DNA from: an uncultured delta proteobacterium
GTDB lineage: Bacteria; Desulfobacterota; Binatia; Binatales; Binataceae
NCBI GenBank assembly: GCA_963836955.1
Contig: CAWILO010000011.1
Location: 491,703 to 555,702, forward strand
Reading direction: 5' to 3'
DNA length: 64,000 bases
A program made the position numbers and the translations under genes. The notes beneath the pieces are model-generated. The model made no database searches. It was given only the letters and a program-made list of their open reading frames with translations, and had not been told where the DNA came from. Shown here piece after piece: positions 1 through 64,000 of the stretch (positions are counted from its first letter, which is position 1; every line of letters begins with the position of its first letter).

Positions 1-2341
1 ACGGCGTCGACTCGAAAGTGCCGCTGATCTGATCGCTTCGGCGCTGGCCCTCGAAGTAGTAGGTCTCAGTGCCGTATGGGACCTGGAACTGCAGGTGGTT
101 GCCGCGCACGAATCCTTCGATCGGCGTCGTCCCGAACCCTGATTGATGTATCTCGAGCTCGCCGTGCAGGAAGCCGTTGGGCTGCGGGCGCAATCTAAGC
201 TCCAGCTCGGGATTGCCGCCGCTGCGAAGACCGCTGATAGTACCGGTCGCGATTGTCGGCCCGATCATCCCGCCCGAAGACATCGAGCTGGTGCCCATCG
301 AGCTGCCGATCGCGCCGCTGCTGCCCGGATACGTGGCGTACGGACTGCCGCCCGCGTCGCCGAGCACCTCGAATTTCTTGGCGCCGAAGTACTGGCCGTT
401 CAAATAAAAATTGACCGTGTAGGTGCCCGGCAGAAACGCGCCGCCGCGCGAGTTGCCGACGCGTCCGCTGAACGTCACCGTCCTCATATTGGGGGAGACC
501 GGCTGAAAATCGTTGACGCTGCCGAGCGTGCGTCCGTCGGGTCCGATATACGCCGCGTCGACGCGGTACTGATTGGGCTCGAGCTTGTAGAGGCGGTTGT
601 CGAAGCTGACCTGCCATCCGACGAACAGCACCTTCGACACGTCGAAAGAGTTGGTCACGCCCGAAAGAGCGGTTCCGGTCTTGGTGGTGTTCAGAAAGCT
701 GATATTGCGGAGCTGCAACGGCTTGGCGCGGCGCTCATCGATCATCGCGAGTTTGCGCGCCTCTTCGTCGCGCTTGCGCTGCTCTTCTTTTGCCGCGGCC
801 GCGGCCGCAGCCGCCGCCGCTGCCTCCGCGTTCTTCGCGCTGAGGTCCTGATTAACGATGAAGCCTTCCTGCGCCAGCATCTTGTCGTTCGAGTAGAGCG
901 CGACTTTGTAGGTGCCGGCGGGCTTGTCGGTCATCGTCGGCATCAACGCGACGCCGCTGAAGTCCGCGGTCTTCTGTGCGGGCCCGACAAAAATATTCGT
1001 GTCGCTCGACGCGATCTGAAGTCCGTTCGGATCGTAGAAACGCGCCTCGATCTTTTCGTCGCGGCCTTCGAGCCCGGCGAGCAGGTTCTTGAAGGTCGCG
1101 GTCCACTTCAGATAGCGCGCATTGGTCAGATCGGTGTCGTTGAATTTCGCTTGCGGCGGTGCCAGTGCGGTGCCCTCGCGCGTCGAGAGCGCCAGCGTCA
1201 TCGTCGAAAATTCCAGTGGATTCTCGCGCGCCTTCGCCAGCAATTCCTCATGCTTCCAGGGCAGTCCGTCGAACATAGGCTTGAGTCCGAGCCGCAGCTG
1301 AAGATCGGGGCTCGAGTAGAGGTAGGTGCCGCCGAACGCGGCTCCCGCCAGCACCACCAGGAAAACCAACAACCCGACCGAGCGGCTGAGCCGGCTCCGC
1401 GGCTTGCGATATTCCAGCGGCGCCTCGTCGTAATCGAGCGCCTCGACCTGCGACAGTCCGCCGGTTCCGCTGGTCGAGTCGACACGGTCGCTGTCGAGCG
1501 ACAGCCCGCGCCCATAGAGCATCATGTCGCGGAAATCCTGGACCTTCGGCGGCCGCCCGGTCATCTCGTATCCGAGAGCAGCGTCGATCGCGCCCGCCAG
1601 GTTGCTCGACACGCCGGGACGAAGATCGCGCACCGGCGGGAAACTGAAAGGCGGAAATTTTTCCGGATCGCGGCCGGTCAGCACGTAATGCAGCGTCGCG
1701 CCGAGCGAGTAGATGTCGCTGCGCGGATCGACCAGCCCCTGGTATTGCTCCGGCGGTGCGAAGCCGAGGGTGCCGATCATCGTGCCCTTGCGCGCCGCCT
1801 TGAACAGCCGCGCGATTCCAAAGTCCACCAGCACGACCCGCCCATTCGGATTAAGCATCACGTTGGACGGCTTCATGTCGCGGTAGATTATCGGCGGTAT
1901 CAGCCCGTGCAGGTACGCGAGCACGTCGCACAGTTGGCGCGCGATATCGATCACCAAGCCCTCGGGCAGCGGCTCGCCGCGCGCCGCGAGTTCTTCCTCG
2001 AGGTTGCGCCCCTCGACGTACTCCATCACCAGGTAATGGCGGTTGGCGAGTTCGAAGCGGTCGGTGATCGCGGGAATCGCCTGATGCTTCAGTTGCGCTA
2101 GCGTGTCGGCTTCGCGCGCGAAATATTCGTTGGCCTCGATCCGCTGCGCCTGGTCGATAAAGTGATCGACCATCTCCTTGATCGCGCACGGTCGATTCGC
2201 CAGCCGCTGGTCGCGCGCGAGATAGACCATCCCCATCCCGCCGCCGCCGAGCAGCCGGTCGATCGCATAGCGACCCTGCAGCACGGTGCCGGGCTCGAGC
2301 GGCCCGGTTTGCTGCGGTGAATCTTTGGGCGAGGTTGCCAT
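1..2341 (-). CDS. Membrane-anchored Hanks-type Ser/Thr protein kinase with extracytoplasmic C-terminal domains (3' end runs off the window)
   Basis: Not in the ORF track; translated by hand from ATG at 2341: MATSPKDSPQQTGPLEPGTVLQGRYAIDRLLGGGGMGMVYLARDQRLANRPCAIKEM..IIYRDMKPSN..LVDFGIAR..GTLGFAPPEQY..RSDIYSLG. This is followed by the hydrophobic segment VGLLVFLVVLAGAAFGGTYLY, and the frame stays open to position 1. Confidence 0.93.
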   Translation of the reverse strand, partial: MATSPKDSPQQTGPLEPGTVLQGRYAIDRLLGGGGMGMVYLARDQRLANRPCAIKEMVDHFIDQAQRIEANEYFAREADTLAQLKHQAIPAITDRFELANRHYLVMEYVEGRNLEEELAARGEPLPEGLVIDIARQLCDVLAYLHGLIPPIIYRDMKPSNVMLNPNGRVVLVDFGIARLFKAARKGTMIGTLGFAPPEQYQGLVDPRSDIYSLGATLHYVLTGRDPEKFPPFSFPPVRDLRPGVSSNLAGAIDAALGYEMTGRPPKVQDFRDMMLYGRGLSLDSDRVDSTSGTGGLSQVEALDYDEAPLEYRKPRSRLSRSVGLLVFLVVLAGAAFGGTYLYSSPDLQLRLGLKPMFDGLPWKHEELLAKARENPLEFSTMTLALSTREGTALAPPQAKFNDTDLTNARYLKWTATFKNLLAGLEGRDEKIEARFYDPNGLQIASSDTNIFVGPAQKTADFSGVALMPTMTDKPAGTYKVALYSNDKMLAQEGFIVNQDLSAKNAEAAAAAAAAAAAKEEQRKRDEEARKLAMIDERRAKPLQLRNISFLNTTKTGTALSGVTNSFDVSKVLFVGWQVSFDNRLYKLEPNQYRVDAAYIGPDGRTLGSVNDFQPVSPNMRTVTFSGRVGNSRGGAFLPGTYTVNFYLNGQYFGAKKFEVLGDAGGSPYATYPGSSGAIGSSMGTSSMSSGGMIGPTIATGTISGLRSGGNPELELRLRPQPNGFLHGELEIHQSGFGTTPIEGFVRGNHLQFQVPYGTETYYFEGQRRSDQISGTFESTP

Positions 2342-2368
2342 CGTCAAAAGCCGGCGCTTCGTCTGCGC

Positions 2369-4411
2369 CTAGCTTGCATACACTACGATCACCGAAATGT
2401 TATCGGTACCGCCGCCGGCATTGGCCGCGACGATCAATTCGCGCGCCGCGTCGAAGGGATCGGCGTTGCGCCCGAGGATGTCGTGGATCTGATTGTCGCT
2501 GACGTGCGCCGTCAAACCGTCGCTGCACAGCATTAGCTTGTCTCCGCGCTTGAACTTCAGCGAGACCGCCTCCGCTCCCGCCGGACCGCTCTGGCGCGCG
2601 CCGAGCGAGCGTGTGATCACGTTCTTGTGCTCGTGCGTATGCGCTTCCTCGGCAGTTATCTGCCCGATTTCTACCAGCCGCTGCACCAGTGAATGATCCT
2701 TCGTGACCTGGCGGAGCGTCGCGCCTTCCATCAGATATCCACGGCTGTCCCCGACCCAGGCCACCGCGGCATATGGGGGCGTGACCAGCGCGCAGACGCC
2801 GGTCGAACCCATTCCGCGAGACTCGGGATGGCTCGCCACATAATCGATAATCCTGGAATTCGCTTCCTCGAGCGCGCCGGTCAGCAGCTCAGCTCCGTTT
2901 GTAACTTCTCCATGTGCGCTTTCAAGCCGCGTTTCAATGTAACTCCGGATCGTCTGGACGGCAATTGCAGAAGCGACTTCGCCCGCCTCCGCACCGCCCA
3001 TCCCGTCGGCGACGACGTACAAATGACTTTGCGCCGGCTCGACCAGCGACTCGCGTGTGTACTCGAGCGCCAGCACCGAGTCCTCGTTATGCTCGCGCAC
3101 GCGGCCGACATCGGTCATCGCCGCCGCGCGCAGCCGGAACGCACCACCGAGCGCAATCAGCTCGGCTTTGAACTCGTCGATATTCGGCCAGCGGTCCGCG
3201 GGATTGAAAGCAATAGCGCGGCGAATCGCATTCTCCAGCCGCGGCGAAACTACGTGCGGAGGGTAGAACTGAACCGGACCCGCTTCCTCGCGCCAACTCT
3301 CGCTGGGTATCCTCGCGCCCGTGAGCCATGTGTAAAGGAGGGCGCCGGCCGAAAAAATATCGGCGCGCTTGTCCACCTTTTTGCCCCGATAAATCTCGGG
3401 CGCCGTGTAGCCGTCGTTGAAAATCGGCTCGCTCTGAAGCTCGTTGTCGTTGCTGACGTAGTCCAGCCCCGTGAGCTTGAGCCGCCCGTCCTTTGCGACG
3501 GCAACTGATTCGGGGCAGATGTCGTTGAGGCGCAGCGCACGGCGATGTACAAACGAAATCGCCTGGCAGACCTGCACCGCAGCAGCGATAGCATCCGTCT
3601 CGGACATTTTCCCCGAACCGCGGCGAATCGGCTTGAGTTCCTCGTCGGCATAAACCAGGTACACGCGGCCGTTCTCCGCGAAGCCTTCGGTCGCGCGCTG
3701 GAATGCCGGATGACTGATCGTCTGTGACAGGGCGAGCACACGGCCGAACACTTCGCCGAGATCTTCACCGACCGGCGGCGACGTATCCTCGTGCGCGCCG
3801 TCGTCGCTCTCGAGATCCTCCTGAGTTTCGGCTACGACTACCGCTTCCGCGGCTTCGCTCGATTCGTCCGGAGATGCGTTCTCGGCAGCCTCTTCGATTG
3901 CAGCGGTGCTTGGCTCGGCCTCGACTGTCGACTGCGCGCCTTCTCCCGACGCGATCGCACTCGACGACTCCACGTGCGAGCTCGACGCGTGCTGCTGTGG
4001 CGCTGGCGACGCGGTACCGTTTGTCTGCGCAGCCGGGGGTCTCAACTCCGCCGTCTTGGCGCTCGGCCCATTGGGATCCTCGACCCGCGGCGCAGGCTTC
4101 GGCGTCTCGACGACCGGCGCTTCTTCGACAACTTCCGCCGAGGGATTCGGACCGAAGCGCTCGCGCAATACGATAGATTCGGTTTTGTCGTCGCGGACGC
4201 GTTTTGCGCGGTAGCGATTTTCTATCGACGTCTGACTCGACAGCGCGACTATCTCGATTCCGCGCTTCAACGACGCGCCTGCCGTCAGCGGCGTCGGCTG
4301 CGTCGGCGATTGCGAGGCGGATGCGGCCGACTTGGACAACCCCTGGCCGCATCGATCGCAGAACTTGGCGTCGTCGGGCGCCTCTTGGCCGCATTCGGGA
4401 CAGGTGATCAT
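2369..4411 (-). CDS. Double zinc ribbon + degenerate kinase domain + PP2C/PPM (Stp1-like) phosphatase fusion
   Basis: N-terminal CPECG..CDRCG; kinase-like LNDICPES, GYTAPE, DIFSAG; PP2C motifs DVGRVREHNED, VADGMGG, WVGDSRGY, LCSDGL, GGTDNISVI. Confidence 0.92.
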   Translation of the reverse strand: MITCPECGQEAPDDAKFCDRCGQGLSKSAASASQSPTQPTPLTAGASLKRGIEIVALSSQTSIENRYRAKRVRDDKTESIVLRERFGPNPSAEVVEEAPVVETPKPAPRVEDPNGPSAKTAELRPPAAQTNGTASPAPQQHASSSHVESSSAIASGEGAQSTVEAEPSTAAIEEAAENASPDESSEAAEAVVVAETQEDLESDDGAHEDTSPPVGEDLGEVFGRVLALSQTISHPAFQRATEGFAENGRVYLVYADEELKPIRRGSGKMSETDAIAAAVQVCQAISFVHRRALRLNDICPESVAVAKDGRLKLTGLDYVSNDNELQSEPIFNDGYTAPEIYRGKKVDKRADIFSAGALLYTWLTGARIPSESWREEAGPVQFYPPHVVSPRLENAIRRAIAFNPADRWPNIDEFKAELIALGGAFRLRAAAMTDVGRVREHNEDSVLALEYTRESLVEPAQSHLYVVADGMGGAEAGEVASAIAVQTIRSYIETRLESAHGEVTNGAELLTGALEEANSRIIDYVASHPESRGMGSTGVCALVTPPYAAVAWVGDSRGYLMEGATLRQVTKDHSLVQRLVEIGQITAEEAHTHEHKNVITRSLGARQSGPAGAEAVSLKFKRGDKLMLCSDGLTAHVSDNQIHDILGRNADPFDAARELIVAANAGGGTDNISVIVVYAS

Positions 4412-4417
4412 GCGCCG

Positions 4418-6115
4418 CTAGCCTCTCCGAAACTGCAATATAGCACCACCGAGCACCACCTGGTCTCGATCTTTTAATTTGTAAAGCTGGTCGCGTCCGA
4501 GTTTGCCGCGCCCCGCGATATAAGTGCCGTTCAGGCTGCCGAGATCGCGGATGAAGTAATCCGCGCCGCGCAGCACTATCTCCGCATGGCGTCGCGACAC
4601 GCGATCGCCGTTGTGCGCCAGCTTCTTCAGATCGATGTCGAGTTTGTCGCCACCGTCCTGCGATCGTCCGATCGTGGTGCGCATCCCGAAAATTCCGAAC
4701 TCGATATCGTCGCCGCGCGAGACCAGCTTGGCCGGCGCAACGGATAGGTCGGCGCCGTTTTTACTGTTACCGAACAGTCCGTCAGATGCTGGCCCGGTCG
4801 AAATCGGTGGCGAGTAATTGCGCGACGAAGACGAGCGCGAACCCGTCCGCGATTTCGTGTCTGCCGGCGTCGATTCGCCGGTCGACCCTGACCGCGACAC
4901 GTACGGCGCCGCGGCCGCAGGAGGATTCAGCTCCTTGGTCTTCGCCGTCGATGACGGGTTTGGCGACCGCGACGAAAGCCGCGACTTGAGCCGCCGTTCG
5001 ATTATGCTGCGCGCCCTGCCGGTCAGCTCGATTGCTTTTTTGATCTGCGGCGCGACGATCTTTGCCGCCGTGCTACCCGCGCTGGAGATGTTGCCGTTTT
5101 TGATTTTCTCCGCGACTGGCTCGTTCAGCACGATCGTCGGCATCGTGGATACTGGCGGCTTGGATACTAGCGATTTCCATGGTGTCAAGCGCGACGGCTC
5201 GGGCGTTGGAGAGCTGTTCAGCACAACGGTTGACTGCGTGGAAATACGGCTCGGCGCACCCGCAAGGCTCGCGCTCCCGCCCAATTGTCCCGACTTATTC
5301 TCGGGTGGCGGCTCCGGCAGAGCGCGCTTCATCTCTTTTGCCGACACCTGCCGCTTGTTCACGTCCTGCTCGAGCGCGCGCATGACTGCGTCTGCAGTCT
5401 TCGGCGAAACTTCAGGCGACAGAGCACGCAGGGGAGGAAAGCTGAACGGCGGCTCGAGCTGCGGATCGCGGCCGGTCAGCAGATGATGCATCGTGGCGGC
5501 CAGCGAATAGAGATCCGAGCGCGCCTCGACCTTGCCCATGTATTGCTCGGGCGGCGCGTAGCCGACCGAGCCGATTTGCGTGCCGCGTCCACCGGGCGGC
5601 AGGAAGCGCGCGATTCCAAAATCGATCAGCATCGCGCGGCCGTCCTTGTCGATCATGATATTGCCCGGCTTCAGGTCGCGATAAATTATCGGCGGGTTCT
5701 GCTTGTGCAGAAAATCGAGCACGTCGAGCATCTGCCGCGCCCAGCGCAGCACCTTGTCCTCGGCGACTTTGCCCTTGGGCCCCAGCTTGTCGAGCACGCC
5801 CTGCAAATCGCCGCCCGCGACAAATTCCATCACCAGGTAGTGGCGCGAGTTTTCGGCGAAGTGATCGATCAGCGTCGGGATGCCCGGATGCGACAGGCGC
5901 GCGAGCACGTTGGCCTCGCGCGTGAAATCCTCGATCGCTTTTTTCTCCTGGATTCCGTCGCCGACGATCATCTCCTTGACCGCCACCGGACGGTTCGCCA
6001 GGCGCGTGTCGTTGGACAGGTACACGCGCCCCATCCCGCCGACGCCGAGCACCTTCTTGACCCGGTAACGACCGTCGAGAAGATGGCCCTCGGTGAGCTC
6101 CTCACCCGCATTCAT
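4418..6115 (-). CDS. Ser/Thr protein kinase with C-terminal FHA domain
   Basis: GVGGMGRVY, VAVKEM, YRDLKPGN, DFG, APPEQY; Ser/Pro-rich linker; FHA motifs IGR..VSRRHA..DLGSLNGT. Confidence 0.95.
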   Translation of the reverse strand: MNAGEELTEGHLLDGRYRVKKVLGVGGMGRVYLSNDTRLANRPVAVKEMIVGDGIQEKKAIEDFTREANVLARLSHPGIPTLIDHFAENSRHYLVMEFVAGGDLQGVLDKLGPKGKVAEDKVLRWARQMLDVLDFLHKQNPPIIYRDLKPGNIMIDKDGRAMLIDFGIARFLPPGGRGTQIGSVGYAPPEQYMGKVEARSDLYSLAATMHHLLTGRDPQLEPPFSFPPLRALSPEVSPKTADAVMRALEQDVNKRQVSAKEMKRALPEPPPENKSGQLGGSASLAGAPSRISTQSTVVLNSSPTPEPSRLTPWKSLVSKPPVSTMPTIVLNEPVAEKIKNGNISSAGSTAAKIVAPQIKKAIELTGRARSIIERRLKSRLSSRSPNPSSTAKTKELNPPAAAAPYVSRSGSTGESTPADTKSRTGSRSSSSRNYSPPISTGPASDGLFGNSKNGADLSVAPAKLVSRGDDIEFGIFGMRTTIGRSQDGGDKLDIDLKKLAHNGDRVSRRHAEIVLRGADYFIRDLGSLNGTYIAGRGKLGRDQLYKLKDRDQVVLGGAILQFRRG

Positions 6116-6190
6116 GGCGATTGTCTACCAGCCCTCCTCAACTACCGCGCACGCGGCGTACTTCCGGGCGCGCCTGGAGGGAACGGAGGT

Positions 6191-6856
6191 TCAAGAGATC
6201 GGTTCTACCACCAGCTTCAAAAACGTTTTCCCGATGATCACTTCGTCGCCCGATTTGATCTCGGCGGGACTTCCCGGCGAGAGCCGCGGCTGACGATTCA
6301 CGTAGGTTCCGTTCAGACTGCCGATGTCCTCGATCGTGATCTTGCCGGCGTCGATTCGAATCAACGCATGCTTGCGCGAGATCTTGGCCTCGGGATCGTC
6401 GGCGTCGAGATCCACTTCCGGAAACGATCCGGTCTCGGGATCCCATCGGCCCACCAGGTTGTTGCCCTCTTCGAGCGGAAATTCCTGGCCCTTGCGTCCA
6501 CCGCGAACGACAGAAAGCTTCGCCTTGAACGGTGCACCGGCGGCAGCCGTCGCCGAGGGCGCACTCTCAGGGGCAGCCTCAGGTTTGATCTCACCCGTCG
6601 GAGCATCCGACTTGGGCACTTCAGTGGTCGGCATTTCGCCGTCCGGCTTCGCATCAGCGGCGAGCGAAGGAGTCGCGTTGGCGTCGATACTTTCTGCGGT
6701 CGCAGCCGGCGGCGTTTCGGTTTTAGTCTCGGCGGCAGGAGCTCCAGCAGGAACCGAGGCGGCGCTGCTGCCTGCGGCGGCGAGCTTGGCGCCGCATCCG
6801 TCGCAGTAATCAAGTCCGTCCATGTTTTCGTAGCCGCATTCGCCGCATTTGATCAT
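6191..6856 (-). CDS. Zinc ribbon + FHA domain protein
   Basis: CGECG..CDGCG; Ala/Pro linker; FHA motifs VGRWD..ISRKHA..DIGSLNGTYVN. Confidence 0.93.
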   Translation of the reverse strand: MIKCGECGYENMDGLDYCDGCGAKLAAAGSSAASVPAGAPAAETKTETPPAATAESIDANATPSLAADAKPDGEMPTTEVPKSDAPTGEIKPEAAPESAPSATAAAGAPFKAKLSVVRGGRKGQEFPLEEGNNLVGRWDPETGSFPEVDLDADDPEAKISRKHALIRIDAGKITIEDIGSLNGTYVNRQPRLSPGSPAEIKSGDEVIIGKTFLKLVVEPIS

Positions 6857-6932
6857 GGTCTGAGCCCTCGCAGGTGAGTTCGAAGTATCTGTCCTCTACC
6901 GTTCACTAAGTCTTACTTTTCTCCCGATAAAA

Positions 6933-8237
6933 TTATTCCGACTTCTGGAAATCCTTCAACGCTTCCGGATCGAGCATCTGGGTCTTGCGCACCACCGCCT
7001 GCGCCTGCAGCAGCGTAGTCTTCGCGGCCTTGGTCTGCAGCGTCTGCGTCTTCTTGATCTGATCCATCAGGCCCGCCAGCGCCTGCGTTGCCTTGACGTT
7101 GCCCATCCGCTGCGTGCCCTGCAGCGCGTTGCCGAGCAGCCGGGTGGCACGATCGACGTTGCCGGCCTTCAGCTCCTCTTCGGCCTTCGCCTGCAGCTTG
7201 GCGATCGAAACCTGGTCGACCAGGTTCATCACGCGGCCGTTGCGCTTGCTGGTCAGCGTGCGATCGAGCGTGTAGTCAACCGTCAAATCGCAGGCCACGG
7301 TGTTTTCGCCGCCACCCGGCACTTCATAATGAAAAGTGCTCTGCAGAATTCTGACCTGCCCCGGCTTGCGCGGCGGCAGCACCAGCGTCAGCAACACCGA
7401 TCCGGGCACTCCTGCCTGCAGGTCGCCTATCTCGTAGCTGATTTTGCGATCCTCGCCGACCAGCGGTGTACCGAGCACGTAAATTTCCGGCGACGCGCGA
7501 AAGGCCTCGCGCACCTGCACGCCCTGCGACAGCGTCACCTCGATTCGCCCGTTGCGCAGGCTCACCGAGCGCAGGCCCTCGAGCTCGTCTTCGAAGATAT
7601 GAGGAATCTCGGCGGGATCGCCGATGAAATGATATTTGCCGTTGGAGTCCTGCGCGATTCGCTGTAGGAGCTTCTCGTTGAACTCGACGCCGACGCCCAT
7701 CGTCGAGAACGAAATCTGGTCGCGATTTTTCTCGACCAGCTCGATACATGCTGTCTCTTCGTAGGTCTGACCGTCGGTGAGCACCAACACGCGATTGAGG
7801 CGATCGGGGCTCAGATTTTTCTTGACCTCTTCGATCGCCGCGCGCATCCCGAGCGCCATCTGCGTGCCGCCGCCGATCTCAAGCAGGTCGATATCGTCGA
7901 TCGCCCGCTTGATTGCGGCCTGGTCGCGCGCTTCCTCCGGGGTGATCAGCACCTTCGCCTTGTCGGCGAACGCTACAATCGAGACCTTGTCGTCCGGTGT
8001 CAGGTTGTCGGCCAGGAACTTGACCGCCTCGACGACGAATTCCAGGCGCCGCTCGTCGTACATCGAGCCCGAGCGATCTATCACTACGCCAAGGTTGAGC
8101 GGCATCCTGCTCCCACCGCCCGCGCCACCTCTACCCCGGGCAACAGCCTCGAGCAGCACGTAGAGTACGAAGTTTTCCGCGCTGGAGAGCACATGTTCGC
8201 TGCTCGCCAGCGCCTCGAAGCTAAGCGGATCGGCCAT
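6933..8237 (-). CDS. von Willebrand factor A (vWA) domain protein with C-terminal helical extension
   Basis: Intact MIDAS: VIDRSGSM, GGT, LTDG; followed by a beta-sandwich-like region and a helical tail. Confidence 0.9.
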   Translation of the reverse strand: MADPLSFEALASSEHVLSSAENFVLYVLLEAVARGRGGAGGGSRMPLNLGVVIDRSGSMYDERRLEFVVEAVKFLADNLTPDDKVSIVAFADKAKVLITPEEARDQAAIKRAIDDIDLLEIGGGTQMALGMRAAIEEVKKNLSPDRLNRVLVLTDGQTYEETACIELVEKNRDQISFSTMGVGVEFNEKLLQRIAQDSNGKYHFIGDPAEIPHIFEDELEGLRSVSLRNGRIEVTLSQGVQVREAFRASPEIYVLGTPLVGEDRKISYEIGDLQAGVPGSVLLTLVLPPRKPGQVRILQSTFHYEVPGGGENTVACDLTVDYTLDRTLTSKRNGRVMNLVDQVSIAKLQAKAEEELKAGNVDRATRLLGNALQGTQRMGNVKATQALAGLMDQIKKTQTLQTKAAKTTLLQAQAVVRKTQMLDPEALKDFQKSE

Positions 8238-8457
8238 TCGTCAATCTCCCGAGACTAATTGTAGATTTAAGCTTAGAGCCTTGGCAACCGACCTATTAGA
8301 ATACGAACGGAGCGCGGGTAAACCAAGCCCCTCGGTAGCAATACAGTAACTATTAGGACGTTGCGGGGTTAATCCCGATACAACAGCTACCGGCGCAGAA
8401 TTAATATAGTCACGATCCAGCTTTAGCCCACATCACCCCGCCATTGAGAGGATTCCC

Positions 8458-8841
8458 ATGCGAACTGCCAACAAGCACATCCGCCACGGAGTCGGCAGCG
8501 TCCGCCCGTATCTATACGGCCGCCTGGATATGCTGGAACTCGTCAAACGGGCATTCGGCGCGGTGGAACTGGAACACCTGAAGATGGGCAACGGCGCACA
8601 CGTCGAGGCGAAAATCGGCGACTCGATGGTCGTGATGGAAGTCAGCGACCCGCCCCACCCGGGCGCAAAGCCCGCGTCGATTTACGTCTACGTCGAGGAT
8701 GTAGACGACGCCTACCAGCGAGCACTGGCCGCGGGCGCCACCTCGGTGACGGCCCCCGAAAACAAGCCCTACCAGGAGCGCGCCGCCGGCATAAAGGACT
8801 CCTTCGGCAACATCTGGTACATCGCAACGTACACCGGGTGA
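8458..8841 (+). CDS. VOC/glyoxalase (PhnB-like) family protein
   Basis: VRPYL..HVEAKIGDS..YVEDVDDAYQRAL..YQERAAGIKDSFGNIWYI; GAGG RBS upstream. Confidence 0.88.
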   Translation: MRTANKHIRHGVGSVRPYLYGRLDMLELVKRAFGAVELEHLKMGNGAHVEAKIGDSMVVMEVSDPPHPGAKPASIYVYVEDVDDAYQRALAAGATSVTAPENKPYQERAAGIKDSFGNIWYIATYTG

Positions 8842-8897
8842 TCGAAAAAGAGCGCGACCGCAGAACCCCGCATCCTGCTTATTGCCTGGTAGTCGGC

Positions 8898-9043
8898 ACC
8901 TAACCCCTAATCCCTAGGGAAGGGAACCCGATTGCCGCCGACCGAGAGCAAAGTAGTGCGCTGCGCGCAACTTTGCGATTGATACCGGGTGCAGGGGTCA
9001 CTCCTGCCGAGGGTAGTGTGAAACCCACCGCGGGTTTCACATT
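8898..9043 (+). repeat. Intergenic multi-hairpin repeat, family A, copy 1
   Basis: Core GACCGAGAGCAAAGTAGTGCGCTGCGCGCAACTTTGCGATTGA..GTGCAGGGGT..CCTGCC..GTGAAACCCACCGCGGGTTTCACATT is shared with 13041-13195, 14599-14778 and 27126-27370. Confidence 0.95.
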
Positions 9044-9116
9044 TGATTAAGTGATTTACCCTTCCCCTCCGCCGCGCTGGATGCCCTCCGCAAAAAAGCG
9101 TAAGAGAGTAAGCGCT

Positions 9117-10283
9117 ATGTCTTTAAAAGGTAAATGCGCTATCGCCGGGCTCGGCCAGACCCGGATGGGTAAAAACTTCGATCATCCCGGACCGATCGGC
9201 TTCGCTGCCGAGGCCGTCAATCTCGCGCTCGAGGACGCCGGCCTTGAGCGCTCCGACATCGACGGCCTGCTCGTCAATCCCGGGATCACCTGGTTCAACA
9301 ATCCGATGGCGTCGACGTCGCTGCAGAACGCGATGGGCATCCGCGACCTCCGCCTGACTGCGACGATGAACCTCGGCGGCGCGACCGCGGCGGCGATGCT
9401 TATGCATGCCGCTCAGGCTATCGACGCCGGCATGGCCGAGGTCGTCGCCTGCGTGTTCGCCGACGCTCCCCTCCGTCCACCTTCGCCCAAGGGCAAGGAC
9501 GCCGGCTCTGCAGCCTCCTACGGCTTCGCCCAGGGTCTCAACGCGCACTACGGCCAGTTCGGCGTCAACGCTCAGTATGCGTTCGTCGCCCAGCGCCATA
9601 TGTATCGCTATGGGACCACCAACGATCACCTCGGCGCCGTCGCGGTATCCGAGCGCAACTGGGCCAACTTGAATCCCGATGCCCAGTTCCATGACACTCC
9701 GATGTCGATGGCGGACTACCACGCCTCGCGATGGGTGGTTGAGCCGTTCCATCTCTACGACTGCTGCCTGGTTTCCAACGGCGGTCTTGCGGTTATCGTG
9801 ACTTCCGCCGAGCGCGCGAAGACCCTGAAGTGCCCGCCCGTGTACATCCTGGGGATGGGGCAGGGTCATCCCGGCGGCGATCCGCTCGACACGCTGGTTT
9901 CCGGAGCGCCGATCGCCAAAGATACCGCCTTCAAGATGGCTGGGATCAAGCTGGGCGACGTCAACTTCTGCGAGCTCTACGACTGCTATACTTTCACCGT
10001 GCTTGTCACACTCGAAGACTACGGCTTTTGCAAAAAGGGCGAAGGCGGACCCTTCGTCGCCAGCGGCGCTATCGGCCCGAACGGCTCGCTTCCGGTCAAT
10101 ACCGGCGGCGGCCAGCTCAGCTCCTTCTATATGTGGGGGATGACCCCGGTCGCGGAGGCTATCGTGCAGATGCGTGGGGATGGAGGGCGGCGGCAAGTGC
10201 CAAAACACGACGTTGGACTCGTTTCAGGCAATGGCGGTATCCTTGCAACGCACTCAACGCTCGTTTTGGGTAACCAACCGTAG
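9117..10283 (+). CDS. Thiolase-superfamily protein, Ltp2-like (SCP2-type) probable aldolase
   Basis: Start chosen at ATG 9117 (MSLKGKCAIAG). The usual nucleophile-Cys position reads LGGAT; ELYDCYT and NTGGGQLSSFY motifs are present; a DUF35 gene follows. Confidence 0.85.
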   Translation: MSLKGKCAIAGLGQTRMGKNFDHPGPIGFAAEAVNLALEDAGLERSDIDGLLVNPGITWFNNPMASTSLQNAMGIRDLRLTATMNLGGATAAAMLMHAAQAIDAGMAEVVACVFADAPLRPPSPKGKDAGSAASYGFAQGLNAHYGQFGVNAQYAFVAQRHMYRYGTTNDHLGAVAVSERNWANLNPDAQFHDTPMSMADYHASRWVVEPFHLYDCCLVSNGGLAVIVTSAERAKTLKCPPVYILGMGQGHPGGDPLDTLVSGAPIAKDTAFKMAGIKLGDVNFCELYDCYTFTVLVTLEDYGFCKKGEGGPFVASGAIGPNGSLPVNTGGGQLSSFYMWGMTPVAEAIVQMRGDGGRRQVPKHDVGLVSGNGGILATHSTLVLGNQP

Positions 10284-10356
10284 TATTAGCTGTGATTCGC
10301 GCTGTCACTACCCTTGACGTGACGTAGTGCGCTTCAATCGTTTCAACCGCTAATAC
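10283..10356. other. Long imperfect hairpin between the thiolase-like and DUF35 genes
   Basis: GTATTAGC(10283-90)/GCTAATAC(10349-56), GATT/AATC, GCG/CGC and CACTAC/GTAGTG pair in nested order. Confidence 0.6.
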
Positions 10357-10385
10357 GTCTAAGTTAATATATAAGCCAGACTGCG

Positions 10386-10802
10386 ATGCCTGAAATCAGC
10401 AAACCTGTCCCTGCAGTCACTCCCGACATGCGCGAGTTCTTCGAGGGCGCGCGCGCGGGACGCCTGATGCTCCAGAAGTGCGACGGATGCGGGACGCTCC
10501 GGTTCCCCGCTCACGACCTCTGCTCGAAGTGCAACTCGACCGCCTCGCGATGGGTCCCGGTGAGCGGCCGCGGCGAAGTCTTCAGCTTCAATATCATGCA
10601 CCAGATTTACCATCCGGGGTTCGCCGGCCAGGTGCCTTACGCCGTGGTCGTAGTCGAGCTCGAGGAAGGATGCAAATTCGTTTCGAACCTGCTTGGCGTC
10701 AAGCCGCACGACATAAAGTGCGGGATGCCGGTGGAAGTCACATTCGAAAAGCTTAACGATGAAGTCGCGATGCCGAAGTTCCGGCTTCGCGCCGCGAAAT
10801 AA
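10386..10802 (+). CDS. Zn-ribbon/OB-fold (DUF35-type) acyl-CoA-binding partner protein
   Basis: LQKCDGCG..FPAHDLCSKC..SGRGEVFSF..PYAVVVVELEEG. Confidence 0.9.
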   Translation: MPEISKPVPAVTPDMREFFEGARAGRLMLQKCDGCGTLRFPAHDLCSKCNSTASRWVPVSGRGEVFSFNIMHQIYHPGFAGQVPYAVVVVELEEGCKFVSNLLGVKPHDIKCGMPVEVTFEKLNDEVAMPKFRLRAAK

Positions 10803-10837
10803 TCCGGCTCGACTGAATTTATCAAGGAATTATCAAT

Positions 10838-12016
10838 TTGCTGCTCGATCAAAAGTATTTCCAGCGTCTCATCGCGAGTTCGCCGGATATCATAATTGCC
10901 GTCGATAAGGACGGCATCGTCAACTATTACAACGACGGCGCACGCACCAGCCTCGGCTACAGCTCCGACGAGATGATCGGCCAGAACTGCACGCGCATCT
11001 ATCCGTCGATTGATGAAGCGCGCCGCGTAATGAAAGCGATGCGGGATTCTACCGACTCCGGCAAAATCGCCAGCTTCGAGACCATCTTCCGCGACAAGGG
11101 CGGTGAACTCATCCCGGTCATGATCTCCGGCGCGCTCATCCACGACGACGAGGGCAACGAAGTCGGATCGATCGGTTTCGCCCGCGACATCCGCCGTCTG
11201 CGCCGCGCGCAGCAACTCGCGACCGCCGGCGAAATAGCGGTCAGCCTTGCCCACGAGATCAACAATCCGCTCGAATCGATCACCAACAATCTCGAACTGC
11301 TCTCGCAATGCGTCCAGGGGCACCTTAGCGAGTCCGAAAAAGTCGTCGAGAACGAACGCTTCGACTCGATTCGAAATTCCCTGGAACGCGTGCAGGCCAT
11401 CGTCCGCCGCCTCGATGAGATGGCCCGCAAGGGCGAGTACGAGACGCGCGACTACCTGGCCGGCAAGCGGATGGCCGACCTGGCTCCGCGCGAAGATAAA
11501 GTTCATACGCGGCCCCATGACGCGCCGCATCTGGTTGCCGAGCAATCTCCGCTGGCCGGGATGTCGGTGCTGGTGCTCGACGACGATACCGCCGTCGTCA
11601 ACTCGATGGCCGACCTGCTGCGCGCCGAGAAATGCATCGTGCACTGCGCCACGCGTCCTTCGGCCGCATTCGGAATCCTGCGCAACGTCAAGCTCGATGC
11701 GGTTATTTCCGACGTCGTGATGCCCGAGATGGACGGGTACGACTTCTATCTCAAGGTGAAAGAAGAGATGCCGTCGTTGCCGGTCATCCTGATGACGGCC
11801 TACTACTACGACAAGGATCACATCCTGAAGCGCTCGCGCCTGCGCGGCCTCGAAGGCGCGCTGTTCAAGAAGCCGGTAAATCCCGGGAAGCTGCGCGCGA
11901 TGCTCCTGCAATTGCGCCAGAAAGCGGCCCAGGAAAAAGCCAACGCAAGAGCCGCAGCGATAGCAGCCAAATCCGCCGCCGTAGAATCAACACCAAAACT
12001 AATCCCCCAGTCCTGA
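10838..12016 (+). CDS. PAS + HisKA (DHp) + receiver domain protein lacking an ATPase domain
   Basis: PAS (SPDIIIAVD..YNDGA..LGY); H-box LAHEINNPL; receiver VLDDD..ISDVVMPEMDG..LMTA..KKP; no N/G1/F/G2 boxes. Confidence 0.85.
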   Translation: MLLDQKYFQRLIASSPDIIIAVDKDGIVNYYNDGARTSLGYSSDEMIGQNCTRIYPSIDEARRVMKAMRDSTDSGKIASFETIFRDKGGELIPVMISGALIHDDEGNEVGSIGFARDIRRLRRAQQLATAGEIAVSLAHEINNPLESITNNLELLSQCVQGHLSESEKVVENERFDSIRNSLERVQAIVRRLDEMARKGEYETRDYLAGKRMADLAPREDKVHTRPHDAPHLVAEQSPLAGMSVLVLDDDTAVVNSMADLLRAEKCIVHCATRPSAAFGILRNVKLDAVISDVVMPEMDGYDFYLKVKEEMPSLPVILMTAYYYDKDHILKRSRLRGLEGALFKKPVNPGKLRAMLLQLRQKAAQEKANARAAAIAAKSAAVESTPKLIPQS

Positions 12017-12170
12017 TCTTCAGATTGCCTCCCACGTTCGTCGTAGGAGGCCGGCGCGCGTCCGCACACGCCGGGTGGGGGACCTTGGTTCCCTGAATTC
12101 TGGTTGCTGCTCGTGGGAGGGAATCGGAGGCGGACTCGCTCGTATCGCTTTGCTAACTTCTTATCCCCTC

Positions 12171-12978
12171 ATGAAACCCCGACGCCGCAAATCACCTGCG
12201 CGCACCCCAAAACGCCTGGCGACTCGTCCCTTCGCCATCCTCGAATACGATCCTTCGCCGACAGCTATCATCGAGCCGCGCCGCATCTACAAATCCATCG
12301 ATGCTCCCAAGCACTGCGTCCTCTGTTTTCTTTCAGGACGTGATCGACGACCTCATCCTCAACGGCGGCGCTCGCGAGATCGATCAAGCCATCAGCGAAG
12401 TCGGGCGGCATCCTGTTTACGAGATCGAGATTGGCGGCAAGCGGCTGGCAGTCGCGCATCCGCGCACAGGGGCCGCTATGGCGGCGGCGATGCTCGATCG
12501 ATGTATCGCGCGCGGCTCGCGCAAGTTCATCGCGTGCGGCGGCGCGGGCGTGCTCGACTCGAAGATCGCAGTCGGCCATATCGTGGTGCCCAACTCCGCG
12601 GTTCGCGATGAGGGCACTTCGTTCCATTACATTCCGCCGTCGCGCGAGGTCGCGCCGCATCCGCGCGCATTGGCGGCGATCGAGGAAACGCTGCAGCGCA
12701 ACGGCCTCGACTATATCGTCGCGAAGACCTGGACCACCGACGGACTGTTCCGCGAGACGCGCGCCAGGATGCTCGCGCGCAAGCGCGAAGGATGCCTCAC
12801 GGTCGAGATGGAAGCGGCGGCGTTCTTCGCCGTCGCGCAATTCCGTCGCGTGCAATTCGGGCAGATTCTCTACGGCGGCGACGATCTAAGCGCGCGATGG
12901 GACCATCGCAACTGGACGCGTCACCAAATCCGCGAGCGCCTGCTCGCCCTGGCCGCCGAAGCCTGCCTCAGCCTCTGA
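12171..12978 (+). pseudogene. Nucleoside phosphorylase (PNP/UDP family), split by a +1 frameshift at about 12326-12329
   Basis: Frame 1 reads MKPRR..PFAILEYDPSPTAIIEP..HCVLCF and continues in another frame as FQDVID..HPRTGAAMAA..IACGGAG..WTTDGLFRET..VEMEAAAFF. Removing one T from TGTTTTCTTTCAG joins the two. Confidence 0.8.
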
Positions 12979-13040
12979 TTCCCTCGCCTGCGAAGATTGT
13001 AGAGCATGGCGAGAAGAGCATCGGACTAAGAACTGAATTG

Positions 13041-13195
13041 AATGTGAAACCCGCGATGGGTTTCACACTTCCTTCGGCAGGGGTGACCCCTGCACTCAGT
13101 GTCAATCGCAAAGTTGCGCGCAGCGCACTACTTTGCTCTCGGTCCGCAGAAATCCGGTTCCCCTTCCCTCTGAGGGAAAAGGGTAGGGGTTAGGT
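13041..13195 (-). repeat. Family A repeat, copy 2 (reverse orientation)
   Basis: Reverse complement matches copy 1 from ACCTAACCCC to GGGTTTCACATT. Confidence 0.95.
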
Positions 13196-13226
13196 AAGCG
13201 TCTGCGGCGCAACCCCCGCCTTAATC

Positions 13227-14471
13227 TCACTGCGCGAGCGTGATCCCGAACGGCCCGCTATTCGCGTTAGCCGGCTTTTCGGCTGATACCAGCCCGACTT
13301 CGCACAGCTGAATCCCGCAAGAGCCCTTGATCTTCGACTCCGAGATAGTGCCGTCGAAATTGTCGGTCGTATAAACGAACACGCCCTGTGGATCCACCAC
13401 CAGTCCAAGCGCCCCGTTGATGGGTGCTCCTCCTGCTTGCGGCACAGTCACCGGTGGCGTGATTACGGTCGTGCTGTTGGTGACGAGGAACGAAGACACC
13501 GACCCGGGCACCGAGTTCGCAATCCCACGGTTTGCGGTGAACACGTACTCGTTGGAGTTGTTTATCGCGATTCCGATTCCCACCGGCGCGTCGTTGACGT
13601 TGCTGTTCTGGACCGCCGCGACAGGTGTGAGTGCGCCGGTGCCGGCAGTGATCGAGAAGGACGATACCTCGGAAGTCTTCTGGTCCGCGGTGAACAATGC
13701 CGCACCCGCCGAATCCACCACGACCAGGCCCGGCGTCACCGCGGCCACGTCCGGACTGGTCACCGCCGTACCCTTCGAGAGCTTTCCGTTGCTGTCGAAC
13801 GACAGCGGCCAGATAAGCCCGGTCCCGGTATCCGTCATGTACAGCACCGAGAGCGACGGATGCAGCGCGAGGCCGAACGGAGTGTTGAATCCGCCGAGCG
13901 AGCTGTTCTGCGTGAGCTGTCCCGTACTGGTATTAACCGCGTAAGTTGTAACGAGTCCCTTGATTGCGCCCGTCACCCACAGCAACGTGCCCGCGGAATT
14001 GATCGCAAGCTGATCGGGCCCCGTTCCGCTCCCGTTGCTGATAAACGCGGGCGACAGCGGCGTCAGTATTCCGTTGGTCGAATTGATCGAGAACTCGTAG
14101 ATATTGTCGTCGCCCAGGTTCGCGACGTAGAGAAAGCTTCCGCTCGGCGCCGCAACTACCCCACGCGGCCCCTTTTTCGCACCGACAAGCACCTGCCCCG
14201 AATGTGTGAGTACGCCGGTAGTGGTATTGCGCTTGAACGACGACACCTTGCCGTCGTTGAAGTTGGTCACGAATGCAAGCGCTCCCGTGCCGGTCGTCGG
14301 CGTCGACGTCGGGGTCGTGGAACCGCTGTCGACCGGCGTCAGCAGCCCGCCGCTTCCGCACGACAACGTATTGAGCGTCGCCGCCATGATCACAACCGCC
14401 GGAATCAGCCGAACGATATTTTTAAGTGCGGTTCGCCTCGATGAAGATATTCGGCTGACTTGCTCTGCCAT
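13227..14471 (-). CDS. Lactonase-family (6-phosphogluconolactonase-like) beta-propeller lipoprotein
   Basis: Signal peptide with lipobox TLSC; repeated blades (FLYVAN, LLWVT, LYMTD, LFTAD, YVFTAN, FVYTTD); start chosen at ATG 14471. Confidence 0.8.
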   Translation of the reverse strand: MAEQVSRISSSRRTALKNIVRLIPAVVIMAATLNTLSCGSGGLLTPVDSGSTTPTSTPTTGTGALAFVTNFNDGKVSSFKRNTTTGVLTHSGQVLVGAKKGPRGVVAAPSGSFLYVANLGDDNIYEFSINSTNGILTPLSPAFISNGSGTGPDQLAINSAGTLLWVTGAIKGLVTTYAVNTSTGQLTQNSSLGGFNTPFGLALHPSLSVLYMTDTGTGLIWPLSFDSNGKLSKGTAVTSPDVAAVTPGLVVVDSAGAALFTADQKTSEVSSFSITAGTGALTPVAAVQNSNVNDAPVGIGIAINNSNEYVFTANRGIANSVPGSVSSFLVTNSTTVITPPVTVPQAGGAPINGALGLVVDPQGVFVYTTDNFDGTISESKIKGSCGIQLCEVGLVSAEKPANANSGPFGITLAQ

Positions 14472-14598
14472 TCGAGCCCCTTTCCGGCCAATCCGGTCCA
14501 AAAAACAACAGTCTGTTCAGTATCACAAATGGTACGCCGCTTCGAACCCAAGGTTTCGCTGGCCCATTCGGGATTCTGTTTCTGAGGTAATACACGGA

Positions 14599-14778
14599 AC
14601 CTAACTTCTAACCCCTTCCCGCGAGGGAAAAGGCAACCGGATTTGCGCCGACCGAGAGCAAAGTAGTGCGCTGCGCGCAACTTTGCGATTGATACCGGGT
14701 GCAGAGCCTGTCCTGAGCGAAGCCGAAGGAGGTTACCCCTGCCCAAGGAAGCGTGAAACCCACGGCGGGTTTCACATT
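14599..14778 (+). repeat. Family A repeat, copy 3, with a nested ~26-bp insert at 14705-14730
   Basis: Same core; AGCCTGTCCTGAGCGAAGCCGAAGGA interrupts the GCAGGGGTTACCCCTGC hairpin. Confidence 0.93.
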
Positions 14779-14839
14779 CAATAACGTTCTTTCTGCCGCG
14801 ACTTGACAGCGCACCGTATTCGGACGGAAACCCAGATCG

Positions 14840-15286
14840 ATGGCTGTCACATTCCGACGCGCGACTGCTGCCGATGCGCCCGATGTCGCTACTGTATACA
14901 TCGCTTCGCGGCGCGGCGCGGCTGCCTACCTGCCGACCGTCGGCACTGACGCGGAGATTCGCGCGTTCGTTATCCATCAGATGGTGCCGGAGCGCGAGAC
15001 CTGGGTTGCCGAGCTTGACGGGAGAATCGTCGCGGTGCTGGTGCTCGACGGCTACGAGGTCCAACAATTTTACGTTGCGCCTGACTATCAGCGATCCGGC
15101 GTCGGCGATGCGATGCTCGCGCATGCCAAGCATCTGCGCCCCGCCGGACTTCGTCTCTTCACGTTTCAGCGCAATGCTCCTGCGCGCCGCTTTTACGAGG
15201 CGCGCGGCTTCATCGCAAAGGAATTTACCGACGGCGCCACCAGCATGGAGCGCGAGCCCGACGTGCTCTATCAATGGACGCCGTGA
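14840..15286 (+). CDS. GNAT family N-acetyltransferase
   Basis: FRRATAADA..FYVAPDYQRSGVGDAML..NAPARRFYEARGF. Confidence 0.9.
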   Translation: MAVTFRRATAADAPDVATVYIASRRGAAAYLPTVGTDAEIRAFVIHQMVPERETWVAELDGRIVAVLVLDGYEVQQFYVAPDYQRSGVGDAMLAHAKHLRPAGLRLFTFQRNAPARRFYEARGFIAKEFTDGATSMEREPDVLYQWTP

Positions 15287-15316
15287 AGGATCGCAATTTT
15301 TCGCCAAGGAGCTGAT

Positions 15317-16297
15317 GTGATGGCCAAGGTCGATCTCAACAAAGTTCCCCGCTTTTCAGAATTGCCTGTCACGCCTGATAAGCCGAAAGAATCCGCATGG
15401 GGCGTGTTCGGCGACGACGACGAACTCGGATGCCTGAATTTCCTGACGCCGGAAGGCGTAATCGACGCGGCGCGCCTGGTGCGCAAGGGCTCCGTCTTCC
15501 GGCTCGATACGAAAATCAATTACGCCAGCCCGCCGCTGTTCGCCCGGAGTCCCGCCAAGCACAACATCATGAGCTTCGAGAGCTTCGGCCTGCTCGGTTT
15601 CGACGACTCGCTCGACAGTTACAACACGCAGGAGGGCAGCCAGTGGGACGGCCTCGCCCACGTCGGCAGCCCGCGTTACAAGGCGTTCTACAACGGCGTG
15701 AAATCCACCGAGATCAAGGACGGGCCGACCGGCCGCCTCAGCATCCACAAGTGGGCCAACAAGTTTGTCGGCCGCGCCGTCTTGCTCGACGCGTTTCGCT
15801 ACCGCATCTCGCACGGCCGCACGATCGATCCGCTGAAATCGGAAAAGTACAGCCTCGACGATTTGAAGGAGACCGCCGTCGCGCAGGGCGTCGAGCTGAA
15901 GCCGGGCACGATACTGCTGATTCGCACGGGCTGGATGCAGGCGTACATGGCCGCGTCATCCGAGGACAAGGCTGCGATGGCGCCGCTGGAGGGGCTCAAG
16001 GCGTGCGGTATCGACGATAGCCGCGCGATGGTCGAATGGTTCTGGGATCATCGCGTCGCCGCCGTTGGCACCGATTGTCCTGCCGTCGAGCCTTGGCCGT
16101 GGGATTTCAAGAACGAGGGCGCGCTGCATTACCGCACGCTATGCCTGCTCGGCCTGCCGATCGGCGAGCAGTTCAACCTCGAGGAACTCGCGATGGATTG
16201 CGCCGCCGACAAGCGTTACGAATTCATGCTGGTGTCGGTGCCGATGAACCTGGAAGGCGGAATCGCCTCGCCGCCAAACGCAGTCGCAATCAAGTAG
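15317..16297 (+). CDS. Cyclase family (kynurenine formamidase-like) metal-dependent hydrolase
   Basis: WGVFGDDDELG..QEGSQWDGLAH..GRAVLLD..LLIRTGW..VGTD..GEQFNLEEL. Confidence 0.88.
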   Translation: MMAKVDLNKVPRFSELPVTPDKPKESAWGVFGDDDELGCLNFLTPEGVIDAARLVRKGSVFRLDTKINYASPPLFARSPAKHNIMSFESFGLLGFDDSLDSYNTQEGSQWDGLAHVGSPRYKAFYNGVKSTEIKDGPTGRLSIHKWANKFVGRAVLLDAFRYRISHGRTIDPLKSEKYSLDDLKETAVAQGVELKPGTILLIRTGWMQAYMAASSEDKAAMAPLEGLKACGIDDSRAMVEWFWDHRVAAVGTDCPAVEPWPWDFKNEGALHYRTLCLLGLPIGEQFNLEELAMDCAADKRYEFMLVSVPMNLEGGIASPPNAVAIK

Positions 16298-16312
16298 TCG
16301 CGAGGCGACGAG

Positions 16313-16930
16313 TCACCGCGTAGCGCCCGCGGTTTCCGCGATCGCGATACGCACTGCGTTCTCCATCAGCGTCAGCGGCATGCTGGGCAGGCTCCGATGG
16401 CGTCCGGCCTGGCGCGCCTCGTATGGCAGGTGGATGAATCCGACCGGGACGCCGGGCTTGCGCCGCAGGTAGTGCAGCGCCGCGCACATCAGCGCGTTGC
16501 ACGCATACACGCCGGCGCTCAGCGATACGCTCGCGGGAATCTCCTTGCGATCGAGTTCGCGAATGATCGCGCGCAACGGCAGTCGCGAGAAGTACGCGTC
16601 GGGCCCTCCGCGAACGACTGGCGTGAATCCTGGATCGCCTTTTTTGGAGAGCGCGCCGCGCTCGTCGGCCAGATTGATCGCGATTCTTTCCAGCGAGATC
16701 GCCGGCCTGCCGCCCGCCTCGCCGAGACCAATTACCGCTCGCGGCCGGTAGCGCACGATCGCGCCGGTAATTCGCCGCGCCGCCTTGGCGCATCCGACCG
16801 GCACGCGGACCGACTTTATCTGCAGCCCGCCGATCACCTCGCCATCGAGACGCCGCGCAATTTCCCACGACGGATTGATCCGCTCGCCGCGAAACGGCTC
16901 GAAGCCGGTGAGAATCAGGATCGGTGGCAT
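16313..16930 (-). CDS. pcp: Pyroglutamyl-peptidase I
   Basis: LTGFEPF..NPSW..LERIAIN..SAGVYACN..GFIHLP (Glu/Cys/His triad context). Confidence 0.92.
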   Translation of the reverse strand: MPPILILTGFEPFRGERINPSWEIARRLDGEVIGGLQIKSVRVPVGCAKAARRITGAIVRYRPRAVIGLGEAGGRPAISLERIAINLADERGALSKKGDPGFTPVVRGGPDAYFSRLPLRAIIRELDRKEIPASVSLSAGVYACNALMCAALHYLRRKPGVPVGFIHLPYEARQAGRHRSLPSMPLTLMENAVRIAIAETAGATR

Positions 16931-17014
16931 TTCCGTCTCCTCGCCCTGTAAGGGAGAGGATGAAGGTGAGGGTCCTTTTGCAGCGCGCTATTTCGCGCGC
17001 GATTCAGGATTCTG
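16928..17014. repeat. Family B REP-like repeat, copy 1
   Basis: CATTTCCG..AAGGGAGAGGAT.AAGGTGAGGG..CAGCGC..CGCGCGCGA.TCAGGATTCTG also occurs at 29026-29117. Confidence 0.8.
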
Positions 17015-17054
17015 CTTCGTCTCTGAACGCGTGTCTGAATATTACGCATGCCGC

Positions 17055-17882
17055 TCACTTGCGCCGCGGATGCTCAATTGGCAGGTCGTCGCGATTGCCC
17101 CATTCTGCCCACGACCCGAGATAATTTCTCACCTTCGGATAGCCTGCGAGCTTGAGCGCGATGTACGCGTACGCGGCGCGGTAGCCGCCCTGGCAATACG
17201 GCACGATCTCGGCGGCGGGATCGAGGCCGAGTGCTTCGAACTGCGCGCGCAGCTCGTCGGGAGATTTCACGGTTCCATCGGGGGCGAGCGCCGCAGTCCA
17301 GTCCTGATGGTACGAGCCTGGGATTGCGCCTCTGTGTTTCGCTCGGATGCGTTCGCTGAAATATTCCGCGTCGCTGCGGACGTCGAAGATTTGCACGTCG
17401 GGACGTCCGAGCTGGCTCACCAGATGCGGATAGGTCGCGAGAATCTCTGCTCGCGCATCAAGCTGAAAGTCCGTTGGCGCAAATTTGTCGACTTTAGTCT
17501 CCAGGTGTTCGCCCGCTATCGTCTTGAGCCCGCCGTCGAGCATTAGCGCCCGTGGATGCCCGGCGTATTCGAGCGCCCACTGGCCGCGCGCCGCACGCAT
17601 CCCGGATTCGTTCTCATAGAACACGACCGTCTCACTGCCACTGATTCCGAGCGCCGAAAATATCCACTCGAGTTGCCCGCCGAACTCTGCGATACCGCGC
17701 TCAGACGTATCGGTATGATGGAACGGGAAAGGATCGAAGTGCCGCGCGCCGCTCAGATGCCCGGCGTGAAAATCCTTGGCGGGCCGCGTGTCGATGAGGA
17801 TCAGATCGGCGTCGTCGCGATGCTCGCGCAGCCATCGCGCATCGACAATCAACTTTGTTTCCGAAGGTTTACCCGGACTCAA
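17055..17882 (-). CDS. Tandem-domain rhodanese / sulfurtransferase (SseA-like)
   Basis: IDTR..GHLSGA..LDGG..DVR..IPG..YCQGGYRA..NYLGSWAEW. Confidence 0.92.
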   Translation of the reverse strand: MSPGKPSETKLIVDARWLREHRDDADLILIDTRPAKDFHAGHLSGARHFDPFPFHHTDTSERGIAEFGGQLEWIFSALGISGSETVVFYENESGMRAARGQWALEYAGHPRALMLDGGLKTIAGEHLETKVDKFAPTDFQLDARAEILATYPHLVSQLGRPDVQIFDVRSDAEYFSERIRAKHRGAIPGSYHQDWTAALAPDGTVKSPDELRAQFEALGLDPAAEIVPYCQGGYRAAYAYIALKLAGYPKVRNYLGSWAEWGNRDDLPIEHPRRK

Positions 17883-17905
17883 ATTCGCCTCCGCCTCGCG
17901 CAGTC

Positions 17906-18982
17906 CTATCTGTCGATACCTACCGCTTCGCTAATAGAACGAAATCCGTCGCGACGGAGCAAGTCTGCCAGTCCCGACTTGATTCTCTCGACCACGCCCG
18001 GACCCTCGTAGATGAGGCCGGTGTACAGCTCGACCAGCGACGCGCCTGCGCGGATGTGCAACCAGGCGTCGGCGGCGCTGGCAATTCCGCCGACGCCGAT
18101 GATCGGGATCTTGCCGCGGGTGTGCGTGTAGATGTCCCGAATCAGCTCGCGCGCGCGAATCTGCAGCGGGCGGCCGCTGAGTCCGCCCGGATGCGGCGAC
18201 GAGACGCCGACAGATTCTCGCGCGACAGTAGTGTTGCACGCTACGATTCCGTCGATGCCGAGAGCGAGCGCCGTCTCGCAGATTCGAAACATCTCGTTGC
18301 GTTCGAGATCAGGCGCAATTTTCATCAGCAGCGGCGTCCGGCGCGGCGATTCGCCGGCATGTTCGCGCAGCGCGGCGAATAGTTCGCGCATCTTCTCCGG
18401 CGATTGCCAGGTACGCAGTCCGGGCGTATTCGGCGAGCTCACGTTGATTACGACGATATCGGCCAACGGCCCCAGGCGCGTCATCAGAGCGGTATAATCG
18501 GCGGCAATCCGGTCGGCGGTGGTGTCTTTGTTGGGACCGAAGTTGAGCGCGAGGCGAATCGAGATCCCAGCCTTGCGAATCCGCTCGATTCGCAATGCGA
18601 CCGCTTCCATCCCTTCGCTGGGAAATCCGAGTTGGTTGATAAGCGCGCGACGCTCGGGCACCCGCCATACTCGCGGCCGGTCGTTTCCGGGTTGGGAGCG
18701 CGGCGTAATCGTCCCCAACTCGGCGAAGCCGAATCCGAGCGTCTCCCATCCGCGGATGGCGACGGCGTCCTTGTCCATCCCGGCTGCGAGGCCAATCGGA
18801 TTGGGAAAATCGATTCCCCAGAGTTTGACTCTCAGCTCAGGCCGGTCCCGCGGCGCGGGCAAAGGCGGCATCGCCGAGAGCATCCACAGCGTCAGCCGAT
18901 GCGCATCTTCGGCGTCACGCGCGAACAGGTATCGTTTCAGGAAGTGCCGATAGACGGCGTCGATTGCTGAAACTGCGGGCAT
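17906..18982 (-). CDS. pyrD: Quinone-dependent dihydroorotate dehydrogenase (class 2)
   Basis: NPIGLAAGMDK, ELGTITP, QPGNDRPR, INVSSPNTPGLR, KIAPD, NTT, GGLSG, ELYTG; start chosen at ATG 18982. Confidence 0.95.
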   Translation of the reverse strand: MPAVSAIDAVYRHFLKRYLFARDAEDAHRLTLWMLSAMPPLPAPRDRPELRVKLWGIDFPNPIGLAAGMDKDAVAIRGWETLGFGFAELGTITPRSQPGNDRPRVWRVPERRALINQLGFPSEGMEAVALRIERIRKAGISIRLALNFGPNKDTTADRIAADYTALMTRLGPLADIVVINVSSPNTPGLRTWQSPEKMRELFAALREHAGESPRRTPLLMKIAPDLERNEMFRICETALALGIDGIVACNTTVARESVGVSSPHPGGLSGRPLQIRARELIRDIYTHTRGKIPIIGVGGIASAADAWLHIRAGASLVELYTGLIYEGPGVVERIKSGLADLLRRDGFRSISEAVGIDR

Positions 18983-19147
18983 GGCGGCTGCAACTGGCAA
19001 TTTCGCAAGCCGGTATGGATTGCGCAATCGAAAGATGGTGTGGATTAAGCAGCGCGCCCCCTGATGCAGTAGCACCGCGGCTTGGAATAAGATTTAGAAG
19101 GGCGGGGCGTAAAGCGTCCCGGCCATCTGCGGGAGGCGTGAGGTCGC

Positions 19148-19975
19148 GTGGAAAATCAGGCGAAAATGCAAGTCAAGTTGATCGATTACGCGCAGCAGCC
19201 GCTGGAGAAACTCTACGCGGCGTTCCGCACCTGCTATTCCTCCGACACGCCGATCGAAGTCTGGGACAAAATCAAATCCGAGAAAATTACTCACGAGAAA
19301 ATTCGCGATTTCATCACCGAGCGGCTCAAGACCGGTCACGCCTCTCCGCTAGAGCAAATTGTTTTCTGGTTCGGGATCGCGAACGTCTCGCGCTCGCTGT
19401 CGCATCAGTTCGTCCGCCATCGGATTGGAATCAGCTTCGAGCAACAGAGTCAGCGCTACGTTAAATTCAAGCAGGACAAGCTCGCCTTCGTGCTGCCGGA
19501 TTCGTGGTCGCGCGCGGGCCTCGAGGATGAATTCTCAGATTTGCTTTCGAAGACGTCCGAGCTTTACGCGAAAGCGTTGAAGGCGGGGATTCCCGCCGAG
19601 GACGCGCGCTTCGTGCTGCCCAACGCAGCGCCGACGAATTTTCACGTGATGGTGAATTTTGCCGAGATGTTGCACATCTGCGATCTGCGCCTGTGCGTGC
19701 GCGCGCAGTGGGAAATCCGCCGGATGGTCGCGATGATGCGCGCGGAAATCAAGCACGTGCTGCCCGAAATAGCGGTTTTCCTGCAGCCCAAGTGCGGCGA
19801 GAATAGGATGGGCTACTGCGACGAGTCGCTCGACGAATGGCAGAAGTGCCCGCTGGGCAAGGTTCGGCCGCACAAGTCGAGCCTGTTCGATCTTTACGAG
19901 CGTTACGGCACGCGCAAGGCGCAGGCCCTGGGCGAAGCCGAGTATCGCGCGGTCGAGGAAAAAGAAACGCTGTAG
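19148..19975 (+). CDS. thyX: FAD-dependent thymidylate synthase
   Basis: GHASPLE, SHQFVRHR..SQRY ThyX motif, EDARFVLP, AQWEIR. Confidence 0.95.
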   Translation: MENQAKMQVKLIDYAQQPLEKLYAAFRTCYSSDTPIEVWDKIKSEKITHEKIRDFITERLKTGHASPLEQIVFWFGIANVSRSLSHQFVRHRIGISFEQQSQRYVKFKQDKLAFVLPDSWSRAGLEDEFSDLLSKTSELYAKALKAGIPAEDARFVLPNAAPTNFHVMVNFAEMLHICDLRLCVRAQWEIRRMVAMMRAEIKHVLPEIAVFLQPKCGENRMGYCDESLDEWQKCPLGKVRPHKSSLFDLYERYGTRKAQALGEAEYRAVEEKETL

Positions 19976-19989
19976 TTTTCCAGATTCCC

Positions 19990-20391
19990 GTGAATGACGA
20001 TTTCCCATCGGCATCGATCGACGATGCGATCGCGGCATTCAATCGCGGTGCGTATTTCGAAGCGGCCGAGATGTTCGAGACTGCCTCGCATAGTGCCGAC
20101 GACAATTTGAAACGACTTGTCGTCGCTTTCAATCAGATCGCGGCGGCGCTCCATCTGCGCTTTGAACGCGGCGGCAGGCAGGCGTCGATCAACCTGATGT
20201 CGCAGGCGATGCTCACACTCGACGATATGAAGCCGACCCGCGGCGGAGTTGACGTCGAGCGGCTGTACGAGGAACTGGCGGCCTACACCGCGGAGGTGCG
20301 TGCGACGCCGCGCGACGAACGCGACGGGCTCAAGCATCGCGCACGAATTTTCCTGGAACGCCGCCGCGCCCCAAAGATCAACCGCCGCTGA
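19990..20391 (+). CDS. DUF309-like helical protein
   Basis: GTG start at 19990; FNRGAYFEAAEMFE..QIAAALH pattern. Confidence 0.7.
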   Translation: MNDDFPSASIDDAIAAFNRGAYFEAAEMFETASHSADDNLKRLVVAFNQIAAALHLRFERGGRQASINLMSQAMLTLDDMKPTRGGVDVERLYEELAAYTAEVRATPRDERDGLKHRARIFLERRRAPKINRR

Positions 20392-20396
20392 CCGCC

Positions 20397-21269
20397 GTGA
20401 ATATCACGCACGAACAGATCTCTGACGGACTCAAGCGCGCGCGCTACGTCACCAACGAACGCGTCGAGACGGCGATCTTCCTGGCGCTCGCGCTCGGAAA
20501 GCCGCTCCTGATTGAGGGTCCCGCCGGCGCGGGCAAGACCGAAGTCGCGAAAGTGCTGGCGGAAATTCTCCACACCGAGCTCATCCGGCTCCAATGTTAC
20601 GAGGGACTCGACGAGGCTCGCGCGCTCTACGAATGGAACTATCAGAAACAACTCTTGCGCATGCAGGCCGACGAGCAGCAGGGTTTGCGATGGGAGGAGT
20701 TGAGCGAGCACATCTTCTCGCGCGATTTTTTACTGGAACGCCCTCTGCTCAGAGCGATCACGTCACCGAGCCGGGTCGTGCTGCTGATCGACGAAGTCGA
20801 CAAGGCCGACGAAGAGTTCGAAGCCTTTCTGCTGGAGCTGCTTTCCGACTTCCAGGTGAGCGTTCCCGAATTGGGAACGTTGAAAGCCCGCGAGCGGCCC
20901 GCCGTGATTCTGACCTCGAATCGCGCGCGCGAACTGTCGGAGGCGCTGCGGCGCCGATGCCTGCATCTGTTCATCGATTTTCCGGGGACCGAGCAGGAGC
21001 GAAAAATTATCGAGCTCAAGGTGCCCGAACTCGAAGCGAAGCTGGCGGCCGAGGCTGCGCGTTTTGTCGGCGCGATCCGCAAACTCGGACTGCGCAAGCC
21101 GCCCTCGATTGCCGAGACTCTCGACTGGGCGCGCGCGCTCGTGCGGCTGGGTGTGCGCGAACTCGACACCGACGCAGTGCGCACGGCGCTCGGCGTGCTG
21201 CTCAAGCACGAAGACGATCGCGCCAAGGTGGAGGCGAAGGCCTCGGCGCTCGCGCCACGCAGGCGATGA
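20397..21269 (+). CDS. MoxR/CoxD-type AAA+ ATPase
   Basis: LIEGPAGAGKT, RLQCYEGLD, YEWNY, LLIDEVDK, TSN, LRRRC. Confidence 0.93.
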   Translation: MNITHEQISDGLKRARYVTNERVETAIFLALALGKPLLIEGPAGAGKTEVAKVLAEILHTELIRLQCYEGLDEARALYEWNYQKQLLRMQADEQQGLRWEELSEHIFSRDFLLERPLLRAITSPSRVVLLIDEVDKADEEFEAFLLELLSDFQVSVPELGTLKARERPAVILTSNRARELSEALRRRCLHLFIDFPGTEQERKIIELKVPELEAKLAAEAARFVGAIRKLGLRKPPSIAETLDWARALVRLGVRELDTDAVRTALGVLLKHEDDRAKVEAKASALAPRRR

Positions 21270-21286
21270 ATCCGCGACGTTGTTAG

Positions 21287-22543
21287 ATGGCCCGGCTTCG
21301 CGATCAGCTCGTCAGCTTCATCGCCGCGTTGCGAGACGCCGGCGTCAGAATCTCGGTTGCGGAATCGATCGACGCGATGAACGCGGTCGCGGCAGTTGGA
21401 TTGGAACGCTCGCGGATGCACGAAGCGCTGGCGGCGGCTCTGATCAAAGACGAAGCCGACCGCGCGATCTTCGACGAATCGTTCAATCGTTTTTTCGCCG
21501 CGCCACGGGCAGCTCGCGGAGAGCATCCCGATCAACGTGGCGATCAAGTCTCTGCTGCCAGCGGACGTGGCCGGCCCGGCGAGGATCCGTCACCGCGCGA
21601 AGAACCGCTGCCGCGAAAGCCAGAGGAGCCGCGCGGTTCCGCGCTCGCCAGACATCGCGATAAGAAATCTCAGCCGTCGGAAGCGAAACCATCCACGGAA
21701 ACGACGTCGCCTCGCGAAGACGCAGAAGATGGAAAGCGCGATTCCGATCGAATGCGCGACCATGAGAGTCGCGCGTCGGATTCGCACGACGAATCGCCCA
21801 CGCCCGGCATCGACGCCGCACGCGTTGCGCGTCTCCGCGCGATCGAGCGGATGCCCTTCGACAGACTCTCCGACGTTGACTACGACGACGCGCGCGACGC
21901 GCTCGCGCCGTTGATTCGCCGCTTCCGGATTCGGCTGGGACGGCGGCTGCGACTCGCGCGGACCGGCAGGATCGACTTCCGGCGTACGATTCGCTCGGCG
22001 GTGCAGCGCGGCGGCGCGCTGATCGATTTGAACTTCCGCGCGCGAAGGCCGCGCCACGTGGATCTCGTTATCCTCGCGGACATCTCGGGTTCCGTCCGTT
22101 ATGCTGCGCAGTTGATGCTCGAATTGATGGCGGGCGCGCGCGAATGCTTCCGCCGCGTCAGCAGTTTCGTGTACGTGGACCATCTGGCGGAAGCGGACTT
22201 CGAGCAGGGCCACCTGGTCATGACGCCCGCGCTTGATCTGTACGCGCGCTCGGATTTCGGGCGCGTGCTCGGCGAGCTGTGGCAGCGTCGAACTGGATTG
22301 CTGACGCGCAGCACGATCGTCGTGATAATGGGCGACGGCCGCAACAATCGGCTGCCGGCGCGCGCCGACTTGATTCGCGAGATCGCGCGGACCTGCCGCG
22401 CCGTCGTGTGGCTGAATCCGGAAGATCCCGCGCGCTGGGGCACCGGCGACAGCGCGATCAAACAATACGCGCGCGAAGTGAACGCCGTGGTGCCGTCGCG
22501 AAATCTGCGCGAGCTTCAGGTTGCGCTGACCGCAATCGCCTGA
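21287..22543 (+). CDS. CoxE-like vWA domain protein
   Basis: LRDAGVRIS N-terminus; IDFRRTIR; ADISGSV MIDAS; GDGRNN; WLNPE. Confidence 0.9.
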   Translation: MARLRDQLVSFIAALRDAGVRISVAESIDAMNAVAAVGLERSRMHEALAAALIKDEADRAIFDESFNRFFAAPRAARGEHPDQRGDQVSAASGRGRPGEDPSPREEPLPRKPEEPRGSALARHRDKKSQPSEAKPSTETTSPREDAEDGKRDSDRMRDHESRASDSHDESPTPGIDAARVARLRAIERMPFDRLSDVDYDDARDALAPLIRRFRIRLGRRLRLARTGRIDFRRTIRSAVQRGGALIDLNFRARRPRHVDLVILADISGSVRYAAQLMLELMAGARECFRRVSSFVYVDHLAEADFEQGHLVMTPALDLYARSDFGRVLGELWQRRTGLLTRSTIVVIMGDGRNNRLPARADLIREIARTCRAVVWLNPEDPARWGTGDSAIKQYAREVNAVVPSRNLRELQVALTAIA

Positions 22544-24049
22544 TCAGAAGTCGAACAGCTCGCGCATCTTGTTGAGCAGCCATCGATGCGGCCCGCCTCT
22601 GCCGTCCAGGGTATCGCCGGATGCCAGCTTTTCCAGCCGCTCGCGGTTTCGCTCAGTGATAATGTCGCCCATGCCGGCGGCGGCGTCGGGATGCTCTTTG
22701 AAAAGCCGCACGAATCCCTCGCGGTCCATCTCGATTACTTCCAGGTCGGTGATCGCGCGGACACTTGCGGTGCGCGGTTCTCCGGTCATCAGCGCCATCT
22801 CGCCAGTGAAATCTCCGCGAGTAATTTTGGCGATGTGGCGGACCTGGCCGTCGGCAGTGTGACCGAATACTTCGGCCGTTCCGCTGCGCAAGATGAACAT
22901 CGAGTCGCCTTGCTCGTCCTGGCGCACCAGCAGCTCACCTGCGCCAAACTGGCGCACCTCTACGGTCGGTACCAGCAATCGGAGTTCATCGTCGCTGAGC
23001 TTGCGCAGCCAATCGACCTGGCGCAGGTCGGCCATCAGCTCCCGCTCGAACTGTGCGTCGGCCTTCTCGTCTTCGTCGCGGCCGGCGTCGCGCACATGGA
23101 CGGTGCGAGTCGGGAACGGAATCTCGATCGAATGGCGCCGCAGCGCGTACCAGAGGTTCGACGCGACGCGATCGCGCACGTGTTCCTGCACGCCGTAGTC
23201 CGCGATCCAGTACTTGATCCGGTACTCGATCGCGAAATCGGAATAATTCCACGCCAAAACTTCGGGCGGCGGATCGCGCAACACTTGCGGCACGTCGCGC
23301 AGCAGGGTGAGCACGACTTCGCGCACGTGATTGGGCGGCACGCCGTAACTTATTCCGACCGAAATCTCGTCGCGCACCGAGCCGGTCGCGTAGTTGAACA
23401 GCACGCCCTTTGCAATCACGGAATTGGGAATCTCGAGCCGCTCGCCGGCGCGGGTTACGATCGTCGTAGCACGCCATGCGATTCCCTTGACGCGCCCGAC
23501 ATGCGTGCCGCTTCGAATCCAGTCGCCCGGATCGAAGGGACGTCCCATCGACAGCGAAAGGCCGCTGAAAATATTGCCGAGAGTCTCCTGCAACGCGAAG
23601 CCGAGGACCGCGGCGAATACCGTGGTGGTCGTCAGAATCGAGAGCGGCTGCACCCCAAAATCCGTGTACAGCACCGCCATCAGAACGACGAACCACAACA
23701 TGAGCATCAGCAGGTCTTTGCCGATGGTCGAGAAGTGGACCTTGCCGCGCCGAGTCATCGCGTCGACGAACTCGAGCACCAGCCGGATCACGCCGAACAG
23801 GAAAAGCACGAACGCCGCGACCGCGACCTTCTGGCCGACGTCCTCGTTTGGAATGAAGCGCGAGCCGGTGTCGATGAGCACGCTGCCCGACAGCAGCAGG
23901 AATGTCGTCGAGGTCACAGCGCGCCGGCGCCGGCGTACGGCGAAGGCGCCCAGCAGGCCGAACAGCACCAGCGCGCTTTCGACGATGCCGCGCAAGTCGC
24001 GATGCACCGCGGTCAATCCCAGCATCTGCTGCAGCGGCGTCGCGCCCAT
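22544..24049 (-). CDS. MscS-family mechanosensitive channel with C-terminal cyclic-nucleotide-binding domain
   Basis: GFALQETLGNIFSG..PFDPGDWI..IPNS; then QDEQGDSMFIL..GDFTGEMALMTGEPRTASV. Confidence 0.92.
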   Translation of the reverse strand: MGATPLQQMLGLTAVHRDLRGIVESALVLFGLLGAFAVRRRRRAVTSTTFLLLSGSVLIDTGSRFIPNEDVGQKVAVAAFVLFLFGVIRLVLEFVDAMTRRGKVHFSTIGKDLLMLMLWFVVLMAVLYTDFGVQPLSILTTTTVFAAVLGFALQETLGNIFSGLSLSMGRPFDPGDWIRSGTHVGRVKGIAWRATTIVTRAGERLEIPNSVIAKGVLFNYATGSVRDEISVGISYGVPPNHVREVVLTLLRDVPQVLRDPPPEVLAWNYSDFAIEYRIKYWIADYGVQEHVRDRVASNLWYALRRHSIEIPFPTRTVHVRDAGRDEDEKADAQFERELMADLRQVDWLRKLSDDELRLLVPTVEVRQFGAGELLVRQDEQGDSMFILRSGTAEVFGHTADGQVRHIAKITRGDFTGEMALMTGEPRTASVRAITDLEVIEMDREGFVRLFKEHPDAAAGMGDIITERNRERLEKLASGDTLDGRGGPHRWLLNKMRELFDF

Positions 24050-24052
24050 CGT

Positions 24053-25225
24053 TCAGATCCCCGCGGCCTCCGCGATTTCGTCGAGCAGTTTCACCGCGTC
24101 GAAATACTCGACCGCTATCTCACGCGCGGCGCGGGCGTGGCTCGGGTAATCAGCGTTGATTTTCCGAATCGCATCGACAGCTTCGTCGGGAGTATCGAAT
24201 CCGAGCAGCCCTGCGCCGGTAGGGACGAACTTTTCAAATCCGGTTTTCTGCGTGACGACCGGACGTCCCGCCGCCAGGTAGCAGACCGTGCGATCGCTGA
24301 ACCATCCGGTGCGCGGCCTCACGTAGATATCTTTCGCCACCGTGAACTCACCGCGCGAACGGCTGATGTACTCGCGATAGACATCGATATCCAGCGACAT
24401 CGGCACCACCGGCGTGACGCTGAACCCACCGGCGATCGCGCGATCATAATCGGGACCTTCGGTCAGGTTGGTGGCGAGCTCTATTGGCTGATTCGCGCGC
24501 GCCGCGACCTCGAGCGCCTTGCGAAAATTCAGATGCTTGGACCAGTAGTAGGTCTCGCCCTTGATTTCCATGTCGCTGCCGTTGTTCTGCCAAGTCCCAA
24601 CGGTCGTGAACGTAGACGGCTCCGCCGGTCCGACGCCCGGATGCCACTCGTCGAGACTCACCGGTGGGCGTGTGGGATGCCAATCGAGTCCCGCTGTCGG
24701 CAGCAGGCAATCCGGCGCGCCGATATTGTAGCAATACGTGAAGAACAGTTTGTGCGATCTGGCGAAGGCCACGGTGGTCGGAATCTTGCGCGCGAGCTCG
24801 AGCTGGAAAACTCCCGGATCGGTTTCGAGGTACGTCAGGCATCGGCTGCGCTGGTGCTCGTCGCGCGGCTCGGTCGCACCGCAAAGATTGATGACCGCGT
24901 CGGCGTCGCGAAACAGATCCATGCATCGTTCGCGCGACATCCCGATGTACTCATTCTTCACCGAGTCCAGGAACGCCCACCGGTCGCCGAAGCCGTAGCG
25001 CTCAAGCACGCCGCCCAGGACTTTCAGGTTGCGCGACGGGTCCGTGGTGGTCGTTTCGATCGTCGGATCGTACACGTACGCGCGATGATCCTCGATGTAG
25101 TAAACGTCGAGACCGAGCTGCCGGAACGCCAACAGGTGATGGATCAACTGCCAGATCACCCCCGCGAACGGGTATCGCGCCGCCAGATGCAGCACGACGA
25201 CTTTACCCTTGCGCTTGCCATTCAC
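24053..25225 (-). CDS. Hypothetical protein, GT-B/glycosyltransferase-like
   Basis: 390-aa ORF with coding-like composition; C-terminal GWFSDRTVCYLAAGRPVVTQKTGF..GLLGF resembles a GT-B nucleotide-binding region. Confidence 0.55.
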   Translation of the reverse strand: MNGKRKGKVVVLHLAARYPFAGVIWQLIHHLLAFRQLGLDVYYIEDHRAYVYDPTIETTTTDPSRNLKVLGGVLERYGFGDRWAFLDSVKNEYIGMSRERCMDLFRDADAVINLCGATEPRDEHQRSRCLTYLETDPGVFQLELARKIPTTVAFARSHKLFFTYCYNIGAPDCLLPTAGLDWHPTRPPVSLDEWHPGVGPAEPSTFTTVGTWQNNGSDMEIKGETYYWSKHLNFRKALEVAARANQPIELATNLTEGPDYDRAIAGGFSVTPVVPMSLDIDVYREYISRSRGEFTVAKDIYVRPRTGWFSDRTVCYLAAGRPVVTQKTGFEKFVPTGAGLLGFDTPDEAVDAIRKINADYPSHARAAREIAVEYFDAVKLLDEIAEAAGI

Positions 25226-25262
25226 CTTTTCCGTGGCGATTTTAGTCCGCGCTCCTCGATCA

Positions 25263-25904
25263 TCATAGTTGGGCGGCGCGGCCTGCGGCTATCCGCTCCA
25301 GCTCGCTCCGCAAGCTGGACACCGCAATCCGCCGCTGGCTGACTTGGGCCTCTTCCTCATCGCCAAGTTCGCCCAGATAACAGTTGCGTTCGGAGATGAC
25401 CAGCACCGCGCGATACGGAAATCCCGCTCGAATCTCGGGGTACGCACGCTCGGCGATTACGCCCTCGATTGCGCCCTCCGCCGTCTTCTCGCGGACGACG
25501 CCGCCCTCCTCGTGTATCAGCGCAATCGTCGCACGAATTCGCGCCGTGCGCCGCGCCGCCTCGACGCCCTTCATCCGGCGGATAACCTCATCGACCAGAG
25601 CCTGATCCGAATCGTCGGCACCCGAACCGAGCCATCGATGCGATCGCACGCCGGGCTCTCCGCCGAGCGCGTCGATCTCGAGACCGCCATCGTCGGCGAG
25701 CGTCGCGATTCGCGCGCGCTGAAAATAAAAACGCGCCTTGAGCAGCGCGTTCTCGGCGAAAGTCGCGCCGGTTTCGTCGGGAGTTTCGGAAATCTGCAGG
25801 TCCGCGAGCGACACCAGCTCGAGATCGATGCCGACGGCGCGCAGGATCAATCGGTACTCAGCAAGTTTCGCCGGATTCGTAGTCGCAATCAGTAGCCGTG
25901 GCAT
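25263..25904 (-). CDS. rdgB: HAM1/RdgB-family non-canonical purine NTP pyrophosphatase (divergent)
   Basis: IATTNPAK, ETGATFAENALLKA, LADDGGLEIDALGGEPGVRS; C-terminal SQR where SHR is usual. Confidence 0.8.
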   Translation of the reverse strand: MPRLLIATTNPAKLAEYRLILRAVGIDLELVSLADLQISETPDETGATFAENALLKARFYFQRARIATLADDGGLEIDALGGEPGVRSHRWLGSGADDSDQALVDEVIRRMKGVEAARRTARIRATIALIHEEGGVVREKTAEGAIEGVIAERAYPEIRAGFPYRAVLVISERNCYLGELGDEEEAQVSQRRIAVSSLRSELERIAAGRAAQL

Positions 25905-25908
25905 CGGC

Positions 25909-27087
25909 TCAGTTACCGGGCTTGCCAGGAGTTTTAGGCTGGTAAGTGATCTTGAATGAGTCGCGCTCGCGACGCTCCTCGACGGCTAGCTCGATCAGCC
26001 GATCGATAAGCTGTGGCAACGGCAAGCCCGACGCCTCCCACAACTTCGGATACATGCTGATGGCGGTGAAGCCGGGAATCGTATTCACCTCGTTCACGTA
26101 GATCTGGCGCAAATCGCGGCTCGCCAGAAAATCGACGCGCGCCATCCCCCGCAGCGACAGCGCCTTGAACGCCGCCACCGACATCGCGCGCAACTTCTTC
26201 GCCGTGGCGGTCGGCAACTCGGCGGGAATCTTTATCGCGGAGCCTTCGGGATCGACGTACTTCGACTCGTAGTCGTAAAACTCGTACGAGCCCTTCACCA
26301 GCACCTCGCCCGGCACCGACGCCTCGGGGCGATCGTTGCCGAGAACAGAGCACTCGAACTCGCGGCCCTCGCACGAAGCTTCGATCAGTGCCTTGCGATC
26401 GTACTGGAACGCGTCGTCGAGCGCGGCCTTGAGATCGGCGGCGCGCTTCACCTTGCTGATTCCGATCGACGAACCCAGCGCGTTGGGCTTGACGAACACC
26501 GGGTAGCCAATTTTTCGCGCGAGCCGCGCGCCCAGCTCCGGAGTTTCGTTATAGTCGGTGCGATCGATCGCGAAATATTTCACTACTGCGACGCCGGCAT
26601 CGCGCAGCAGGCGCTTCTGCGCATCCTTGTCCATCCCAAGAGCCGAGCCGAGCACGCCCGCTCCCACGTATGCGATTCCCGCCAGCTCGAACAGCCCCTG
26701 CACGGTGCCGTCCTCGCCGTAGGTGCCATGCAACACCGGGAACACCACGTCCAGGCCTGGAATCGAATCTTGGGTGCGCGTCAAATCACCGCCCGCGCCA
26801 TCCGCGGGAGTCGCGACCAGGGATTTTCCCTCCGGATGCGGCAGCAGAGTTACCTGGGTGCTGCCCGCGCTGAGCGCGGCGAGATGCGGTGTCTTTTCGG
26901 CGAGCAGCTTCAGCGCGTTGCGTTCGAGGAACCAGCGCCCGTCGCGGCCGATGCCAATCGGAACGATCTCGTATCGCGCGGGATCCATCGCCGACATTAC
27001 CGTCAGCGCGGAGCGCAGCGAAATTTCATGCTCGCTCGAGCGTCCCCCGAACAAGACGCCGACTCTGAGTCGCCTTTTTTCTGCCAT
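25909..27087 (-). CDS. ddl: D-alanine--D-alanine ligase
   Basis: [54 protein letters not shown]. Confidence 0.97.
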
Positions 27088-27125
27088 CGTGCCGCCGCCC
27101 CCGCCCGCAGAGGAACTTAATTGTA

Positions 27126-27370
27126 GTGAAACCCGCGATGGGTTTCACACTTCTCTCGGCAGGGGTGACCCCTGCACGCAGTGAAGGGAAAGATGGTTCT
27201 TATGACCGTTCCCCCTTACCGCACGGGAAGAGGAACCGGACACGGAGAGGGAACCGGATTTCCGGCGACCGAGAGCAAAGTAGCGCGCTGCGCGCAACTT
27301 TGCGATTGATACCGGGTGCAGGGGTTACCCCTGCCGAAGGAAGTGTGAAACCCACCGCGGGTTTCACATT
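27126..27370. repeat. Family A repeats: partial reverse copy (27126-27177) plus a forward copy (about 27208-27370), together a long inverted repeat
   Basis: GTGAAACCCGCGATGGGTTTCACAC..GCAGGGGTGACCCCTGCAC is the inverse of the right end of the forward copy at 27317-27370. Confidence 0.93.
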
Positions 27371-27397
27371 TAATGACGTTCCTACTCCGCGCCCGCG

Positions 27398-28852
27398 CTA
27401 CTGCCGATAGTTCGGCGCTTCCTTCGTGATAAACACGTCGTGCACATGACTCTCACGCATGCCCGCATCACTCACCTTCACGAATTTCGCCCGCTTGCGC
27501 AGCTCCGCCAGGTTCGCCGCACCGATGTATCCCATTCCGGATTGCAGCCCGCCCACCAGCTGCTCGATATTCGACGCGAGCGACCCGCGATGCGGTACGC
27601 GTCCTTCGATTCCTTCCGGCACGTGCTTGCCGTCGGTCAGGTTTAGCTGCCCGTAACGATCTCCGGTGCGCTCGTTCATCGCGCCGATCGATCCCATCCC
27701 GCGGTAAAGCTTGTATGTACGCCCCTGGTAGAGAATCGTCTCGCCCGGACTCTCCTCGGTGCCCGCGAACAGCGAGCCAATCATCACGCTGTTTGCCCCG
27801 GCGGCGATCGCTTTGGTGATATCGCCCGAGAACCGGATTCCGCCGTCGGCAATCACCGGGATATTGCGCGGCTCGGCAATCGCAATCGTATCCATTATCG
27901 CCGTGATTTGCGGCACGCCGACTCCCGAGACCACTCGCGTCGTGCAGATCGATCCGGGTCCCATCCCGACGCGAAGCGCATCGGCGCCGGCGTCGCACAG
28001 TACCTTGGCGCCCTCGCTGGTCGCGACGTTTCCCGCTACCACTTCGACCTCGGGCCATTCGCGCTTGGTCGCCTTGATCGCATCGATCACGTTGCGCGTA
28101 TGCCCATGTGCGGTGTCGATACAAATCACATCGACGCCCGCTCGCCGCAGCGCAGCCACCCGCGCCTCGCGTTCCGGACCGACTCCGACCGCAGCGCCGA
28201 CTCGCAGTCGCCCGAACTGATCCTTGCTCGCATGCGGATGCCGAATCGCCTTGTCCATGTCCTTGACGGTGATCAGCCCGCGCAGCCGGTGCTGATCGTC
28301 AACGAGAGGCAGCTTCTCTATCCGATGCGCCTGCAGGAGTTCCTTGGCGTGTTCGAGGTCGATACCCGGCCGCGCGGTGATCACTTTGCTCGTCATCACG
28401 TCGCGCACCTGCTTGTCCAGGCGCCGTTCGAAGCGAAGATCGCGATTGGTCAGAATTCCGACCAGCCGGCCGTCCGACACGACCGGCAGCCCGGAGATGC
28501 GGTAGCGTTCCATCACGGCCACCGCCTCGCCGATTTTCTGCTCGGGACTGACGGTGATCGGATCGACGATCATCCCGCTTTCATATTTCTTGACGGTCTC
28601 GACTTCGACCGCCTGTTCTTCGATCGAAAGATTACGATGCACAAAACCGATCCCGCCCATCTGCGCGATTGCGATCGCCGTGCGCGATTCAGTGACGGTG
28701 TCCATCGGACTCGAGACGAGCGGAATCCGCAGACGGATTTTGGGCGTCAGCGATGTCGAGACGTCGCAATTCGACGGCAGCAGGTCGGACGATTGAGGGA
28801 TCAAGAGAACGTCGTCGAAGGTAAGTGCTTCGCGGAGCTCCTGATGCGCCAT
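27398..28852 (-). CDS. guaB: IMP dehydrogenase with CBS pair
   Basis: [19 protein letters not shown] domains, [30 protein letters not shown]; AGGAGG RBS. Confidence 0.98.
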
Positions 28853-28893
28853 TTTTAAGTCCCTCCTGGGGAAAACCGTTAAAGTCAGTAGAT

Positions 28894-28924
28894 AAAAAAA
28901 GAGCCCGCGGTTCTCCGCGGGCCC
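28894..28924 (-). terminator. Intrinsic terminator (probable attenuator) about 40 nt upstream of the guaB start codon
   Basis: Minus strand GGGCCCGCGG-AGAA-CCGCGGGCTC-TTTTTTT (10-bp stem plus U7). Confidence 0.88.
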
Positions 28925-28934
28925 AAATCACCCT

Positions 28935-28973
28935 TCAGTTCTTATACGCAGTCCGTTTAACCAGATGCGCCAT
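28935..28973 (-). CDS. Putative leader peptide MAHLVKRTAYKN upstream of guaB
   Basis: ATG lies 6 nt after the -10 hexamer; the stop is 10 nt before the terminator stem; no RBS, so it would be leaderless. Confidence 0.45.
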   Translation of the reverse strand: MAHLVKRTAYKN

Positions 28974-28978
28974 AGCCA

Positions 28979-29007
28979 AATCTAACAAGCGCCGACCCGC
29001 CAATCAA
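28979..29007 (-). promoter_or_regulatory. Sigma70-type promoter of the guaB leader
   Basis: TTGATT(29007-29002)-N17-TAGATT(28984-28979), with TG before the -10. Confidence 0.7.
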
Positions 29008-29025
29008 TACGGGATACCATGCTCC

Positions 29026-29117
29026 CATTTCCGCCGTCTTCCCCTCCCCCAAAGGGAGAGGATCAAAGGTGAGGGACCCCAATTCAGCGCACGCAACGCG
29101 CGCGACTCAGGATTCTG
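29026..29117. repeat. Family B REP-like repeat, copy 2
   Basis: Matches 16928-17014. Confidence 0.8.
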
Positions 29118-29197
29118 GCCTTGCGACGACTCGAACGTGCTACCGTCGGACCGAGGATGGCGAAGAAGAGACCAAGTTCGTCGCATGGGGAGCGTTG

Positions 29198-29601
29198 ATG
29201 AATCCCAAGTTCGCGTCGGAGAAGCTAAAAGTCGGCGAAATCTACTCTCGCAAATCTTGGAAAGAGTTGTTCCCCACAAAGGACGCCACGATAAACACTG
29301 GGGTTTTCAAACCGAAGAATTATTCCTCCGTCTGGTTCTTCGTCACGCGCAAGAAAGCAGCGAATCAGCCCAAGTACGTCGATAACCTGGTTGGCAGCAC
29401 ACTCATTGGCAGGGACAGGCCTCAGGAAAAAGCGACCTGATGATCCTCGAACATGTAAGCCGCAATCTGGAGGTGCTCCTCTTCTATCGAGAAGCACCTA
29501 AGCAATACCGCGACTCAGGATTTCGCTATCTCGGCTAAGTCGAGTACGTAAGTCATAAGGCGGGACATCCGACTAACTTCACTCTACAACTGAAAGCGTA
29601 G
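29198..29601 (+). pseudogene. Degraded gene for a small PUA/SRA-like domain, of the type found at the N-terminus of HNH restriction nucleases
   Basis: MNPKF..DATINTGVFKP..VWFFVT..YVDNLVGSTL; frameshift at about 29405; then WQGQASGKSD..LLFYRE..GFRYLG; in-frame TAA at 29536-38; then VEYVSHKAGHPTNFTLQLKA*. Family assignment is from memory. Confidence 0.6.
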
Positions 29602-29628
29602 TTTCTGCGGAACCACTCTAGGTGCGGC

Positions 29629-30417
29629 TCACTTTCCGCACCATACTGGCTTGCGCTTTTCCAGGAATGCGCCGATGCCTTCTTGCGCGTCGAGCGCCAT
29701 CGCGTTTTGGCTCATCACTCCTTTCGTGTACTCGTAGGCCTTCGCCGTATCGAGATCGATTTGCTCGTAGAATGCGCGCTTGCCGATTCCGATGATCAGC
29801 GGGCTTGCCTCTACTATCTGCATCGCGAGCTTGCGCGTCTCTGCGACTAGCTCCGCGTCGGGTACTACCATGTTCACTAGTCCCCATTCCGCGGCCGTGC
29901 GCGCTTTTACCGGCTGTCCCGTCAGCAGCATTTCCATCGCGTGCTTTCGTCCGACCGCGCGCGTCAGCGCCACCATCGGCGTCGAGCAGAACAGTCCAAT
30001 CCTCACGCCCGGCGTCGCAAAACTCGCGCTCTCGCCCGCGACCACGAGGTCGCACGTCGCCGCCAGCTGGCATCCCGCGGCAGTGGCGATCGCATGCACG
30101 CGCGCAATCACCGGTTGTGGAATTGCCTGAATCGTCAGCATCAGTTGTGCGCACAGATCGAATTCGTATCGGTAGAATGCGAGATCGCGACCCTTCAGTT
30201 CGCCCAAGTCGTGACCGGCTGAAAACGCAGGTCCGTTGCCAGCGATTATCACCGCGCGCGCGTCGCTTCGTTTGCCGATCGCTCGAAGCTCGACGTTCAG
30301 TTCCGTCATCATCGCGGTCGACAGCGCGTTGCGCTTCTCGGGACGGTTCATCGTGAGCGTCACGAGTCCGGCTTCTTCCTCGACGATCAGATTCTTTGGC
30401 CCGTTTTCATTCGCCAT
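29629..30417 (-). CDS. Enoyl-CoA hydratase/isomerase family protein (ECHDC3-like)
   Basis: NRPEKRNAL, FSAGHDL, TAAGCQLAATCD, FATPGVRIGLFCSTP. Confidence 0.93.
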   Translation of the reverse strand: MANENGPKNLIVEEEAGLVTLTMNRPEKRNALSTAMMTELNVELRAIGKRSDARAVIIAGNGPAFSAGHDLGELKGRDLAFYRYEFDLCAQLMLTIQAIPQPVIARVHAIATAAGCQLAATCDLVVAGESASFATPGVRIGLFCSTPMVALTRAVGRKHAMEMLLTGQPVKARTAAEWGLVNMVVPDAELVAETRKLAMQIVEASPLIIGIGKRAFYEQIDLDTAKAYEYTKGVMSQNAMALDAQEGIGAFLEKRKPVWCGK

Positions 30418-30460
30418 GGATTTTTACCTGCCTTCCATTCTCTTACTCTTCGGCCATACG

Positions 30461-31291
30461 CTAGTCGCCCGGCTCGTTTTTCCATTCCTCGGGATAGAGC
30501 AACAGCAAGTCCTGGCCGAGCGCGCGCACTAGGAATCGCTGCGTCTCATTGATCGCACGTTCGAGCGCCCTTCCGCCAATCAGCCAGTGCCCGCGCCCGG
30601 CAATCTTCGCCAGCTTCGCACCAATCGACTCCGCAAATTTTGCTGTCTGCGCGAGCGGCGCGAAGATGTCCGAGTCGCCCGCTACGATGAACCGCGGCGC
30701 CGCTTTGTCCGGCGGCGCAAACTCGATCGCTCCAGTAACTACATCGGACGCAAGCGCGCCCGAATCGGGGACCATCGCCTTGATCAATCCGTCGCGAGTG
30801 AAGGGATCGGAATCGGCGATCAATTCGAACAGAATTCGGCCGCGCGGCGGCTTGATCGGCCTGCCCAACATCGTCGCGACGCGATTCGCGAGTCCTCCCA
30901 CCAGCGGCGTGCGAAAGCCCGGCACCAACGGCGCGTATGCGACCGCGGCCTTCACTCGACGATGCTCGCTGAGTTTGAGCGCGACCATTCCGCCAACGCC
31001 GTGACCGACCACGACTGCGTCGCGGCCAATCCCCTCGAGCGCTTCGGCTGCCAGCGTCGTCAAATCGTTGAACCGAAGTTTTTCGAGAGGCGGGGCCGAG
31101 CCTTTGCCATATGCAGCGCGCAGATCCGGCACGAATACTTCCCATCCGATCGACGCGAGATAGCCGAGCACGAGTGCAAGATGCCGCGGCGTACAGAAGA
31201 GTTCCGGCAACAGCATTATCGGCCACGCAAACTTTACCGGCTCGGGGAGCTCGCTTTGCGCGGGGATGCGGCCGAGTTCGACGTCGTCCAC
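30461..31291 (-). CDS. Alpha/beta-hydrolase fold protein with Gly at the nucleophile position
   Basis: GWEVFVPDLR, VVVGHGVGG (usually GHSxGG), IVAGDSD, GRGHW. Confidence 0.75.
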   Translation of the reverse strand: MDDVELGRIPAQSELPEPVKFAWPIMLLPELFCTPRHLALVLGYLASIGWEVFVPDLRAAYGKGSAPPLEKLRFNDLTTLAAEALEGIGRDAVVVGHGVGGMVALKLSEHRRVKAAVAYAPLVPGFRTPLVGGLANRVATMLGRPIKPPRGRILFELIADSDPFTRDGLIKAMVPDSGALASDVVTGAIEFAPPDKAAPRFIVAGDSDIFAPLAQTAKFAESIGAKLAKIAGRGHWLIGGRALERAINETQRFLVRALGQDLLLLYPEEWKNEPGD

Positions 31292-31303
31292 CGGAATGCC
31301 GAA

Positions 31304-32566
31304 TTATGCGGCCCGCGACGCGGTCGCCATCAAGCGCGCGAATCTGAACGACGGGAACGCGGCGCGCGGCGTCAGCATCTGGGCAAACCTGATCATCTCG
31401 TCCGCCGCCCATCGTTCGCGGCTGGCCGCGCGATGCGCGAAGTGGCTGCCCTGATCGAGTCCGAGCTCGCGCGACGCGCGAACGCTCGCTTTGTAGTACG
31501 GCATCAACTGTGTGTCGCGCAGCCGCGTGAATTCAGCCAGCGTGGTCGCGGGAATCGAGTTGCGGAGACTGCCGGCGAACCAATCCGGCGCGAGCTCGCC
31601 GACGATCCACGCGCTCATCAGCGCCATCGAATGGCCCTGGCCGAACAGCGGATCGACGTGCAGACCCGCGTCGCCGAGCAGAATCGCACCCTGGGTCGCC
31701 GGATCGCGATAGGTGTTGTTGAGCAGGCCGGAAGAAAACACTTTGCTAATCATCGTCGCGCCGTCGAGCATCTTGCGGACCGCGAACGACCGGTCCAGGT
31801 AGCGGCGAAGATTCGACGCGAGGTCGGTGCGAAAAGTTTGCATCTCAGCGGCATCGAACGCCGTCGCCGCGACCGTGAGTCCATTCTCGCATCGACAAAC
31901 CAGGTTGCCCGCGCCGGGCGCGGACTCGAATTCCGTGACGACTTCGTCGCCCAGGTTTTTCCGCGCGACCCCTTCGAAATAGGCGTAGTAATATGCGCGC
32001 GCACATGGAACATCGACTCGCTTGAACGCGTCGATTCGCTCCGACGCGATCTGCGCGACCGAACTGCGCATCCCGTCGGCGCCGATAGTCAGCGGCGCGC
32101 GAACTTCGTGGATACCCGACGCATCCTCGCCACGAATTCCGACCACGGCGCCGCCTTCGATCAGCAGATCGGTAAGTCTGAAGCGTTCGCGAAACGTGAC
32201 GGCTTCGAAACTCCTCGCCGCATCGATCATCGCGGCATCCATCAGCACGCGTCCCAGACACAATCCGCGACCGTCGGCGCCGTCGCGCACGAGCTCGCCG
32301 CTATAGTCGAAGTCCGGACCGACCGAGCGCATCCGCTCGAAGCGGACGCCGCCCGCGCACTCGAGCATTTCGAGCACGCCCATTCGCTCGAGTACTTTCG
32401 TTCCGCCACCGAGCACGATGTGCGTCGAGAGCCGGTCCGAGGGGAACACGTCCTTGTCGATCAGCAAAACGCGCCGGCCGTCGCGTGCAAGTAAAATCGC
32501 GGCCGCGCTGCCGGCGACGCGCGCGCCGACGATGATCGCATCGAAATTCTTTTCTGATTCGAGCAT
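31304..32566 (-). CDS. NAD(P)/FAD-dependent oxidoreductase (geranylgeranyl reductase/halogenase-like fold)
   Basis: DAIIVGARVAGS, GADGMRS, LLGDAG..DPLFGQG; start chosen at ATG 32566. Confidence 0.88.
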   Translation of the reverse strand: MLESEKNFDAIIVGARVAGSAAAILLARDGRRVLLIDKDVFPSDRLSTHIVLGGGTKVLERMGVLEMLECAGGVRFERMRSVGPDFDYSGELVRDGADGRGLCLGRVLMDAAMIDAARSFEAVTFRERFRLTDLLIEGGAVVGIRGEDASGIHEVRAPLTIGADGMRSSVAQIASERIDAFKRVDVPCARAYYYAYFEGVARKNLGDEVVTEFESAPGAGNLVCRCENGLTVAATAFDAAEMQTFRTDLASNLRRYLDRSFAVRKMLDGATMISKVFSSGLLNNTYRDPATQGAILLGDAGLHVDPLFGQGHSMALMSAWIVGELAPDWFAGSLRNSIPATTLAEFTRLRDTQLMPYYKASVRASRELGLDQGSHFAHRAASRERWAADEMIRFAQMLTPRAAFPSFRFARLMATASRAA

Positions 32567-32637
32567 TAGCTTTGCGAAACAGCGCTGCGATCGAACCCTA
32601 TCATGTTGAACGCGCGCGCCCGCAAGCAAGCGCCACC

Positions 32638-32670
32638 AAAGGAAAGAGCCCCCTCTTTCGAAGGGGCTCT
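32638..32670 (-). terminator. Intrinsic terminator downstream of the small Lys-rich gene
   Basis: Minus strand AGAGCCCCT-TCGAAAG-AGGGGGCTCT-TTCCTTT. Confidence 0.75.
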
Positions 32671-32773
32671 CCCGTGTTGCGAGGCCTTTCAGCCTCGGCT
32701 TATTCCAGCAGCAAACCTGGCAGCCTTAGCCAGCCCCCGAGCGCATTAGCCCGGAGGTAAACTCGTTAAGTAG

Positions 32774-32878
32774 TTACTTCTTTTTGGTCTTCTTGGCCGC
32801 TTTCTTCTTTTTCATTTTGCTCTTTAGCATCGCTTTGGACTTGGTGGCCTTTTTGGCCCGTTTCCTCTTCACTGGCAT
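32774..32878 (-). CDS. Small Lys-rich (histone-H1-tail-like) protein, 34 aa
   Basis: MPVKRKRAKKATKSKAMLKSKMKKKKAAKKTKKK*; AGGAGG RBS directly upstream; own promoter and terminator; below the ORF-track cutoff. Confidence 0.85.
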   Translation of the reverse strand: MPVKRKRAKKATKSKAMLKSKMKKKKAAKKTKKK

Positions 32879-32959
32879 AGGTACCTCCTCTTCCTAGGCT
32901 GCCGCTGGAGAAGCGCCTTTTCTTATAGATGAGGGTTCATTCCTCATCGGTTCGGGCCG

Positions 32960-32988
32960 ATTATAGAAACATGTTATTCCAGAATCAA
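32960..32988 (-). promoter_or_regulatory. Near-consensus sigma70 promoter for the Lys-rich gene
   Basis: TTGATT(32988-32983)-N17-TATAAT(32965-32960). Confidence 0.8.
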
Positions 32989-33123
32989 GGCCTTGAAGGT
33001 TATTTATAAAGAAATTTTAAAGTCGAAAGAGTGCAATCGAACCGGTCTGTTTCGGGTCTTTAGAATGTCGTTCAAGATTAGAACTCTTGAACTTGGACCG
33101 ACGCCTGGATTACGATTGCGCGG

Positions 33124-33450
33124 ATGACGCGGTTAAGCTTTGTACTCCGCCGCGAGTGGCTCAGCCTAATCTTCGGCGGGGTGCTCGTGATGCTTGTCTT
33201 AAGTGCCTTGCTTGGCAACCTGGGCCCGCGCGACCTCGTTGCGCTCCAGAGCCATCGCGCCGCTCTGGAGGCCCACCGCGATCAACTGGCAGCGGAGAAC
33301 GCGGCGTTCAGAACGCGCATTCAGAAGCTGCGTTCAGACGACCGCTATATCGAACGCCTCATTCGCCGCGAGCTTGGTTACGCCCGCCCTGACGAGCTCG
33401 TCTACAAGTTCTCCGACGACAACAACACCGACAACTCGCCCGCGCACTGA
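33124..33450 (+). CDS. Septum formation initiator family protein (FtsB/DivIC-like)
   Basis: One TM segment, then LGNLGPRDL, a coiled coil and YIERLIRRELGYARPDE. Confidence 0.85.
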   Translation: MTRLSFVLRREWLSLIFGGVLVMLVLSALLGNLGPRDLVALQSHRAALEAHRDQLAAENAAFRTRIQKLRSDDRYIERLIRRELGYARPDELVYKFSDDNNTDNSPAH

Positions 33451-33467
33451 ACCGATCGCCGATACTT

Positions 33468-34802
33468 CTAGAAAACCGCGCGCGAGATCAGGCGGTACTC
33501 GCGAGCCTGGCGTTCCAGCTCGTCGCGAAAATCAGGATGCGCGATCGAGATCAGCGCGCGTGCCCGCTCCGGAACTGATTTGCCTTTCAGGTTGACGATC
33601 CCATACTCGGTCACGACGTACATCACGTCGGTGCGCGGCGTCGTTACGATATTGCACTCGTCGATTCGCGCGACGATTCGGCTCGCGCGCCGCCCGTCGC
33701 GCTCGTAGGTCGAAGCGAGACATAAAAACGACTTGCCATCGCGCGAGGCGTATGCGCCGCGCACGAATTGCAGTTGTCCTCCGGTGCCGCTTATCTGCCG
33801 CGTGCCGGCCGACTCCGAGCATGCCTGCCCGGTAAGATCGATTTGCGCTGCGTTGCAGATCGAGATGACCCGATCGTTCTGCATGATGTGATTCGGCAGG
33901 TTCGTGTAGTCGACCGGTCCCGCAAAACACGCGGTGTTGCGATTCAGAAAGTCGTACATCCGCTTCGAGCCGGCCGCGAAAGTGTACGTCATCTGGTAGC
34001 GGTTGGTCGCTTTGTGCGCGCCCGTCACTTTGCCGGCCTCGTAAAGCGAGACGAGCGAATCGACGAACATCTCGGTGTGAACACCGAGGTCTTTGATCGG
34101 AGCCGCCGCGAGCAGCTCGCAGACCGCATTGGGCATCGCGCCGATCCCGATCTGCACGCACGCGCCGCTTGGAATCTCCGGCGCGATCAGCTCCGCGACT
34201 TTCTGATCGACAACGTTCGCGGCGGGATTTTTCAGCTCCGGCAGCTCGGATGCGCCCGCGTCCAGCACGAACTCGACATCATCTATATGCACCGCGTTTT
34301 CGATTCCGAAAACGTACGGCACGCTCGCGTCAGTCTCGACGATCAACGTCCGCGCCTTTTCGCTGATCGCCTTGTGATAGGTGACTGACGGGCCGAAGTT
34401 GAAAAATCCGTGCTCGTCCATCGGCGCCGTCTTCAACACCGCGAGGTCGACGTCGATAAAGCGCCGGTAGTTGTCGGGCGCCTCGCCGAAATTCATCGGA
34501 ATATGATGCGCCAGGCCGCGATCGTGCATCTTCCGGTCGAGTCCCGAAAAGTACCACGACATGTAAGTGAGATGACGCTCGTCGGGATCGGCCTCGACCG
34601 CCGCGCGCGGGTGCATCGCAAGGCATCCGCGAATCTTCACTCGCTCGAGCTTTTGCGCCCGCTCGGCCAGCGCGCGATCGAACAAGTCCGGCTGCCCGAG
34701 TCCGAATCCGTACTCGACCCAGTCCCCCGATTTGACTCGAGCCGCCGCATCCTCGGCGCTGATTTTCTTTCGTTTGAGTTGTCCCTCGTACGATGTCGCC
34801 AT
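33468..34802 (-). CDS. Acetyl-CoA hydrolase/4-hydroxybutyrate CoA-transferase family protein
   Basis: VQIGIGAMP, LGVHTEM, GQACSES, SGTGGQLQFVRGA, VVTEYG. Confidence 0.93.
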   Translation of the reverse strand: MATSYEGQLKRKKISAEDAAARVKSGDWVEYGFGLGQPDLFDRALAERAQKLERVKIRGCLAMHPRAAVEADPDERHLTYMSWYFSGLDRKMHDRGLAHHIPMNFGEAPDNYRRFIDVDLAVLKTAPMDEHGFFNFGPSVTYHKAISEKARTLIVETDASVPYVFGIENAVHIDDVEFVLDAGASELPELKNPAANVVDQKVAELIAPEIPSGACVQIGIGAMPNAVCELLAAAPIKDLGVHTEMFVDSLVSLYEAGKVTGAHKATNRYQMTYTFAAGSKRMYDFLNRNTACFAGPVDYTNLPNHIMQNDRVISICNAAQIDLTGQACSESAGTRQISGTGGQLQFVRGAYASRDGKSFLCLASTYERDGRRASRIVARIDECNIVTTPRTDVMYVVTEYGIVNLKGKSVPERARALISIAHPDFRDELERQAREYRLISRAVF

Positions 34803-34967
34803 CGATAAGACCTCGTGTTTATTCCGGCCGATTCGCTTGACTGCGCGGCTGGCGTAGGATTTTCTTCAACCGGCGTACTCCGATCAATGCCAAGTATCGA
34901 ACCACTCAAGCAAGAGACCACCGGCGGTATCGGCATCCGCACAGTCTGACGCAAACGGGGGAACACG

Positions 34968-35396
34968 ATGTACGCGTTGCGCGGCTTCATTCTCGCACTT
35001 CACATCTTCGGCGTAATTTTCTGGATGGGCGGCCTGCTGATGATCGCCAGCCTGCTCGCGCGCGTGCCCGACGAAGTCGGACTGCCCAAGGAACGCTTTC
35101 TCGGCGTGGCGCGCGGATTGTTCGAGAGCGCGACCAACCTCGGAGCCGCAATCACGATCGGTCTCGGAATTTTGCTGATCCTTATGGATCCCCTGGTGCT
35201 GCGCCAGGGATGGCTGCACGCGAAGCTGCTGCTGGTGGCAGTCCTGCTCTTTTATCACGTCCGCTTTTATCGACGGATAATCTTCCTCGAGAACAATCCG
35301 AGCCAATCATCGGCGCGTGAGTTTCGCGTCGTCCATGGGATGGTGAGTGCGCTGTTGATCGCGATCCTGGTGCTCGCCGTGATCAAGCCTTTCTAG
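34968..35396 (+). CDS. HemJ/CopD-like (UPF0093) membrane protein
   Basis: LHIFGVIFWMGGL..GWLHAKL..VLAVIKPF. Confidence 0.75.
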   Translation: MYALRGFILALHIFGVIFWMGGLLMIASLLARVPDEVGLPKERFLGVARGLFESATNLGAAITIGLGILLILMDPLVLRQGWLHAKLLLVAVLLFYHVRFYRRIIFLENNPSQSSAREFRVVHGMVSALLIAILVLAVIKPF

Positions 35397-35865
35397 CGGG
35401 ACTCAGCTTTATCGCAACAGCCTTGATGCGCCTTTCAGAGGCTGGCGAGTCAACCTGCTCGATCAACTCAAAGACATGACCGTTGGGATCATCGAAATAC
35501 ACGCCGCGACCGCCGTGCAGGCGGTTGATCTCGCCGCGTCCCGTGCCGTCGACCTCAGCATAGAACCTGATAGTTCCACTTTTGATTCGCTCAAAAGCAG
35601 CATCGAATTCCGCGTTGTTGACGAGGAGCGCGCACTGAATCGGCCATAAGCTTTTCTCAGCGGAAAAGTCGAGCGTCAGACCGTCGCCCGTGCGGACGCG
35701 GGCGAGATGATCCGGCTCAGGTTCCACCTCGAGCCCCAAAACATAGGCGAGCAGTCGCGCCGACGCCCATTCGTCCTTGGCGGGAACGACAATGTGATTT
35801 ACTTCGACAGTTATCTTCAGCGCCGATCTTTGACCACCAACCGACCTTGCCGCCGGATTGTGCAT
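35383..35865 (-). CDS. VOC family protein
   Basis: NHIVVPAKD..GGRGVYFDDPNGHVFEL; start uncertain. Confidence 0.8.
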   Translation of the reverse strand: MHNPAARSVGGQRSALKITVEVNHIVVPAKDEWASARLLAYVLGLEVEPEPDHLARVRTGDGLTLDFSAEKSLWPIQCALLVNNAEFDAAFERIKSGTIRFYAEVDGTGRGEINRLHGGRGVYFDDPNGHVFELIEQVDSPASERRIKAVAIKLSPARKA

Positions 35866-35891
35866 CGCACTCGTGAGAATCTCGTCGACAC

Positions 35892-36554
35892 CTATCCCGC
35901 CATTCGCTCCATATGAGCCGACATGAAGGACATCGCCTGCTCGACAATCGCGGGACCGGCGGTCCTGGGACTCCCCACATTAAACGGCGGCTCGGGGTCA
36001 TACTCCATCGCCAGTTGCGTCAACTTGGCGGCGTCGTCTCCGCGCAGCTTCGCGAGGATCACCAGTCCGAAATCGATTCCGGCGGTGACTCCGCCTCCGG
36101 TCATCCGGTTTCGATCCACCACCACTCGCGCGTCAACCGGCTCTGCTCCGAAATTGCGGAGTGCATCGCGCGCCGCCCAATGGGAGGTGGCATTGTATCC
36201 TTTCAGCAGACCAGCCGCGCCGAGCAGCAACGATCCGCTGCAGACTGAAGTCACATATTTGGAGTGCGGTGCTCGATCAGTCAGGAACTTAAGGACCTCG
36301 CTGTCGCTCATCATCGCCTGCTGACCAAACCCGCCTGGCACGAACAGGATGTCGAGTTGACGCGGGCAGGTTTCGAACGTCGCGGTGGGCTGGATGCCGA
36401 TACCGGTGTCGGAGAAGACCAGGTCCTTGGTCTTCCACACGAGATGAATATTGGCGAACCAGGAAAAGACCGTCTGCGGACCGATCAGATCCAGCAGCGT
36501 CAGCCCCGGGTAAAGCAGCATCGCAATCTCGAGCGGTGGTCGATTTTGTTTCAC
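35892..36554 (-). CDS. DJ-1/PfpI family protein (isonitrile hydratase-like)
   Basis: LDLIGP, FVPGG, TSVCSGS, ATSHW, GGGVTAGIDF, EYDPEPPF. Confidence 0.92.
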   Translation of the reverse strand: MKQNRPPLEIAMLLYPGLTLLDLIGPQTVFSWFANIHLVWKTKDLVFSDTGIGIQPTATFETCPRQLDILFVPGGFGQQAMMSDSEVLKFLTDRAPHSKYVTSVCSGSLLLGAAGLLKGYNATSHWAARDALRNFGAEPVDARVVVDRNRMTGGGVTAGIDFGLVILAKLRGDDAAKLTQLAMEYDPEPPFNVGSPRTAGPAIVEQAMSFMSAHMERMAG

Positions 36555-37246
36555 GGTCTTCGCCTCCTCGTCGCGATCGTTTTGTCAGCAGCGCTATTCT
36601 TCGCTCGAGTTCTGTTGGATTTCGCACCACGCGCAACTTTGCGTTCGCCGCCTGGTCGCATCGCGCGATCGACAAGAGCCTGAACCGCAGTCTGTGCACG
36701 TTTGTCAGCGTCGCCGGATCGCAGGAATCGATGTGCGGCGTGATGACCGAGATAGATTCCGCAAAGCTCCCACACGAACTGATCGACATCGAGGTCGTGG
36801 CGAAAGTGCCCGAGATCGACGGCTCGCTGAACGAGTTCCGTCAGCAGGACGCGCCATTGCGCTTCCATTTCCAGGATCTTGTTCCTGACGCGACCCTCGA
36901 TGTCGTCGAACTCGAACAGGCCTGCCGCCACCGGACATCCTCCCGGCAGCCCCGCGCGCTGCGCCCATCCGAACCAGTTGCGAACCAGCGCATGCAATCG
37001 GGGAAGACCCTCGCGCGCCGTCATCGACGGCTCGAGCACATGCACCGCCGCGAACTCCGCCATATGCGACAGCAGTTCGATCTGAACATCTTCTTTCGAG
37101 CGGAAGTGCGCGAACAGCCCGCTTTTCGACATCCCGACCTGGTCGGCCAGAACTCCGAGGGTAACTCCCGCCAGGCCCGACTGGCTCATCAGAGCCAACC
37201 CCTGATGCAGAATTCGTTCACGGGTAGAGGTTTGGGGATTGGTCAT
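36551..37246 (-). CDS. TetR/AcrR family transcriptional regulator
   Basis: TRERIL..VGMSKSGLFAHFRSKE HTH; GCP motif; start chosen at ATG 37246. Confidence 0.92.
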   Translation of the reverse strand: MTNPQTSTRERILHQGLALMSQSGLAGVTLGVLADQVGMSKSGLFAHFRSKEDVQIELLSHMAEFAAVHVLEPSMTAREGLPRLHALVRNWFGWAQRAGLPGGCPVAAGLFEFDDIEGRVRNKILEMEAQWRVLLTELVQRAVDLGHFRHDLDVDQFVWELCGIYLGHHAAHRFLRSGDADKRAQTAVQALVDRAMRPGGERKVARGAKSNRTRAKNSAADKTIATRRRRP

Positions 37247-37260
37247 GCGCTCAGAACAGC

Positions 37261-37282
37261 ACGACCGGTCGTACTTTGTCAA
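37261..37282 (-). promoter_or_regulatory. TTGACA -35 and palindromic operator ACGACCGGTCGT upstream of the TetR gene
   Basis: Perfect 12-bp palindrome at 37261-37272 inside the spacer below TTGACA (37282-37277). Confidence 0.7.
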
Positions 37283-37331
37283 GCAACGTAATTCAGGAAA
37301 AAGGTCTCGTTGAGAAAAGTGCGCGATCAGA

Positions 37332-37718
37332 TCAGGTCGCTCTCGCTATCGACGCGTGGACGTGCGCGATACGCCAGCGCCCTTCCCGCTTGCGCAACAC
37401 GAAGGTGCGTCGATGCAACGGGCCCGGGAGCTTCAGATGAAACGTCACCAGTGCGATATCGCCGAATTCGCGCACGACCTGCTCTTGCGCATCGATTCGG
37501 ATCGGCGACGGCATCTGCTTGAGCGCCTCGACGATCGCCTTGAACTGCTCCATGATTGCCGCGCGGCCATCGAGCCGCGCCGGATAGGTGCCGAGCGGCG
37601 AGAACATCTGCGCGTCTTCTTCGAAGAACGGCGCGACTCGATCGAGTTCCCGCGACTCGACCGCGCGAAAGAATCCATCGAGCGTTTCCTGTACTGCGAT
37701 GTCGTTCAATACGCGCAC
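37332..37718 (-). CDS. NTF2/SnoaL-like (DUF4440-type) protein
   Basis: FFRAVESRELD..FSP..GRAAI..EFGDIALVTF..RRTFVLRK..WRIAHVHAS; the frame extends upstream to CTG 37859. Confidence 0.8.
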   Translation of the reverse strand: MRVLNDIAVQETLDGFFRAVESRELDRVAPFFEEDAQMFSPLGTYPARLDGRAAIMEQFKAIVEALKQMPSPIRIDAQEQVVREFGDIALVTFHLKLPGPLHRRTFVLRKREGRWRIAHVHASIARAT

Positions 37719-37903
37719 CCATTGAGCCCACAGCTGTGCAGTTCGGCATGAGGGCCATTTTGGAATTTGGATGATGCAGTAGGCGTTGTCGGGATCGTTA
37801 CAGCGAGGACATTCCTTTCCGCATATTTTTGGTTTGTTGTCTTTGCTCTCTTCGTTCAGCAGGAAGCCTCCTCCCTGGATGGTTTCAGATTTGTGACCGA
37901 AGC

Positions 37904-38680
37904 CTAAAAATGATCCTTGAGTTCGCGCGCCCTGGCAAAAATCGCGATCGGATCGTCGTCCACCGAGGGGTCGCGCTTTTTCAGATTCGCACGGAGCTCT
38001 GGACTATCGGTGCGAAGAAATGGATTGGTCTTCTTCTCGTCTCCGATCGTCGACGGCACCGTGAACTTGTTCTCCGCGCGAGTCTTCAAGCTCCAGTCGT
38101 GCTTCTTTTTCAACACCTCATTCCCCGGCTCCAACGTCAACGCGAAGCGCAGATTTTTTTCCGTGTATTCGTGACCGCAATAAACTTGCGTCAAGTCGGG
38201 TAGCGCCGCGAGCTTTTTCAGTGACCCGACCATCGTCGAGGCTTTTCCCTCGAACACGCGCCCGCACCCACCGACGAACATCGTGTCTCCCGTGAACACC
38301 GCGGCGAGCTGCGGAAAGTAATAAGCGACGTGACCGTTGGTATGCGCCGGGATTCCGATCACACGGCCCTCGAGCCCGCCGATTTTGACTTTGTCGCCGT
38401 CCGCCACTGGATTGGTCAGCGCGGGAATCTTTCCGCCTTCCGCGCTCGCGCCATAAATTTTGATTCCCGGCACCTTCGATGCGATGTCGTTGTTGCCGCC
38501 GGAATGATCGCCGTGCCAGTGAGTCGTCAGCACGGCGACGATTTTCGCGCCGTGCGATTTCGCCGCCGCGATCACCTTGTCGGCCTCCGCGCAGTCCACG
38601 ACCGCGCATTCCTTGCTGGGGTCGTCGATTACCAGGTACGCGTAGTTGTCCGAGAGCTGCGGGACGGTGATTATTGGCAT
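37904..38680 (-). CDS. gloB: Hydroxyacylglutathione hydrolase (glyoxalase II)
   Basis: DNYAYL, THWHGDHSGG, PAHTNGH, FTGDTMF..GCG, YCGHEYT, STIGDEKKTNPF. Confidence 0.93.
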   Translation of the reverse strand: MPIITVPQLSDNYAYLVIDDPSKECAVVDCAEADKVIAAAKSHGAKIVAVLTTHWHGDHSGGNNDIASKVPGIKIYGASAEGGKIPALTNPVADGDKVKIGGLEGRVIGIPAHTNGHVAYYFPQLAAVFTGDTMFVGGCGRVFEGKASTMVGSLKKLAALPDLTQVYCGHEYTEKNLRFALTLEPGNEVLKKKHDWSLKTRAENKFTVPSTIGDEKKTNPFLRTDSPELRANLKKRDPSVDDDPIAIFARARELKDHF

Positions 38681-38698
38681 CGCGAATACTCCTTGGAT

Positions 38699-39472
38699 CT
38701 AGACGCCGACGATATTGTACCCCACGTCCACGTAAAGCGTCTGGCCTGTGACGCCGCTCGAAAAATCGCTCAGTACCGCGGCCGCCATCTTGCCGACTTC
38801 CTCGATCTTCATCCCGCGGCGCAGCGGCGAACGCGCCTCGACCTCATGCACCATCGTATGGAAGTCGCGAATCGCCGACGACGACAGCGTACGCGCCGGC
38901 CCGGCACTGAGCGCGTTGACTCGTATATTCTTGGCTCCGAGATCCACCGACAGGTAGCGCACGCAGGCTTCCAGAGCGGCCTTCGCCACCCCCATCATGT
39001 TGTAGTTGGGAATCGCACGGACCGCGCCGAGGTAGCTGAGCGTCAGGATCGATCCGCCGCCGCGCGCCTCCATCAGCGGTTCCGCCGCGCGCGCAAGCGC
39101 GACCAGCGAGTATGCGCTGATCTCGAGCGACTTCTTGAAATTCTCGCGGCTCACCGTGAGAAATCGTTCGCGCAGATCCTCGCGCTCCGCAAAAGCGACC
39201 GCATGCACCAGCAGGTCGAGCCCGTCCCATTTTTTCTTGAGCGCCGCAAACACCGACGCGATTTGCGCGTCGTCATTCACGTCGAGCTCGCCGATTACGT
39301 CCGCCTCGATTTGCGCCGCCAGCGGACGCACGCGCTTTTCCAGGATCTCGCCCTGGTAGGTCAACGCGATCTCGGCGCCTTCCGCCGCCAGCGTCTGCGC
39401 TATCGACCACGCCAGGCTCTTGTCGTTGGCGACGCCGACCACCAACGCCCGCTTGCCCTGTACTATGCCCAT
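38699..39472 (-). CDS. fabI: Enoyl-ACP reductase (NADH)
   Basis: GVANDKSLAW, HAVAFA, SAYSL, YNMMGVAKAALE, SAGPART. Confidence 0.95.
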   Translation of the reverse strand: MGIVQGKRALVVGVANDKSLAWSIAQTLAAEGAEIALTYQGEILEKRVRPLAAQIEADVIGELDVNDDAQIASVFAALKKKWDGLDLLVHAVAFAEREDLRERFLTVSRENFKKSLEISAYSLVALARAAEPLMEARGGGSILTLSYLGAVRAIPNYNMMGVAKAALEACVRYLSVDLGAKNIRVNALSAGPARTLSSSAIRDFHTMVHEVEARSPLRRGMKIEEVGKMAAAVLSDFSSGVTGQTLYVDVGYNIVGV

Positions 39473-39507
39473 GGAAAGTATCCTTGTCCGCGACTGCGCG
39501 CCCGGGC

Positions 39508-40281
39508 TCAAATCGTAATCTTCATACCGTCATAGCCCATTTCCAGCGCAATCTCATCCTCGCGGCTCAGCACTTCGCGCCCCAGGTGCGTCAGCACCAT
39601 TCGACGCACCTTGAACTTGTCGCGATTCGCCGCCAGCAGCGGGTAGTTAAGATGGAACTTCAGATGATCACTCTCGTAGTAGGTGCATTCGCACAGGAAC
39701 AGATCGGCGCCCGCGCTGAACTCCACCAACTCATCATTCCATCCGCTGTCGCCCGAGAAAACTATCGACTTCCCGCCGCCGTCGACTCTTAACGACAGCG
39801 AGATGTCGGGCTTGGTGTGCGGACTGCGAATCGCACTCACCTTGAACTTGCCCAGCCGCGTCGAGCTCTCCGGCTCGAGCACCACGAACTTCAGCTTGTG
39901 CCTGACCTTCTCGAGCTCGAAATGCGGGAACATCGTGCGCATCAGCTGCCACGTCCGCTCCTCGAGCCTGGACGGGCCCGCAATCGTCAGCACTTTTTTG
40001 CGCCGCGTCTCCCACATGTAGTCGAGGATCAAAAACGGCAGTCCCGCGAAATGATCGCCGTGCAGATGGCTGATAAGCAGCAGGTCGAAACTGTCGGTCG
40101 AGACGCCGTTGCTTTTGAGCGCCTGCATCAGGCAGGGCCCCGCTTCCATCAGGATCCGCCCGCCGGGCGCGTCGATTAGATAGCCTGATTGTGAACGGCC
40201 GAAGCTCGCGAACGCATCTCCGGTGCCGAACAGGGTCACGGTCACCGGCTTGCCGTTCGATGCCGTGCGATTCGGATTCAT
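39508..40281 (-). CDS. MBL-fold metallohydrolase (RNase Z/BN-like)
   Basis: FGTGDAF, ISHLHGDHFAG, FSGDSG, LTHL. Confidence 0.88.
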   Translation of the reverse strand: MNPNRTASNGKPVTVTLFGTGDAFASFGRSQSGYLIDAPGGRILMEAGPCLMQALKSNGVSTDSFDLLLISHLHGDHFAGLPFLILDYMWETRRKKVLTIAGPSRLEERTWQLMRTMFPHFELEKVRHKLKFVVLEPESSTRLGKFKVSAIRSPHTKPDISLSLRVDGGGKSIVFSGDSGWNDELVEFSAGADLFLCECTYYESDHLKFHLNYPLLAANRDKFKVRRMVLTHLGREVLSREDEIALEMGYDGMKITI

Positions 40282-40338
40282 TGCGGCGGCCTATGCTATT
40301 ATCATCGGCGAACGCGCGCAACGAAGGGAGCGCCGGCG

Positions 40339-41289
40339 ATGAAACAGGTAAAAATCGGAGTTGGATTCGGACTTTGGCGGCTCGGGATGCCCCCGGCGGA
40401 AACCATCGCGCGCGTCGCCGAGCGCGCCGAAGATTGGGGCCTCGACTCCTTCTGGCTCTCCGATCATCTGCTCGCACCCTCGCCCGAACTCGACGTTGTC
40501 GCGACCCTGTCGCTCCTCGCCTCGCGCACCTCGCGCATGAAACTCGGCCCGAGCGTGCTGCTGCTCAACCTGCGACACCCCCTGATGGTTGCGAAATCGT
40601 TCGCGTCGCTTGACTACCTGTCAGGCGGCCGGATGGTGATGGCGGTTGGCACCGGCGCCAATCTCGCCGACTATGCCGCCTGCGGAATCCCGCTCGAAGG
40701 ACGCGGCAAGCGCCTCGACGAAGGTATCGAGGTGCTGCGCACCGTATGGCGCGATCGCGTCGCCAGTTATCACGGGCGCTTCTTCAACTTCGACAACGTC
40801 ACCATCGAGCCGCGTCCCGCCGCGCGCACCAACAACGATTTCGGCACGATGGACATCTGGGTCGGCGGCCGCTCCGACGCGGCGCTGAAACGCGCGGCGC
40901 GCCTGGCCGACGGCTTCTTCGCATCGTTCCAGACTCCCGACGAATTCGGCGCCAGCATGGCGAAGATTCGCGACTACGCCGCCGGCTACGGACGCGCCAA
41001 CGCGCACATCGAATCGGGACTTATCCTGCTTTGCCGGATCTCGATGTCGCGCGAGCGCGCACTCGAGGAGATGCGCCCGATGCTCGCCGCGATGGGCCGC
41101 GGCGCGGAAGCGTACCTCGAACGCACTGTTTACGGCTCTCCCGACGATGTCATCGCGCGCCTGGGCGAGTATGTTGCGAAGGGTCTCGACAAGTTTGTAC
41201 TGTGGCCAATCGCGGAACCCGATGCGTGGCCGAAGCAAATCGAACTGGTCGGCCGCGAAATTGCCTCGAACTACGAAAAGGCTGCCTGA
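40339..41289 (+). CDS. LLM-class flavin-dependent oxidoreductase
   Basis: AEDWGLDSFWLSDH, HPLMVAKS..LDYLSGGR, IWVGG..AARLADG. Confidence 0.92.
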   Translation: MKQVKIGVGFGLWRLGMPPAETIARVAERAEDWGLDSFWLSDHLLAPSPELDVVATLSLLASRTSRMKLGPSVLLLNLRHPLMVAKSFASLDYLSGGRMVMAVGTGANLADYAACGIPLEGRGKRLDEGIEVLRTVWRDRVASYHGRFFNFDNVTIEPRPAARTNNDFGTMDIWVGGRSDAALKRAARLADGFFASFQTPDEFGASMAKIRDYAAGYGRANAHIESGLILLCRISMSRERALEEMRPMLAAMGRGAEAYLERTVYGSPDDVIARLGEYVAKGLDKFVLWPIAEPDAWPKQIELVGREIASNYEKAA

Positions 41290-41863
41290 ACAGTTCGCGC
41301 GGACCGCAGCCGCCGTCGCCATCGCGTTCGTCGTTGCAACTTACGCCGGATGCGCCAGCCCTCCGCCGCTCAAAGCTCCACCGCGCATCTTCGCCAGCTC
41401 CGAAGACGTCGAGATCAACTTTCGCGACCGTACATTCGTCCTCGGCAACAACGATCAAATCGCGGAAGTGCGCCCACCCAATTGGCCCAAGGACAAGTAC
41501 CTCAAGCTGCCGTTCTGGTTCGGCGTCAACATCCTGGTGCCGGGAGTCAACGCGCCCAGGGAGGGCGACTTCTATGTCATCAGCGAGGCGACTCTCGAAA
41601 AACTCTTGGACACGCCCGGCGAATGGATGATCGAAGCGGGCAGCTCACTTGTGAAACAGGAAACGGTCTTCATCACGACCCGCACAAAATATCTGACACC
41701 CGGAAAAATCCTGCCTACCATCGTTCAGTACATGGGCAGGCGCGAGTTCAAGCGCCCCGACGGTAAGGTCGTCCAGCTTCCTGTCCTGCGTGAAGTCTCG
41801 TTGCCGATGAAATGGACGCTCGGCGGCAGAATCCCGGCGATATACGCGAGATACACCACATGA
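41282..41863 (+). CDS. Hypothetical lipoprotein, paralog 1
   Basis: Hydrophobic signal with YAGC lipobox; colinear similarity to the next gene; start uncertain. Confidence 0.7.
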   Translation: MPEQFARTAAAVAIAFVVATYAGCASPPPLKAPPRIFASSEDVEINFRDRTFVLGNNDQIAEVRPPNWPKDKYLKLPFWFGVNILVPGVNAPREGDFYVISEATLEKLLDTPGEWMIEAGSSLVKQETVFITTRTKYLTPGKILPTIVQYMGRREFKRPDGKVVQLPVLREVSLPMKWTLGGRIPAIYARYTT

Positions 41864-42477
41864 TTCGGCGCGGCGGGACGATCCTCCTTGCAATCGCGCT
41901 AGCGCTCATCACCGTCGTCGCCGGATGCACTCCCGACAAGGCGCTCGACTTCGGCCCGACTGGCGAGATCACCACGCCGCCCGAGGATCAGATGAGCCGC
42001 GACATCATGCGCGACTTCGCTGGCCGCGATTTCATCCTCGGCAATAACGATCACGAGGCGCATATCAGACTCGCCGAGTGGAAACCCGGCCGCGGCATCG
42101 TCATGCCGTACTGGCTCGGCGTGAATCCGCTCTACCCGGGATTCCTGCGCCCGACCGTCGGACATCTATATGTGATAAGCCAATCGGTGCTGGTCCGCCC
42201 GCTCGGCAACAACGAATACCTGATTCGCGCCGGCTCGAAACTCTTCAAGAGCGACACCGTCTTCGAAGCAACCCACACGCGCTACACAGACACCGGCGGG
42301 ATGCTCCCAACAATAGTCCGCTTCGTAGGCACCCGAGTAATAACAGTCCCAAAAGACGCCCCAGCCACAGGCACAATCACCGAAAAAGTCCCAGTCCTAC
42401 GCGAAGTCTCAATGCCAATGCACACAACCCCAGACCAGGACCTAACAGGCTACGCCAAGTTCGAAGCGGTCAAATGA
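41860..42477 (+). CDS. Hypothetical lipoprotein, paralog 2
   Basis: ATGA overlap with the previous gene; MIRRGG..VVAGC lipobox; shared LGNND, LPTIV and PVLREVS.PM motifs. Confidence 0.8.
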   Translation: MIRRGGTILLAIALALITVVAGCTPDKALDFGPTGEITTPPEDQMSRDIMRDFAGRDFILGNNDHEAHIRLAEWKPGRGIVMPYWLGVNPLYPGFLRPTVGHLYVISQSVLVRPLGNNEYLIRAGSKLFKSDTVFEATHTRYTDTGGMLPTIVRFVGTRVITVPKDAPATGTITEKVPVLREVSMPMHTTPDQDLTGYAKFEAVK

Positions 42478-42588
42478 ACACGCAGCGAAGGCGTACCGCA
42501 GCGCCACCTGATCCGCCGACCGCTTTTCCCCGTTCATCCCTGTGGAAAGATCTGCGAGCGCTAGCTTGAACCGGATTGGGATTTCAGT

Positions 42589-42603
42589 AGTTATAATATA
42601 ACT
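42589..42603. promoter_or_regulatory. Perfect palindrome AGTTATA-A-TATAACT containing TATAAT and abutting the ATG at 42604
   Basis: 7-bp arms; TATAAT at 42592-97 places +1 on the A of the ATG. Confidence 0.75.
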
Positions 42604-43248
42604 ATGAGAATACCAAACGGTGATGAGGTGCTGGTAGACGCGCGACTTATCCTCGAAGTAATCTGCGCGGCGCTGAAGTTCGGTGAGGAGCGCACAAAGG
42701 CTTTCTTCGCAAGAGAGGAGGAACAAACACCTGATCGGTGCTTAACGCACAATTTGGTACGCTTCCACGCAAAGCGGTATTTAGCTTCGGCTGGCCGCGT
42801 AGTTCGCGATCTGGACGCCTCGGAGGACTATGAGCTTGCGCCGCTGGGGAACAATGGCCTTCAAATAGAGACCCAGAAGTACTGCATCCGGATCAGAAAG
42901 GCCGCTAGAGGCCAGCTGCCAGCGGCTGGGTCTGAGGTTCTGGATCGATTCTACGATCAACGAATGTTGCAGTTTCCAAATGCGCTTGCGCAGGAAATCT
43001 TGAGGCTCGTCGTGTTGTGGGACGTTACGGCAGACTACTCGCTTACCACTTTGGCAATAGCTTTGCCGCGTTTCGGGGGCAAAGAGCCGGAAGTCTATTG
43101 GTCCGTGCAAATTCCCATGGACGAAATGCTCGCATCGTTTAGCACTCAGAATGGTGCGAGCGGCGTCGCCGAAGGTGATGACTTACCGATGTCTGTCAAA
43201 GACGATGACGAGCTCAAGAAGGAAAACAAATCGGGTGACGATGATTAA
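42604..43248 (+). CDS. Hypothetical protein, candidate toxin/effector
   Basis: 214-aa ORF, lower GC than its neighbours, acidic C-terminal tail, stop overlaps the start of the next gene. Confidence 0.75.
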   Translation: MRIPNGDEVLVDARLILEVICAALKFGEERTKAFFAREEEQTPDRCLTHNLVRFHAKRYLASAGRVVRDLDASEDYELAPLGNNGLQIETQKYCIRIRKAARGQLPAAGSEVLDRFYDQRMLQFPNALAQEILRLVVLWDVTADYSLTTLAIALPRFGGKEPEVYWSVQIPMDEMLASFSTQNGASGVAEGDDLPMSVKDDDELKKENKSGDDD

Positions 43249-44347
43249 TGGGGAGCGAGTTAGACAAATCCGTGAGCTCTTGGATCTCACCCAAAAGGAA
43301 CTCGCAGGCCGGATCAATGTAGCGCAAGCCGCGATAGCAAAAATTGAGTCAGGGGAGCTCAAACCTTCCGAACAGTTAGTTCGTCAGCTGGCGCTTGCAA
43401 CGGGGTTCCCTGTTGAGTTCTTCCGTAGAGAGGATGGGCCAGATTTTCCCTTAGGTTCACTGCTCTTTCGTGCTCATGCTACCGCAGCGATACGCAGCAG
43501 GACCGAAGCATATAGATACGCCCAACTCGCGTTCGAAATGGCGCAGTCGTTGGCGCAACGAGTCAACTCTCCTTCACTAAGATTACCGCGTCTGTCCGAA
43601 TCGTCATCTGTCGCAGCCACGATAACGAGAGCACAACTCGGATTTCCTCCGGACACACCTATTCCCAACTTAATTAAAGCGGCAGAGTTGGCAGGCGTTC
43701 TGATCCTCAATTTGCCTGTTGAGATCGAACATCGCGATGCCTTTTCGCATTGGGTCGGCGAGCAGGAAACCGCCAAACCTGTGATCTGCGTCTCAGGCGG
43801 AAAAACCGGGGACAGGAGAAGGTGGAGCGTCGCCCATGAGATTGGGCATTTGGTTATGCATCACGCTTTGCATGGGCAGCTCGCCGACATTGAGAAAGAG
43901 GCGAACCGCTTTGCCGCAGAGTTGCTGCTACCTGAAGCGGCCATGCGGAGAGAGATCGTGCCGCCGGTGTCCTTGCTAAGCTTGTCCCGACTTAAGCCGC
44001 GATGGAAAGTGGCGATCCAGGCGCTCACGCGCCGCTGTTACGAACTCGAGATAATTTCTCGTAGACAATACGGCTACCTCTTTGAGCAGATCTCTGCACG
44101 CGGATGGAGACTTCGAGAACCAGCGAACCTCGATTTGCCAATTGAGCGACCGCGCGGGCTCAGGAAGATGGCTGAACTGCTGTATGGTGTGCCAATCAAC
44201 TATGGAAAATTAGCTCGCGAACTCGACTTACCCGCGTCTTTAGTTAGAACGGTACTTGAGGCACACGCTGAGAAGAGCGAGTTCGCTGCCAGAAAGTCAT
44301 TTCCTAATCTTGTCTCTCTGAAGCGCTCTCGCAACGAACGGAGTTGA
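43241..44347 (+). CDS. HTH-XRE + ImmA/IrrE-family Zn metallopeptidase fusion
   Basis: VRQIRELLDLTQKELA..IAKIESG HTH; RRWSVAHEIGH (HExxH); EKEANRFAAELLLP; start chosen at ATG 43241. Confidence 0.93.
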   Translation: MINGERVRQIRELLDLTQKELAGRINVAQAAIAKIESGELKPSEQLVRQLALATGFPVEFFRREDGPDFPLGSLLFRAHATAAIRSRTEAYRYAQLAFEMAQSLAQRVNSPSLRLPRLSESSSVAATITRAQLGFPPDTPIPNLIKAAELAGVLILNLPVEIEHRDAFSHWVGEQETAKPVICVSGGKTGDRRRWSVAHEIGHLVMHHALHGQLADIEKEANRFAAELLLPEAAMRREIVPPVSLLSLSRLKPRWKVAIQALTRRCYELEIISRRQYGYLFEQISARGWRLREPANLDLPIERPRGLRKMAELLYGVPINYGKLARELDLPASLVRTVLEAHAEKSEFAARKSFPNLVSLKRSRNERS

Positions 44348-44393
44348 AAAGACCTGATACCCTCCGATCTGCGGATTCAGGAGAGCGGACCTC

Positions 44394-44812
<419 letters not shown>

Positions 44813-44818
44813 ATTGCC

Positions 44819-45550
44819 CTAGGGCTGAAACATCCAAACTCGCAGTGGGCCTATCGACTCGAAACCCAGCGCACGTGCGTTGCGGAGTTCATCTCCGTGC
44901 TCATATCCGACAATCGGCAAGCCGGGAAATACTTGGCCGATCGTCGCCAGCGACTCCGCGGCGCGATCGCGCATCTGGGCGGCGGGTGCAAAGAAGTTCG
45001 ACCATCCAACAACGCCGTCGCTGCGATTCGCGATCGCCCCGGCGACGATACGGCCATCGCGATAACCGGCGAGCACCGCGACGTCCTTGTTATCGAGTAG
45101 CGCAGGCACGAAAATTCTGTCTTCGCCCGCGTCACCGCCTGCCCGGCTCCACGCGGACTCCCATTCCGCAAGAGCGCGATCGTCCCGCACAACCTCCCAT
45201 CGCGTCGCCTTTCCCTCAGCGGCAACCGCCCCCATCCGCGAAATCGGTAAATAAATCCACTCCGCAGCGAACAACAGCTGGAATCCTCGCGACGCAAGCT
45301 CGAGCATGCAGAAACTGTCTTTGACCGCCCATCCGCGCGGCAGGCGCGCCGCAACCAGCTCATCGGTCAGACCGAGCTGCCGTTGACTGGGCTCCGCCAG
45401 CGTTCCGGCGTTGGGATAAAAGCGCGGAACCTGGCGGCGATTCAGCCACATCTCGTCGTGGAACTCGCCGGGATTCCCATGCGCGGCGCAAACCGCGTCG
45501 CACAACTCGGCATTGTTACGCGCCGCGCGAATGTTTCGCTCGTCCAGCAT
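44819..45550 (-). CDS. Hypothetical protein (possibly GNAT-like)
   Basis: MLDERNIRAARNNAELCDAV..WAVKDSF..GFESIGPLRVW; start overlaps the stop of the upstream methyltransferase. Confidence 0.7.
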   Translation of the reverse strand: MLDERNIRAARNNAELCDAVCAAHGNPGEFHDEMWLNRRQVPRFYPNAGTLAEPSQRQLGLTDELVAARLPRGWAVKDSFCMLELASRGFQLLFAAEWIYLPISRMGAVAAEGKATRWEVVRDDRALAEWESAWSRAGGDAGEDRIFVPALLDNKDVAVLAGYRDGRIVAGAIANRSDGVVGWSNFFAPAAQMRDRAAESLATIGQVFPGLPIVGYEHGDELRNARALGFESIGPLRVWMFQP

Positions 45551-46137
45551 CACACCTCTGCGCGGCGCGTTGCGATGATGATGCCCGAGGACCAGCACAG
45601 CTTGCACAGCGTAAGCCTCCGATCCCGCTCGAGTTGAGCGACGAGCGCAGCCACCTTCGGTGCGTGATCGTCGGGCCAATTCGGTTGCGGCAACAGATCG
45701 TCGACTACATAGAGGCCACCGGGGCGGAACAGCGCGAGCGCGTCTTCCAGGTATTCGAACTTTCCCGGCCATGTATCGGCGAAAATCAAATCGAAGCGCC
45801 GGCCGCGTAAATCTGCCAGAAGTGATGCGCCGTCCCCAACGCGGAAGGTGGCGCGACGGTCGTGCCCGAGATGCCGCCGCGCAATCTCGACGAACTTCGC
45901 TTCACCATCTAGCGAAAGCAGCGTTGCCGCAGAGTCCATCCCGTCGAGAATCCATGCCGCCGATGCGCCCGTTCCTGTGCCGAGCTCGAGGAGCGTGCCG
46001 CCTGGCTTCGAAGCTGCCAGCGTGCGGAGCAGCGCGCCGGTCCTGGTTTCGCTGATCATCGTGAATCCGATCACCGAAGTGTCGCGCTCAATCGCGGTCA
46101 GCGCGGCCGGCCGCACCAAATCGACCGTATCATTCAC
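45550..46137 (-). CDS. Class I SAM-dependent O-methyltransferase
   Basis: LELGTGTGAS, FDLIFAD, RPGGLYVVDD. Confidence 0.9.
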   Translation of the reverse strand: MNDTVDLVRPAALTAIERDTSVIGFTMISETRTGALLRTLAASKPGGTLLELGTGTGASAAWILDGMDSAATLLSLDGEAKFVEIARRHLGHDRRATFRVGDGASLLADLRGRRFDLIFADTWPGKFEYLEDALALFRPGGLYVVDDLLPQPNWPDDHAPKVAALVAQLERDRRLTLCKLCWSSGIIIATRRAEV

Positions 46138-46156
46138 TTTTGGCGTCCTCTCATCG

Positions 46157-48157
46157 TTAGGACTCTTCAGACTCCTGCAGCGTTGCGGTCTGCAGTAGCT
46201 CTGCCGGTACGTCTTCGAGGAAGCGCGACACGCGGCCCATCACGTGGCCGAAGGTGCGGTCGAACATGTATATCGGATACGACAGGTACAGCTCATCGCG
46301 CGCACGCGTGCTCGCGACGTACATCAGGCGCCGCTCCTCCTCGATTTCGTCGTCGCCCACGCTTTGCGGCCCCGGAAAGCGTCCGTCTGCCGCCCAGATC
46401 AGGAACACGACTTTCCATTCGAGCCCCTTGGCGGAATGAATCGTGCTCAGCGCCATGTACTCGTCGTCGGAATCCGTCGCGAGCACGCCGTCGAGCGAAT
46501 CGCTCGGCGGCTCGAGCGCCATGTCGGCCAGCAACTGTTCGAGGCTCTTGTAGCGCTCCGTGAGATTCTGAAAATGCTCGAGGTCGCGCTCGCGCTTGGG
46601 GTAATCGTCGGCGTACGCCTCGCGCATCACGGGCAGATAGTATTCGAGCGTCATCGCGATCTGCTCGGGCGGCCGCTTTTCACCGCTGCGCAATTCCGCC
46701 AGCAGCGCGCCAAGTCTTTTCAGACCGCCCTCCGACCCTCCGCGCGCTTTTTCAGCGAATTTAGCCACCGCCGTTGCTGGATCGTCGGATGCCACCAGCG
46801 TGTCGATCGTTCGCTCGGCCGTGCGATGCCCAATGCCCTTGACCAGCGTCAGCACGCGCAGCCACGAGACCGCGTCCGCCGGATTCGCGATCACCCGCAA
46901 ATGCGCGAGCACGTCCTTGATATGCGCGGTCTCTATAAACTTGAATCCGCCGCGCTTGATGAACGGGATGTCGCGCCGCTGCAGCTCGAGTTCCAAGTCG
47001 AACGAGTGAAAGCTCGAGCGGAACAGCACCGCGATCTCGCTCAGCTCGACGCCTTCTTCGCGCAACTCCAGGATTCGTTGCGCGACGAACCTCGACTGCA
47101 TGTGCTCGTCCTGCGCGCGCACCAGGAACGGCCGAAAGCCGCCCTCGCGCTGCGTAAACAGCGCCTTGGTGTATTTCTCGCCCGCGCGTGAGATCACGTC
47201 GTTGGCGACGTCGAGGATTCCCTGGATCGAGCGGTAGTTTTCTTCGAGCTTCACGATTTTTGCGCCCGGAAAAATCGTGGGGAAGTCCATGATGTTGCGG
47301 AAGTTGGCGCCGCGGAACGAATAGATCGACTGCGCGTCGTCGCCCACCGCCATCACGTTCCGATGACTCATCGCGAGCAGCCGCACCAGGTCGGCCTGGA
47401 TAAGGTTGGTGTCCTGGTACTCGTCGATCATGATGTAGCGATAGCTGTCCGACAGCCGGCGCCGCACGTTCTCGTGCTGTTCGAGCAGCTCCGCCAGCCG
47501 ATACAGCAGGTCGTCGTAGTCCAGCAGGCCGCGCTCGCGCTTGTAGCTTTCATAATTCTTCGCGAGCTCGAGAATCTCGGTCTGATGCTCGCCGAGATGC
47601 GGAAAGTCGATCTCGATTTCCTCTTCGAGCGCGCGCCGCTTGTTACGCGCCATGCTGATCGCCTCGGCGATCGTGCTTTTCTTCGGAAACCGGCGCTCGC
47701 GCGACGCGAGTCCCATCCTCGTCCGAATCAGGTTGATCACATCTTCCATGTCGGAGCGATCGAGAATCGTGAAGTTGGGCTTGAGGCCCATCGGCGCGCC
47801 CATCCGGCGCAAGACATTGTTAGCGAACGAATGGAACGTTCCGCCCGCGACCGCGCCCGCGCGATCGCCCACCAGCTGTTCGGCGCGACGCAACATCTCC
47901 TGCGCTGCGCGACGTGTAAACGTTAGTAACAGGATCGCGCCTGGTGGCACGCCACTCTCAATCAGCCGCGCGACGCGATAAATCAGCGTGCGAGTCTTGC
48001 CCGATCCCGCCCCCGCCACGACCAGCAGCGGGCCGTCGCGATGCGTCACGGCGGCAAACTGCGCAGGATTCAGCAGCTCGGCGTACTTGATCTTAAAGTT
48101 GCGCTCGTCGGCCGGCGATGCCGGCTTTTCGCGCAGGTAAATTACCTTGTCGGCCAC
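46157..48157 (-). CDS. UvrD/PcrA/Rep-family ATP-dependent DNA helicase
   Basis: AGAGSGKT, LTFT, DEYQDTN, VGDDAQSIYSFRGA, ENYRS, TIHSAKGLEW, EERRLMYVASTRA. Confidence 0.96.
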   Translation of the reverse strand: MADKVIYLREKPASPADERNFKIKYAELLNPAQFAAVTHRDGPLLVVAGAGSGKTRTLIYRVARLIESGVPPGAILLLTFTRRAAQEMLRRAEQLVGDRAGAVAGGTFHSFANNVLRRMGAPMGLKPNFTILDRSDMEDVINLIRTRMGLASRERRFPKKSTIAEAISMARNKRRALEEEIEIDFPHLGEHQTEILELAKNYESYKRERGLLDYDDLLYRLAELLEQHENVRRRLSDSYRYIMIDEYQDTNLIQADLVRLLAMSHRNVMAVGDDAQSIYSFRGANFRNIMDFPTIFPGAKIVKLEENYRSIQGILDVANDVISRAGEKYTKALFTQREGGFRPFLVRAQDEHMQSRFVAQRILELREEGVELSEIAVLFRSSFHSFDLELELQRRDIPFIKRGGFKFIETAHIKDVLAHLRVIANPADAVSWLRVLTLVKGIGHRTAERTIDTLVASDDPATAVAKFAEKARGGSEGGLKRLGALLAELRSGEKRPPEQIAMTLEYYLPVMREAYADDYPKRERDLEHFQNLTERYKSLEQLLADMALEPPSDSLDGVLATDSDDEYMALSTIHSAKGLEWKVVFLIWAADGRFPGPQSVGDDEIEEERRLMYVASTRARDELYLSYPIYMFDRTFGHVMGRVSRFLEDVPAELLQTATLQESEES

Positions 48158-48210
48158 GTCAAGCGCGATCCTACCACGCCGCGCGCCGCAAGTTGCGATG
48201 CCGCGACGCC

Positions 48211-48684
48211 CTACGGCAGCATCGGCCCGTTCCCGCCCGCCGGGCTCTGCCCGCCGTTGCGGTAGATGCCCTGCATCGTCTTGTTCCAGAGTTGATCGGG
48301 ACTGTTGGGTGATTGCGAACCCGCCGCGGCCGGCGAACCCGGCGAGGCCGAGCGTGCATCTTCGACGTGAGGATCGACGAGGACCTGGTCGACCATGTTG
48401 ACGCTGGGGTCGTTCAAGTACGCCGTCGCGATTCGTTCCGCGTCATTCCGCCCGAATTGCGTCGCGACAAATCCGGTCAGTATCACCTGCTTGCTGCCGC
48501 CCGGAGAGGTGGAGAACTGCGCCGTGACCATCGGCAGGTCGTTCAGATGGAGATACCTGGTGAGCGCATCGCTGGTGCCCTGATCGATCACGTAGTTCTG
48601 CGCGCGCGAAACGCTCGACGTCGCGAGCATCATCATGATCGCCGCGGCCGCAATTGTTCTCATCGTCAACGGCATTCGTCGCAT
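48211..48684 (-). CDS. Secreted hypothetical protein with a BON-like domain
   Basis: Signal peptide; VILTGFV..AERIA..V..VDQVLV pattern. Confidence 0.55.
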   Translation of the reverse strand: MRRMPLTMRTIAAAAIMMMLATSSVSRAQNYVIDQGTSDALTRYLHLNDLPMVTAQFSTSPGGSKQVILTGFVATQFGRNDAERIATAYLNDPSVNMVDQVLVDPHVEDARSASPGSPAAAGSQSPNSPDQLWNKTMQGIYRNGGQSPAGGNGPMLP

Positions 48685-48794
48685 CGCAGTATCCGACCAT
48701 ACACCTGATCGAGCGCGCTGTCCCGACGCATCGACAAAAGAAAACGCGGGCGCCGTCGGTGACGCCCGCGCATTTGTGATCGCGAGTTATCCGA

Positions 48795-49826
48795 TTACGG
48801 AACCTGAATCTGCTGGATTTGTGCCGTTTCTTTCTGCACGACTTCAGCCGGTAGCGGCGCGTACTTGAGGGCCGCCGCGTACGTCTGTCCTTCGGTCAGC
48901 GCCCAGCCCAGGAACTTCTTGATCTGTTCGCCAACTTCCTTGTTCCGCTGCTTCTGATAAACCAGCAGCCAGGTGAACGACGAGATCGGATACGCATCGG
49001 GGCCCGGCGCGTCGGTGATCGACACGCGGAAGTCGGCCGGCATGTTGCCCGCCGATGACGCCGCAGCAGCGGTTACGCCGGCCAGACTCGCTTGTACCCA
49101 GTTGCCGGCTTTGTTCTGCAGCTCGGCAAAAGGAATGTTGTTGTTGAGCGCGTAGATCAGCTCGACGTATCCGATTGCGCCCGGAGTTTGCTGAACCAGC
49201 GCCGTCACGCCTTCGTTGCCCTTGCCGCCGAGTCCCACCGGCCACTTGACCGCGGTACCCTTGCCCGGATCGGACGCCCAGGCCGAACTGACCTTCGAAA
49301 GATAATCGGTGAAGATGTAGGACGTGCCGCTGCCGTCCGAGCGATGGCATACCACGATGTCCTGCGACGGGATCGCCGCGCTCGGGTTCAGCGCCTTGAT
49401 CTTATCGTCGTCCCACTTCGTTATTTTTCCCGAGAAGATGTCCGCGACCACCGACCCCGTCAAACGCAACGTGCCGGTGAAGCCCGGCAGATTGTACGCG
49501 ATCACGACGGCGCCCATTACGCTGGGAAAGTGCAAAATTTTTCCTGGAGCATCGGAAAGCTGCTGATCGGTCATCGGCGCGTCGCTCGCGCCAAGGTCGA
49601 CGGTGCCATTCGAGAGCATCCGGATGCCGCCGCCGGAGCCGATCGATTGGTAGTTGAACTTTATGCCGGGATTTTCTTTATGGTAGACGTCGAACCACTT
49701 GGAATAGATCGGGTACGGGAACGTCGCGCCGGCGCCGTTGATTAAGAGATCGGCAAATCCTGAGCTGCCGATTCCTGCGATGGCCAGGACTACAAAAAGG
49801 GTCACGATGAGTCGTCGTTTGAGCAT
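48795..49826 (-). CDS. pstS: Phosphate ABC transporter substrate-binding protein
   Basis: INGAGATFPYP, YQSIGSGGG, GASDAP, HRSDGSGTS, GKGNEG, YPISSFTW. Confidence 0.96.
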   Translation of the reverse strand: MLKRRLIVTLFVVLAIAGIGSSGFADLLINGAGATFPYPIYSKWFDVYHKENPGIKFNYQSIGSGGGIRMLSNGTVDLGASDAPMTDQQLSDAPGKILHFPSVMGAVVIAYNLPGFTGTLRLTGSVVADIFSGKITKWDDDKIKALNPSAAIPSQDIVVCHRSDGSGTSYIFTDYLSKVSSAWASDPGKGTAVKWPVGLGGKGNEGVTALVQQTPGAIGYVELIYALNNNIPFAELQNKAGNWVQASLAGVTAAAASSAGNMPADFRVSITDAPGPDAYPISSFTWLLVYQKQRNKEVGEQIKKFLGWALTEGQTYAAALKYAPLPAEVVQKETAQIQQIQVP

Positions 49827-50057
49827 CTTTTGATCTTGCCTCGAAGTTAGTCGTGTCCATTCCGCGGATTTGGGTGCGGCGCGCAGAACCTATGCATCGG
49901 ACATTAAGGGCGGATGAACCGGACGTGTCCGCCAGTTGAAATTGTCCGCGTGGACGGGAATTCCCGTGCATAATCGCGCTTTGGCGCGATCGTTTGCTTT
50001 TTTCGCCCCCGCTCGACGACAATCCAATTTCCAAAAACCGCGCTTGGCAGTTTTGCA

Positions 50058-52376
50058 ATGAGTAAATCGCTCGACGGAATCAATATCGTTGAATTCGACT
50101 CTCACCTCGGCGCAGCTTACGCCACGATGCTGCTGGCGGAAAATGGCGCGCGCGCCATCAAAGTCGAAGCGCCGGGCGGTTCGCGCGAGCGCGGCACGCC
50201 GCACTTCCACGTCCTGAACCGCTCCAAGCAGGCGCTCGAGTTGGACCTCGACGACCACGCTTCGCGGGCCCGGGTCGCGGAACTCGTGCGATGGGCCGAC
50301 GTCGTCGTCACGGGTTTCACGCCGTCGCGGCTGAAGCACCTCGGCCTCGATCCTGAATCGATTCGTCAGATGAATCCGCGCGCGATTGCGCTGAGCATGC
50401 CTCCGCTCGGCAGCCACGGTCCCGACGCGGACTTCGACGCTAACGACGACCTGGTCGCTGCCCGCGCGGGAATCACCGGCAGCCAGTGGGCTCGCAGCGG
50501 CAATCCCGTTGCCCTGGTTTTTCCAGCGGCGAGTTACTCGGCGGGCGTGATGGGTGCGACGGCGGCGATCGCCGCGATCCTGGCGCGCGGTGCCGACGGA
50601 GTGGGGCAGGCGGTCGAAGTCTCGATGCTCGCGGGCGCGTTCTCGCTTCAGACCGGTGGAATCCTGCGCCACGAAAAAATGACCAGCCTCTATCACGGTC
50701 CGCAGGATCCTCTCGGCCCGATTCCGGTTTATCGTTTGCTCGAGGCCTCCGACGGCAAATTCCTGTTCGCCGCGTGCGGCAACGGGACCTTCTGGGGCAA
50801 GTTCGCGATCGCTATCGATCGCCCTGACCTGGTCGGAGACCCGCGTTTCGAAAATGCACCGTGGGGAATCCCGGCCGAGCACTGGCAGCCGCTCAAGGAT
50901 ATCATCGAGCCAATCATCCGCACTCGGACCCGCGACGAATGGCTAAGCATCCTGCGCGAGTCCGACGTTCCGTGCGCCCCGGTGATGACCCGTCAGGAGT
51001 TCATCGATCATCCGCAGACTCGAGCGCTCGAGATGCGCCATGAAATCGACGACCCCACTCTTAGCCGCACGATTCAGATGGGTCTGCCTGTGTTGCTCAA
51101 CGACACTCCCGGCGAAATCACCGGTCCGGCTCCCACGCTCGGCGAGGATCGCACAGCGCTGCAATGGCTTGCAGAGCCAAAGCGCGGCGCATCGTCGATG
51201 AAAGGTTTGCGGATCAGCGAGCGGTCTCCGCTGGACGGTGTCACAGTGCTGGATTTCGCGAGTTACATCGCGGGTTCGTACGGCCCGATGATCCTCGCGC
51301 AGCTCGGCGCCAGGGTTATCAAGATAGAAAGTCTCGAGGGTGACTCGTTTCGCCATTTCGGTTTCGGCTTTCTCGGTTGGAACCAGGGTAAGCGTGGCAT
51401 CTCCGTAAATCTTACAACCGCAGAAGGCCGCGAAATTATCCACGGGCTCGCGGAAAAGGCCGACGTCGTGGTCGAGAATCTCAGGCCGGGCCGGATGCGC
51501 AAATTCGGGTTCGACTACGAAAGCCTGGCGGCGCGCAACCCGCGCATCATCTATATGTCGGTCAACGCGTTTGGAAATCGCGGGCCGGATCACAACCAAC
51601 CCGGCTTCGATCCATTGTTGCAGGCGCGTTCGGGCGTGATGGCGGCGCAGGGCGGCCACCATGGGCATCCGGTTTACCTGACCTGCGCGATTTGCGACTA
51701 CGGCGCCGCGATGCTCTCCGCGTTTGGATGCGTCGTCGCTCTGCGGGCGCGCGAACTCACAGGACGCGGGCAACTCTGCGAGACCTCGCTGCTGCAATCC
51801 GCGATGGCTTTTCAGGCCGGCGAGTTCGCCTTTTATTCGGGGCGCCCCGACATGGAAAATGGCGGCGCTGAGCATCGCGGACGCTCGGCGCTGTCGCGGG
51901 CCTACGTTTGCCGCGACGGCGAATGGCTATTCATCTCGCTAAGCAATGAGAAACAGTGGAACGCGCTACTGAACACGATGCCCGAGCTGTCGAAGATCAA
52001 CTGGAATGCCGCGACAGCGGAGCCGACCGAGGGCGTGCTCGCGACCGTACTCGCGGAGAATTTTGCGAAGCTCGACCGCGACGACGCGCTGACAGCGTTG
52101 AAGAAAGCCGGCATCCCGGCTACGCGGGTAAATCATTTCCGGGAATTGTTCGACGATCCGCAGGTCGTCGCGAACGACCTGATCGCCGAGTTGTCTCATT
52201 CGCAATGGGGCCGCGTGAAGCAGACCGGAATGTTGGCGAAGTTTTCCGTGACTCCCGGCACCATCGACCGCTCCGCTCCAATGCTTGGCGAGCACACCGA
52301 CGAGATCCTCCGCGAATACCTGAGTTACTCGGCCGATCGAATCGCGTCGATCCGCGCCGCCGGCATCGTCAAGTGA
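50058..52376 (+). CDS. Family III (CaiB/BaiF) CoA-transferase with two tandem repeats
   Basis: Two units: GARAIKVEAPGG..NRSK..ADVVV and GARVIKIESLEGD..NQGK..ADVVVENLRPG; each ends in APxLGE. Confidence 0.92.
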   Translation: MSKSLDGINIVEFDSHLGAAYATMLLAENGARAIKVEAPGGSRERGTPHFHVLNRSKQALELDLDDHASRARVAELVRWADVVVTGFTPSRLKHLGLDPESIRQMNPRAIALSMPPLGSHGPDADFDANDDLVAARAGITGSQWARSGNPVALVFPAASYSAGVMGATAAIAAILARGADGVGQAVEVSMLAGAFSLQTGGILRHEKMTSLYHGPQDPLGPIPVYRLLEASDGKFLFAACGNGTFWGKFAIAIDRPDLVGDPRFENAPWGIPAEHWQPLKDIIEPIIRTRTRDEWLSILRESDVPCAPVMTRQEFIDHPQTRALEMRHEIDDPTLSRTIQMGLPVLLNDTPGEITGPAPTLGEDRTALQWLAEPKRGASSMKGLRISERSPLDGVTVLDFASYIAGSYGPMILAQLGARVIKIESLEGDSFRHFGFGFLGWNQGKRGISVNLTTAEGREIIHGLAEKADVVVENLRPGRMRKFGFDYESLAARNPRIIYMSVNAFGNRGPDHNQPGFDPLLQARSGVMAAQGGHHGHPVYLTCAICDYGAAMLSAFGCVVALRARELTGRGQLCETSLLQSAMAFQAGEFAFYSGRPDMENGGAEHRGRSALSRAYVCRDGEWLFISLSNEKQWNALLNTMPELSKINWNAATAEPTEGVLATVLAENFAKLDRDDALTALKKAGIPATRVNHFRELFDDPQVVANDLIAELSHSQWGRVKQTGMLAKFSVTPGTIDRSAPMLGEHTDEILREYLSYSADRIASIRAAGIVK

Positions 52377-52379
52377 TCG

Positions 52380-52940
52380 ATGGATCCTGAGGCGTCCGAC
52401 GTCGTCACTCCTCATCTGCTCGCGCGCGAAGAGTTGCTCTGGTGCGGTCGCCCGCACGACACTACGGCGCTTCGATGGCGCGCCGGCGCGATCATATTGG
52501 TCGGAATTGCCGCGCTCGTGATGCGTTGGTTGCCGCTCGACTCGAGTCTTGCCGAGCGTGCCGACACCAACTCGATCCTGCTCGCGATTCTCGTCGGGGT
52601 TCTGATCGCAGAAGCAATCGTGTTCCATTCATACCTGTCGAACACGTTCTACGGCGTCACCAATCAGCGCGTGATAATCGTGTCGGGAGTGAGAGAGCCG
52701 GAGATGGTGGCGGTTTTACTTGACCGACTGAATACTCCGCAACTCCGCTTGCAGCGCATACACCGCCACATAGAATTGCGCGAGCCCAGCGAGCAGATGT
52801 TTCAGCCAAGCTATCTGCCGTTCACCAATCCCTCGCTCCCGCCGGAGTGGATCGGATCCGAGTATTACCGACTTCTCGCGCTTGAAGACGCCGGCCGCGT
52901 GTGCGACTTGATAGTCGAATCGGCGCGCAAACTGAAATAG
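52380..52940 (+). CDS. Hypothetical membrane protein
   Basis: EELLWCGRP, two TM segments, YGVTNQRVI. Confidence 0.65.
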   Translation: MDPEASDVVTPHLLAREELLWCGRPHDTTALRWRAGAIILVGIAALVMRWLPLDSSLAERADTNSILLAILVGVLIAEAIVFHSYLSNTFYGVTNQRVIIVSGVREPEMVAVLLDRLNTPQLRLQRIHRHIELREPSEQMFQPSYLPFTNPSLPPEWIGSEYYRLLALEDAGRVCDLIVESARKLK

Positions 52941-52958
52941 CGGTCGGAGAAAAAAACT

Positions 52959-53177
52959 ATGCCACTGGTCACGGGCGAAACTGTCAAACAGGTCCTGCGC
53001 GATCTCTACGGCTACGAAATATCCGACGCCGACGCGCATTCGATCGCGCACAGCGCAGGCGCGATGCTGACGCTGGCCGGGCACCTGGGGTCGATCGGCA
53101 TTACCGGGATCGAACCACCCTTCGGCTATGCGGTGATGGTGGCCGAGGCGAACCGGCTGGCCAAGTCCAAATCGTAA
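52959..53177 (+). CDS. Small hypothetical protein, possible amidase partner (GatC/AtzG-like size and position)
   Basis: 72 aa, directly upstream of the amidase, with a C-terminal EPPF. Confidence 0.55.
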   Translation: MPLVTGETVKQVLRDLYGYEISDADAHSIAHSAGAMLTLAGHLGSIGITGIEPPFGYAVMVAEANRLAKSKS

Positions 53178-53211
53178 TACTACTTCGATACTCACTCCGA
53201 GGATTCATCCC

Positions 53212-54633
53212 ATGTCGAATCCACTGCAGGAATTGCTCGAATTTGACGTTGCTACTCTCGCAACCAAGCTGCGCGCGCGCGATATCTCACCGGTCGAGCT
53301 GACCGAGGCATACCTCGCTCGAATCGAACAGACCGACGGCTCACTGCGCGCATATATCACCGTCACCGATACAATCGCGCGCAAAGCAGCGAAAAAAGCT
53401 GAGGAGGAGATCGCCGCCGGAAAATGGCGCGGACCGTTTCACGGCGTTCCGATTGCGCTCAAGGATCTCCTCTACACCAAGGGCGTTTGCACCACCGGCG
53501 GCTCGAAAATTCTGGCGGACTTCAAACCCGATCACGACGCGACGGTGTGGACGCGTCTCAAGCGCGCCGGCGCGGTGCTGCTCGGCAAACTAAACCTGCA
53601 CGAGTTCGCCTACGGGATCACGTCGTCGAATCCGCATTGGGGAATCGTCCGCAATCCATACGCGGTCGATCGGATTCCCGGCGGCTCGAGTGGCGGCTCG
53701 TCCGCGGCAATTGTCGCTCGCAGTGCCGCCGCCACCATCGGCACCGACACGGGAGGATCGATTCGGATTCCCGCCGCGCTCTGCGGCTGCGTGGGGCTGA
53801 AGCCGACCTGGAGCCGCGTCAGCCGCTACGGCGTACTGCCACTGGCCTATACGCTCGATCACGTCGGCCCGATCACGCGCACGGTGCGCGATGCCGCGAT
53901 GATGCTGCAAGTAATCGCCGGGGCCGACCGCAACGATTCCACCTCGAGCCGCGAGCGAGTTCCCGATTTCTCGGCCGGCCTCGACAGCGAAATCTCCGGC
54001 ATGCGAATCGGCGTCATTCGCGAGCTTGGCGACGGACTGAGCGACGACGTCGCGCACTCCTTCAATGCCGCGCTCGAGACATTACGATCGCTTGGCGCGA
54101 CCGTCGATCACGTGACGATTCCCTCGCTCCCGATGGCCGGCGTCATGAACGGCATCATCACCTGGGCCGAGGCGCTCGAAATTCACGAAGAGTGGATGCG
54201 CACGCGCCCGCAGGACTACGGCAACGACGTCCGCCGCATTCTCGAAATTGGAATGATGACGCCTGCGACCAGCTACATCCGCGCCCAGCGCGCCCGCGCG
54301 CGTACGCTGGCCGAGTCGATCGCGGTGCTGGCCGACCACGACGTGCTGGTCGCACCCGCCAGCGCCATTGTCGCACCGAAGATCGGCACTACTCACATCC
54401 TGGAAAACCGCGAAGACCGGGTCGATGTCGTCGCGGCGATTCTGCGCTTTACGCAGCCCTTCAACACGACTGGCCAACCCGCAATAGCTATTCCCACTGG
54501 TCTATCGCCGGACGGACTACCTATTGCGATGCAGATAATCGGGCGCCCGTTCGGCGAGCCAGAAATAATACGCGTGGCCGCGGCTTACGAGAGAGCTCGC
54601 GGCGCGCTCGCACCGCCGCCTGAGATTACGTAA
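53212..54633 (+). CDS. Amidase signature family protein
   Basis: PIALKD, GKLNLHEF, GGSSGGS, GTDTGGSIRIPA, GLKPT. Confidence 0.95.
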   Translation: MSNPLQELLEFDVATLATKLRARDISPVELTEAYLARIEQTDGSLRAYITVTDTIARKAAKKAEEEIAAGKWRGPFHGVPIALKDLLYTKGVCTTGGSKILADFKPDHDATVWTRLKRAGAVLLGKLNLHEFAYGITSSNPHWGIVRNPYAVDRIPGGSSGGSSAAIVARSAAATIGTDTGGSIRIPAALCGCVGLKPTWSRVSRYGVLPLAYTLDHVGPITRTVRDAAMMLQVIAGADRNDSTSSRERVPDFSAGLDSEISGMRIGVIRELGDGLSDDVAHSFNAALETLRSLGATVDHVTIPSLPMAGVMNGIITWAEALEIHEEWMRTRPQDYGNDVRRILEIGMMTPATSYIRAQRARARTLAESIAVLADHDVLVAPASAIVAPKIGTTHILENREDRVDVVAAILRFTQPFNTTGQPAIAIPTGLSPDGLPIAMQIIGRPFGEPEIIRVAAAYERARGALAPPPEIT

Positions 54634-54639
54634 CAGGCG

Positions 54640-55737
54640 CTAGACGATCCGCAGATAATCCGGCGATGGCAGCGGCGGAAATTTTGCCGCCGGCAGTGTC
54701 TGGTACCAATACGCCACCGACGCGATGTCGTCCTGCAGCGGCAGGAACTCGGCGCCCTTGCGCGGATCGCCGGTCCATCCGAGCGCCTGGATAGTCACTC
54801 GCAGGTCGCGCCTGAATCTGATCGGGTCGGTGATATGCCAGCGGTACATTCCGAATCTCTGCTGCGACGCGTACAGCCCGTCGGGCCGAATGACTTGCGC
54901 CAATCCTGCGTAGGGCGTCGTGAACTCGCGATACCCGCCGTTTTCCTTGCCCACGTCGAAATTGTACGAGCCGCAAAAATAATCCTCGGTGCCGGTGCCG
55001 CAAATCGTCGGATACTCGGCGTCGCCGTCGATGAAAAACTTAATCTCGCCCTCGCCCCACCATCCGCTGTTGTGAACTCCCCACGCCATGTACGTGCCGA
55101 CGTATTGCCCGCGTCCCTCGACTCCATCGACAATCGTGTAGACATCTTTGTACGGCAGTGGATTCACGCGTCGAAACTGCGCATGGAAGTAAGCGGCATC
55201 ATTAGGTACTTCAGTGAGTACATAGTTGATTTGATAGAATAGTATCATCGCGGTCTCGGCAGTATTGGTCATAGTAATCAGGCATCGCTGCCAAAAGGGC
55301 ATTTCCCAATAGCAATTGAACGCGCTGCCAGGATTCACGCACACCGCCAACGACGACACCTGCGCATACTTGTTCCATCCGCATGCGAAGAAATCGCCGA
55401 CCGGGCATTCCACCGACGGCGCCGGTGACCCGTCCCAGTAAATCCTCATGATGCTGGAGCGCCACGGACCCGTCGGCGTCATCCAGATCTGTGCGATCGC
55501 GCCCGCACCCGCGATATCGGCCAGCACCTTCACTTCACCCGGCTCGATCACGACATACGGCGCGACTTTCCATCCCCGGCCCAGCTTCCGCGCCGGACTC
55601 TTCACCGCGTCCGGAATCGCCATCGCACCCTTGCCCTTTTCGCCGGTCGGATTTTCGGGACTTATCGAGCGGCTCTCAGCGTCGGACAGAATCGCGAGAT
55701 TACCCATGTGCATGCCGAGTCCGTTGAACGATGCCAT
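54640..55737 (-). CDS. DUF2961 / glycoside hydrolase family 172-like protein
   Basis: SRSISPEN, PSVECPVGDFF, WWGEGEIKFFIDGD, GTGTEDYF, YRWHITDPI. Confidence 0.85.
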   Translation of the reverse strand: MASFNGLGMHMGNLAILSDAESRSISPENPTGEKGKGAMAIPDAVKSPARKLGRGWKVAPYVVIEPGEVKVLADIAGAGAIAQIWMTPTGPWRSSIMRIYWDGSPAPSVECPVGDFFACGWNKYAQVSSLAVCVNPGSAFNCYWEMPFWQRCLITMTNTAETAMILFYQINYVLTEVPNDAAYFHAQFRRVNPLPYKDVYTIVDGVEGRGQYVGTYMAWGVHNSGWWGEGEIKFFIDGDAEYPTICGTGTEDYFCGSYNFDVGKENGGYREFTTPYAGLAQVIRPDGLYASQQRFGMYRWHITDPIRFRRDLRVTIQALGWTGDPRKGAEFLPLQDDIASVAYWYQTLPAAKFPPLPSPDYLRIV

Positions 55738-55804
55738 CGCGGGCGCCTCCTTGTGACGCGCGGCGCAATTCTAGTCTGCGAGAGTCGCGATGCGGAAGGA
55801 CGCG

Positions 55805-56773
55805 CTACTGTTCGAGATCTACGGTGATGAAATCGTGATCGGAGGCGCGGCGCGACAGAATCGAAGACCGTGGCGGGACGACCGCCGCTGTTCCTGCGAT
55901 CGGACGAAGCTCGCGGACCGCGAGCCAATCAAGTTTTGGTCTCATCGCTCGCGGGATCAGCCCGGAAAACGTGAACGTCGGGCGGTTGGCTACATTGACG
56001 CCTTCGATCTCGAGACCATGTTCGCTGAGATGCTCGAACAGTGGCTCGTATGCTATCGGCGCGCGGAACCGGCGCGGATTGGTGATCATCTGGCGCGCGG
56101 TTGCCAGCAGGAAGGCCCGGCTCGACAGCTCGGTGGTCGTCGTATTCAAGTCGCCGCCGAAAATCGCGCGGCCCGCCGCCGGGAATGATTCCAGGTAAGT
56201 CGCCATCTGGCGCGCGCGCTCGGCCGGCGCGCAACGGCTGTGCAGATGCGCGACGCCGACGGTCACTGCTTGGCCGCCAAATTTCACCGTGGTGACCAAG
56301 CCCGTCGGCGTGCCGGTGCGTGACCACCGACGCATCCGTTGTGGCCATATGAACGGCGTGCGTGGCTTATGCATCGCGACTGCGACCACGTCCTCGAACG
56401 GCGCCGCGCTCAGGATCGCATTGCCCATGTAACGCGCGACGACTCCGCTGCCGGGGCGGCTGAGCGCGAACTCGGGCACGTATGCGTAGCTCGTCTCGAG
56501 CATCTCGGCCAGCTCCGCCGCGATGTCGCCGCCTAGCGCCGGCTTTTCTCCCTGCTTTGAATCGGCTTCGCAAAGCAGGATCACGTCGGCGTCCTGGAGC
56601 GGTGGACGCTTGAGGCATGTCGCGATGTCGTGGAACCGTCGACCACCGGCGGCGTTGAGCAGAACCACCCGCAGCCGCGATCCCGGACGGCGCGCCGGGC
56701 GATTCACGACGATTGGCGGGAAATGCGGCGTCGGCTTTGCGCCAGCCACGGAAAGGTCGCGCGCGCGGTCCAT
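55805..56773 (-). CDS. Endonuclease/exonuclease/phosphatase family protein
   Basis: LLN, LCEAD, GNAILS, HL, GGDLN, LDW, SDH. Confidence 0.88.
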   Translation of the reverse strand: MDRARDLSVAGAKPTPHFPPIVVNRPARRPGSRLRVVLLNAAGGRRFHDIATCLKRPPLQDADVILLCEADSKQGEKPALGGDIAAELAEMLETSYAYVPEFALSRPGSGVVARYMGNAILSAAPFEDVVAVAMHKPRTPFIWPQRMRRWSRTGTPTGLVTTVKFGGQAVTVGVAHLHSRCAPAERARQMATYLESFPAAGRAIFGGDLNTTTTELSSRAFLLATARQMITNPRRFRAPIAYEPLFEHLSEHGLEIEGVNVANRPTFTFSGLIPRAMRPKLDWLAVRELRPIAGTAAVVPPRSSILSRRASDHDFITVDLEQ

Positions 56774-56782
56774 CGCCCGGAA

Positions 56783-58870
56783 CTAGTCGACCAGTTCCTT
56801 TTGCAAATCTTTGAACGTCGTGATCGGCGGCGTGCACGTATGCTCGCGACATACGTAAGCAGTCACGTGACCGTTGATTTGCCGCTTGTCGCGCACCTGC
56901 TCGGGGATAAAACCGGTTTGAGCATCGGCGTCGTCGGCAACGAAGAGCGCAAGATTCGGGACGTAGACGAGGCCGAGGCGCTCAACCCATTCGAGCAGTT
57001 CAGGGGAGGTGCGCTTACCGACAATCACAACTTCGGTCGGCCCGCGCTGATACAGGTCGACGGCTTCGAGCATGTGAGAGAACCCGAACGGCTGCTTTTC
57101 GATAAATTCGCGAAACAGCTTGAGAGTGCGCTCTGCCTCGACGCGGTAACGCTCTTCGCCGGTGTAGCCATGCAGCCTGAGCAGCGCCATTGCCGCAGCG
57201 CTGTTGCCCGACGGCGTCGAACCGTCGAAGGCGGCTTTAGAGCGCATGATCAGCGCTTCGTGATCGTCCGACGTGAAAAAGAATCCGCCCTTTTCCTCGT
57301 CGATAAACCGCTCGAGGATCACGTCCGCGAGCGTCCGCGCATGCGCCAGGTATTTCGCGTCGAGTGACGCTTCGTACACGTCGAGCATCGCGCCTGCCAG
57401 TTGCGCATAGTCCTCCAGGTACGCATTGTGCCGCGCGACGCCGTCCTTGAACGACCGCTTGAGCGCGCGCCCGTCCCACATCGTCGTCATCATGAAATCG
57501 GCCGCACGCTCCGCCGCTTCGAGATACCGCCGCTCATGCAGGGCGCGATATCCTTCCGCGAACGCGCCGATCATCATCGCGTTCCATGCCACCAGGATCT
57601 TTTCGTCTCGGCCGGGCTTCACCCTTTGTTCGCGAGCCGCGAACAGCTTGCTGCGAATCTCGCGAATCCTCGACGCCATTTCGTCTTCGGATGTCTTGAA
57701 CATTCGCGCGGCGTCGGCCAGCTCGATCGTGCGATGCGGAATATTGGCGTCCTCGAAATTCCCTTCGATCGTGATGTCGAAATAGCGCTCGGCTATCGCG
57801 CCGAGCTCGGGACCAACCACGGCATCGACCTGCTCAGGCGTCCAGACGAAAAACTTTCCCTCCACACCCTCGCTGTCCGCATCTTGCGCGGCGTAAAAGC
57901 CGCCTTCAGGACTCGTCATCTCGCGCAGTACGTACTCGAAGATTTCCCGCCCGACGCTGAGAAACTCGGGCTCATTCAGCGCGCGACCTGCGTCGAGGTA
58001 CAGGCGCGCGAGCAGCGCGTTGTCGTACAACATTTTTTCGAAGTGCGGCACCAACCATCGCTCGTCGACGCTGTAGCGATGAAATCCGCCGCCGATCTGA
58101 TCGTAAATTCCGCCGCGTGCCATCTTCGACAGCGTGTGCCGAACCATCTCGGCCATCGCCTCGTCGCCGTCGGCCGCATGCACGCGAAGAAACAGCGAGA
58201 ACACGAACGTGTTCGGAAACTTCGGCGCCTGGCCCAACCCCCCGTTGATGCTGTCGTAATGCGACGCGAGCGCTCGTGCCGATTCCGCCGCCAGCCCCGG
58301 CTTCAAATCGCCGCCGACCGGGACGTAGTTGGTCAGCGCACCGAGCGCTTCCGTGAGCTTCTCGAGATTGTTGGTCACTTCCTTCGCTTTGTCGCGATAC
58401 GCCTGCGACACCGCCGCGAGAATGCGCGGGAAGCCCGGCATACCCTGGCGATCCTCGGGGGGATAGTAAGTCCCGCCGAAGAACGGCCGTCCATCAGGCG
58501 CAAGGAACATCGTCAGCGGCCATCCACCGCGCCCAGTGATCAGTTGCACCGCGTCCATGTAAATCTGATCGAGGTCGGGACGCTCTTCGCGATCGACCTT
58601 GATCGGAATGAAGTTCTCGTTGATCAGCCGCGCGATCGCGTCGTTCTCGAACGACTCGCGCTCCATCACGTGGCACCAGTGACAGGCCGAGTAGCCAATC
58701 GACAGCATGATCGGCTTGTTCTCCGCTTTCGCACGCTCGAGCGCCTCGGGGCCCCACGCATGCCAGTCGACGGGATTGTACGCATGCTGGCGCAGGTACG
58801 GACTTTGTTCGTTGATCAAACGGTTCGGCTTGCGGCCGGAATGACTCTCGGGATTTTTTGTCGAACTCAT
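56783..58870 (-). CDS. Thioredoxin-domain protein YyaL/SSP411 (DUF255) family
   Basis: [45 protein letters not shown]; start chosen at ATG 58870. Confidence 0.93.
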
Positions 58871-58942
58871 GAATCTCTTTTCTGCTTTCATCCTATCTGC
58901 CCGACCGCTCTCTGTCATTCCGATCAAAAAAGATACCCCCGT

Positions 58943-60736
58943 ATGGCAGAGCGACGAGCGCGCCAGTTACAATTCGCAGATATGGCCTCGGCTTCCCCCT
59001 CGCCAGATGTCGCCGCATTGCAGCAACGGGCAGGCAACCAAAGCGATTCGCAGTTCCGCGTGTACGCGGGAGGCGTCCTGATTCTTGCAGCGATTCTCTT
59101 CTTCGCCCGGCTCGGTGCACGAGCGCTTTGGGCCTCGGAATTCCGATGGGCCGAAATCGCGCGCGAGATGCTGGTGACGCACAACTACTTCTGGCCGACG
59201 ATCAACGGTCACGTCTATTACGACAAGCCGCTCGGCTCATACTGGCTGGTTCTTTTTTCGACGCCGTTCACAGGCGGCCTCAACGAGGCTGCCACGCGCC
59301 TGCCGTGCGCTATCGCCGGCCTGCTCGCAGTGGCGATACTGATGCTTCTCGTGCGACGCCTCTACGACGCTCGCACTGCGATACTCTCCGGCGTCGTTCT
59401 CGCGACCAGTTTCAGCTTCGTATTCTTTTCGCGCCACGCCAGCGCCGACGTCGAGACGCTCACCGGTGAGCTAGCCGCATTGCTGCTCTTCAATCACAAC
59501 GAGGAGCGCGGCGGCGGAATATGGGTCGTCGGCCTGTGGCTGATAATGGCGGCGACTTCCCTCACCAAGGGTTTGCTCGGATTCGCTCTCCCGCTGTTGG
59601 TGATTGGCGTCTACTCTTGTCTGCGCGACGGCTGGGCGCAGTTTTTTCAGGACATTGTCCGCGGCTCGGTGGCGGACCGGGTAAGAAAACTCATCGAGCG
59701 CAATCGATGGTTCTTCAACTGGTATACCCCGGTCGGCATCGCGGTTGGCGGGTTGGTGTACTACCTGCCCTTCGAAATTTCGTCGCGCATGATGGGCTCC
59801 GAAAAGGGCCTCGCTATGGTGTATCGCGAGAACGTCGTGCGGTTTTTCCACCCATTCGACCATCGCGGCCCCATCTACTTATATGTCTACGTGATCTTCG
59901 GCCTGATGGCGCCGTGGTCGGCGCTCTTGCCGGCGGCCTTGGTCGAGACTCATAGCCTACGACGCGCGGGCGCCGAGCCGGCTCGCGCGGACCGCTTCGC
60001 CTTGGTTTATTTCTGGGCGACTTTCATATTTTTCACACTCTCAGGATCGCGCCGCAGCTATTACATTCTGCCGATTCTGCCCGCCGCGGCAATCCTGGTC
60101 GCGAGAACACTCGCGTTTCCCGGCGAACTACGCTCGATGATCGCCCGTCGCCTGCTGATTCTCGGCTACGTGGTCGTCGCATTCGCCGCGATAGCCGGTA
60201 TTGTTTTGCTGGTCCCTGCCTGGGCAATTCTGCCGAGCCCCTATGATGCGCTGCCGGACCTGCCCGCCAAGCCCGCATTTATCGTGTTCTGGCTCGTGTC
60301 GATCGGCGCCATGATCTATACGATTCGCCGGTTCAGCCCGCGACGCGTCGCGATTTCTATGGGCGTGATCGCCTATCTCGCGATGTTCTACATCTATATC
60401 TTCGCGATGCCCGCGGCGGAGGCATATCGCGGTGAAAAGCCCTTCGGCTACGCGGTGCTGACCAAAATCGGCGGCTCAACCGACCACCTCGTCCTGTACA
60501 AGACTGAGGGGCCACTGTTTTATCTCAATCCGCCGCAGCCACTCCCGGAGTTCGAAAAAAAGCAGGACTTGCAGGACGCGATCTCGAAAGGCGGCGCCAA
60601 GTGGATGATCGTCCGCCGACGCGACATGCCCAAGCTCGACACGCCGACCACGATCGAGCTCAGCGAAGCGTCATATCCATGGGAGTCTGACTACAATTTC
60701 CGAAACAAGGTGGTGCTGGTAAGGATTGGCAACTGA
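58943..60736 (+). CDS. ArnT/PMT-like membrane glycosyltransferase (lipid A or undecaprenyl-linked sugar transferase)
   Basis: [37 protein letters not shown]; many TM segments; this is the real part of the 57401-60736 track ORF. Confidence 0.88.
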
Positions 60737-60749
60737 CTACCTCTGCCCG

Positions 60750-60863
60750 TCAGTGGCGCGGGCCGCCGTGCCCGCGATTGAATTCGACTGTAAGTCCCGC
60801 CCAAGCAGTGGCCCATCACGCACCCTGGGATCGGATCGCGGGCACGGCGGCCCGCGCCACTGA
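60750..60863. repeat. Perfect 29-bp inverted repeat with a 56-bp spacer (REPIN-like), between convergent genes
   Basis: TCAGTGGCGCGGGCCGCCGTGCCCGCGAT (60750-78) and its exact reverse complement (60835-63). Confidence 0.9.
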
Positions 60864-60881
60864 AATTGATGTACCGAGGAA

Positions 60882-62018
60882 TTACAAGCGCATCGGCATG
60901 ACGACGTACGTGTACTGCTGATCCGTCTCCGTTCTGATAACGCCTGGACTGACGTCGTCGCTGAGTCCCAGCTCCACGGTCGAATCCGCCCCCTGCGGAA
61001 TTACCCCCAAGGCCTGCTGAACGTACGACGCGTTGAATCCGATCGCGAATTCTTCGCTCTTGAAATCGACGTCGAGCGACTCGCTTGCTTCTCCCGTTTC
61101 CGGACTCGTCGATGAGACCGTAAGCATTCCCGCCGACAGCGCGAACTTGACGCCGTGGTATCGCTCGCTCGAGAAAATAGCCGCGCGCTTGATTGCCGCG
61201 AATAGCAGATCCCGTTTGACCGTGATCTTGTACTTCGACTGCTTCGGGATGACGCCGCGATAGTCGGGGAATTCTCCTTCGACCAGTCGCATCGAGACTT
61301 CCGTGGACCCGCGCTTCAGGTACGCGAGCTGACCTTCGAGGCTGAGCCGCACTTCGGGTTCGGAGCCGACATCCAGGATTTTGCGCAATTCCGAGAGTCC
61401 CTTTCGCGGAATGATCGCGCCGGTCTCCATTTTGAACCCCGGCACCTCGCGCTCGATCATGGCCAGCCGATGGCCGTCGGTTGCGACCATGCGCGCCGAC
61501 CCGGGGGCGTTAGACTCGACGAACACGCCGCTCAGGTTGTAGCGAGCTTCATCGGGGCTGACCGCGAAGATCGTTTTGTCGATCATGCCGGCCAATACTG
61601 CCGCCGGAATCGTAAGTTCGGCCTTCAGTTGTTTTTTTGCGGGCGCCGATTCCTTGCCTGCGCTCGGCATTGCGGGGAAGCTGCGCGGATCCAGGCCCAT
61701 CATCTTGAATTTCGCCCGCCCGCACTTCAGCTCGACCCAATCGTTGTCGAGCGAGGTCAGCGCGACTTCGTCGCCTTCGGTCTCGCGCACGATTTCGAAA
61801 AGCTTTCGCGCGTTGAGCGTCAGGCTTTTCTCTTTGCCGGAACACGCGACCTGGGTGCGAATTCCGACTTCGAGGTCGGTCGCGCTGAGAGTCAGCGCGT
61901 TTCCGTTTGGTTCAATCAGAACGTGGCCGAGTATCGGAACCGTCGTGCGCCGTTCCACGATTCCCTGGACCAGTCCCAAGCCGCTAAGCAGCGACGCGCG
62001 CTCGATGGAGAGTCCCAT
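60882..62018 (-). CDS. dnaN: DNA polymerase III beta sliding clamp
   Basis: RRTTVPILGHV, ATDLE, VATDGHRLA, IIPRKG, EGEFPDY, IGFNASY, VVMPMRL. Confidence 0.98.
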   Translation of the reverse strand: MGLSIERASLLSGLGLVQGIVERRTTVPILGHVLIEPNGNALTLSATDLEVGIRTQVACSGKEKSLTLNARKLFEIVRETEGDEVALTSLDNDWVELKCGRAKFKMMGLDPRSFPAMPSAGKESAPAKKQLKAELTIPAAVLAGMIDKTIFAVSPDEARYNLSGVFVESNAPGSARMVATDGHRLAMIEREVPGFKMETGAIIPRKGLSELRKILDVGSEPEVRLSLEGQLAYLKRGSTEVSMRLVEGEFPDYRGVIPKQSKYKITVKRDLLFAAIKRAAIFSSERYHGVKFALSAGMLTVSSTSPETGEASESLDVDFKSEEFAIGFNASYVQQALGVIPQGADSTVELGLSDDVSPGVIRTETDQQYTYVVMPMRL

Positions 62019-62059
62019 GAATTGTTAGCCCGTCTTCCTATTCCTAATCTTAGATCTCT

Positions 62060-62096
62060 TTAAAAGAATAGCAGTAATAGTAGGAGTTGTGGATTT
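62060..62096. promoter_or_regulatory. oriC unwinding element: DnaA box, 4-nt linker, DnaA-trios and AT-rich tract
   Basis: Minus strand AAATCCACA-ACTC-CTACTATTACTGCTATT-CTTTTAAA in the dnaA-dnaN gap. Confidence 0.85.
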
Positions 62097-62271
62097 GTTG
62101 ACTGATCGCACAAGCGCCCGAAAATGAAAGCAGATCGATTGGCGAAAAGCTGTCAGCGGAAAAGCGGCTGATCGACAGGGCCGGCCTCGAGCGCACCGGC
62201 CCTGTCGATGTCGATAGCCTTATGCCCACCTCCTCCACAGCCTCCTCCACATCGGCCTCCCCACCACCGAT

Positions 62272-63678
62272 TTACGCCGCATTGGCGCGAATCGATTTAA
62301 GCTCGCGCTCGATTTTCTCGATCGAGAGCCGAAATGCCGAATCACTGGTTACGCGGCGCATGATCAGGTTGTGCGCGTGAATCACCGTCGAATGGTCGCG
62401 CCCGAAATGCTCGCCGATCGTCGGAAACGAGCTGTCGGTCAGCTTGCGGCACAGGTACATCGCGACCTGCCGGCAAAACGCAATGTGCTGGGTGCGCTTT
62501 TTCGACTTCAGGTCCGTCAACTTGATATGGAAAAACTCCGCCACTGTCTTCTGGATCGATTCAACGTCCGGCTTCGCGTCGTGATTTCGAATCAAATCGT
62601 GCAACGCCTGCCGCGCAAAATCGACCGTAATCGCCGATTGGTTGATCGAGGCGAGCGCTGCCAGCCGTGTCAGGCATCCCTCGAGCTCGCGCACGTTCGA
62701 CGAGACGCTCTGCGCGATATACATCGCGACTTCGGGCGCCAACCGCAGATTCTCGAGCACCGCCTTCTTCTGCACGATCGCGACCCGTGTTTCGAGGTCG
62801 GGTGGCGCGATATCCGCGATCAATCCCGACTCGAATCGATTCCGCAGCCGCTCCTCGAGCCCCGGGATTTCACGAGGAACCTTATCCGAAGTCAGGATGA
62901 TCTGATGCCGCTCGGCGTGAAGCGCGTTGAAAGTATGGAAAAATTCTTCCTGGGTGCGCTCGCGGCCGGCCAGGAACTGCACGTCGTCGAGGATCAACGT
63001 ATCGACCCGGCGAAATTTCTCGCGGAATTCGCCCATCTTGTCGCGGCGCAGCGAACCGATCAGCTCGTTCATGAAGATTTCGGCCGGCATGAACAAGACT
63101 TTCCGCGGCCGATCGCCGCTAGCCCAGATATGGTGCCCGATCGCGGTAACCAGGTGAGTCTTGCCGAGTCCGACCCCGCCATAAATAAAAAGCGGGTTGT
63201 ATTTCTCGCCGGGCTGGTTGGCGACCGCCTGCGCCGCGGCATGCGCGAACTGATTGGCCGATCCGACCACGAACTCCGCGAAACTGTAACGCGGGTTCAG
63301 GGTCGGATGCCGATCTCCACGGGGTGCTGCTGCCGAGCGACTCGCCGCGGTCGCTTTGCCGTTCCCGTTCCCATTTCCGTTGCCATGGCCATTTACATGC
63401 CCATTGGTTGGGCGCGGCGGCGGTGTTGCAATCGCCGCATTTTCTCCGAGAGTCAGCCGCACGTCCATTTCCTCGCCAGCCTCGGCCGACAGCGCAGCGC
63501 GCATCAGGCTAAGGTAACGTTCGTTGATCCAATCGCGAAAAAACCGATTGGGCGCTTCGATTGTGACGGTCGATCCTTGATGAGCAACAAAATTAAGCGG
63601 TCCGATCCACGTCTCGTAGCCGACCTGACCGAGCTCCTCACGCATGCGGTCAGCGGCCCTTTGCCACAAACCATTCAT
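62272..63678 (-). CDS. dnaA: Chromosomal replication initiator DnaA
   Basis: [49 protein letters not shown]; start chosen at ATG 63678. Confidence 0.99.
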
Positions 63679-63751
63679 ATGTCTCCCCCTGCAAAAACCG
63701 GACACAAACCGCGGTCCGGCATAAGCGCGCCAGCATCAACGGACGCGCGAA

Positions 63752-63783
63752 TTACGCACAACCTTATCCACATCTGTGGATAA
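63752..63783. promoter_or_regulatory. DnaA box cluster upstream of dnaA
   Basis: TTATCCACA (63764-72) and TGTGGATAA (63775-83) are perfect and inverted; TTACGCACA (63752-60) has 2 mismatches. Confidence 0.9.
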
Positions 63784-64000
63784 GCACATTTTCTCTTGTT
63801 GCAGCCGACAATTTGACGGCACTACACGCCGGACTATCAACTTGTCCGGGTTACGATCGGTTCTGTTAGGCTTAGTTTTCTGGTCGAGACGAGCGATATA
63901 CACGCGCTTCGAAGCCATTAGCTCACGCGCCGCCGATGAACCTGTCAGTGCAGATTGGTTCTTGTAAGTACGAAGTGTGCGGCCAAGTGAACGTGATAAA

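Follow-up and report, generated by a model that had tools for sequence, protein, structure and literature searches.

A seven-gene operon of Candidatus Binatus that probably encodes a phosphothreonine switch of the ArnA/ArnB type

Genes and products at the locus

The host genome is that of Candidatus Binatus (Binataceae), an uncultured soil bacterium, and the locus lies at the start of the window, the whole 64,000-nucleotide stretch of DNA that was analysed. Five co-oriented genes on the minus strand encode, in order, a vWA protein, a zinc-ribbon-FHA protein, a predicted active kinase with an FHA domain, a zinc-ribbon-pseudokinase-PP2C protein, and a predicted active kinase with a transmembrane (TM) segment and an ectodomain. 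The intergenic gaps from gene 1 to gene 5 are 76, 75, 6 and 27 bp. The minus-strand reading frames and measured gaps thus bear out the arrangement given in a sequence-only reading of this DNA (five co-oriented genes, gaps of 6-76 bp), and the domain content of genes 1-5 agrees with its description of a self-contained Ser/Thr phospho-signalling operon. A promoter-like site (TTGCCA, 18 nt, TACAAT; 8258..8287, minus strand) lies some 20 bp ahead of the gene 1 start codon, in the 220 bp of intergenic DNA that separate gene 1 from a divergently oriented gene of the glyoxalase family. The site scored 10 of 12 consensus matches in a scan, and is weak evidence because such sites are no more frequent in the region than expected from shuffling.

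Gene 1 (6933..8237, minus strand) encodes a cytoplasmic ArnB-like protein of 434 aa, with neither a TM segment nor a signal peptide predicted. N-terminal beta-strands (aa 5-33) are followed by the vWA domain (aa 46-223, bases 7569-8102; Pfam VWA, E 8e-20), a beta-sandwich (aa 225-323, bases 7269-7565) and a Thr-rich C-terminal helix bundle (aa 334-434, bases 6936-7238). The MIDAS site is intact (D54, S56, S58, T125, D155), and its columns are invariant or nearly so across 35 family members. The AlphaFold2 model (mean pLDDT 88.5) gave 4FX5 (TM 0.73), chains A and B of 8S05 (the ArnAB complex), and 5A8J as its best four Foldseek matches, and a profile search against the PDB returned 4fx5 (E 6e-36), 8s05 (E 5e-34) and 5a8j (E 1e-26). 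Judged from the model, the protein belongs structurally with the ArnB-family scaffolds: a vWA domain inserted in a beta-sandwich, then a Thr-rich helix bundle. Threonines occupy bundle positions 365, 375, 384, 397, 399, 402, 407, 408 and 419, and the final 55 residues are 12.7% Thr and 1.8% Ser; the family mean Thr content is 9.0% in the bundle and 5.0% in the remainder of the protein. Of the 35 family members, 33 have a TxxL/I/V/M motif among their last 30 residues (shuffle mean 17) and 26 its basic-residue version (shuffle mean 7), and neither count was attained in 1000 shuffles, the sequences being related rather than independent.

Gene 2 (6191..6856, minus strand) encodes a candidate ArnA/FraH-like reader of 221 aa. 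An N-terminal zinc ribbon (CxxC...CxxC; aa 1-26, bases 6779-6856; weak Pfam matches) is joined by an Ala/Pro/Glu-rich linker to an FHA domain with canonical GR, SxxH and NG residues (aa 113-221, bases 6194-6520; Pfam E 1.5e-14). PDB sequence matches include OdhI/GarA (E 3e-16) and ArnA (5a8i, E 3e-10), and the FHA domain also weakly matches FhaB/FipA and OdhI models. The predicted architecture, zinc ribbon, linker and canonical FHA, is that of ArnA.

Two genes encode kinases with the hallmarks of activity. Gene 3 (4418..6115, minus strand; 565 aa) has a Hanks-type kinase domain (aa 10-267, bases 5315-6088; Pfam Pkinase E 3e-40), a disordered Ser/Thr/Pro-rich linker (aa 268-470) and an FHA domain with GR, SxxH and NG present (aa 471-565, bases 4421-4705; Pfam E 4e-14). 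Its catalytic motifs are complete (G-loop, VAVK, YRD..N, DFG, APE), and from these its product is predicted to be an active soluble kinase with an FHA domain of its own. Gene 5 (1..2341, minus strand) is truncated at the window edge, which leaves 780 codons from position 2341 on; in relatives the full length is 792 aa (loci L001 and L002). Its Hanks-type kinase domain (aa 17-270, bases 1532-2293; Pfam Pkinase E 1e-35) has all the catalytic motifs and is followed by a juxtamembrane linker, a single hydrophobic TM segment (aa 318-340, bases 1322-1390) and an extracytoplasmic region (aa 345-780, bases 2-1309). The hydrophobicity scan itself marked a single stretch, aa 318-336, with about 440 residues after it. 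In the AlphaFold2 model (pLDDT 77.8) a helix of some 40 residues connects two beta-sandwich domains of the ectodomain, which also has a third, beta-rich domain; Foldseek gave just generic FnIII/Ig-like matches such as RbmA, and homologues of the ectodomain were found in Binataceae only. Gene 5 appears to encode an active single-pass membrane receptor kinase with a lineage-specific ectodomain. The two kinases align over 260 aa at 50% identity (E 7e-74) and share RLANRP.A.KEM, YRD.KP.N, PPEQY and LTGRDP...PPFSFPP, so that their earlier description as close paralogs stands.

Gene 4 (2369..4411, minus strand; 680 aa) encodes the putative eraser. A zinc ribbon (aa 1-25, bases 4337-4411; Pfam) precedes a remnant of a kinase N-lobe (aa ~45-87), an acidic, low-complexity insert (aa ~88-215), the pseudokinase (aa 216-425, bases 3137-3766) and a PP2C phosphatase (aa 426-680, bases 2372-3136). 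The Pkinase match is partial (Pfam E 2e-14, profile positions 51-198 only), and Pfam matches the PP2C domain as well. The kinase region has no Gly-rich loop, carries Arg at the position of the VAIK catalytic Lys, and reads LNDICPES where the active paralogs have YRDLKPGN and GLD where they have DFG, but it keeps the APE motif and the kinase C-lobe. These losses uphold the pseudokinase assignment made at first reading, and the degeneracy, Lys to Arg included, is common to several lineages. The PP2C metal-binding motifs NED, DGMGG, SDG and DN are visibly intact in the translation, and the protein scores 240.6 bits against the NCBIfam Stp1/IreP model (cut-off 230).

Extent, conservation and wider distribution

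In relatives, two further cluster genes lie past window position 1, followed by gnd and zwf. The cluster is therefore one of seven genes rather than the five-gene operon first proposed, its last two members being hidden by the window edge. The gene 6 product has five TM segments and a divergent FHA domain, and gene 7 encodes a lipoprotein. A motif check found that the gene 6 FHA is without the canonical SxxH and NG residues, which makes its role as a phosphothreonine reader doubtful. The cluster contains no transcription factor or effector as an output gene; the presence of a membrane FHA protein and a lipoprotein suggests a process linked to the envelope. Upstream, a PAS-HisKA-REC gene is present in 71 of 82 Binataceae loci. 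At one locus (L002) an MmeI-type restriction-modification gene is inserted adjoining the cluster.

Gene order is conserved in relatives: of the 67 Binataceae species loci with enough sequence for a judgement, 66 have genes 1-5 in the same order and on the same strand, and co-inheritance of genes 6 and 7 was seen in 61 of 64. At least 80 species-level genomes carry the cluster; in Binataceae its chromosomal position is fixed, and the housekeeping genes that flank it are conserved. Identity among Binataceae is 78-96% for the vWA protein and 84-98% for the gene 4 pseudokinase and PP2C (more than 120 protein clusters).

A four-part core (vWA, zinc-ribbon-FHA, Hanks kinase, pseudokinase-PP2C) recurs in Deinococcus, on cyanobacterial plasmids, in Armatimonadota and in other lineages. 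Among 11 non-Binataceae loci, a zinc-ribbon-FHA gene is adjacent in 10; PP2C is present in 10, a kinase in 9 and a fusion of pseudokinase and PP2C in 7-8; the gene 4 pseudokinase and PP2C are, for instance, homologous to a Gloeothece plasmid protein. At L088, a relative of the vWA protein adjoins T7SS genes and beta-propeller proteins. The module had been thought undescribed, and this does not hold: the core is widespread in bacteria, the architecture of its vWA and zinc-ribbon-FHA pair is that of archaeal ArnB/ArnA, and DRA0331-0334 of D. radiodurans was studied in a 2026 preprint (bioRxiv 10.64898/2026.01.23.701218). Gene 1 aligns with the Deinococcus vWA protein over 392 aa (29% identity, E 1e-27), C-terminal helices included, and gene 4 with DRA0334 over 412 aa (30% identity, E 2e-32), kinase-like region included. 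The preprint names the DRA0334 region N-terminal to PP2C 'KI-FHA'. An FHA identity for this region was rejected here: the alignments show a degenerate kinase C-lobe, and no FHA Pfam match was obtained (E <=0.01). The region, which we read as a pseudokinase, mediates kinase interaction and substrate specificity (bioRxiv 10.64898/2026.01.23.701218).

A proposed switch and its rivals

[quoted passage not shown] Pairwise mutation of mapped ArnB phosphosites gave no phenotype (PMC6509490), and so the paradigm itself is incompletely understood. The seven-gene, vertically inherited operon of Candidatus Binatus is probably a complete phosphothreonine switch of this type. By analogy with ArnAB and with DRA0331-0334 of D. 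radiodurans, an extracytoplasmic cue would activate the gene 5 receptor kinase, whose phosphothreonines could recruit and activate the gene 3 kinase-FHA relay. The conserved TxxL-type threonines that gene 1 has in its helix bundle and tail would then become targets of the kinases; the vWA tail as substrate and the kinase-substrate pairing are suggested by the analogy and the motif statistics. The gene 2 FHA may clamp the phosphorylated region, converting a loose, zinc-ribbon-tethered complex into a tight one and perhaps freeing zinc-ribbon or MIDAS surfaces for downstream partners. Finally, the gene 4 PP2C would reset the switch, with the pseudokinase as a docking module targeting it to the cognate kinases. 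The vWA protein had been cast as effector or scaffold; on the ArnB analogy a phosphorylated scaffold becomes more likely and an effector less so.

Three other readings share parts of this evidence. The T6SS threonine-phosphorylation pathway of Pseudomonas has kinase, PP2C, FHA and vWA domains too, and PpkA/PppA/Fha1-TagH regulation of the ordinary kind might be suspected. In PpkA, however, the vWA domain is part of the kinase (PMC1262709), as a periplasmic tail, whereas here it is a separate cytoplasmic protein; the FHA proteins score only 36.7 and 25.7 bits on the TagH model (cut-off 120.25). The lack of T6SS genes observed at first reading extends past the window edge, with no structural genes within 10 kb upstream (window) or 10 kb downstream (relatives). 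As to gene linkage this reading is effectively refuted already, and overall it is extremely improbable. An envelope, growth or division regulator like the actinobacterial FhaA-FhaB-PstP-RodA-PbpA-PknA-PknB cluster, with the vWA protein as an accessory scaffold and with envelope-biogenesis proteins, bound by the membrane FHA protein, as the real targets, is unlikely, although as a statement on output it is compatible with an ArnA/ArnB-type switch. The pair of kinases, of which one is a receptor, the PP2C of the Stp1/PstP family with its score over the NCBIfam cut-off, the FHA proteins (one membrane-anchored), the weak FhaB/FipA and OdhI matches of gene 2, the lipoprotein, and the universal conservation in the family, which fits a housekeeping role, would all suit it. 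Yet rodA, pbpA and other cell-wall genes are absent from the cluster, the ectodomain consists of generic beta-sandwiches with no PASTA domains, and the vWA protein is the most conserved, module-defining component across lineages, whereas the actinobacterial cluster has none.

An anti-phage or conflict module akin to TerY-P triads, actinobacterial Esr or KKP, in which envelope sensing leads through phosphorylation to defence, is likewise given a low probability. TerY-P triads combine vWA, PP2C and a Ser/Thr kinase, and some defend against phage (PMC11090510); in the Esr pathway, epibiont defence is coupled to vWA, to a kinase with its phosphatase and to an FHA output (PMC13622651). Homologous modules elsewhere lie on plasmids or adjoin T7SS genes (L088), an RHS protein (L090) or HicB-like genes (L089), and the MmeI-type insertion in L002 could be read in the same way. 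Against this, defence islands are typically patchy and fast-evolving, whereas the Binataceae locus is chromosomal and fixed between PAS-HisKA-REC and gnd-zwf flanks, is carried by at least 80 species-level genomes, and encodes highly similar vWA and pseudokinase-PP2C proteins. The cluster encodes no effector (nuclease, toxin or NADase) and no MoxR ATPase, and PADLOC matched neither the vWA nor the FHA proteins, its matches for the remainder being generic kinase ones only (PD-T4-6 and others).

Relation to known systems

The comparators named at first reading are not the closest. E. coli YegL gave no significant alignment with gene 1, the PADLOC TerY model stayed without a match when E values up to 10 were allowed, and KKP, a prophage module, has neither vWA nor FHA (PMC11341870). 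The TerY-P triad, a putative metal- and phosphorylation-dependent switch (Anantharaman et al. 2012, Gao et al. 2020, summarised in PMC11090510), resembles the Binatus cluster, as does the E. coli YegL/PphC (YegK)/YegI neighbourhood, in co-encoding vWA, PP2C and a Hanks kinase. However, the TerY and YegL vWA proteins are of about 200 aa without beta-sandwich or helix bundle, the kinases have a C-terminal zinc ribbon or OB fold unlike those of Binatus, and the triad has neither the FHA proteins nor the pseudokinase. Esr and MoxR-vWA ternary systems (PMC13622651; PMC7159879) share the vWA protein, the kinase/phosphatase pair and an FHA output that is often zinc-finger-FHA, but Binatus lacks their MoxR ATPase, beta-propeller surface sensor, Esx genes and effector domains. 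The T6SS proteins PpkA, PppA and Fha1 likewise supply a Hanks kinase of the receptor type, a PP2C as eraser and a phosphothreonine reader with an FHA domain; Binatus differs in having no T6SS linkage, in FHA proteins outside the TagH/Fha1 family, and in a vWA domain outside the kinase.

DRA0331-0334 resembles the Binatus cluster in encoding a vWA protein, a TM kinase, a FraH-like zinc-ribbon-FHA protein and a long PP2C, all on one strand. It differs in gene order, has a single kinase, lies on a secondary replicon rather than the chromosome, and is without the kinase-FHA relay, the membrane FHA protein and the lipoprotein. In Sulfolobus acidocaldarius, where ArnA and ArnB repress motility (5A8I, 5A8J, 8S05), the zinc-finger-FHA and vWA genes are adjacent, as in Binatus. 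ArnB and gene 1 alike place an intact-MIDAS vWA domain in a beta-sandwich ahead of a Thr-rich helix bundle, and in both systems Hanks-type kinases are the writers and a Ser/Thr phosphatase is the eraser. The one system is archaeal and the other bacterial, and identity to ArnB is only 15-20% (Foldseek alignments), so that a shared mechanism is not guaranteed. The Binatus writers and eraser share one operon, whereas Sulfolobus arnC, arnD and PP2A are unlinked; the Binatus eraser is not a PP2A/PPP enzyme but a pseudokinase-PP2C fusion; and the receptor kinase, membrane FHA protein and lipoprotein are additions. The output, too, must differ, since it cannot be the archaellum. The operon core is a bacterial version of the module already studied in archaea (ArnA/ArnB) and Deinococcus, and the kind of system is not new.

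Extent and conservation of the cluster

Five co-oriented genes occupy the minus strand at the start of the window (1-8237), separated by gaps of 76, 75, 6 and 27 bp, and the open reading frames and Pfam matches confirm in full the domain content assigned to them by the sequence-only reading. Gene 1 (6933-8237) encodes a 434-aa vWA protein (Pfam VWA), gene 2 (6191-6856) a 221-aa protein with a zinc ribbon and an FHA domain, gene 3 (4418-6115) a 565-aa protein with Pkinase and FHA domains, and gene 4 (2369-4411) a 680-aa protein in which a zinc ribbon and a partial Pkinase match precede a PP2C domain. Gene 5 begins at 2341 and is cut by the window edge after 780 codons; its Pkinase domain is followed by a hydrophobic segment and a long C-terminal region. 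Two relatives, L001 (98-100% identical to the window) and L002 (from a 4.58-Mb chromosome), were both viewed with 10-kb flanks, and they place the gene 5 stop 12 codons past window position 1. Based on the sequence of these relatives beyond that position, which carries genes for a five-TM membrane FHA protein (gene 6) and a lipoprotein (gene 7), the cluster is counted as seven genes, five of them inside the window.

Upstream of the vWA gene lie a glyoxalase-family gene and genes for a thiolase, an OB-fold protein, a PAS-HisKA-receiver protein, a nucleoside phosphorylase and a lactonase, and the downstream flank in relatives carries gnd, zwf, fbp and glk. The PAS-HisKA-receiver protein (10838-12016, plus strand) is 392 aa long, with HisKA at aa 136-199 and the receiver at aa 244-356; no HATPase_c domain is detectable in it, and there is no space for one between HisKA and the receiver. 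A promoter and terminator scan found one plausible promoter upstream of gene 1, with counts not above those in shuffled sequence. An exact-sequence look-up of a window protein returned no record; the protein is encoded on a contig of 961 kb. Homologues of the gene 4 and gene 1 proteins carry the source names Candidatus Binatus or Binataceae.

Relatives keep the gene order. One scan of species-representative genomes found 273 loci with relatives of the vWA protein, of which the best 80 were examined; all of these are from Binataceae and so speak to depth inside the family, not breadth. Among these 80 loci the vWA protein is 78-96% identical. At 66 of the 67 loci with enough sequence the five genes share both order and strand, the sole exception being a best-hit swap between the two paralogous kinases. 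Genes 6 and 7 come next at 61 of 64 loci, and the upstream PAS-HisKA-receiver gene is found at 71 of 82. Of the components, the vWA protein shows the highest conservation and the membrane FHA protein the next highest, and the pseudokinase-PP2C region retains 84-98% identity across more than 120 protein clusters. Such a pattern is that of a cassette inherited vertically under strong constraint, and the operon is among the most conserved regulatory cassettes of Binatia.

Individual loci show some local variation. In L002 an MmeI-type restriction-modification gene in two pieces of 777 and 129 aa (16767-19563) lies between the lipoprotein gene and gnd, and it is missing from the same site in L001. 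A small gene for a 127-aa protein with two TM segments and a C-terminal CxxC...CxxC motif (L002, 14563-14946) sits between the receptor kinase and membrane FHA genes; it is found at about 30 of 80 Binataceae loci and is absent from L001, the closest relative of the window. L001 itself (6470-9994) has a vWA gene called at only 308 aa and a kinase-FHA gene split into 347 and 88 aa. Both probably reflect indel errors in a long-read assembly and not true pseudogenes; in the window each gene is whole. Finally, two separate full copies of the cluster (L006 and L011) lie on contigs of one metagenome bin (MFD00731.bin.1.188), which reflects either duplication of the locus or the mixing of two Binatus strains in the bin.

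The vWA protein and its putative FHA partner

The closest structural relatives of the gene 1 protein were recognized with a profile of 35 family members searched against the PDB. The best matches were the Catenulispora vWA protein 4FX5 (E 6e-36, covering profile positions 48-411), then chain A of 8S05 (E 5e-34) and 5A8J (E 1e-26), far above all other vWA proteins. Foldseek with the gene 1 model ranked the same entries first (TM scores of 0.73, 0.65-0.67 and 0.59, respectively), with ITIH, Sec24 and integrins well behind. The 8S05 entry is titled 'ArnAB complex, an archaeal ortholog of the Sec23/24 core motif', and 5A8J is vWA2, a paralogue of ArnB. The tripartite ArnB fold was described by Hoffmann et al. 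2019, where 4FX5 was already noted as sharing it (PMC6509490). The gene 1 protein has this tripartite fold, its model showing a vWA domain inside an eight-stranded beta-sandwich, followed by a C-terminal helix bundle. The MIDAS site (DxSxS plus Thr and Asp) is intact, with D54, S56, S58, T125 and D155 invariant or nearly invariant among the 35 family members.

The helix bundle is rich in threonine. The last 55 residues of the gene 1 protein contain 12.7% Thr and 1.8% Ser, and across the family the bundle averages 9.0% Thr versus 5.0% elsewhere in the protein. The TxxL-type motif is the classic shape of an FHA ligand. A TxxL/I/V/M motif is found within the last 30 residues of 33 of the 35 family members (shuffle mean 17, reached in 0 of 1000 shuffles), with a basic residue before it in 26 (shuffle mean 7), these being counts from related and hence not independent sequences. 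As judged from composition and motifs, the bundle is compatible with phospho-acceptor threonines that are bound by an FHA domain.

A candidate for such a reader is encoded 76 bp away. The gene 2 protein contains a CxxC...CxxC ribbon and an FHA domain with the GR, SxxH and NG residues, and it matches ArnA in the PDB (5a8i, E 3e-10), the FHA domain itself being nearest OdhI/GarA. It resembles ArnA in architecture (zinc finger, linker, canonical FHA domain) and in length, and thus has the N-terminal zinc ribbon and C-terminal canonical FHA domain of an adjacent ArnA-type partner.

In Sulfolobus, unphosphorylated ArnB is bound in a loose complex by the ArnA zinc finger, which contacts its beta-sandwich and C-terminal domains. 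[quoted passage not shown] By analogy, the Binatus vWA protein fits this ArnAB logic, and the Binatus kinases and PP2C, here co-encoded, could serve as writers and eraser.

Kinases, pseudokinase-phosphatase and the core module in other lineages

The kinases of genes 3 and 5 share 50% identity across 260 aa and contain every motif on which the sequence-only reading based its view of them as close paralogs. That reading was also right in calling the gene 4 kinase domain a pseudokinase. The domain lacks the Gly-rich loop, has Arg in place of the VAIK Lys, and reads LNDICPES where YRDLKPGN is expected and GLD where DFG is expected; the C-lobe is kept, including the APE motif and the helices that follow. 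The PP2C half scores 240.6 bits against NCBIfam Stp1/IreP (cut-off 230) and retains its metal-binding motifs. The pseudokinase N-lobe (aa 45-215 of the product of 2369-4411, minus strand) is apparently split, with a short SIVLRERFG stretch bearing the Lys to Arg signature, then an acidic Ala/Glu/Ser-rich insert of about 120 residues, after which the domain resumes. The Armatimonadota homologue and that of L089, one of the loci outside the family, have the same Arg without the insert.

The gene 5 product has a single hydrophobic segment (aa 318-336). The region beyond it has 176 homologues, all from Binataceae, and is modelled (pLDDT 77.8) as two beta-sandwiches, a joining helix of about 40 residues and a third beta-rich domain. 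Foldseek returned only generic FnIII/Ig-like folds at low TM scores (RbmA, transglutaminase and complement MG domains), matches that are uninformative on the ligand. The FHA domain of gene 6 is without the canonical SxxH and NG residues.

Among 1.84 billion cluster representatives searched, 244 clusters (at 50% identity) had E values below 1e-30, and the majority of these are roughly 420 aa long and align over their entire length. A search with the vWA family profile returned mostly Binatus, and breadth was obtained from plasmid tblastn and from contigs of 50%-cluster representatives. Eleven neighbourhoods outside Binataceae were examined. The Deinococcus radiodurans DRA0331-0334 locus (L083) contains a vWA, a Ser/Thr kinase, a zinc ribbon-FHA and a long PP2C gene; a Gloeothece plasmid has vWA, zinc ribbon-FHA, long PP2C, kinase-FHA, hypothetical and kinase-TPR genes; an Armatimonadota contig has kinase, zinc ribbon-kinase-like-PP2C, vWA and zinc ribbon-FHA genes; and a Chloroflexota contig has only the vWA and zinc ribbon-FHA pair. 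The others are a Trichormus plasmid and loci L088, L089, L090, L092, L093 and L094. Module relatives adjoin T7SS genes (WXG100, EssC) and WD40 beta-propellers in L088, HicB-like antitoxin genes in L089, a gene for an 1831-aa RHS/YD-repeat protein in L090, an FHA-sigma54 activator in L092, and zinc ribbon-FHA-ABC transporters in L093.

Of the 11 neighbourhoods, 10 have an adjacent zinc ribbon-FHA gene, 10 a PP2C, 9 a Hanks kinase and 7-8 the kinase-like-PP2C fusion. It appears that one and the same core is connected to a wide variety of outputs. Window genes 1-5 share with the D. radiodurans locus the adjacent arrangement, on one strand, of vWA, Hanks kinase, zinc ribbon-FHA and long PP2C genes, and homology extends over the full length of both the vWA protein (29% identity across 392 aa, E 1e-27) and the PP2C protein, with the docking region at the N-terminus of the latter included. 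The alignment of the Binatus PP2C protein with DRA0334 spans 412 aa (30%, E 2e-32) and that with its Gloeothece counterpart 431 aa; each begins inside the kinase C-lobe. The interpretation given by the sequence-only reading is partly supported, but the system is not undescribed, as that reading had considered possible; its closest known counterparts are ArnA/ArnB and DRA0331-0334.

The DRA0334 region N-terminal to PP2C is reported to mediate kinase interaction and substrate specificity (bioRxiv 10.64898/2026.01.23.701218). The 'KI-FHA' domain of that preprint (aa 210-368 of DRA0334; L083, 10910-12760) aligns with the Binatus pseudokinase C-lobe, including the APE motif and the next helix, and has no FHA Pfam match at E up to 0.01. 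In these alignments it has the appearance of a degenerate kinase rather than of an FHA domain. Because the kinase-interaction region of DRA0334 corresponds to the pseudokinase C-lobe, the comparison supports a docking role for the pseudokinase of gene 4. In a multiple alignment all lineages share the same degeneracy (Lys to Arg, catalytic-loop Lys lost, DFG mostly lost), and the pseudokinase state is therefore ancestral to the module. Each of the two Binatus kinases finds its best match in the other, and the same holds for the Gloeothece pair, which suggests that the duplications occurred independently in each lineage.

Alternative roles and the proposed switch

Regulation of a T6SS by the FHA and kinase components is excluded. 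No T6SS genes were visible to the sequence-only reading, and none is found on either side of the cluster, upstream in the window or downstream in the 10-kb flanks of L001 and L002, where such genes might have lain just past the window edge and gnd, zwf, fbp and glk are found instead. The FHA proteins also fall well below the cut-off of TIGR03354 (TagH), scoring 36.7 and 25.7 bits versus 120.25. A defence or conflict module is suggested by the module relatives that reside on plasmids or beside T7SS, RHS or HicB-like genes, and by the TerY-P and Esr precedents. However, in Binataceae the cluster keeps one fixed and highly conserved position between housekeeping genes, carries no effectors and has no specific PADLOC match; hits to PD-T4-6, MAD6, MkoA and PglW are generic kinase-domain hits and not evidence of defence. 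The output could possibly be an envelope or division role like that of the mycobacterial Fha/PstP/Pkn cluster, although the defining rodA, pbpA and PASTA elements are not found in the cluster or kinase, and the ectodomain is modelled as beta-sandwiches.

The analogues named by the earlier reading fare less well. Membership in the TerY-P group, to which E. coli YegL/YegI/YegK belong, is rejected. YegL (219 aa) gave no meaningful alignment with gene 1 (BLASTP E 0.038), and the PADLOC TerY model gave no match at E up to 10, in a test of limited sensitivity in which YegL itself also went unmatched. TerY-P kinases end in a zinc ribbon or OB fold and have no FHA component, whereas gene 3 ends in an FHA domain and gene 5 in a TM segment and ectodomain. 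The anti-phage kinase-kinase-phosphatase (KKP) is a Pf-prophage module of two kinases and a phosphatase without vWA or FHA proteins (PMC11341870). The Binatus cluster contains both, and its context is kept among the best 80 of 273 species loci with no phage genes, so this analogy also falls away. Esr/MoxR-vWA ternary sensors combine a MoxR AAA+ ATPase and a vWA protein with a beta-propeller surface sensor; no AAA+ or beta-propeller gene is found in the cluster or its 10-kb flanks.

The ArnAB-like switch that we propose would begin with an extracytoplasmic cue that activates the receptor kinase (gene 5), leading to recruitment and activation of the kinase-FHA relay (gene 3). The helix bundle of the vWA protein would then be phosphorylated and the gene 2 FHA domain would clamp on, freeing zinc-ribbon or MIDAS surfaces for downstream partners; the pseudokinase-PP2C (gene 4) would reset the switch. 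The analysis shows the domain identities, residue status, fold, linkage and conservation; we infer the order of events, and the substrates, from the Sulfolobus ArnAB precedent, the threonine and TxxL features of gene 1 and the DRA0334 docking region.

A broader reading, which we put forward tentatively and regard as less likely than not, is that the vWA/zinc ribbon-FHA/Hanks kinase/pseudokinase-PP2C quartet is an ancient pThr cassette of many bacterial lineages, with archaeal ArnA/ArnB as a stripped-down relative. What would mark the cassette is a dedicated pseudokinase domain (conserved Lys to Arg change, DFG lost) that targets the PP2C, a feature given wrong annotations to date, such as 'KI-FHA' in DRA0334. 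In Binataceae the cassette would have turned into an envelope sensor that is essential and shared by the whole lineage, equipped with a novel receptor ectodomain as well as a membrane FHA protein and a lipoprotein. If this is true, the bacterial operons would widen the prokaryotic ancestry of the Sec23/24-core-motif fold, because ArnAB has been described as an orthologue of that motif, and they would provide a complete operon-encoded system for dissection.

Binatia are abundant, uncultured soil bacteria, and we know of no experimental characterisation of their signalling. Because writer, reader, eraser, scaffold and sensor are co-encoded, the cluster offers a compact system for reconstituting a bacterial pThr switch in vitro, and it is also suited to asking how pseudokinase domains target phosphatases. 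The analysis joins three previously separate literatures, on archaeal ArnAB, the DRA0331-0334 operon and cyanobacterial FraH-like zinc ribbon-FHA proteins, and identifies the pseudokinase-PP2C fusion as a recurrent component. Its main value lies in a complete operon-encoded bacterial counterpart of ArnAB and in the pseudokinase-tethered PP2C as a conserved part of the module. Unlike the actinobacterial FhaA-FhaB-PstP-RodA-PbpA-PknA-PknB cluster, the Binatus cluster is without rodA, pbpA and a PASTA receptor kinase. It does not represent a new class of system, but is an elaborated variant of a known, widespread pThr switch, to which it adds a lipoprotein, a membrane FHA protein and a second kinase, of the receptor type, whose ectodomain is novel.

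Follow-up and report, generated by a model that had tools for sequence, protein, structure and literature searches.

A bacterial pseudokinase fused to a PP2C phosphatase, with a conserved threonine motif that may recruit it to an FHA-domain kinase

The window (the whole 64-kb stretch of DNA that was analyzed) carries a gene whose predicted product joins a Zn ribbon, a pseudokinase interrupted by a long disordered insert, and a PP2C phosphatase. Proteins of this architecture make up a widespread, undescribed bacterial family. In Candidatus Binatus the insert holds a single invariant threonine motif, which recurs in a neighboring FHA-bearing kinase. We lean somewhat towards a reading in which the pseudokinase-PP2C protein is the dedicated eraser of a five-gene, ArnA/ArnB-like phosphothreonine switch, to which it would be recruited through this motif. 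Its product has over 120 full-length homologues, which are 71-98% identical to it, and the parts of the gene are as follows.

2369..4411, minus strand: whole gene, encoding Zn ribbon, pseudokinase with insert, and PP2C (open reading frame and translation; ATG start, 680 aa plus stop codon)
4343..4402, minus strand: N-terminal four-Cys Zn ribbon, residues 4-23 (Pfam Zn_Ribbon_1, E 1.4e-6)
4148..4279, minus strand: pseudokinase N-lobe strands beta1-beta3, residues 45-88 (AF2, Foldseek, family alignment)
3767..4147, minus strand: disordered acidic insert between beta3 and alphaC, residues 89-215 (pLDDT, composition, conservation)
3140..3766, minus strand: pseudokinase from alphaC to alphaI, residues 216-424 (Pfam, PDB phmmer, Foldseek, motif alignment)
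2372..3133, minus strand: Stp1/PstP-type PP2C (PPM) phosphatase domain, residues 427-680 (NCBIfam, Foldseek, metal residues)

The kinase homology of the central domain is well beyond chance. Residues 228-370 match Pfam Pkinase at E 1.9e-14, phmmer searches of the PDB reached E 1.5e-11 to Aurora A, MARK4, and PknB, and Foldseek gave E 2.8e-14, with TM scores of 0.80-0.81 to Aurora A and 0.60-0.78 to PknB. These matches indicate a bilobal protein-kinase fold. The AF2 model has strands at residues 52-60, 65-73, and 76-86 (pLDDT 82-95) and alphaC at 219-231; residues 92-214 fall below pLDDT 50, and the pTM of the full-length model is 0.54. Foldseek alignments that ran across the insert covered whole Aurora A domains at TM 0.80-0.81, and those restricted to the C-terminal 213-224 columns scored 0.60-0.69. 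This gain on inclusion of residues 45-88, together with the modeled strands, supports the proposal of an earlier, sequence-only reading that the insert splits the kinase N-lobe.

Catalytic motifs were judged by alignment to the two active kinases of the same operon. There is no GxGxxG loop, its position being taken by SSQTSIEN; beta2 reads ENRYRA, and beta3 is IVLRE, Arg83 occupying the lysine position. The alphaC glutamate is absent (Arg224/Val225 stand at its position). The catalytic loop, L-N-D-I-C-P-E-S, keeps its aspartate (D297) but has Cys299 for the lysine and Ser302 for the Mg-binding asparagine, and the DFG position reads G-L-D, with Gly315 for the DFG aspartate. Two of the three residues that define the pseudokinase criterion (VAIK Lys, HRD Asp, DFG Asp) are thus gone. 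Because the Gly-rich loop, the beta3 lysine, the alphaC glutamate, the catalytic-loop Lys and Asn, and the DFG aspartate are all lost, the domain is classed on its motifs as a pseudokinase, and by the same token it would fall outside the catalytically competent Hanks-type (ePK) Ser/Thr kinases. GYTAPE and DIFSAG are conserved in the C-lobe. Within the Binatus group residues 309-356 are almost invariant; the activation segment is invariant there and variable across the wider family.

The PP2C domain, by homology and modeling, appears intact and working-looking, of the Stp1/IreP/PstP type. It scores 240.6 bits with NCBIfam Stp1_PP2C NF033484 (cutoff 230), covering model positions 1-231 of 232, and Foldseek places it at TM 0.89-0.92 to PstP (1txo/2cm1) and tPphA. 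The metal-binding residues D444, D469, D555, D631, and D670, as well as N671, which belong to the NED, DGMGG, GDSR, DG, and DN motifs, are invariant in a 41-sequence family alignment. A connector of about four residues links it to the pseudokinase. The sequence-only reading had proposed a dead kinase fold fused to a phosphatase with intact metal motifs. Both parts were borne out, the first by strong Pkinase homology combined with degenerate catalytic motifs in the alignment, the second by the above-cutoff NF033484 match and the invariant metal-binding aspartates. All of the strings it quoted were located (IVLRE at residues 80-84, LSQTISHPAF at 228-237, LNDICPES at 295-302, and LTGLD at 313-317, with GYTAPE at 334-339 and DIFSAG at 351-356 in the C-lobe), and its suggestion that the dead kinase fold is an allosteric or docking module gating the phosphatase is plausible.

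The same architecture is found in several phyla, including Binatia, Methylomirabilota, Acidobacteriota, Armatimonadota, and others (taxonomy taken from source names), under the sole database label "PP2C phosphatase". Catalytic motifs are degenerate in 30/30 aligned members, and the C-lobe is conserved as G[YF][ST][AP]PE and D[IV][YF]S.G. In a tree, the PP2C-fused pseudokinases are split from the active kinases of the operons by one branch (support 94/91). A 2025 review of bacterial pseudokinases describes seven families, none of them phosphatase-fused, and leaves PP2C unmentioned (PMC12599244); the literature searched yielded no described bacterial pseudokinase-PP2C fusion. Bacterial pseudokinases have been little studied. 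Membership in the described families ActPs1-3, GLW, CP1, DYD, and DLHK was rejected, the motifs being GLD rather than DYD and LND rather than GLW. A transmembrane segment and a COG3899 domain are absent from the pseudokinase-PP2C protein.

The domain is similar to the DYD family (PMC12599244) in that beta3 Lys is replaced by Arg, the alphaC Glu is missing, and DFG+2 is acidic. However, DYD proteins keep the first aspartate (DYD versus GLD here), are membrane-anchored, occur in Actinobacteria and Firmicutes, and lack a PP2C fusion; membership was therefore rejected on motif, architecture, and taxonomy despite the shared beta3 Arg and acidic DFG+2. This resemblance is one argument for a live domain, in which non-canonical ATP binding or phosphotransfer would make the protein a bifunctional kinase-phosphatase: Arg83 and D317 (the acidic DFG+2 residue) mirror the DYD/POMK arrangement, for which ATP binding has been modeled (PMC12599244), and D297, at the HRD position, is invariant in the Binatus group. 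The domain may therefore still bind nucleotide. Nevertheless, we consider a live kinase very unlikely. The Gly-rich loop, the catalytic-loop Lys, the Mg-binding Asn, and the DFG Asp are missing together, and across the family the D297 position is also occupied by N, G, A, L, or E and the beta3 position by K, R, L, E, C, or H, so that no conserved catalytic constellation emerges. Consistent co-variation of a basic beta3 residue with an acidic DFG+2 was not seen when the family alignment was inspected by eye.

The insert comprises 127 aa (residues 89-215), of which 60% are P/A/S/E, 26 are acidic, four are basic, and none are aromatic; the proposal that more than 100 Pro/Ala/Ser/Glu-rich residues separate beta3 from alphaC was thereby confirmed. 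The length of this linker ranges from 1 to 158 aa across the family. Since most homologues are without the long insert, it is a lineage-specific add-on of Candidatus Binatus and close relatives rather than part of the family core. Other clades have long acidic inserts at the same site that are of independent origin and lack the motif described below. The sequence-only reading had treated motif loss and insert as a pair that homologues should share; the loss of canonical motifs does hold family-wide, but the long insert is missing in most. Within the insert one conserved island was found, and a matching motif lies in the upstream FHA-kinase (gene 4418-6115), which stands 6 nt from the pseudokinase-PP2C gene.

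4043..4081, minus strand: invariant short linear motif EDPNGPSAKTAELR, residues 111-123 (EDPNGPxAKTAEL; candidate FHA ligand T120/L123)
4928..4945, minus strand: AKTKEL, the matching motif of the upstream FHA-kinase, within its disordered linker (motif scan, ortholog conservation)

EDPNGPxAKTAEL has a consensus identity of 0.98 among 117 homologues (AKTAEL itself is found in 116/117) and is the only conserved feature of the insert, which outside the island has a mean consensus identity of 0.61-0.65. Such conservation shows constraint, whichever partner imposes it. FHA domains select for pT-x-x-[L/I/V], and T120 with Leu at +3 fits this pattern. The earlier proposal that the Ser/Thr-rich insert is a phosphorylation substrate read by FHA proteins was therefore narrowed: most of its Ser and Thr residues are unconserved, but the T120/L123 island is of the expected form. 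AKTAEL could alternatively be a mere kinase docking or consensus site.

In the six-frame translation of the window AKT.EL is matched exactly twice, each time in a disordered linker, in adjacent operon genes. In the FHA-kinase, the residues S, S, T, A, K, T, and L of S-S-T-A-K-T-x-E-L are each conserved in at least 98% of 120 orthologues, and the rest of its linker is mostly about 30-80% conserved. In both copies the Thr and the +3 Leu are the strictest positions (at least 98%), the +2 Glu is conserved, and the +1 residue varies (A, K, R, Q, S). The looser pattern [AS]KT.[ED]L has exactly two matches in each locus with a long insert (5/5, the window and L007-L010, six-frame translations), and both motifs and the FHA-kinase gene were present together in all five. 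It was found in 0/2 short-linker loci scanned (L002, L011) and 0/3 distant loci (L001, L004, L005), and the FHA-kinase gene is missing in 3/3 short-linker loci (L002, L003, L011). This co-occurrence, which sets five loci against three from related lineages, may reflect one evolutionary event. The RTTRL of a short-linker relative (P0133) was rejected as an equivalent motif, as it lies within alphaC and not in the linker.

The five-gene operon encodes a vWA protein, a ZnR-FHA protein, the FHA-kinase, the pseudokinase-PP2C protein, and a membrane receptor kinase. Three further features bear on how the threonine motif might be read.

4448..4678, minus strand: FHA domain of the FHA-kinase, residues 480-556 (Pfam FHA, E 3.7e-14), candidate reader of the motif
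6191..6856, minus strand: ZnR-FHA protein, ArnA-like, second candidate reader (Pfam FHA, E 1.5e-14, plus DZR)
6972..7055, minus strand: tail of the vWA protein with three KTxxL motifs (sequence comparison of operons)

Both FHA domains retain the pThr-binding residues GR / SRxH / NG (GR...SRRH...NGT in the FHA-kinase). The ZnR-FHA protein (P0125) matches ArnA (5a8i) by phmmer at E 2.6e-10, and the vWA protein (P0004) matches ArnB at E 7.4e-11 over residues 51-401 (8s05_A) and E 6.9e-8 (5a8j); on these matches the two are taken as homologues of ArnA and ArnB. The three KTxxL motifs of the vWA tail are kept in 5/5 operons compared, a short-linker relative of 44% identity included. The Zn ribbon of the pseudokinase-PP2C protein, whose C4, C7, C18, and C21 are almost invariant in the family alignment, aligns with the N-terminus of the ZnR-FHA protein at 55% identity (22 aa), and the two ribbons are homologous and of the same type. 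Neither this N-terminal ribbon nor the invariant motif of the insert had been mentioned in the sequence-only reading.

A partner other than an FHA domain could also impose the conservation of the motif. The insert would then be an entropic spacer, and AKTAEL would be read through its Glu by the MIDAS of the vWA protein or, independently of phosphorylation, by a kinase groove. The vWA protein is of the ArnB type with an intact MIDAS, which has been proposed to bind a partner glutamate (PMC6509490), the +2 Glu is kept in both motif copies, and clades that lack this motif evolved long acidic inserts of their own at the same site. However, strict Thr and +3 Leu with a variable +1 is the pattern expected of a pT-x-x-L ligand of an FHA domain, and the motif co-occurs with the gain of an FHA-bearing kinase. 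On this evidence we regard a non-FHA reader as unlikely.

Under the favored view, in which the pseudokinase-PP2C protein is the eraser of the switch, the kinases of the operon would phosphorylate Thr120 of the insert motif, and an FHA domain would bind the resulting pT-x-x-L, the likeliest candidate being the one in the adjacent upstream FHA-kinase. Kinase activity would in this way bring the phosphatase onto the kinase complex, where the kinase, the vWA tail, and the phosphatase itself would be its substrates. The outcome would be a self-limiting negative feedback working like that of Ptc2(pT376) and Rad53 FHA1 in yeast. The pseudokinase domain would take no part in catalysis and would instead dock or position the partner kinases, and the Zn ribbon, by analogy with ArnA and ArnB, would tether the protein to the vWA scaffold. 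Recruitment through phospho-T120 is the step that we infer from motif conservation and from this yeast parallel.

In the yeast Ptc2/Ptc3-Rad53 system, a phosphothreonine outside the PP2C core is bound by an FHA domain of the kinase, and the phosphatase switches the kinase off (PMC2954851). The Binatus protein likewise has, outside its PP2C core, a Thr motif that fits the FHA pT+3 pattern, and has an FHA-kinase as its putative binding partner; the yeast system differs in being eukaryotic, in having unlinked proteins and priming by CK2, and in that Ptc2 has neither a pseudokinase nor a Zn ribbon. The ArnA/ArnB system of Sulfolobus acidocaldarius, with its kinases ArnC and ArnD (PDB 5A8I, 5A8J, 8S05; PMC6509490, PMC12852372), provides the homologous reader and scaffold. 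It shares repeated Thr motifs in the vWA C-terminal region and the Zn finger as a tether, the Zn finger of ArnA docking on ArnB (PMC12852372), but in the archaeon erasure falls to an unlinked PP2A (PPP family), and there is neither a pseudokinase-PP2C nor an FHA-kinase.

Other systems resemble the Binatus protein in part. Plant KAPP is a phosphatase that combines a KI-FHA domain with PP2C. In Deinococcus, an operon encodes vWA, STK, FHA, and KI-FHA-PP2C proteins, the last being DRA0334 (bioRxiv 10.64898/2026.01.23.701218). DRA0334 and KAPP are similar in that one polypeptide unites a PP2C with a kinase-targeting module and the eraser is recruited in a phospho-dependent manner. The polarity is reversed, however, since there the FHA is on the phosphatase, whereas here the phosphatase bears the putative ligand (the pT motif) along with the dead kinase fold, and the kinase bears the reader. 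Domain-profile searches gave no FHA match in the pseudokinase-PP2C polypeptide, and membership in the KAPP/KI-FHA-PP2C group was rejected for that reason. In the MviN/PknB/FhaA system of M. tuberculosis (PMC12599244) the flank of a pseudokinase is phosphorylated by an active Hanks kinase and recruits an FHA protein, but the fusion partner there is a lipid II flippase rather than a phosphatase, and the phosphosite lies in a C-terminal tail rather than in an N-lobe insert. Pseudomonas fusions also join PP2C to a Hanks-type kinase in one polypeptide (PMC1262709); in these the PP2C is N-terminal, the opposite order, and the account of them as kinases (STYKs) mentions no degenerate catalytic motifs.

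The paired motifs allow a further and more tentative step, which we hold to be possible but doubtful: the Binatus lineage may have gained the FHA-kinase together with a matched AKTxEL pair that competes for one FHA pocket and acts as a pulse generator. The copy in the kinase linker would support auto-inhibition or dimerization, as in Chk2 and Rad53, and the copy in the eraser would displace it and deliver the PP2C. If so, this would be an operon-encoded bacterial pulse generator, convergent with the Rad53/Ptc2 checkpoint logic of eukaryotes. On this same reading, the Zn-ribbon/pseudokinase/PP2C family would be a multi-phylum class of pseudokinases with the role of a built-in eraser of ArnAB-like switches. 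The Binatus version offers a testable handle, in the form of one invariant Thr motif in a drifting insert that is repeated in the adjacent FHA-kinase, and would set a bacterial example beside the Ptc2-Rad53 and ArnA-ArnB systems.

What the operon ultimately controls is a separate question. The cluster could be an anti-phage or stress-defense module of the TerY-P type (vWA/PP2C/kinase), with the pseudokinase-PP2C protein as its phosphatase; its three-part composition is that of the TerY-P triad (PMC10542128), and with 32.9 bits the vWA protein exceeds the Pfam vWA-TerF-like cutoff of 29.4. We give this little credence: PADLOC recognized neither the vWA protein nor the FHA proteins and gave the others nothing beyond generic kinase-domain matches, and homology links the vWA protein to ArnB and the ZnR-FHA protein to ArnA. 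A defense role would nonetheless be compatible with the mechanism proposed here for the pseudokinase-PP2C protein. The constant genomic neighborhood also resembles a core-genome locus rather than a mobile island, the operon adjoining thiolase-like/DUF35/PAS-HisKA-REC genes even in relatives with identities as low as 65%.

The gene of the pseudokinase-PP2C protein (P0001) is a single open reading frame on the minus strand, with an ATG start and 680 encoded residues, and its limits agree exactly with those of the sequence-only reading. It stands fourth in a same-strand cluster of five, and 6 nt separate the stop of the FHA-kinase gene from its start.

Genes of the cluster, in order of transcription
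6933-8237, minus strand: vWA protein, cluster gene 1
6191-6856, minus strand: Zn-ribbon-FHA protein, cluster gene 2
4418-6115, minus strand: FHA-kinase, cluster gene 3
2369-4411, minus strand: pseudokinase-PP2C, cluster gene 4
2-2347, continuing past the window edge, minus strand: membrane receptor-type kinase, cluster gene 5

P0001 has more than 120 full-length homologues with 71-98% identity, and all the named ones are from MAGs of Candidatus Binatus or Binataceae. The cluster keeps its chromosomal position, with the same thiolase-like, DUF35 and PAS-HisKA-REC neighbours, in relatives down to 65% identity. It is quite improbable that the operon is a TerY-P-like defence system, a view that would be compatible with P0001 acting as an eraser, given this conserved position and the fact that PADLOC assigned the cluster to no defence system. 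The thiolase-like/DUF35 pair and the PAS-HisKA-REC protein, which lacks an ATPase domain, are divergent to the operon (window 8458-12016 and the upstream regions of related loci L007-L010), an arrangement likewise kept down to 65% identity. In two of these loci (L008 15115-16773; L009 13848-15491) two more genes lie downstream of the receptor kinase, one for another FHA protein (289 aa) and one for a 253-255-aa protein without a Pfam match; the window counterparts of both are expected past its left edge.

The domain anatomy of P0001 is close to certain. Pfam places Zn_Ribbon_1 at residues 4-23, a partial Pkinase at 228-370 (E 1.9e-14) and PP2C at 435-672, and every kinase-like motif cited in the sequence-only reading is found in the translation. 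Compared with solved kinases and with the operon's own two active kinases, P0001 lacks the Gly-rich loop and the alphaC Glu, has Arg83 at the beta3 Lys position and has GLD in place of DFG; its catalytic loop, LNDICPES, retains the Asp and has lost the Lys and the Mg-binding Asn. GYTAPE and DIFSAG are preserved, bearing out the proposal of a kinase fold with degenerate catalytic motifs and an intact C-lobe, and it is very unlikely that this domain retains nucleotide binding or catalysis. AlphaFold2, run on a 41-sequence family alignment and on the isolated domain, gave confident strands at 52-60, 65-73 and 76-86 (pLDDT 82-95), and a stretch with pLDDT <50 at 92-214; alphaC (219-231) follows, and the C-lobe is normal. 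When Foldseek alignments bridged the insert, TM to whole Aurora A domains was as high as 0.80-0.81, versus 0.60-0.69 for C-terminal-only alignments; together with the predicted strands, this identifies residues 45-88 as the N-lobe sheet. The N-lobe is therefore split as proposed, by a disordered 127-aa segment, acidic and aromatic-free, between beta3 and alphaC. The PP2C domain, which AlphaFold2 places ~4 residues after the kinase alphaI helix, is intact as claimed: it scored 240.6 with the NCBIfam Stp1/IreP model (curated cutoff 230), superposed on PstP, tPphA and Stp1 at TM 0.82-0.92, and its metal-binding Asp residues are all invariant across the family.

An exhaustive search without a profile, run against 1.8 billion representative proteins, found dozens of sequences of 550-760 aa (27-44% identity) in which the kinase-like part and the PP2C part are both matched; nearly all have an N-terminal CxxC...CxxC ribbon. 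Named members belong to Binatia, Methylomirabilota, "Deltaproteobacteria", Blastocatellia (Acidobacteriota) and Armatimonadota, and each is annotated only as a PP2C phosphatase. Conserved in a 30-member alignment are beta2 N-x-Y-x-A, alphaE QLCQ, G[YF][ST][AP]PE and D[IV][YF]S.G; none of the 30 has a Gly-rich loop or HRDxKxxN, and the DFG Asp is absent save for a few "DFS" exceptions. In a maximum-likelihood tree, unrooted and sampling few active kinases, a single branch (support 94/91) separates the fused pseudokinases from the active kinases of their operons, a pattern that is consistent with an old fusion but not with an adjacent kinase having decayed repeatedly. The bacterial pseudokinase families reviewed in 2025 are ActPs1-3, GLW, CP1, DYD and DLHK, and that review does not mention PP2C (PMC12599244). 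P0001 is a member of an undescribed, widespread pseudokinase-PP2C family, set apart by a lineage-specific insert with a paired Thr motif. It does not open a new category, but it lends itself to clean testing and supplies a type missing from lists of bacterial pseudokinases. At a distant locus (L001 574-9770), three receptor kinases with periplasmic-binding-protein ectodomains stand in tandem ahead of the gene for family member P0143, and the stretch examined has no vWA gene, so the family is not everywhere tied to a vWA/FHA module.

The check on homologues named in the sequence-only reading has a divided result. Degenerate motifs run through the whole 30-member alignment, but most homologues lack the long insert: the beta3-alphaC linker varies between 1 and 158 residues, measures 9 in the P0133-type proteins of other Binatia and Methylomirabilota (44% identity), which are sister to the Binatus group, and became long and acidic separately in an unrelated clade (P0154, P0162, P0177). 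This marks the insert as an addition specific to its lineage, made at a loop that tolerates changes in length. Within it, one short segment is far more conserved than the insert as a whole, and its AKTAEL core is retained in 65% and 52% relatives; the activation segment of the pseudokinase (309-356) is nearly invariant within the Binatus group.

Consensus identity by region among 117 Binatus-type homologues
Zn ribbon: 0.95
N-lobe strands: 0.89
Rest of pseudokinase: 0.93
PP2C: 0.92
Insert: 0.61-0.65
Residues 111-123, EDPNGPxAKTAEL[RK]: 0.98

With all six frames of the 64-kb window translated, AKT.EL has only two matches, one in the P0001 insert (SAKTAELRPPAA) and one in the FHA-kinase's disordered linker (TAKTKELNPPAA). 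The latter belongs to a conserved island, S-S-T-A-K-T-x-E-L: across 120 orthologues, conservation is >=98% at every one of S, S, T, A, K, T and L, the +1 position is free, and the surrounding linker is mostly ~30-80% conserved. All five long-insert loci (window, L007-L010) have exactly two copies of [AS]KT.[ED]L, one per gene of this pair; six-frame scans of two short-linker loci (L002, L011) and three distant ones (L001, L004, L005) found none, and the FHA-kinase gene is absent from all three short-linker loci (L002, L003, L011). Canonical GR, SRxH and NG pThr-binding residues are present in both FHA domains of the operon. An operon kinase would phosphorylate Thr120 of the insert motif, and an FHA domain would bind the resulting pT-x-x-L; the most likely reader is the domain of the FHA-kinase, which co-appeared with the motif, and kinase activity would then recruit its own phosphatase. 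The same logic operates where Rad53 FHA1 binds pT376 of Ptc2 (PMC2954851), while KI-FHA-PP2C proteins have the opposite polarity (bioRxiv 10.64898/2026.01.23.701218). Recognition of the motif by a non-FHA partner, such as the MIDAS site of the vWA protein, is unlikely.

The vWA protein (residues 51-401) aligns to ArnB (8S05_A, E 7.4e-11; 5A8J, E 6.9e-8) and the Zn-ribbon-FHA protein matches ArnA (5A8I, E 2.6e-10). In Sulfolobus, kinases phosphorylate threonines in the C-terminal helical domain of ArnB, which are bound by the FHA domain of ArnA, and ArnB is the docking site of the ArnA Zn finger (PMC6509490, PMC12852372). The C-terminal helical tail of the vWA protein (residues 395-422; window 6972-7055, minus) carries three KTxxL motifs, KKTQTL, AKTTLL and RKTQML, kept in all five operons compared, 44%-identity short-linker relatives included. 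The N-terminal Zn ribbons of P0001 (4343-4402, minus) and of the Zn-ribbon-FHA protein (6782-6856, minus) are 55% identical over 22 residues (consensus MI.C.ECG.E..D....CD.CG), a similarity that suggests a shared docking site, possibly the one for the ArnA Zn finger on the vWA protein. P0001 would be the eraser of the operon, tethered by its ribbon to the vWA scaffold and recruited through phospho-Thr120, with a pseudokinase rigidly coupled to PP2C that would dock or position partner kinases. We hold this composite somewhat more probable than its negation, the phospho-FHA step being the uncertain part; the interpretation first offered is partly supported and sharpened.

Some further features of the FHA-kinase and its orthologues were seen. 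One orthologue (P0439, 84% identical) is labelled "Verrucomicrobiae bacterium", all others being labelled Binatus, and is probably a mis-binned MAG contig. In L010 (5033-8739) the vWA gene is called as 257+117 aa and the FHA-kinase gene as 262+232 aa, which are probably frameshift errors of long-read assembly and not true gene decay. The FHA-kinase linker (residues ~296-331; window 5123-5230, minus) has two more conserved T-x-x-L islands with the pattern T[VI]VLN, namely STVVLN and PTIVLN, the latter >=98% conserved in the 120 orthologues, which may be further FHA ligands or autophosphorylation sites.

Follow-up and report, generated by a model that had tools for sequence, protein, structure and literature searches.

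A probable divergent RosmerTA-type toxin-antitoxin cassette with a predicted operator over its putative leaderless start in an uncultured delta proteobacterium

RosmerTA systems, in which a toxin (RmrT) is paired with the antitoxin RmrA, have been reported to protect E. coli from phages, and a version with rmrA deleted could not be transformed, possibly through toxicity (Millman 2022 preprint). Many unrelated toxins pair with RmrA, and one such pair, RmrT(D5)/RmrA of Gordonia phage Kita, gives phage defence; in that system the toxin is predicted to have transmembrane regions and causes membrane depolarisation (Ernits et al. 2023). Another Rosmer toxin, RipA, binds the hydrophobic pocket of DnaN and requires ClpX for its neutralisation (PMC12795458), and essentiality of rmrA co-occurs with essentiality of clpX (PMC13566846). 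RosmerTA is poorly understood with regard to how RmrA senses infection, whether its peptidase is needed and how most RmrT toxins act.

The stretch of DNA analysed here (the window; 64,000 nucleotides from an uncultured delta proteobacterium) appears to carry a further case of the known RosmerTA type, a self-contained two-gene cassette of ~1.8 kb (~42540-44347) flanked by housekeeping genes. Its first gene, rmrT (42604-43248, + strand), encodes a predicted toxin of 214 aa, and its second, rmrA (43241-44347, + strand), a 368-aa fusion of an XRE-type helix-turn-helix (HTH) and an M78 zinc peptidase that is predicted to serve as antitoxin and repressor. As a whole, a horizontally acquired RosmerTA cassette with the regulation and toxin control proposed below is the best explanation of the locus and a quite probable one.

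Judging from its sequence, the second gene encodes a full-length RmrA composed of an XRE HTH, an M78 zinc peptidase whose HExxH is intact, and a C-terminal domain. The protein matches 14 RmrA models in PADLOC, most of them over nearly their full length, and the best of these (E=3.6e-68) aligns residues 1-339 with positions 1-333 of a 363-position model. It also matches phrog_2439 in PHROGs (E=1.1e-74) and is 29% identical over 342 residues (E=6e-38) to the verified RmrA of E. coli OLC-716. The HTH occupies residues 4-60 (43250-43420, + strand; Pfam HTH_3, E=4.9e-12; HTH_31, E=3.3e-9), a region with sequence matches to solved HTH proteins, while the Peptidase_M78 (ImmA/IrrE) domain spans residues 149-266 (43685-44038, + strand; PF06114, E=4.3e-17, model positions 2-122 of 123). 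A preliminary description of this DNA had recognised an intact HExxH and an E..A..FA..LL.P peptidase fused to an XRE HTH, and both Pfam domains bear this out, as does the zinc-binding and catalytic motif HEIGH at residues 199-203 (43835-43849, + strand), followed by EKEANRFAAELLLPE. HExxH is present in nine of ten RmrA homologues examined; the remaining one, at locus L015, has a degenerate HEAGE, so the peptidase activity of RmrA may not be essential for neutralisation. The isoelectric points of RmrA (9.9) and RmrT (4.8) indicate charge complementarity.

The product of rmrT has no direct match in Pfam, NCBIfam, PHROGs or PADLOC (no PADLOC RmrT model at E<=1), and 72 of its relatives match nothing in Pfam or NCBIfam. 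A profile search yielded 684 relatives of the window RmrT, whose family comprises several hundred clusters at 50% identity. Among the 72 family members, 58 match the PADLOC RmrT family PDLC03939 end to end; this family was catalogued as RmrT through its association with RmrA. The match of P0157 covers residues 5-197 and model positions 11-207 of 212 (E=6.7e-12), and in one clade all 12 members match in this way; HHalign aligns the window clade with this clade over 188 columns with a probability of 99.9% (E=1.7e-33). The toxin family, which the preliminary description had been unable to name, can therefore be named: the gene 1 product is probably a divergent branch of the PDLC03939 RmrT family and, as such, a predicted toxin. 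The assignment is transitive, since the window RmrT has no direct match to any RmrT model; together with its nearest clade (P0002, P0004, P0005) it lies below what the PDLC03939 model itself detects. Because the toxin falls below the family model, HMM-based defence finders may miss this system, and a scan that requires both genes may overlook it. A profile built from the RmrT alignment made here would recover the window clade for annotation. We know of no experiment on the PDLC03939 RmrT family.

When the upstream DNA of the window is aligned with that of L018, L019 and L020 (rmrT relatives of 55-70% identity in other genomic contexts), similarity starts at a TGTGGA box (42541-42546, + strand), which marks the left edge of the conserved cassette, and is absent farther upstream; on the right, the similarity between loci ends at the rmrA stop codon. 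The GC content of the cassette is 0.52-0.56 and that of the flanks 0.60-0.66, and the GC3 values of the two genes (0.60 and 0.545) compare with 0.65-0.82 in the neighbours, at least 0.72 in all but one, in agreement with the lower GC and atypical codons described earlier. Only housekeeping genes lie within ~4 kb on each side; this accords with the earlier statement that no integrase is close by, and the cassette stands outside any defence island. No tRNA gene occurs in the whole 64-kb window and no Rfam family in the 4-kb region 41500-45500; convincing terminal repeats around the cassette and an empty site lacking it were not found, and a consensus scan called no terminator on the + strand past rmrA. 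The low GC3, the edges of similarity and the varied neighbourhoods of the relatives suggest that the cassette was acquired horizontally or is mobile.

In every locus that extends far enough to show the downstream gene (12 of 12), an RmrA homologue with 44-80% identity lies directly downstream of the rmrT homologue, and in all 12 independent loci the two genes are adjacent in the same orientation, usually overlapping. The possibility, raised in the preliminary description, that the pair is not conserved as a unit was checked and does not hold. The contexts of these loci differ; some adjoin MmeI-type or type III restriction-modification genes, a Gabija-like AAA_15/UvrD pair or integrases. Locus scans recovered only 2 loci in the genome collection and 7 in the metagenome collection; the phage and plasmid collections gave no homologue in tblastn searches with two family members, nor did viral contigs in two scans. 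The constant pairing, the PADLOC match of RmrA and its alignment with the E. coli protein lend support to the earlier reading of the two genes as a RosmerTA-like toxin-antitoxin or defence pair.

The same data bear on whether such a pair need have a defensive role, as the cassette might be a selfish addiction (post-segregational killing) module that persists since its loss kills the cell. This would suit a cassette that sits alone among housekeeping genes with no defence neighbours, as well as L018, where a premature stop in rmrT accompanies an intact rmrA, a decay pattern typical of addiction modules; moreover, the documented cases of phage defence belong to other RmrT families. Relatives in defence-island contexts, next to restriction-modification and Gabija-like genes, argue against it, as do two RosmerTA systems with other toxins that protect against phages. 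The two roles are not mutually exclusive, and a module without any defence role is considered unlikely but far from negligible. Under the favoured RosmerTA reading, the natural variants (the degenerate HExxH of L015 and the nonsense rmrT of L018) bear on which activities are dispensable.

Expression of the cassette appears to start without a leader. A -10 hexamer, TATAAT (42592-42597, + strand), is separated by 6 nt from the rmrT ATG at 42604, and this is the sole perfect TATAAT-N6-RTG in the window. L007, L008, L011, L013, L016 (whose start codon is GTG) and L020 share this geometry, and near-variants of it occur in L001, L018 and L023. Of 13 loci, three do not follow the leaderless layout, namely L021 and L022, which have Shine-Dalgarno leaders, and L015, whose geometry differs. 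A weak -35-like TTGAAC (42566-42571, + strand) precedes the -10 by 20 nt, and CTTG at this site is invariant in four close loci, with a spacing to the -10 of 18-20 nt; a good -35 is absent, and a sigma-70 consensus scan called no promoter. At the junction of the two genes, the 8-nt overlap that had been described earlier is real: the rmrT stop and the rmrA start share ATGATTAA (43241-43248, + strand), which suggests translational coupling. L007 and L019 have the same 8-nt overlap, five loci (L008, L011, L013, L015, L022) have a 4-nt ATGA overlap, L016 has a 1-nt overlap, and L020 and L001 (the latter with a probable GTG start) have a short spacer.

The promoter region coincides with a perfect 17-nt palindrome, TAGTTATA-A-TATAACTA (42588-42604), whose last base is the A of the rmrT ATG. 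The preliminary description was right that a perfect palindrome covers TATAAT and meets the first ATG, and gave its length as 15 rather than 17 nt. No second copy of the palindrome occurs in the 64-kb window, and 100 shuffles gave an expectation of 0 matches even when 3 mismatches were allowed. The palindrome would provide the inner half-sites of a larger operator, an extended, imperfect bipartite dyad of ~39 bp (42577-42615) centred on A42596, in which 14 of 19 positions are complementary. The outer arms of this dyad are TGG (42577-42579) and CCA (42613-42615), the latter being codon 4 (Pro) of rmrT. The dyad centre lies 8 nt before the start codon, a position that recurs across relatives: when the centre is kept at -8, 8 of 10 loci have 11 or more complementary positions out of 19, compared with 0.44% of random centres, and L013 has all 19, giving a perfect 39-nt palindrome. 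The symmetric stretches comprise positions 1-8 and 15-19 counted from the centre. Nine of ten loci have CCA as codon 4, and 8 of 13 loci have perfect arms of 6 bp or more, compared with 8% of random 70-nt windows. The palindrome keeps its position in relatives at 27-70% protein identity, with compensatory changes that produce arms such as TAGGTATA/TATACCTA (L020), CTTATA/TATAAG (L016), ATTCATA/TATGAAT (L015) and GGTTATA/TATAACC (L013). Since only the right arm would be transcribed, the symmetry probably acts at the DNA level.

A more trivial origin of the palindrome is conceivable: instead of being an operator, it could have arisen incidentally from an AT-rich -10 region, in which TATAAT and a following ATA are self-complementary; indeed, TATAATATA by itself yields 4-bp arms, and in L008 and L023 perfect symmetry is only weak. 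This account is highly improbable, given that the arms of L020, L016, L015 and L013 pass through G/C positions with compensatory changes, that a second symmetric element (TGG/CCA) stands 17-19 nt on each side of the centre and its CCA codon is fixed in GC-rich genomes, and that the dyad has strong statistics against random centres. The operator proposed in the preliminary description is thus favoured by positional conservation and compensatory change; its extent is larger than had been claimed and reaches into the coding sequence. What appears to be new here is the combination of leaderless geometry with a ~39-bp dyad over the promoter, start codon and first four codons, recurrent in relatives. 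With a predicted operator lying across the -10, the putative leaderless start and the first four codons, autoregulation becomes open to direct probing.

RmrT itself is predicted to be a soluble acidic alpha/beta protein. The most conserved columns among 162 representatives are R53, G85 and W139 (100% each), K99 and P106 (97% each) and Q119 (94%), and these coincide with the core of NNGL, RIRK, LP, F, Q and LVVLW that had earlier been singled out as conserved-looking. No enzymatic motif is recognisable in RmrT, two AlphaFold2 models (pLDDT 66 and 77) have no Foldseek match at E<1e-3 in the PDB and BFVD, and the family profile matches no PDB sequence. A PD-(D/E)xK nuclease was considered (best Foldseek E 0.017-0.05, TM-scores <=0.32) and rejected, because the folded core has no acidic residue that reaches 70% conservation among the 162 representatives. 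Motifs of ADP-ribosyltransferases, nucleotidyltransferases, HEPN and Fic/Doc proteins were absent from alignments inspected by eye. A membrane toxin or pore former was likewise rejected: the maximum 19-residue hydropathy is 1.67, at residues 9-27, where D, R, E and K all occur, and the model is soluble alpha/beta.

Two short elements of RmrT point to candidate partners. The segment QRMLQF (residues 119-124; 42958-42975, + strand) has the form Q-x-x-L-(x)-F, with QGSLF, QPSLF, QLSLF and QLSLxF as variants around Q119 in the family, and is followed by a loop of variable length and low model confidence; speculatively, it resembles a beta-clamp-binding motif. The disordered acidic C-terminal tail (residues 185-211 with pLDDT <50) contains a conserved short motif, DDLPMSVK (43177-43200, + strand), whose D193 and L194 show 91% and 85% conservation, respectively, among the 162 representatives. 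The preferred guess at the target of RmrT, held with low confidence, is the replication sliding clamp, contacted through the Q-x-x-L-(x)-F segment. A fuller version, doubtful as a whole, would have the family act as non-enzymatic replication poisons that plug the beta-clamp cleft with this segment, while RmrA represses the leaderless operon through an operator reaching codons 1-4 and hands the toxin over for removal by way of its acidic DLP tail. If true, this RmrT family would converge on the target of RipA and SocB.

In the proposed mechanism, transcription would proceed from TATAAT at 42592-42597, with the first nucleotide of the mRNA at, or adjacent to, the A of the rmrT start codon, and rmrA would be translated through coupling at the ATGATTAA overlap. 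RmrA, as dimers or a higher oligomer, may use its HTH to bind the bipartite dyad, which takes in the -10, the predicted start of transcription and codons 1-4 including the start codon, and would thereby repress the operon. It would also keep RmrT harmless by binding it or promoting its removal, possibly with ClpX/ClpP as in other Rosmer systems. Once RmrA is inactivated or outpaced, be it by phage infection, stress or loss of the cassette, RmrT would be expected to arrest the cell. Toxicity, neutralisation, DNA binding and phage defence are ascribed to the window cassette by homology, and toxicity of its RmrT family by association with RmrA, since this family is unrelated to the only RmrT verified in E. 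coli.

Among systems in which an M78 metallopeptidase works with an XRE HTH repressor are ImmR/ImmA (ICEBs1), DdrO/IrrE (Deinococcus) and CapH/CapP (CBASS), in which repressor and protease are separate proteins with a mobile element, a repair regulon or CBASS under their control. Since RmrA shares its M78 domain with ImmA, IrrE and CapP, and RmrT lacks a recognisable enzymatic motif or fold match, gene 1 might instead be a sensor, an adaptor or regulated cargo whose expression is controlled by a stress switch of the ImmR/ImmA, DdrO/IrrE or CapH/CapP kind. In the window, however, HTH and peptidase form one polypeptide whose only regulated partner is the putative toxin; no integrase, conjugative-element, CBASS or repair genes adjoin the cassette, which controls no genes of mobile elements, DNA repair or CBASS. 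The sole constant partner of rmrA across the 12 loci is rmrT, and a toxin-antitoxin pair is consistent with the coupling by overlapping genes, the complementary charges of the two proteins and the reported inability to recover an rmrA deletion, which leaves a stress switch very unlikely.

As a toxin-antitoxin pair, the cassette resembles RmrT(D5)/RmrA of phage Kita in combining an RmrA-type antitoxin with a toxin that, in the Kita system, belongs to no known family; unlike the Kita toxin, the window RmrT has no convincing transmembrane segment and is predicted to be a soluble alpha/beta protein. It shares with RipAB (Spr1630/Spr1629) of Streptococcus pneumoniae an antitoxin that is an HTH-ImmA fusion, and the window RmrA matches the spr1629 (RipB) family NF052239 in NCBIfam with 147.1 bits (E=7.3e-43), far under the curated cut-off of 335 bits, so that it would be a relative of this family and not an equivalog member. 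RipA targets the DnaN sliding clamp, and the window RmrT has a segment that may resemble a clamp-binding motif. With RosmerTA of E. coli OLC-716 (Millman et al. 2022), the cassette shares a two-gene operon in which the toxin gene comes first, and an RmrA with the same three-part architecture, HExxH and E..A..FA..L.P motif. The toxins, in contrast, are unrelated: homology of the window RmrT to the verified E. coli RmrT was rejected at an HHalign probability of 0.1%, the E. coli protein belonging to PDLC03935 (E=1.1e-52) and the window protein, as proposed here, to the PDLC03939 family.

The cassette comprises upstream DNA and two open reading frames that occupy 42604-44347 on one strand of the window: gene 1 (rmrT, 42604-43248, +), encoding 214 aa, and gene 2 (rmrA, ATG at 43241 to stop at 44347, +), encoding 368 aa. 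The genes overlap by 8 nt (ATGATTAA), and their GC content is 0.52-0.56 against 0.60-0.66 in the flanks, so both the overlap and the lower GC noted in the preliminary description are real. GC3 is 0.60 in gene 1 and 0.545 in gene 2, compared with 0.65-0.82 in nine neighbours (at least 0.72 in eight of them). These neighbours are housekeeping genes (FabI-like reductase, MBL hydrolase, luciferase-like monooxygenase, YjbQ, methyltransferase, UvrD and two paralogous hypotheticals) and, as had been stated, include no integrase; no tRNA was found within the 64-kb window and no Rfam match across 41500-45500. Directly downstream, yjbQ (UPF0047, 44394-44812) is broken over two reading frames, the 5' part running from ATG 44394 to TGA 44480 and the 3' part (44477-44812) covering Pfam UPF0047 positions 11-117, which suggests either a frameshift (near 44455-44475) or an error in the assembly. 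The yjbQ gene call on a contig (L024, ENA assembly ERZ25039605), maybe not independent of the window source, is likewise truncated (106 aa). The tandem, slightly overlapping paralogous genes at 41147-41863 and 41812-42477 encode proteins with no Pfam match and with the common stretches F.LGNND, YVIS, LPTIV and PVLREVS.PM. The MBL-fold hydrolase (39508-40281, -) matches anti-Pycsar Apyc1 weakly (25.6 bits against a 50-bit cut-off), most likely just through the common MBL fold.

RmrA, the predicted antitoxin, contains Pfam HTH_3 (residues 7-60) and Peptidase_M78 (149-266), with the zinc motif HEIGH (199-203) and the downstream E..A..FA..LLLP both intact, in agreement with the earlier reading of an intact HExxH peptidase fused to an XRE HTH. 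In the PADLOC search proposed at that stage, gene 2 matched 14 RmrA models, the majority near full length (best E=3.6e-68, residues 1-339), while CapP and CapH gave weak domain matches and nothing more. It also matches PHROG 2439 (E=1.1e-74) and shares 29% identity across 342 residues (E=6e-38) with RmrA of the E. coli RosmerTA verified by Millman et al., whose sequences are given in the preprint supplement. Judged from sequence, the membership of gene 2 in RmrA is firm. In an Eremiobacterota MAG (CAVZST010000001.1, locus L015), the RmrA homologue (8621-9730) has HEAGE in place of HExxH, losing the second zinc-binding histidine, and the remainder of the protein is conserved.

RmrT, the predicted toxin, belongs to a family that the preliminary description could not name, and gene 1 alone has no match in Pfam, PADLOC, NCBIfam or PHROGs. 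A word-indexed search returned just five relatives; searching 1.84 billion cluster representatives with a profile gave 684 (422 at E<=1e-10), nearly all of 190-230 aa. The PADLOC RmrT model PDLC03939 is matched end to end by 58 of the 72 aligned family members (e.g., protein P0157, residues 5-197 to model positions 11-207 of 212, E=6.7e-12), and by 12/12 members of one clade, with which the window's clade aligns in HHalign at 99.9% probability (E=1.7e-33, 188 columns). Since gene 1 aligns in this way with a PDLC03939-matching clade, at the profile-profile level and not by a direct family HMM match, it is identified as a divergent RmrT. Kinship to the verified E. coli RmrT, which falls in PDLC03935, is rejected (HHalign probability 0.1%), and a literature search found no experimental test of a PDLC03939-type toxin. 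In locus L018 (Ga0181532_10017709), the rmrT homologue (3001-3648, 70% identity) reads TAG instead of the window's TGC (Cys) at codon 94, and the downstream rmrA frame is intact; the stop reflects decay of the toxin gene or else an error in sequencing.

The pair is conserved as a unit, as the toxin-antitoxin proposal implied: an RmrA homologue (44-80% identity) lies directly after the rmrT homologue in all 12 of the 12 independent loci that reach beyond it, joined by an overlap of 8 nt, 4 nt (ATGA) or 1 nt, or else a few-nt spacer. In the closest relatives (55-70% identity), the DNA is alike from a TGTGGA box ~64 nt before the ATG as far as the rmrA stop codon; because likeness is bounded in this way, the predicted transferable unit is ~42540-44347, and the cassette is a unit that moves between contexts. 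Neither flanking repeats around the cassette nor an empty site lacking it were found, and searches of phage, plasmid and viral-contig collections found no homologues. Cassette homologues occupy varied surroundings linked to defence or mobility, near an MmeI-type restriction-modification gene in L001 (2674-5541) and two integrases in L008 (11271-16096). L011 (2979-13461) has type III restriction-modification genes (N6_N4_Mtase and ResIII) upstream and a Gabija-like pair (AAA_15/AAA_21 and UvrD-helicase) plus an integrase downstream, and L012 shows the same kinds of gene around its cassette.

Leaderless expression is predicted from a TATAAT (42592-42597, +) located exactly 6 nt before the gene 1 start codon, with no good -35 upstream. 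A TATAAT-like hexamer at exactly this spacing occurs in the window, L007, L013, L020, L011, L016 (before a GTG start) and L008 (counted from an in-frame upstream ATG supported by homologues), with near-variants in L018 (TATAAA), L001 (AATGAT) and L023 (TATTTT). L021 and L022 have Shine-Dalgarno leaders in place of this layout, and the L022 promoter retains the palindrome GCTTAT-TTT-ATAAGC. As perfect TATAAT-N6-RTG occurs once in the window, at the cassette, and the downstream yjbQ has a Shine-Dalgarno-like GGAGAG before its ATG, predicted leaderless expression seems to belong to the cassette and not to the host.

The predicted operator encloses this hexamer. The palindrome described previously as 15 bp long and abutting the ATG is present and perfect but spans 17 nt, TAGTTATA-A-TATAACTA (42588-42604), its last base being the A of the gene 1 ATG; it is single in the window, where chance predicts none even with three mismatches. 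Its proposed role as an operator gains from symmetry conserved across loci, although the extent is larger than was first seen and runs into codons. Perfect arms of at least 6 bp occur at the start of 8/13 loci versus 8% of random 70-nt windows; cores show compensatory changes (TAGGTATA/TATACCTA in L020, CTTATA/TATAAG in L016, ATTCATA/TATGAAT in L015), and L013 has a perfect 39-nt palindrome, TGGTATTTTCATGGTTATA-A-TATAACCATGAAAATACCA, covering the ATG and codons 2-4. For a dyad centred 8 nt upstream of the start codon, complementarity holds at 11 or more of 19 positions in 8/10 loci, compared with a mean of 5.05 of 19 for random dyad centres, 0.44% of which reach at least 11. Counted outward from the centre, dyad symmetry is densest at positions 1-8 (TATAAC[C/T]A) and 15-19 (..CCA), with rmrT codon 4 (42613-42615) as the outer right arm and, as its mirror, a TGG 17-19 nt left of centre. 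This codon is CCA (Pro) in 9/10 loci (window, L001, L007, L008, L011, L013, L016, L018 and L020) whatever the genome GC, GC-rich genomes included, and P4 of the RmrT N-terminal M-x-x-P is conserved in 84%. The CCA arm probably contributes to this conserved motif, and a putative DNA-binding site appears to constrain the RmrT N-terminus. Because transcription would begin at the rmrT ATG, the right arm alone would enter the transcript, and the symmetry would therefore have to act on DNA. As the RmrA HTH is the sole DNA-binding domain in the cassette, the natural inference is that RmrA would repress its own operon via the dyad. At one locus, L015, a clearly different operator core accompanies a different predicted RmrA recognition helix, a co-variation that is suggestive only.

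The AlphaFold2 model of RmrT (22-sequence alignment; pLDDT 77, pTM 0.75) is moderately confident and comprises three helices at the N-terminal end together with a mixed sheet and an acidic tail that is disordered. The Foldseek comparison suggested earlier, run against PDB and BFVD, gave no significant fold match, and the family profile found no solved relative. Conserved polar residues are R53, N83/N84, R96, K99, S110, Q119 and D193; scattered weak matches to PD-(D/E)xK nucleases were rejected, as the core has no conserved acidic residue. A conserved segment, F-Y-x-Q-(Q)-L-x-L-(x)-F, which is QRMLQF (119-124) in the window, directly before a variable-length loop, and QGSLF, QPSLF or QLSLF in other clades, resembles the beta-clamp-binding motif (QL[SD]LF / QxxLxF). 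The disordered tail carries [DE][DE]-D-L-P-[IL]-x-[FL] (43177-43200, residues 192-199; D193 conserved in 91% and L194 in 85% of 162 representatives), which resembles the SSB C-terminal tip (DDDIPF), though not at the C-terminus, and could serve as a handle for RmrA or ClpX. In S. pneumoniae, the Rosmer toxin RipA binds DnaN at its hydrophobic pocket and is neutralised in a ClpX-dependent manner (PMC12795458), and essentiality of rmrA and clpX co-occurs in Pectobacteriaceae (PMC13566846). Together with the clamp-like Q segment, these precedents favour a tentative and still doubtful reading in which RmrT would bind the replication clamp as a replication toxin, its removal involving RmrA and possibly ClpXP.

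The cassette is of some further interest for a conserved predicted operator inside coding sequence, combined with a leaderless layout, and for an RmrT family with replisome-like short motifs. The toxin-antitoxin/defence interpretation is supported, RosmerTA membership being firm for RmrA and reached at the profile-profile level for RmrT. Unlike the pore-forming RmrT(D5) of Gordonia phage Kita, RmrT here is acidic (pI 4.8, versus 9.9 for RmrA) and lacks a credible transmembrane segment. RmrA is not an equivalog of S. pneumoniae RipB, scoring 147 bits against the NCBIfam spr1629 antitoxin family, far below the 335-bit cut-off. A switch of the ImmR/ImmA, DdrO/IrrE or CapH/CapP type is rejected, as the repressor here is part of the same polypeptide as the protease and a controlled regulon is lacking. 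On the tests that could be run, the cassette is a RosmerTA system, and it appears to function as one.
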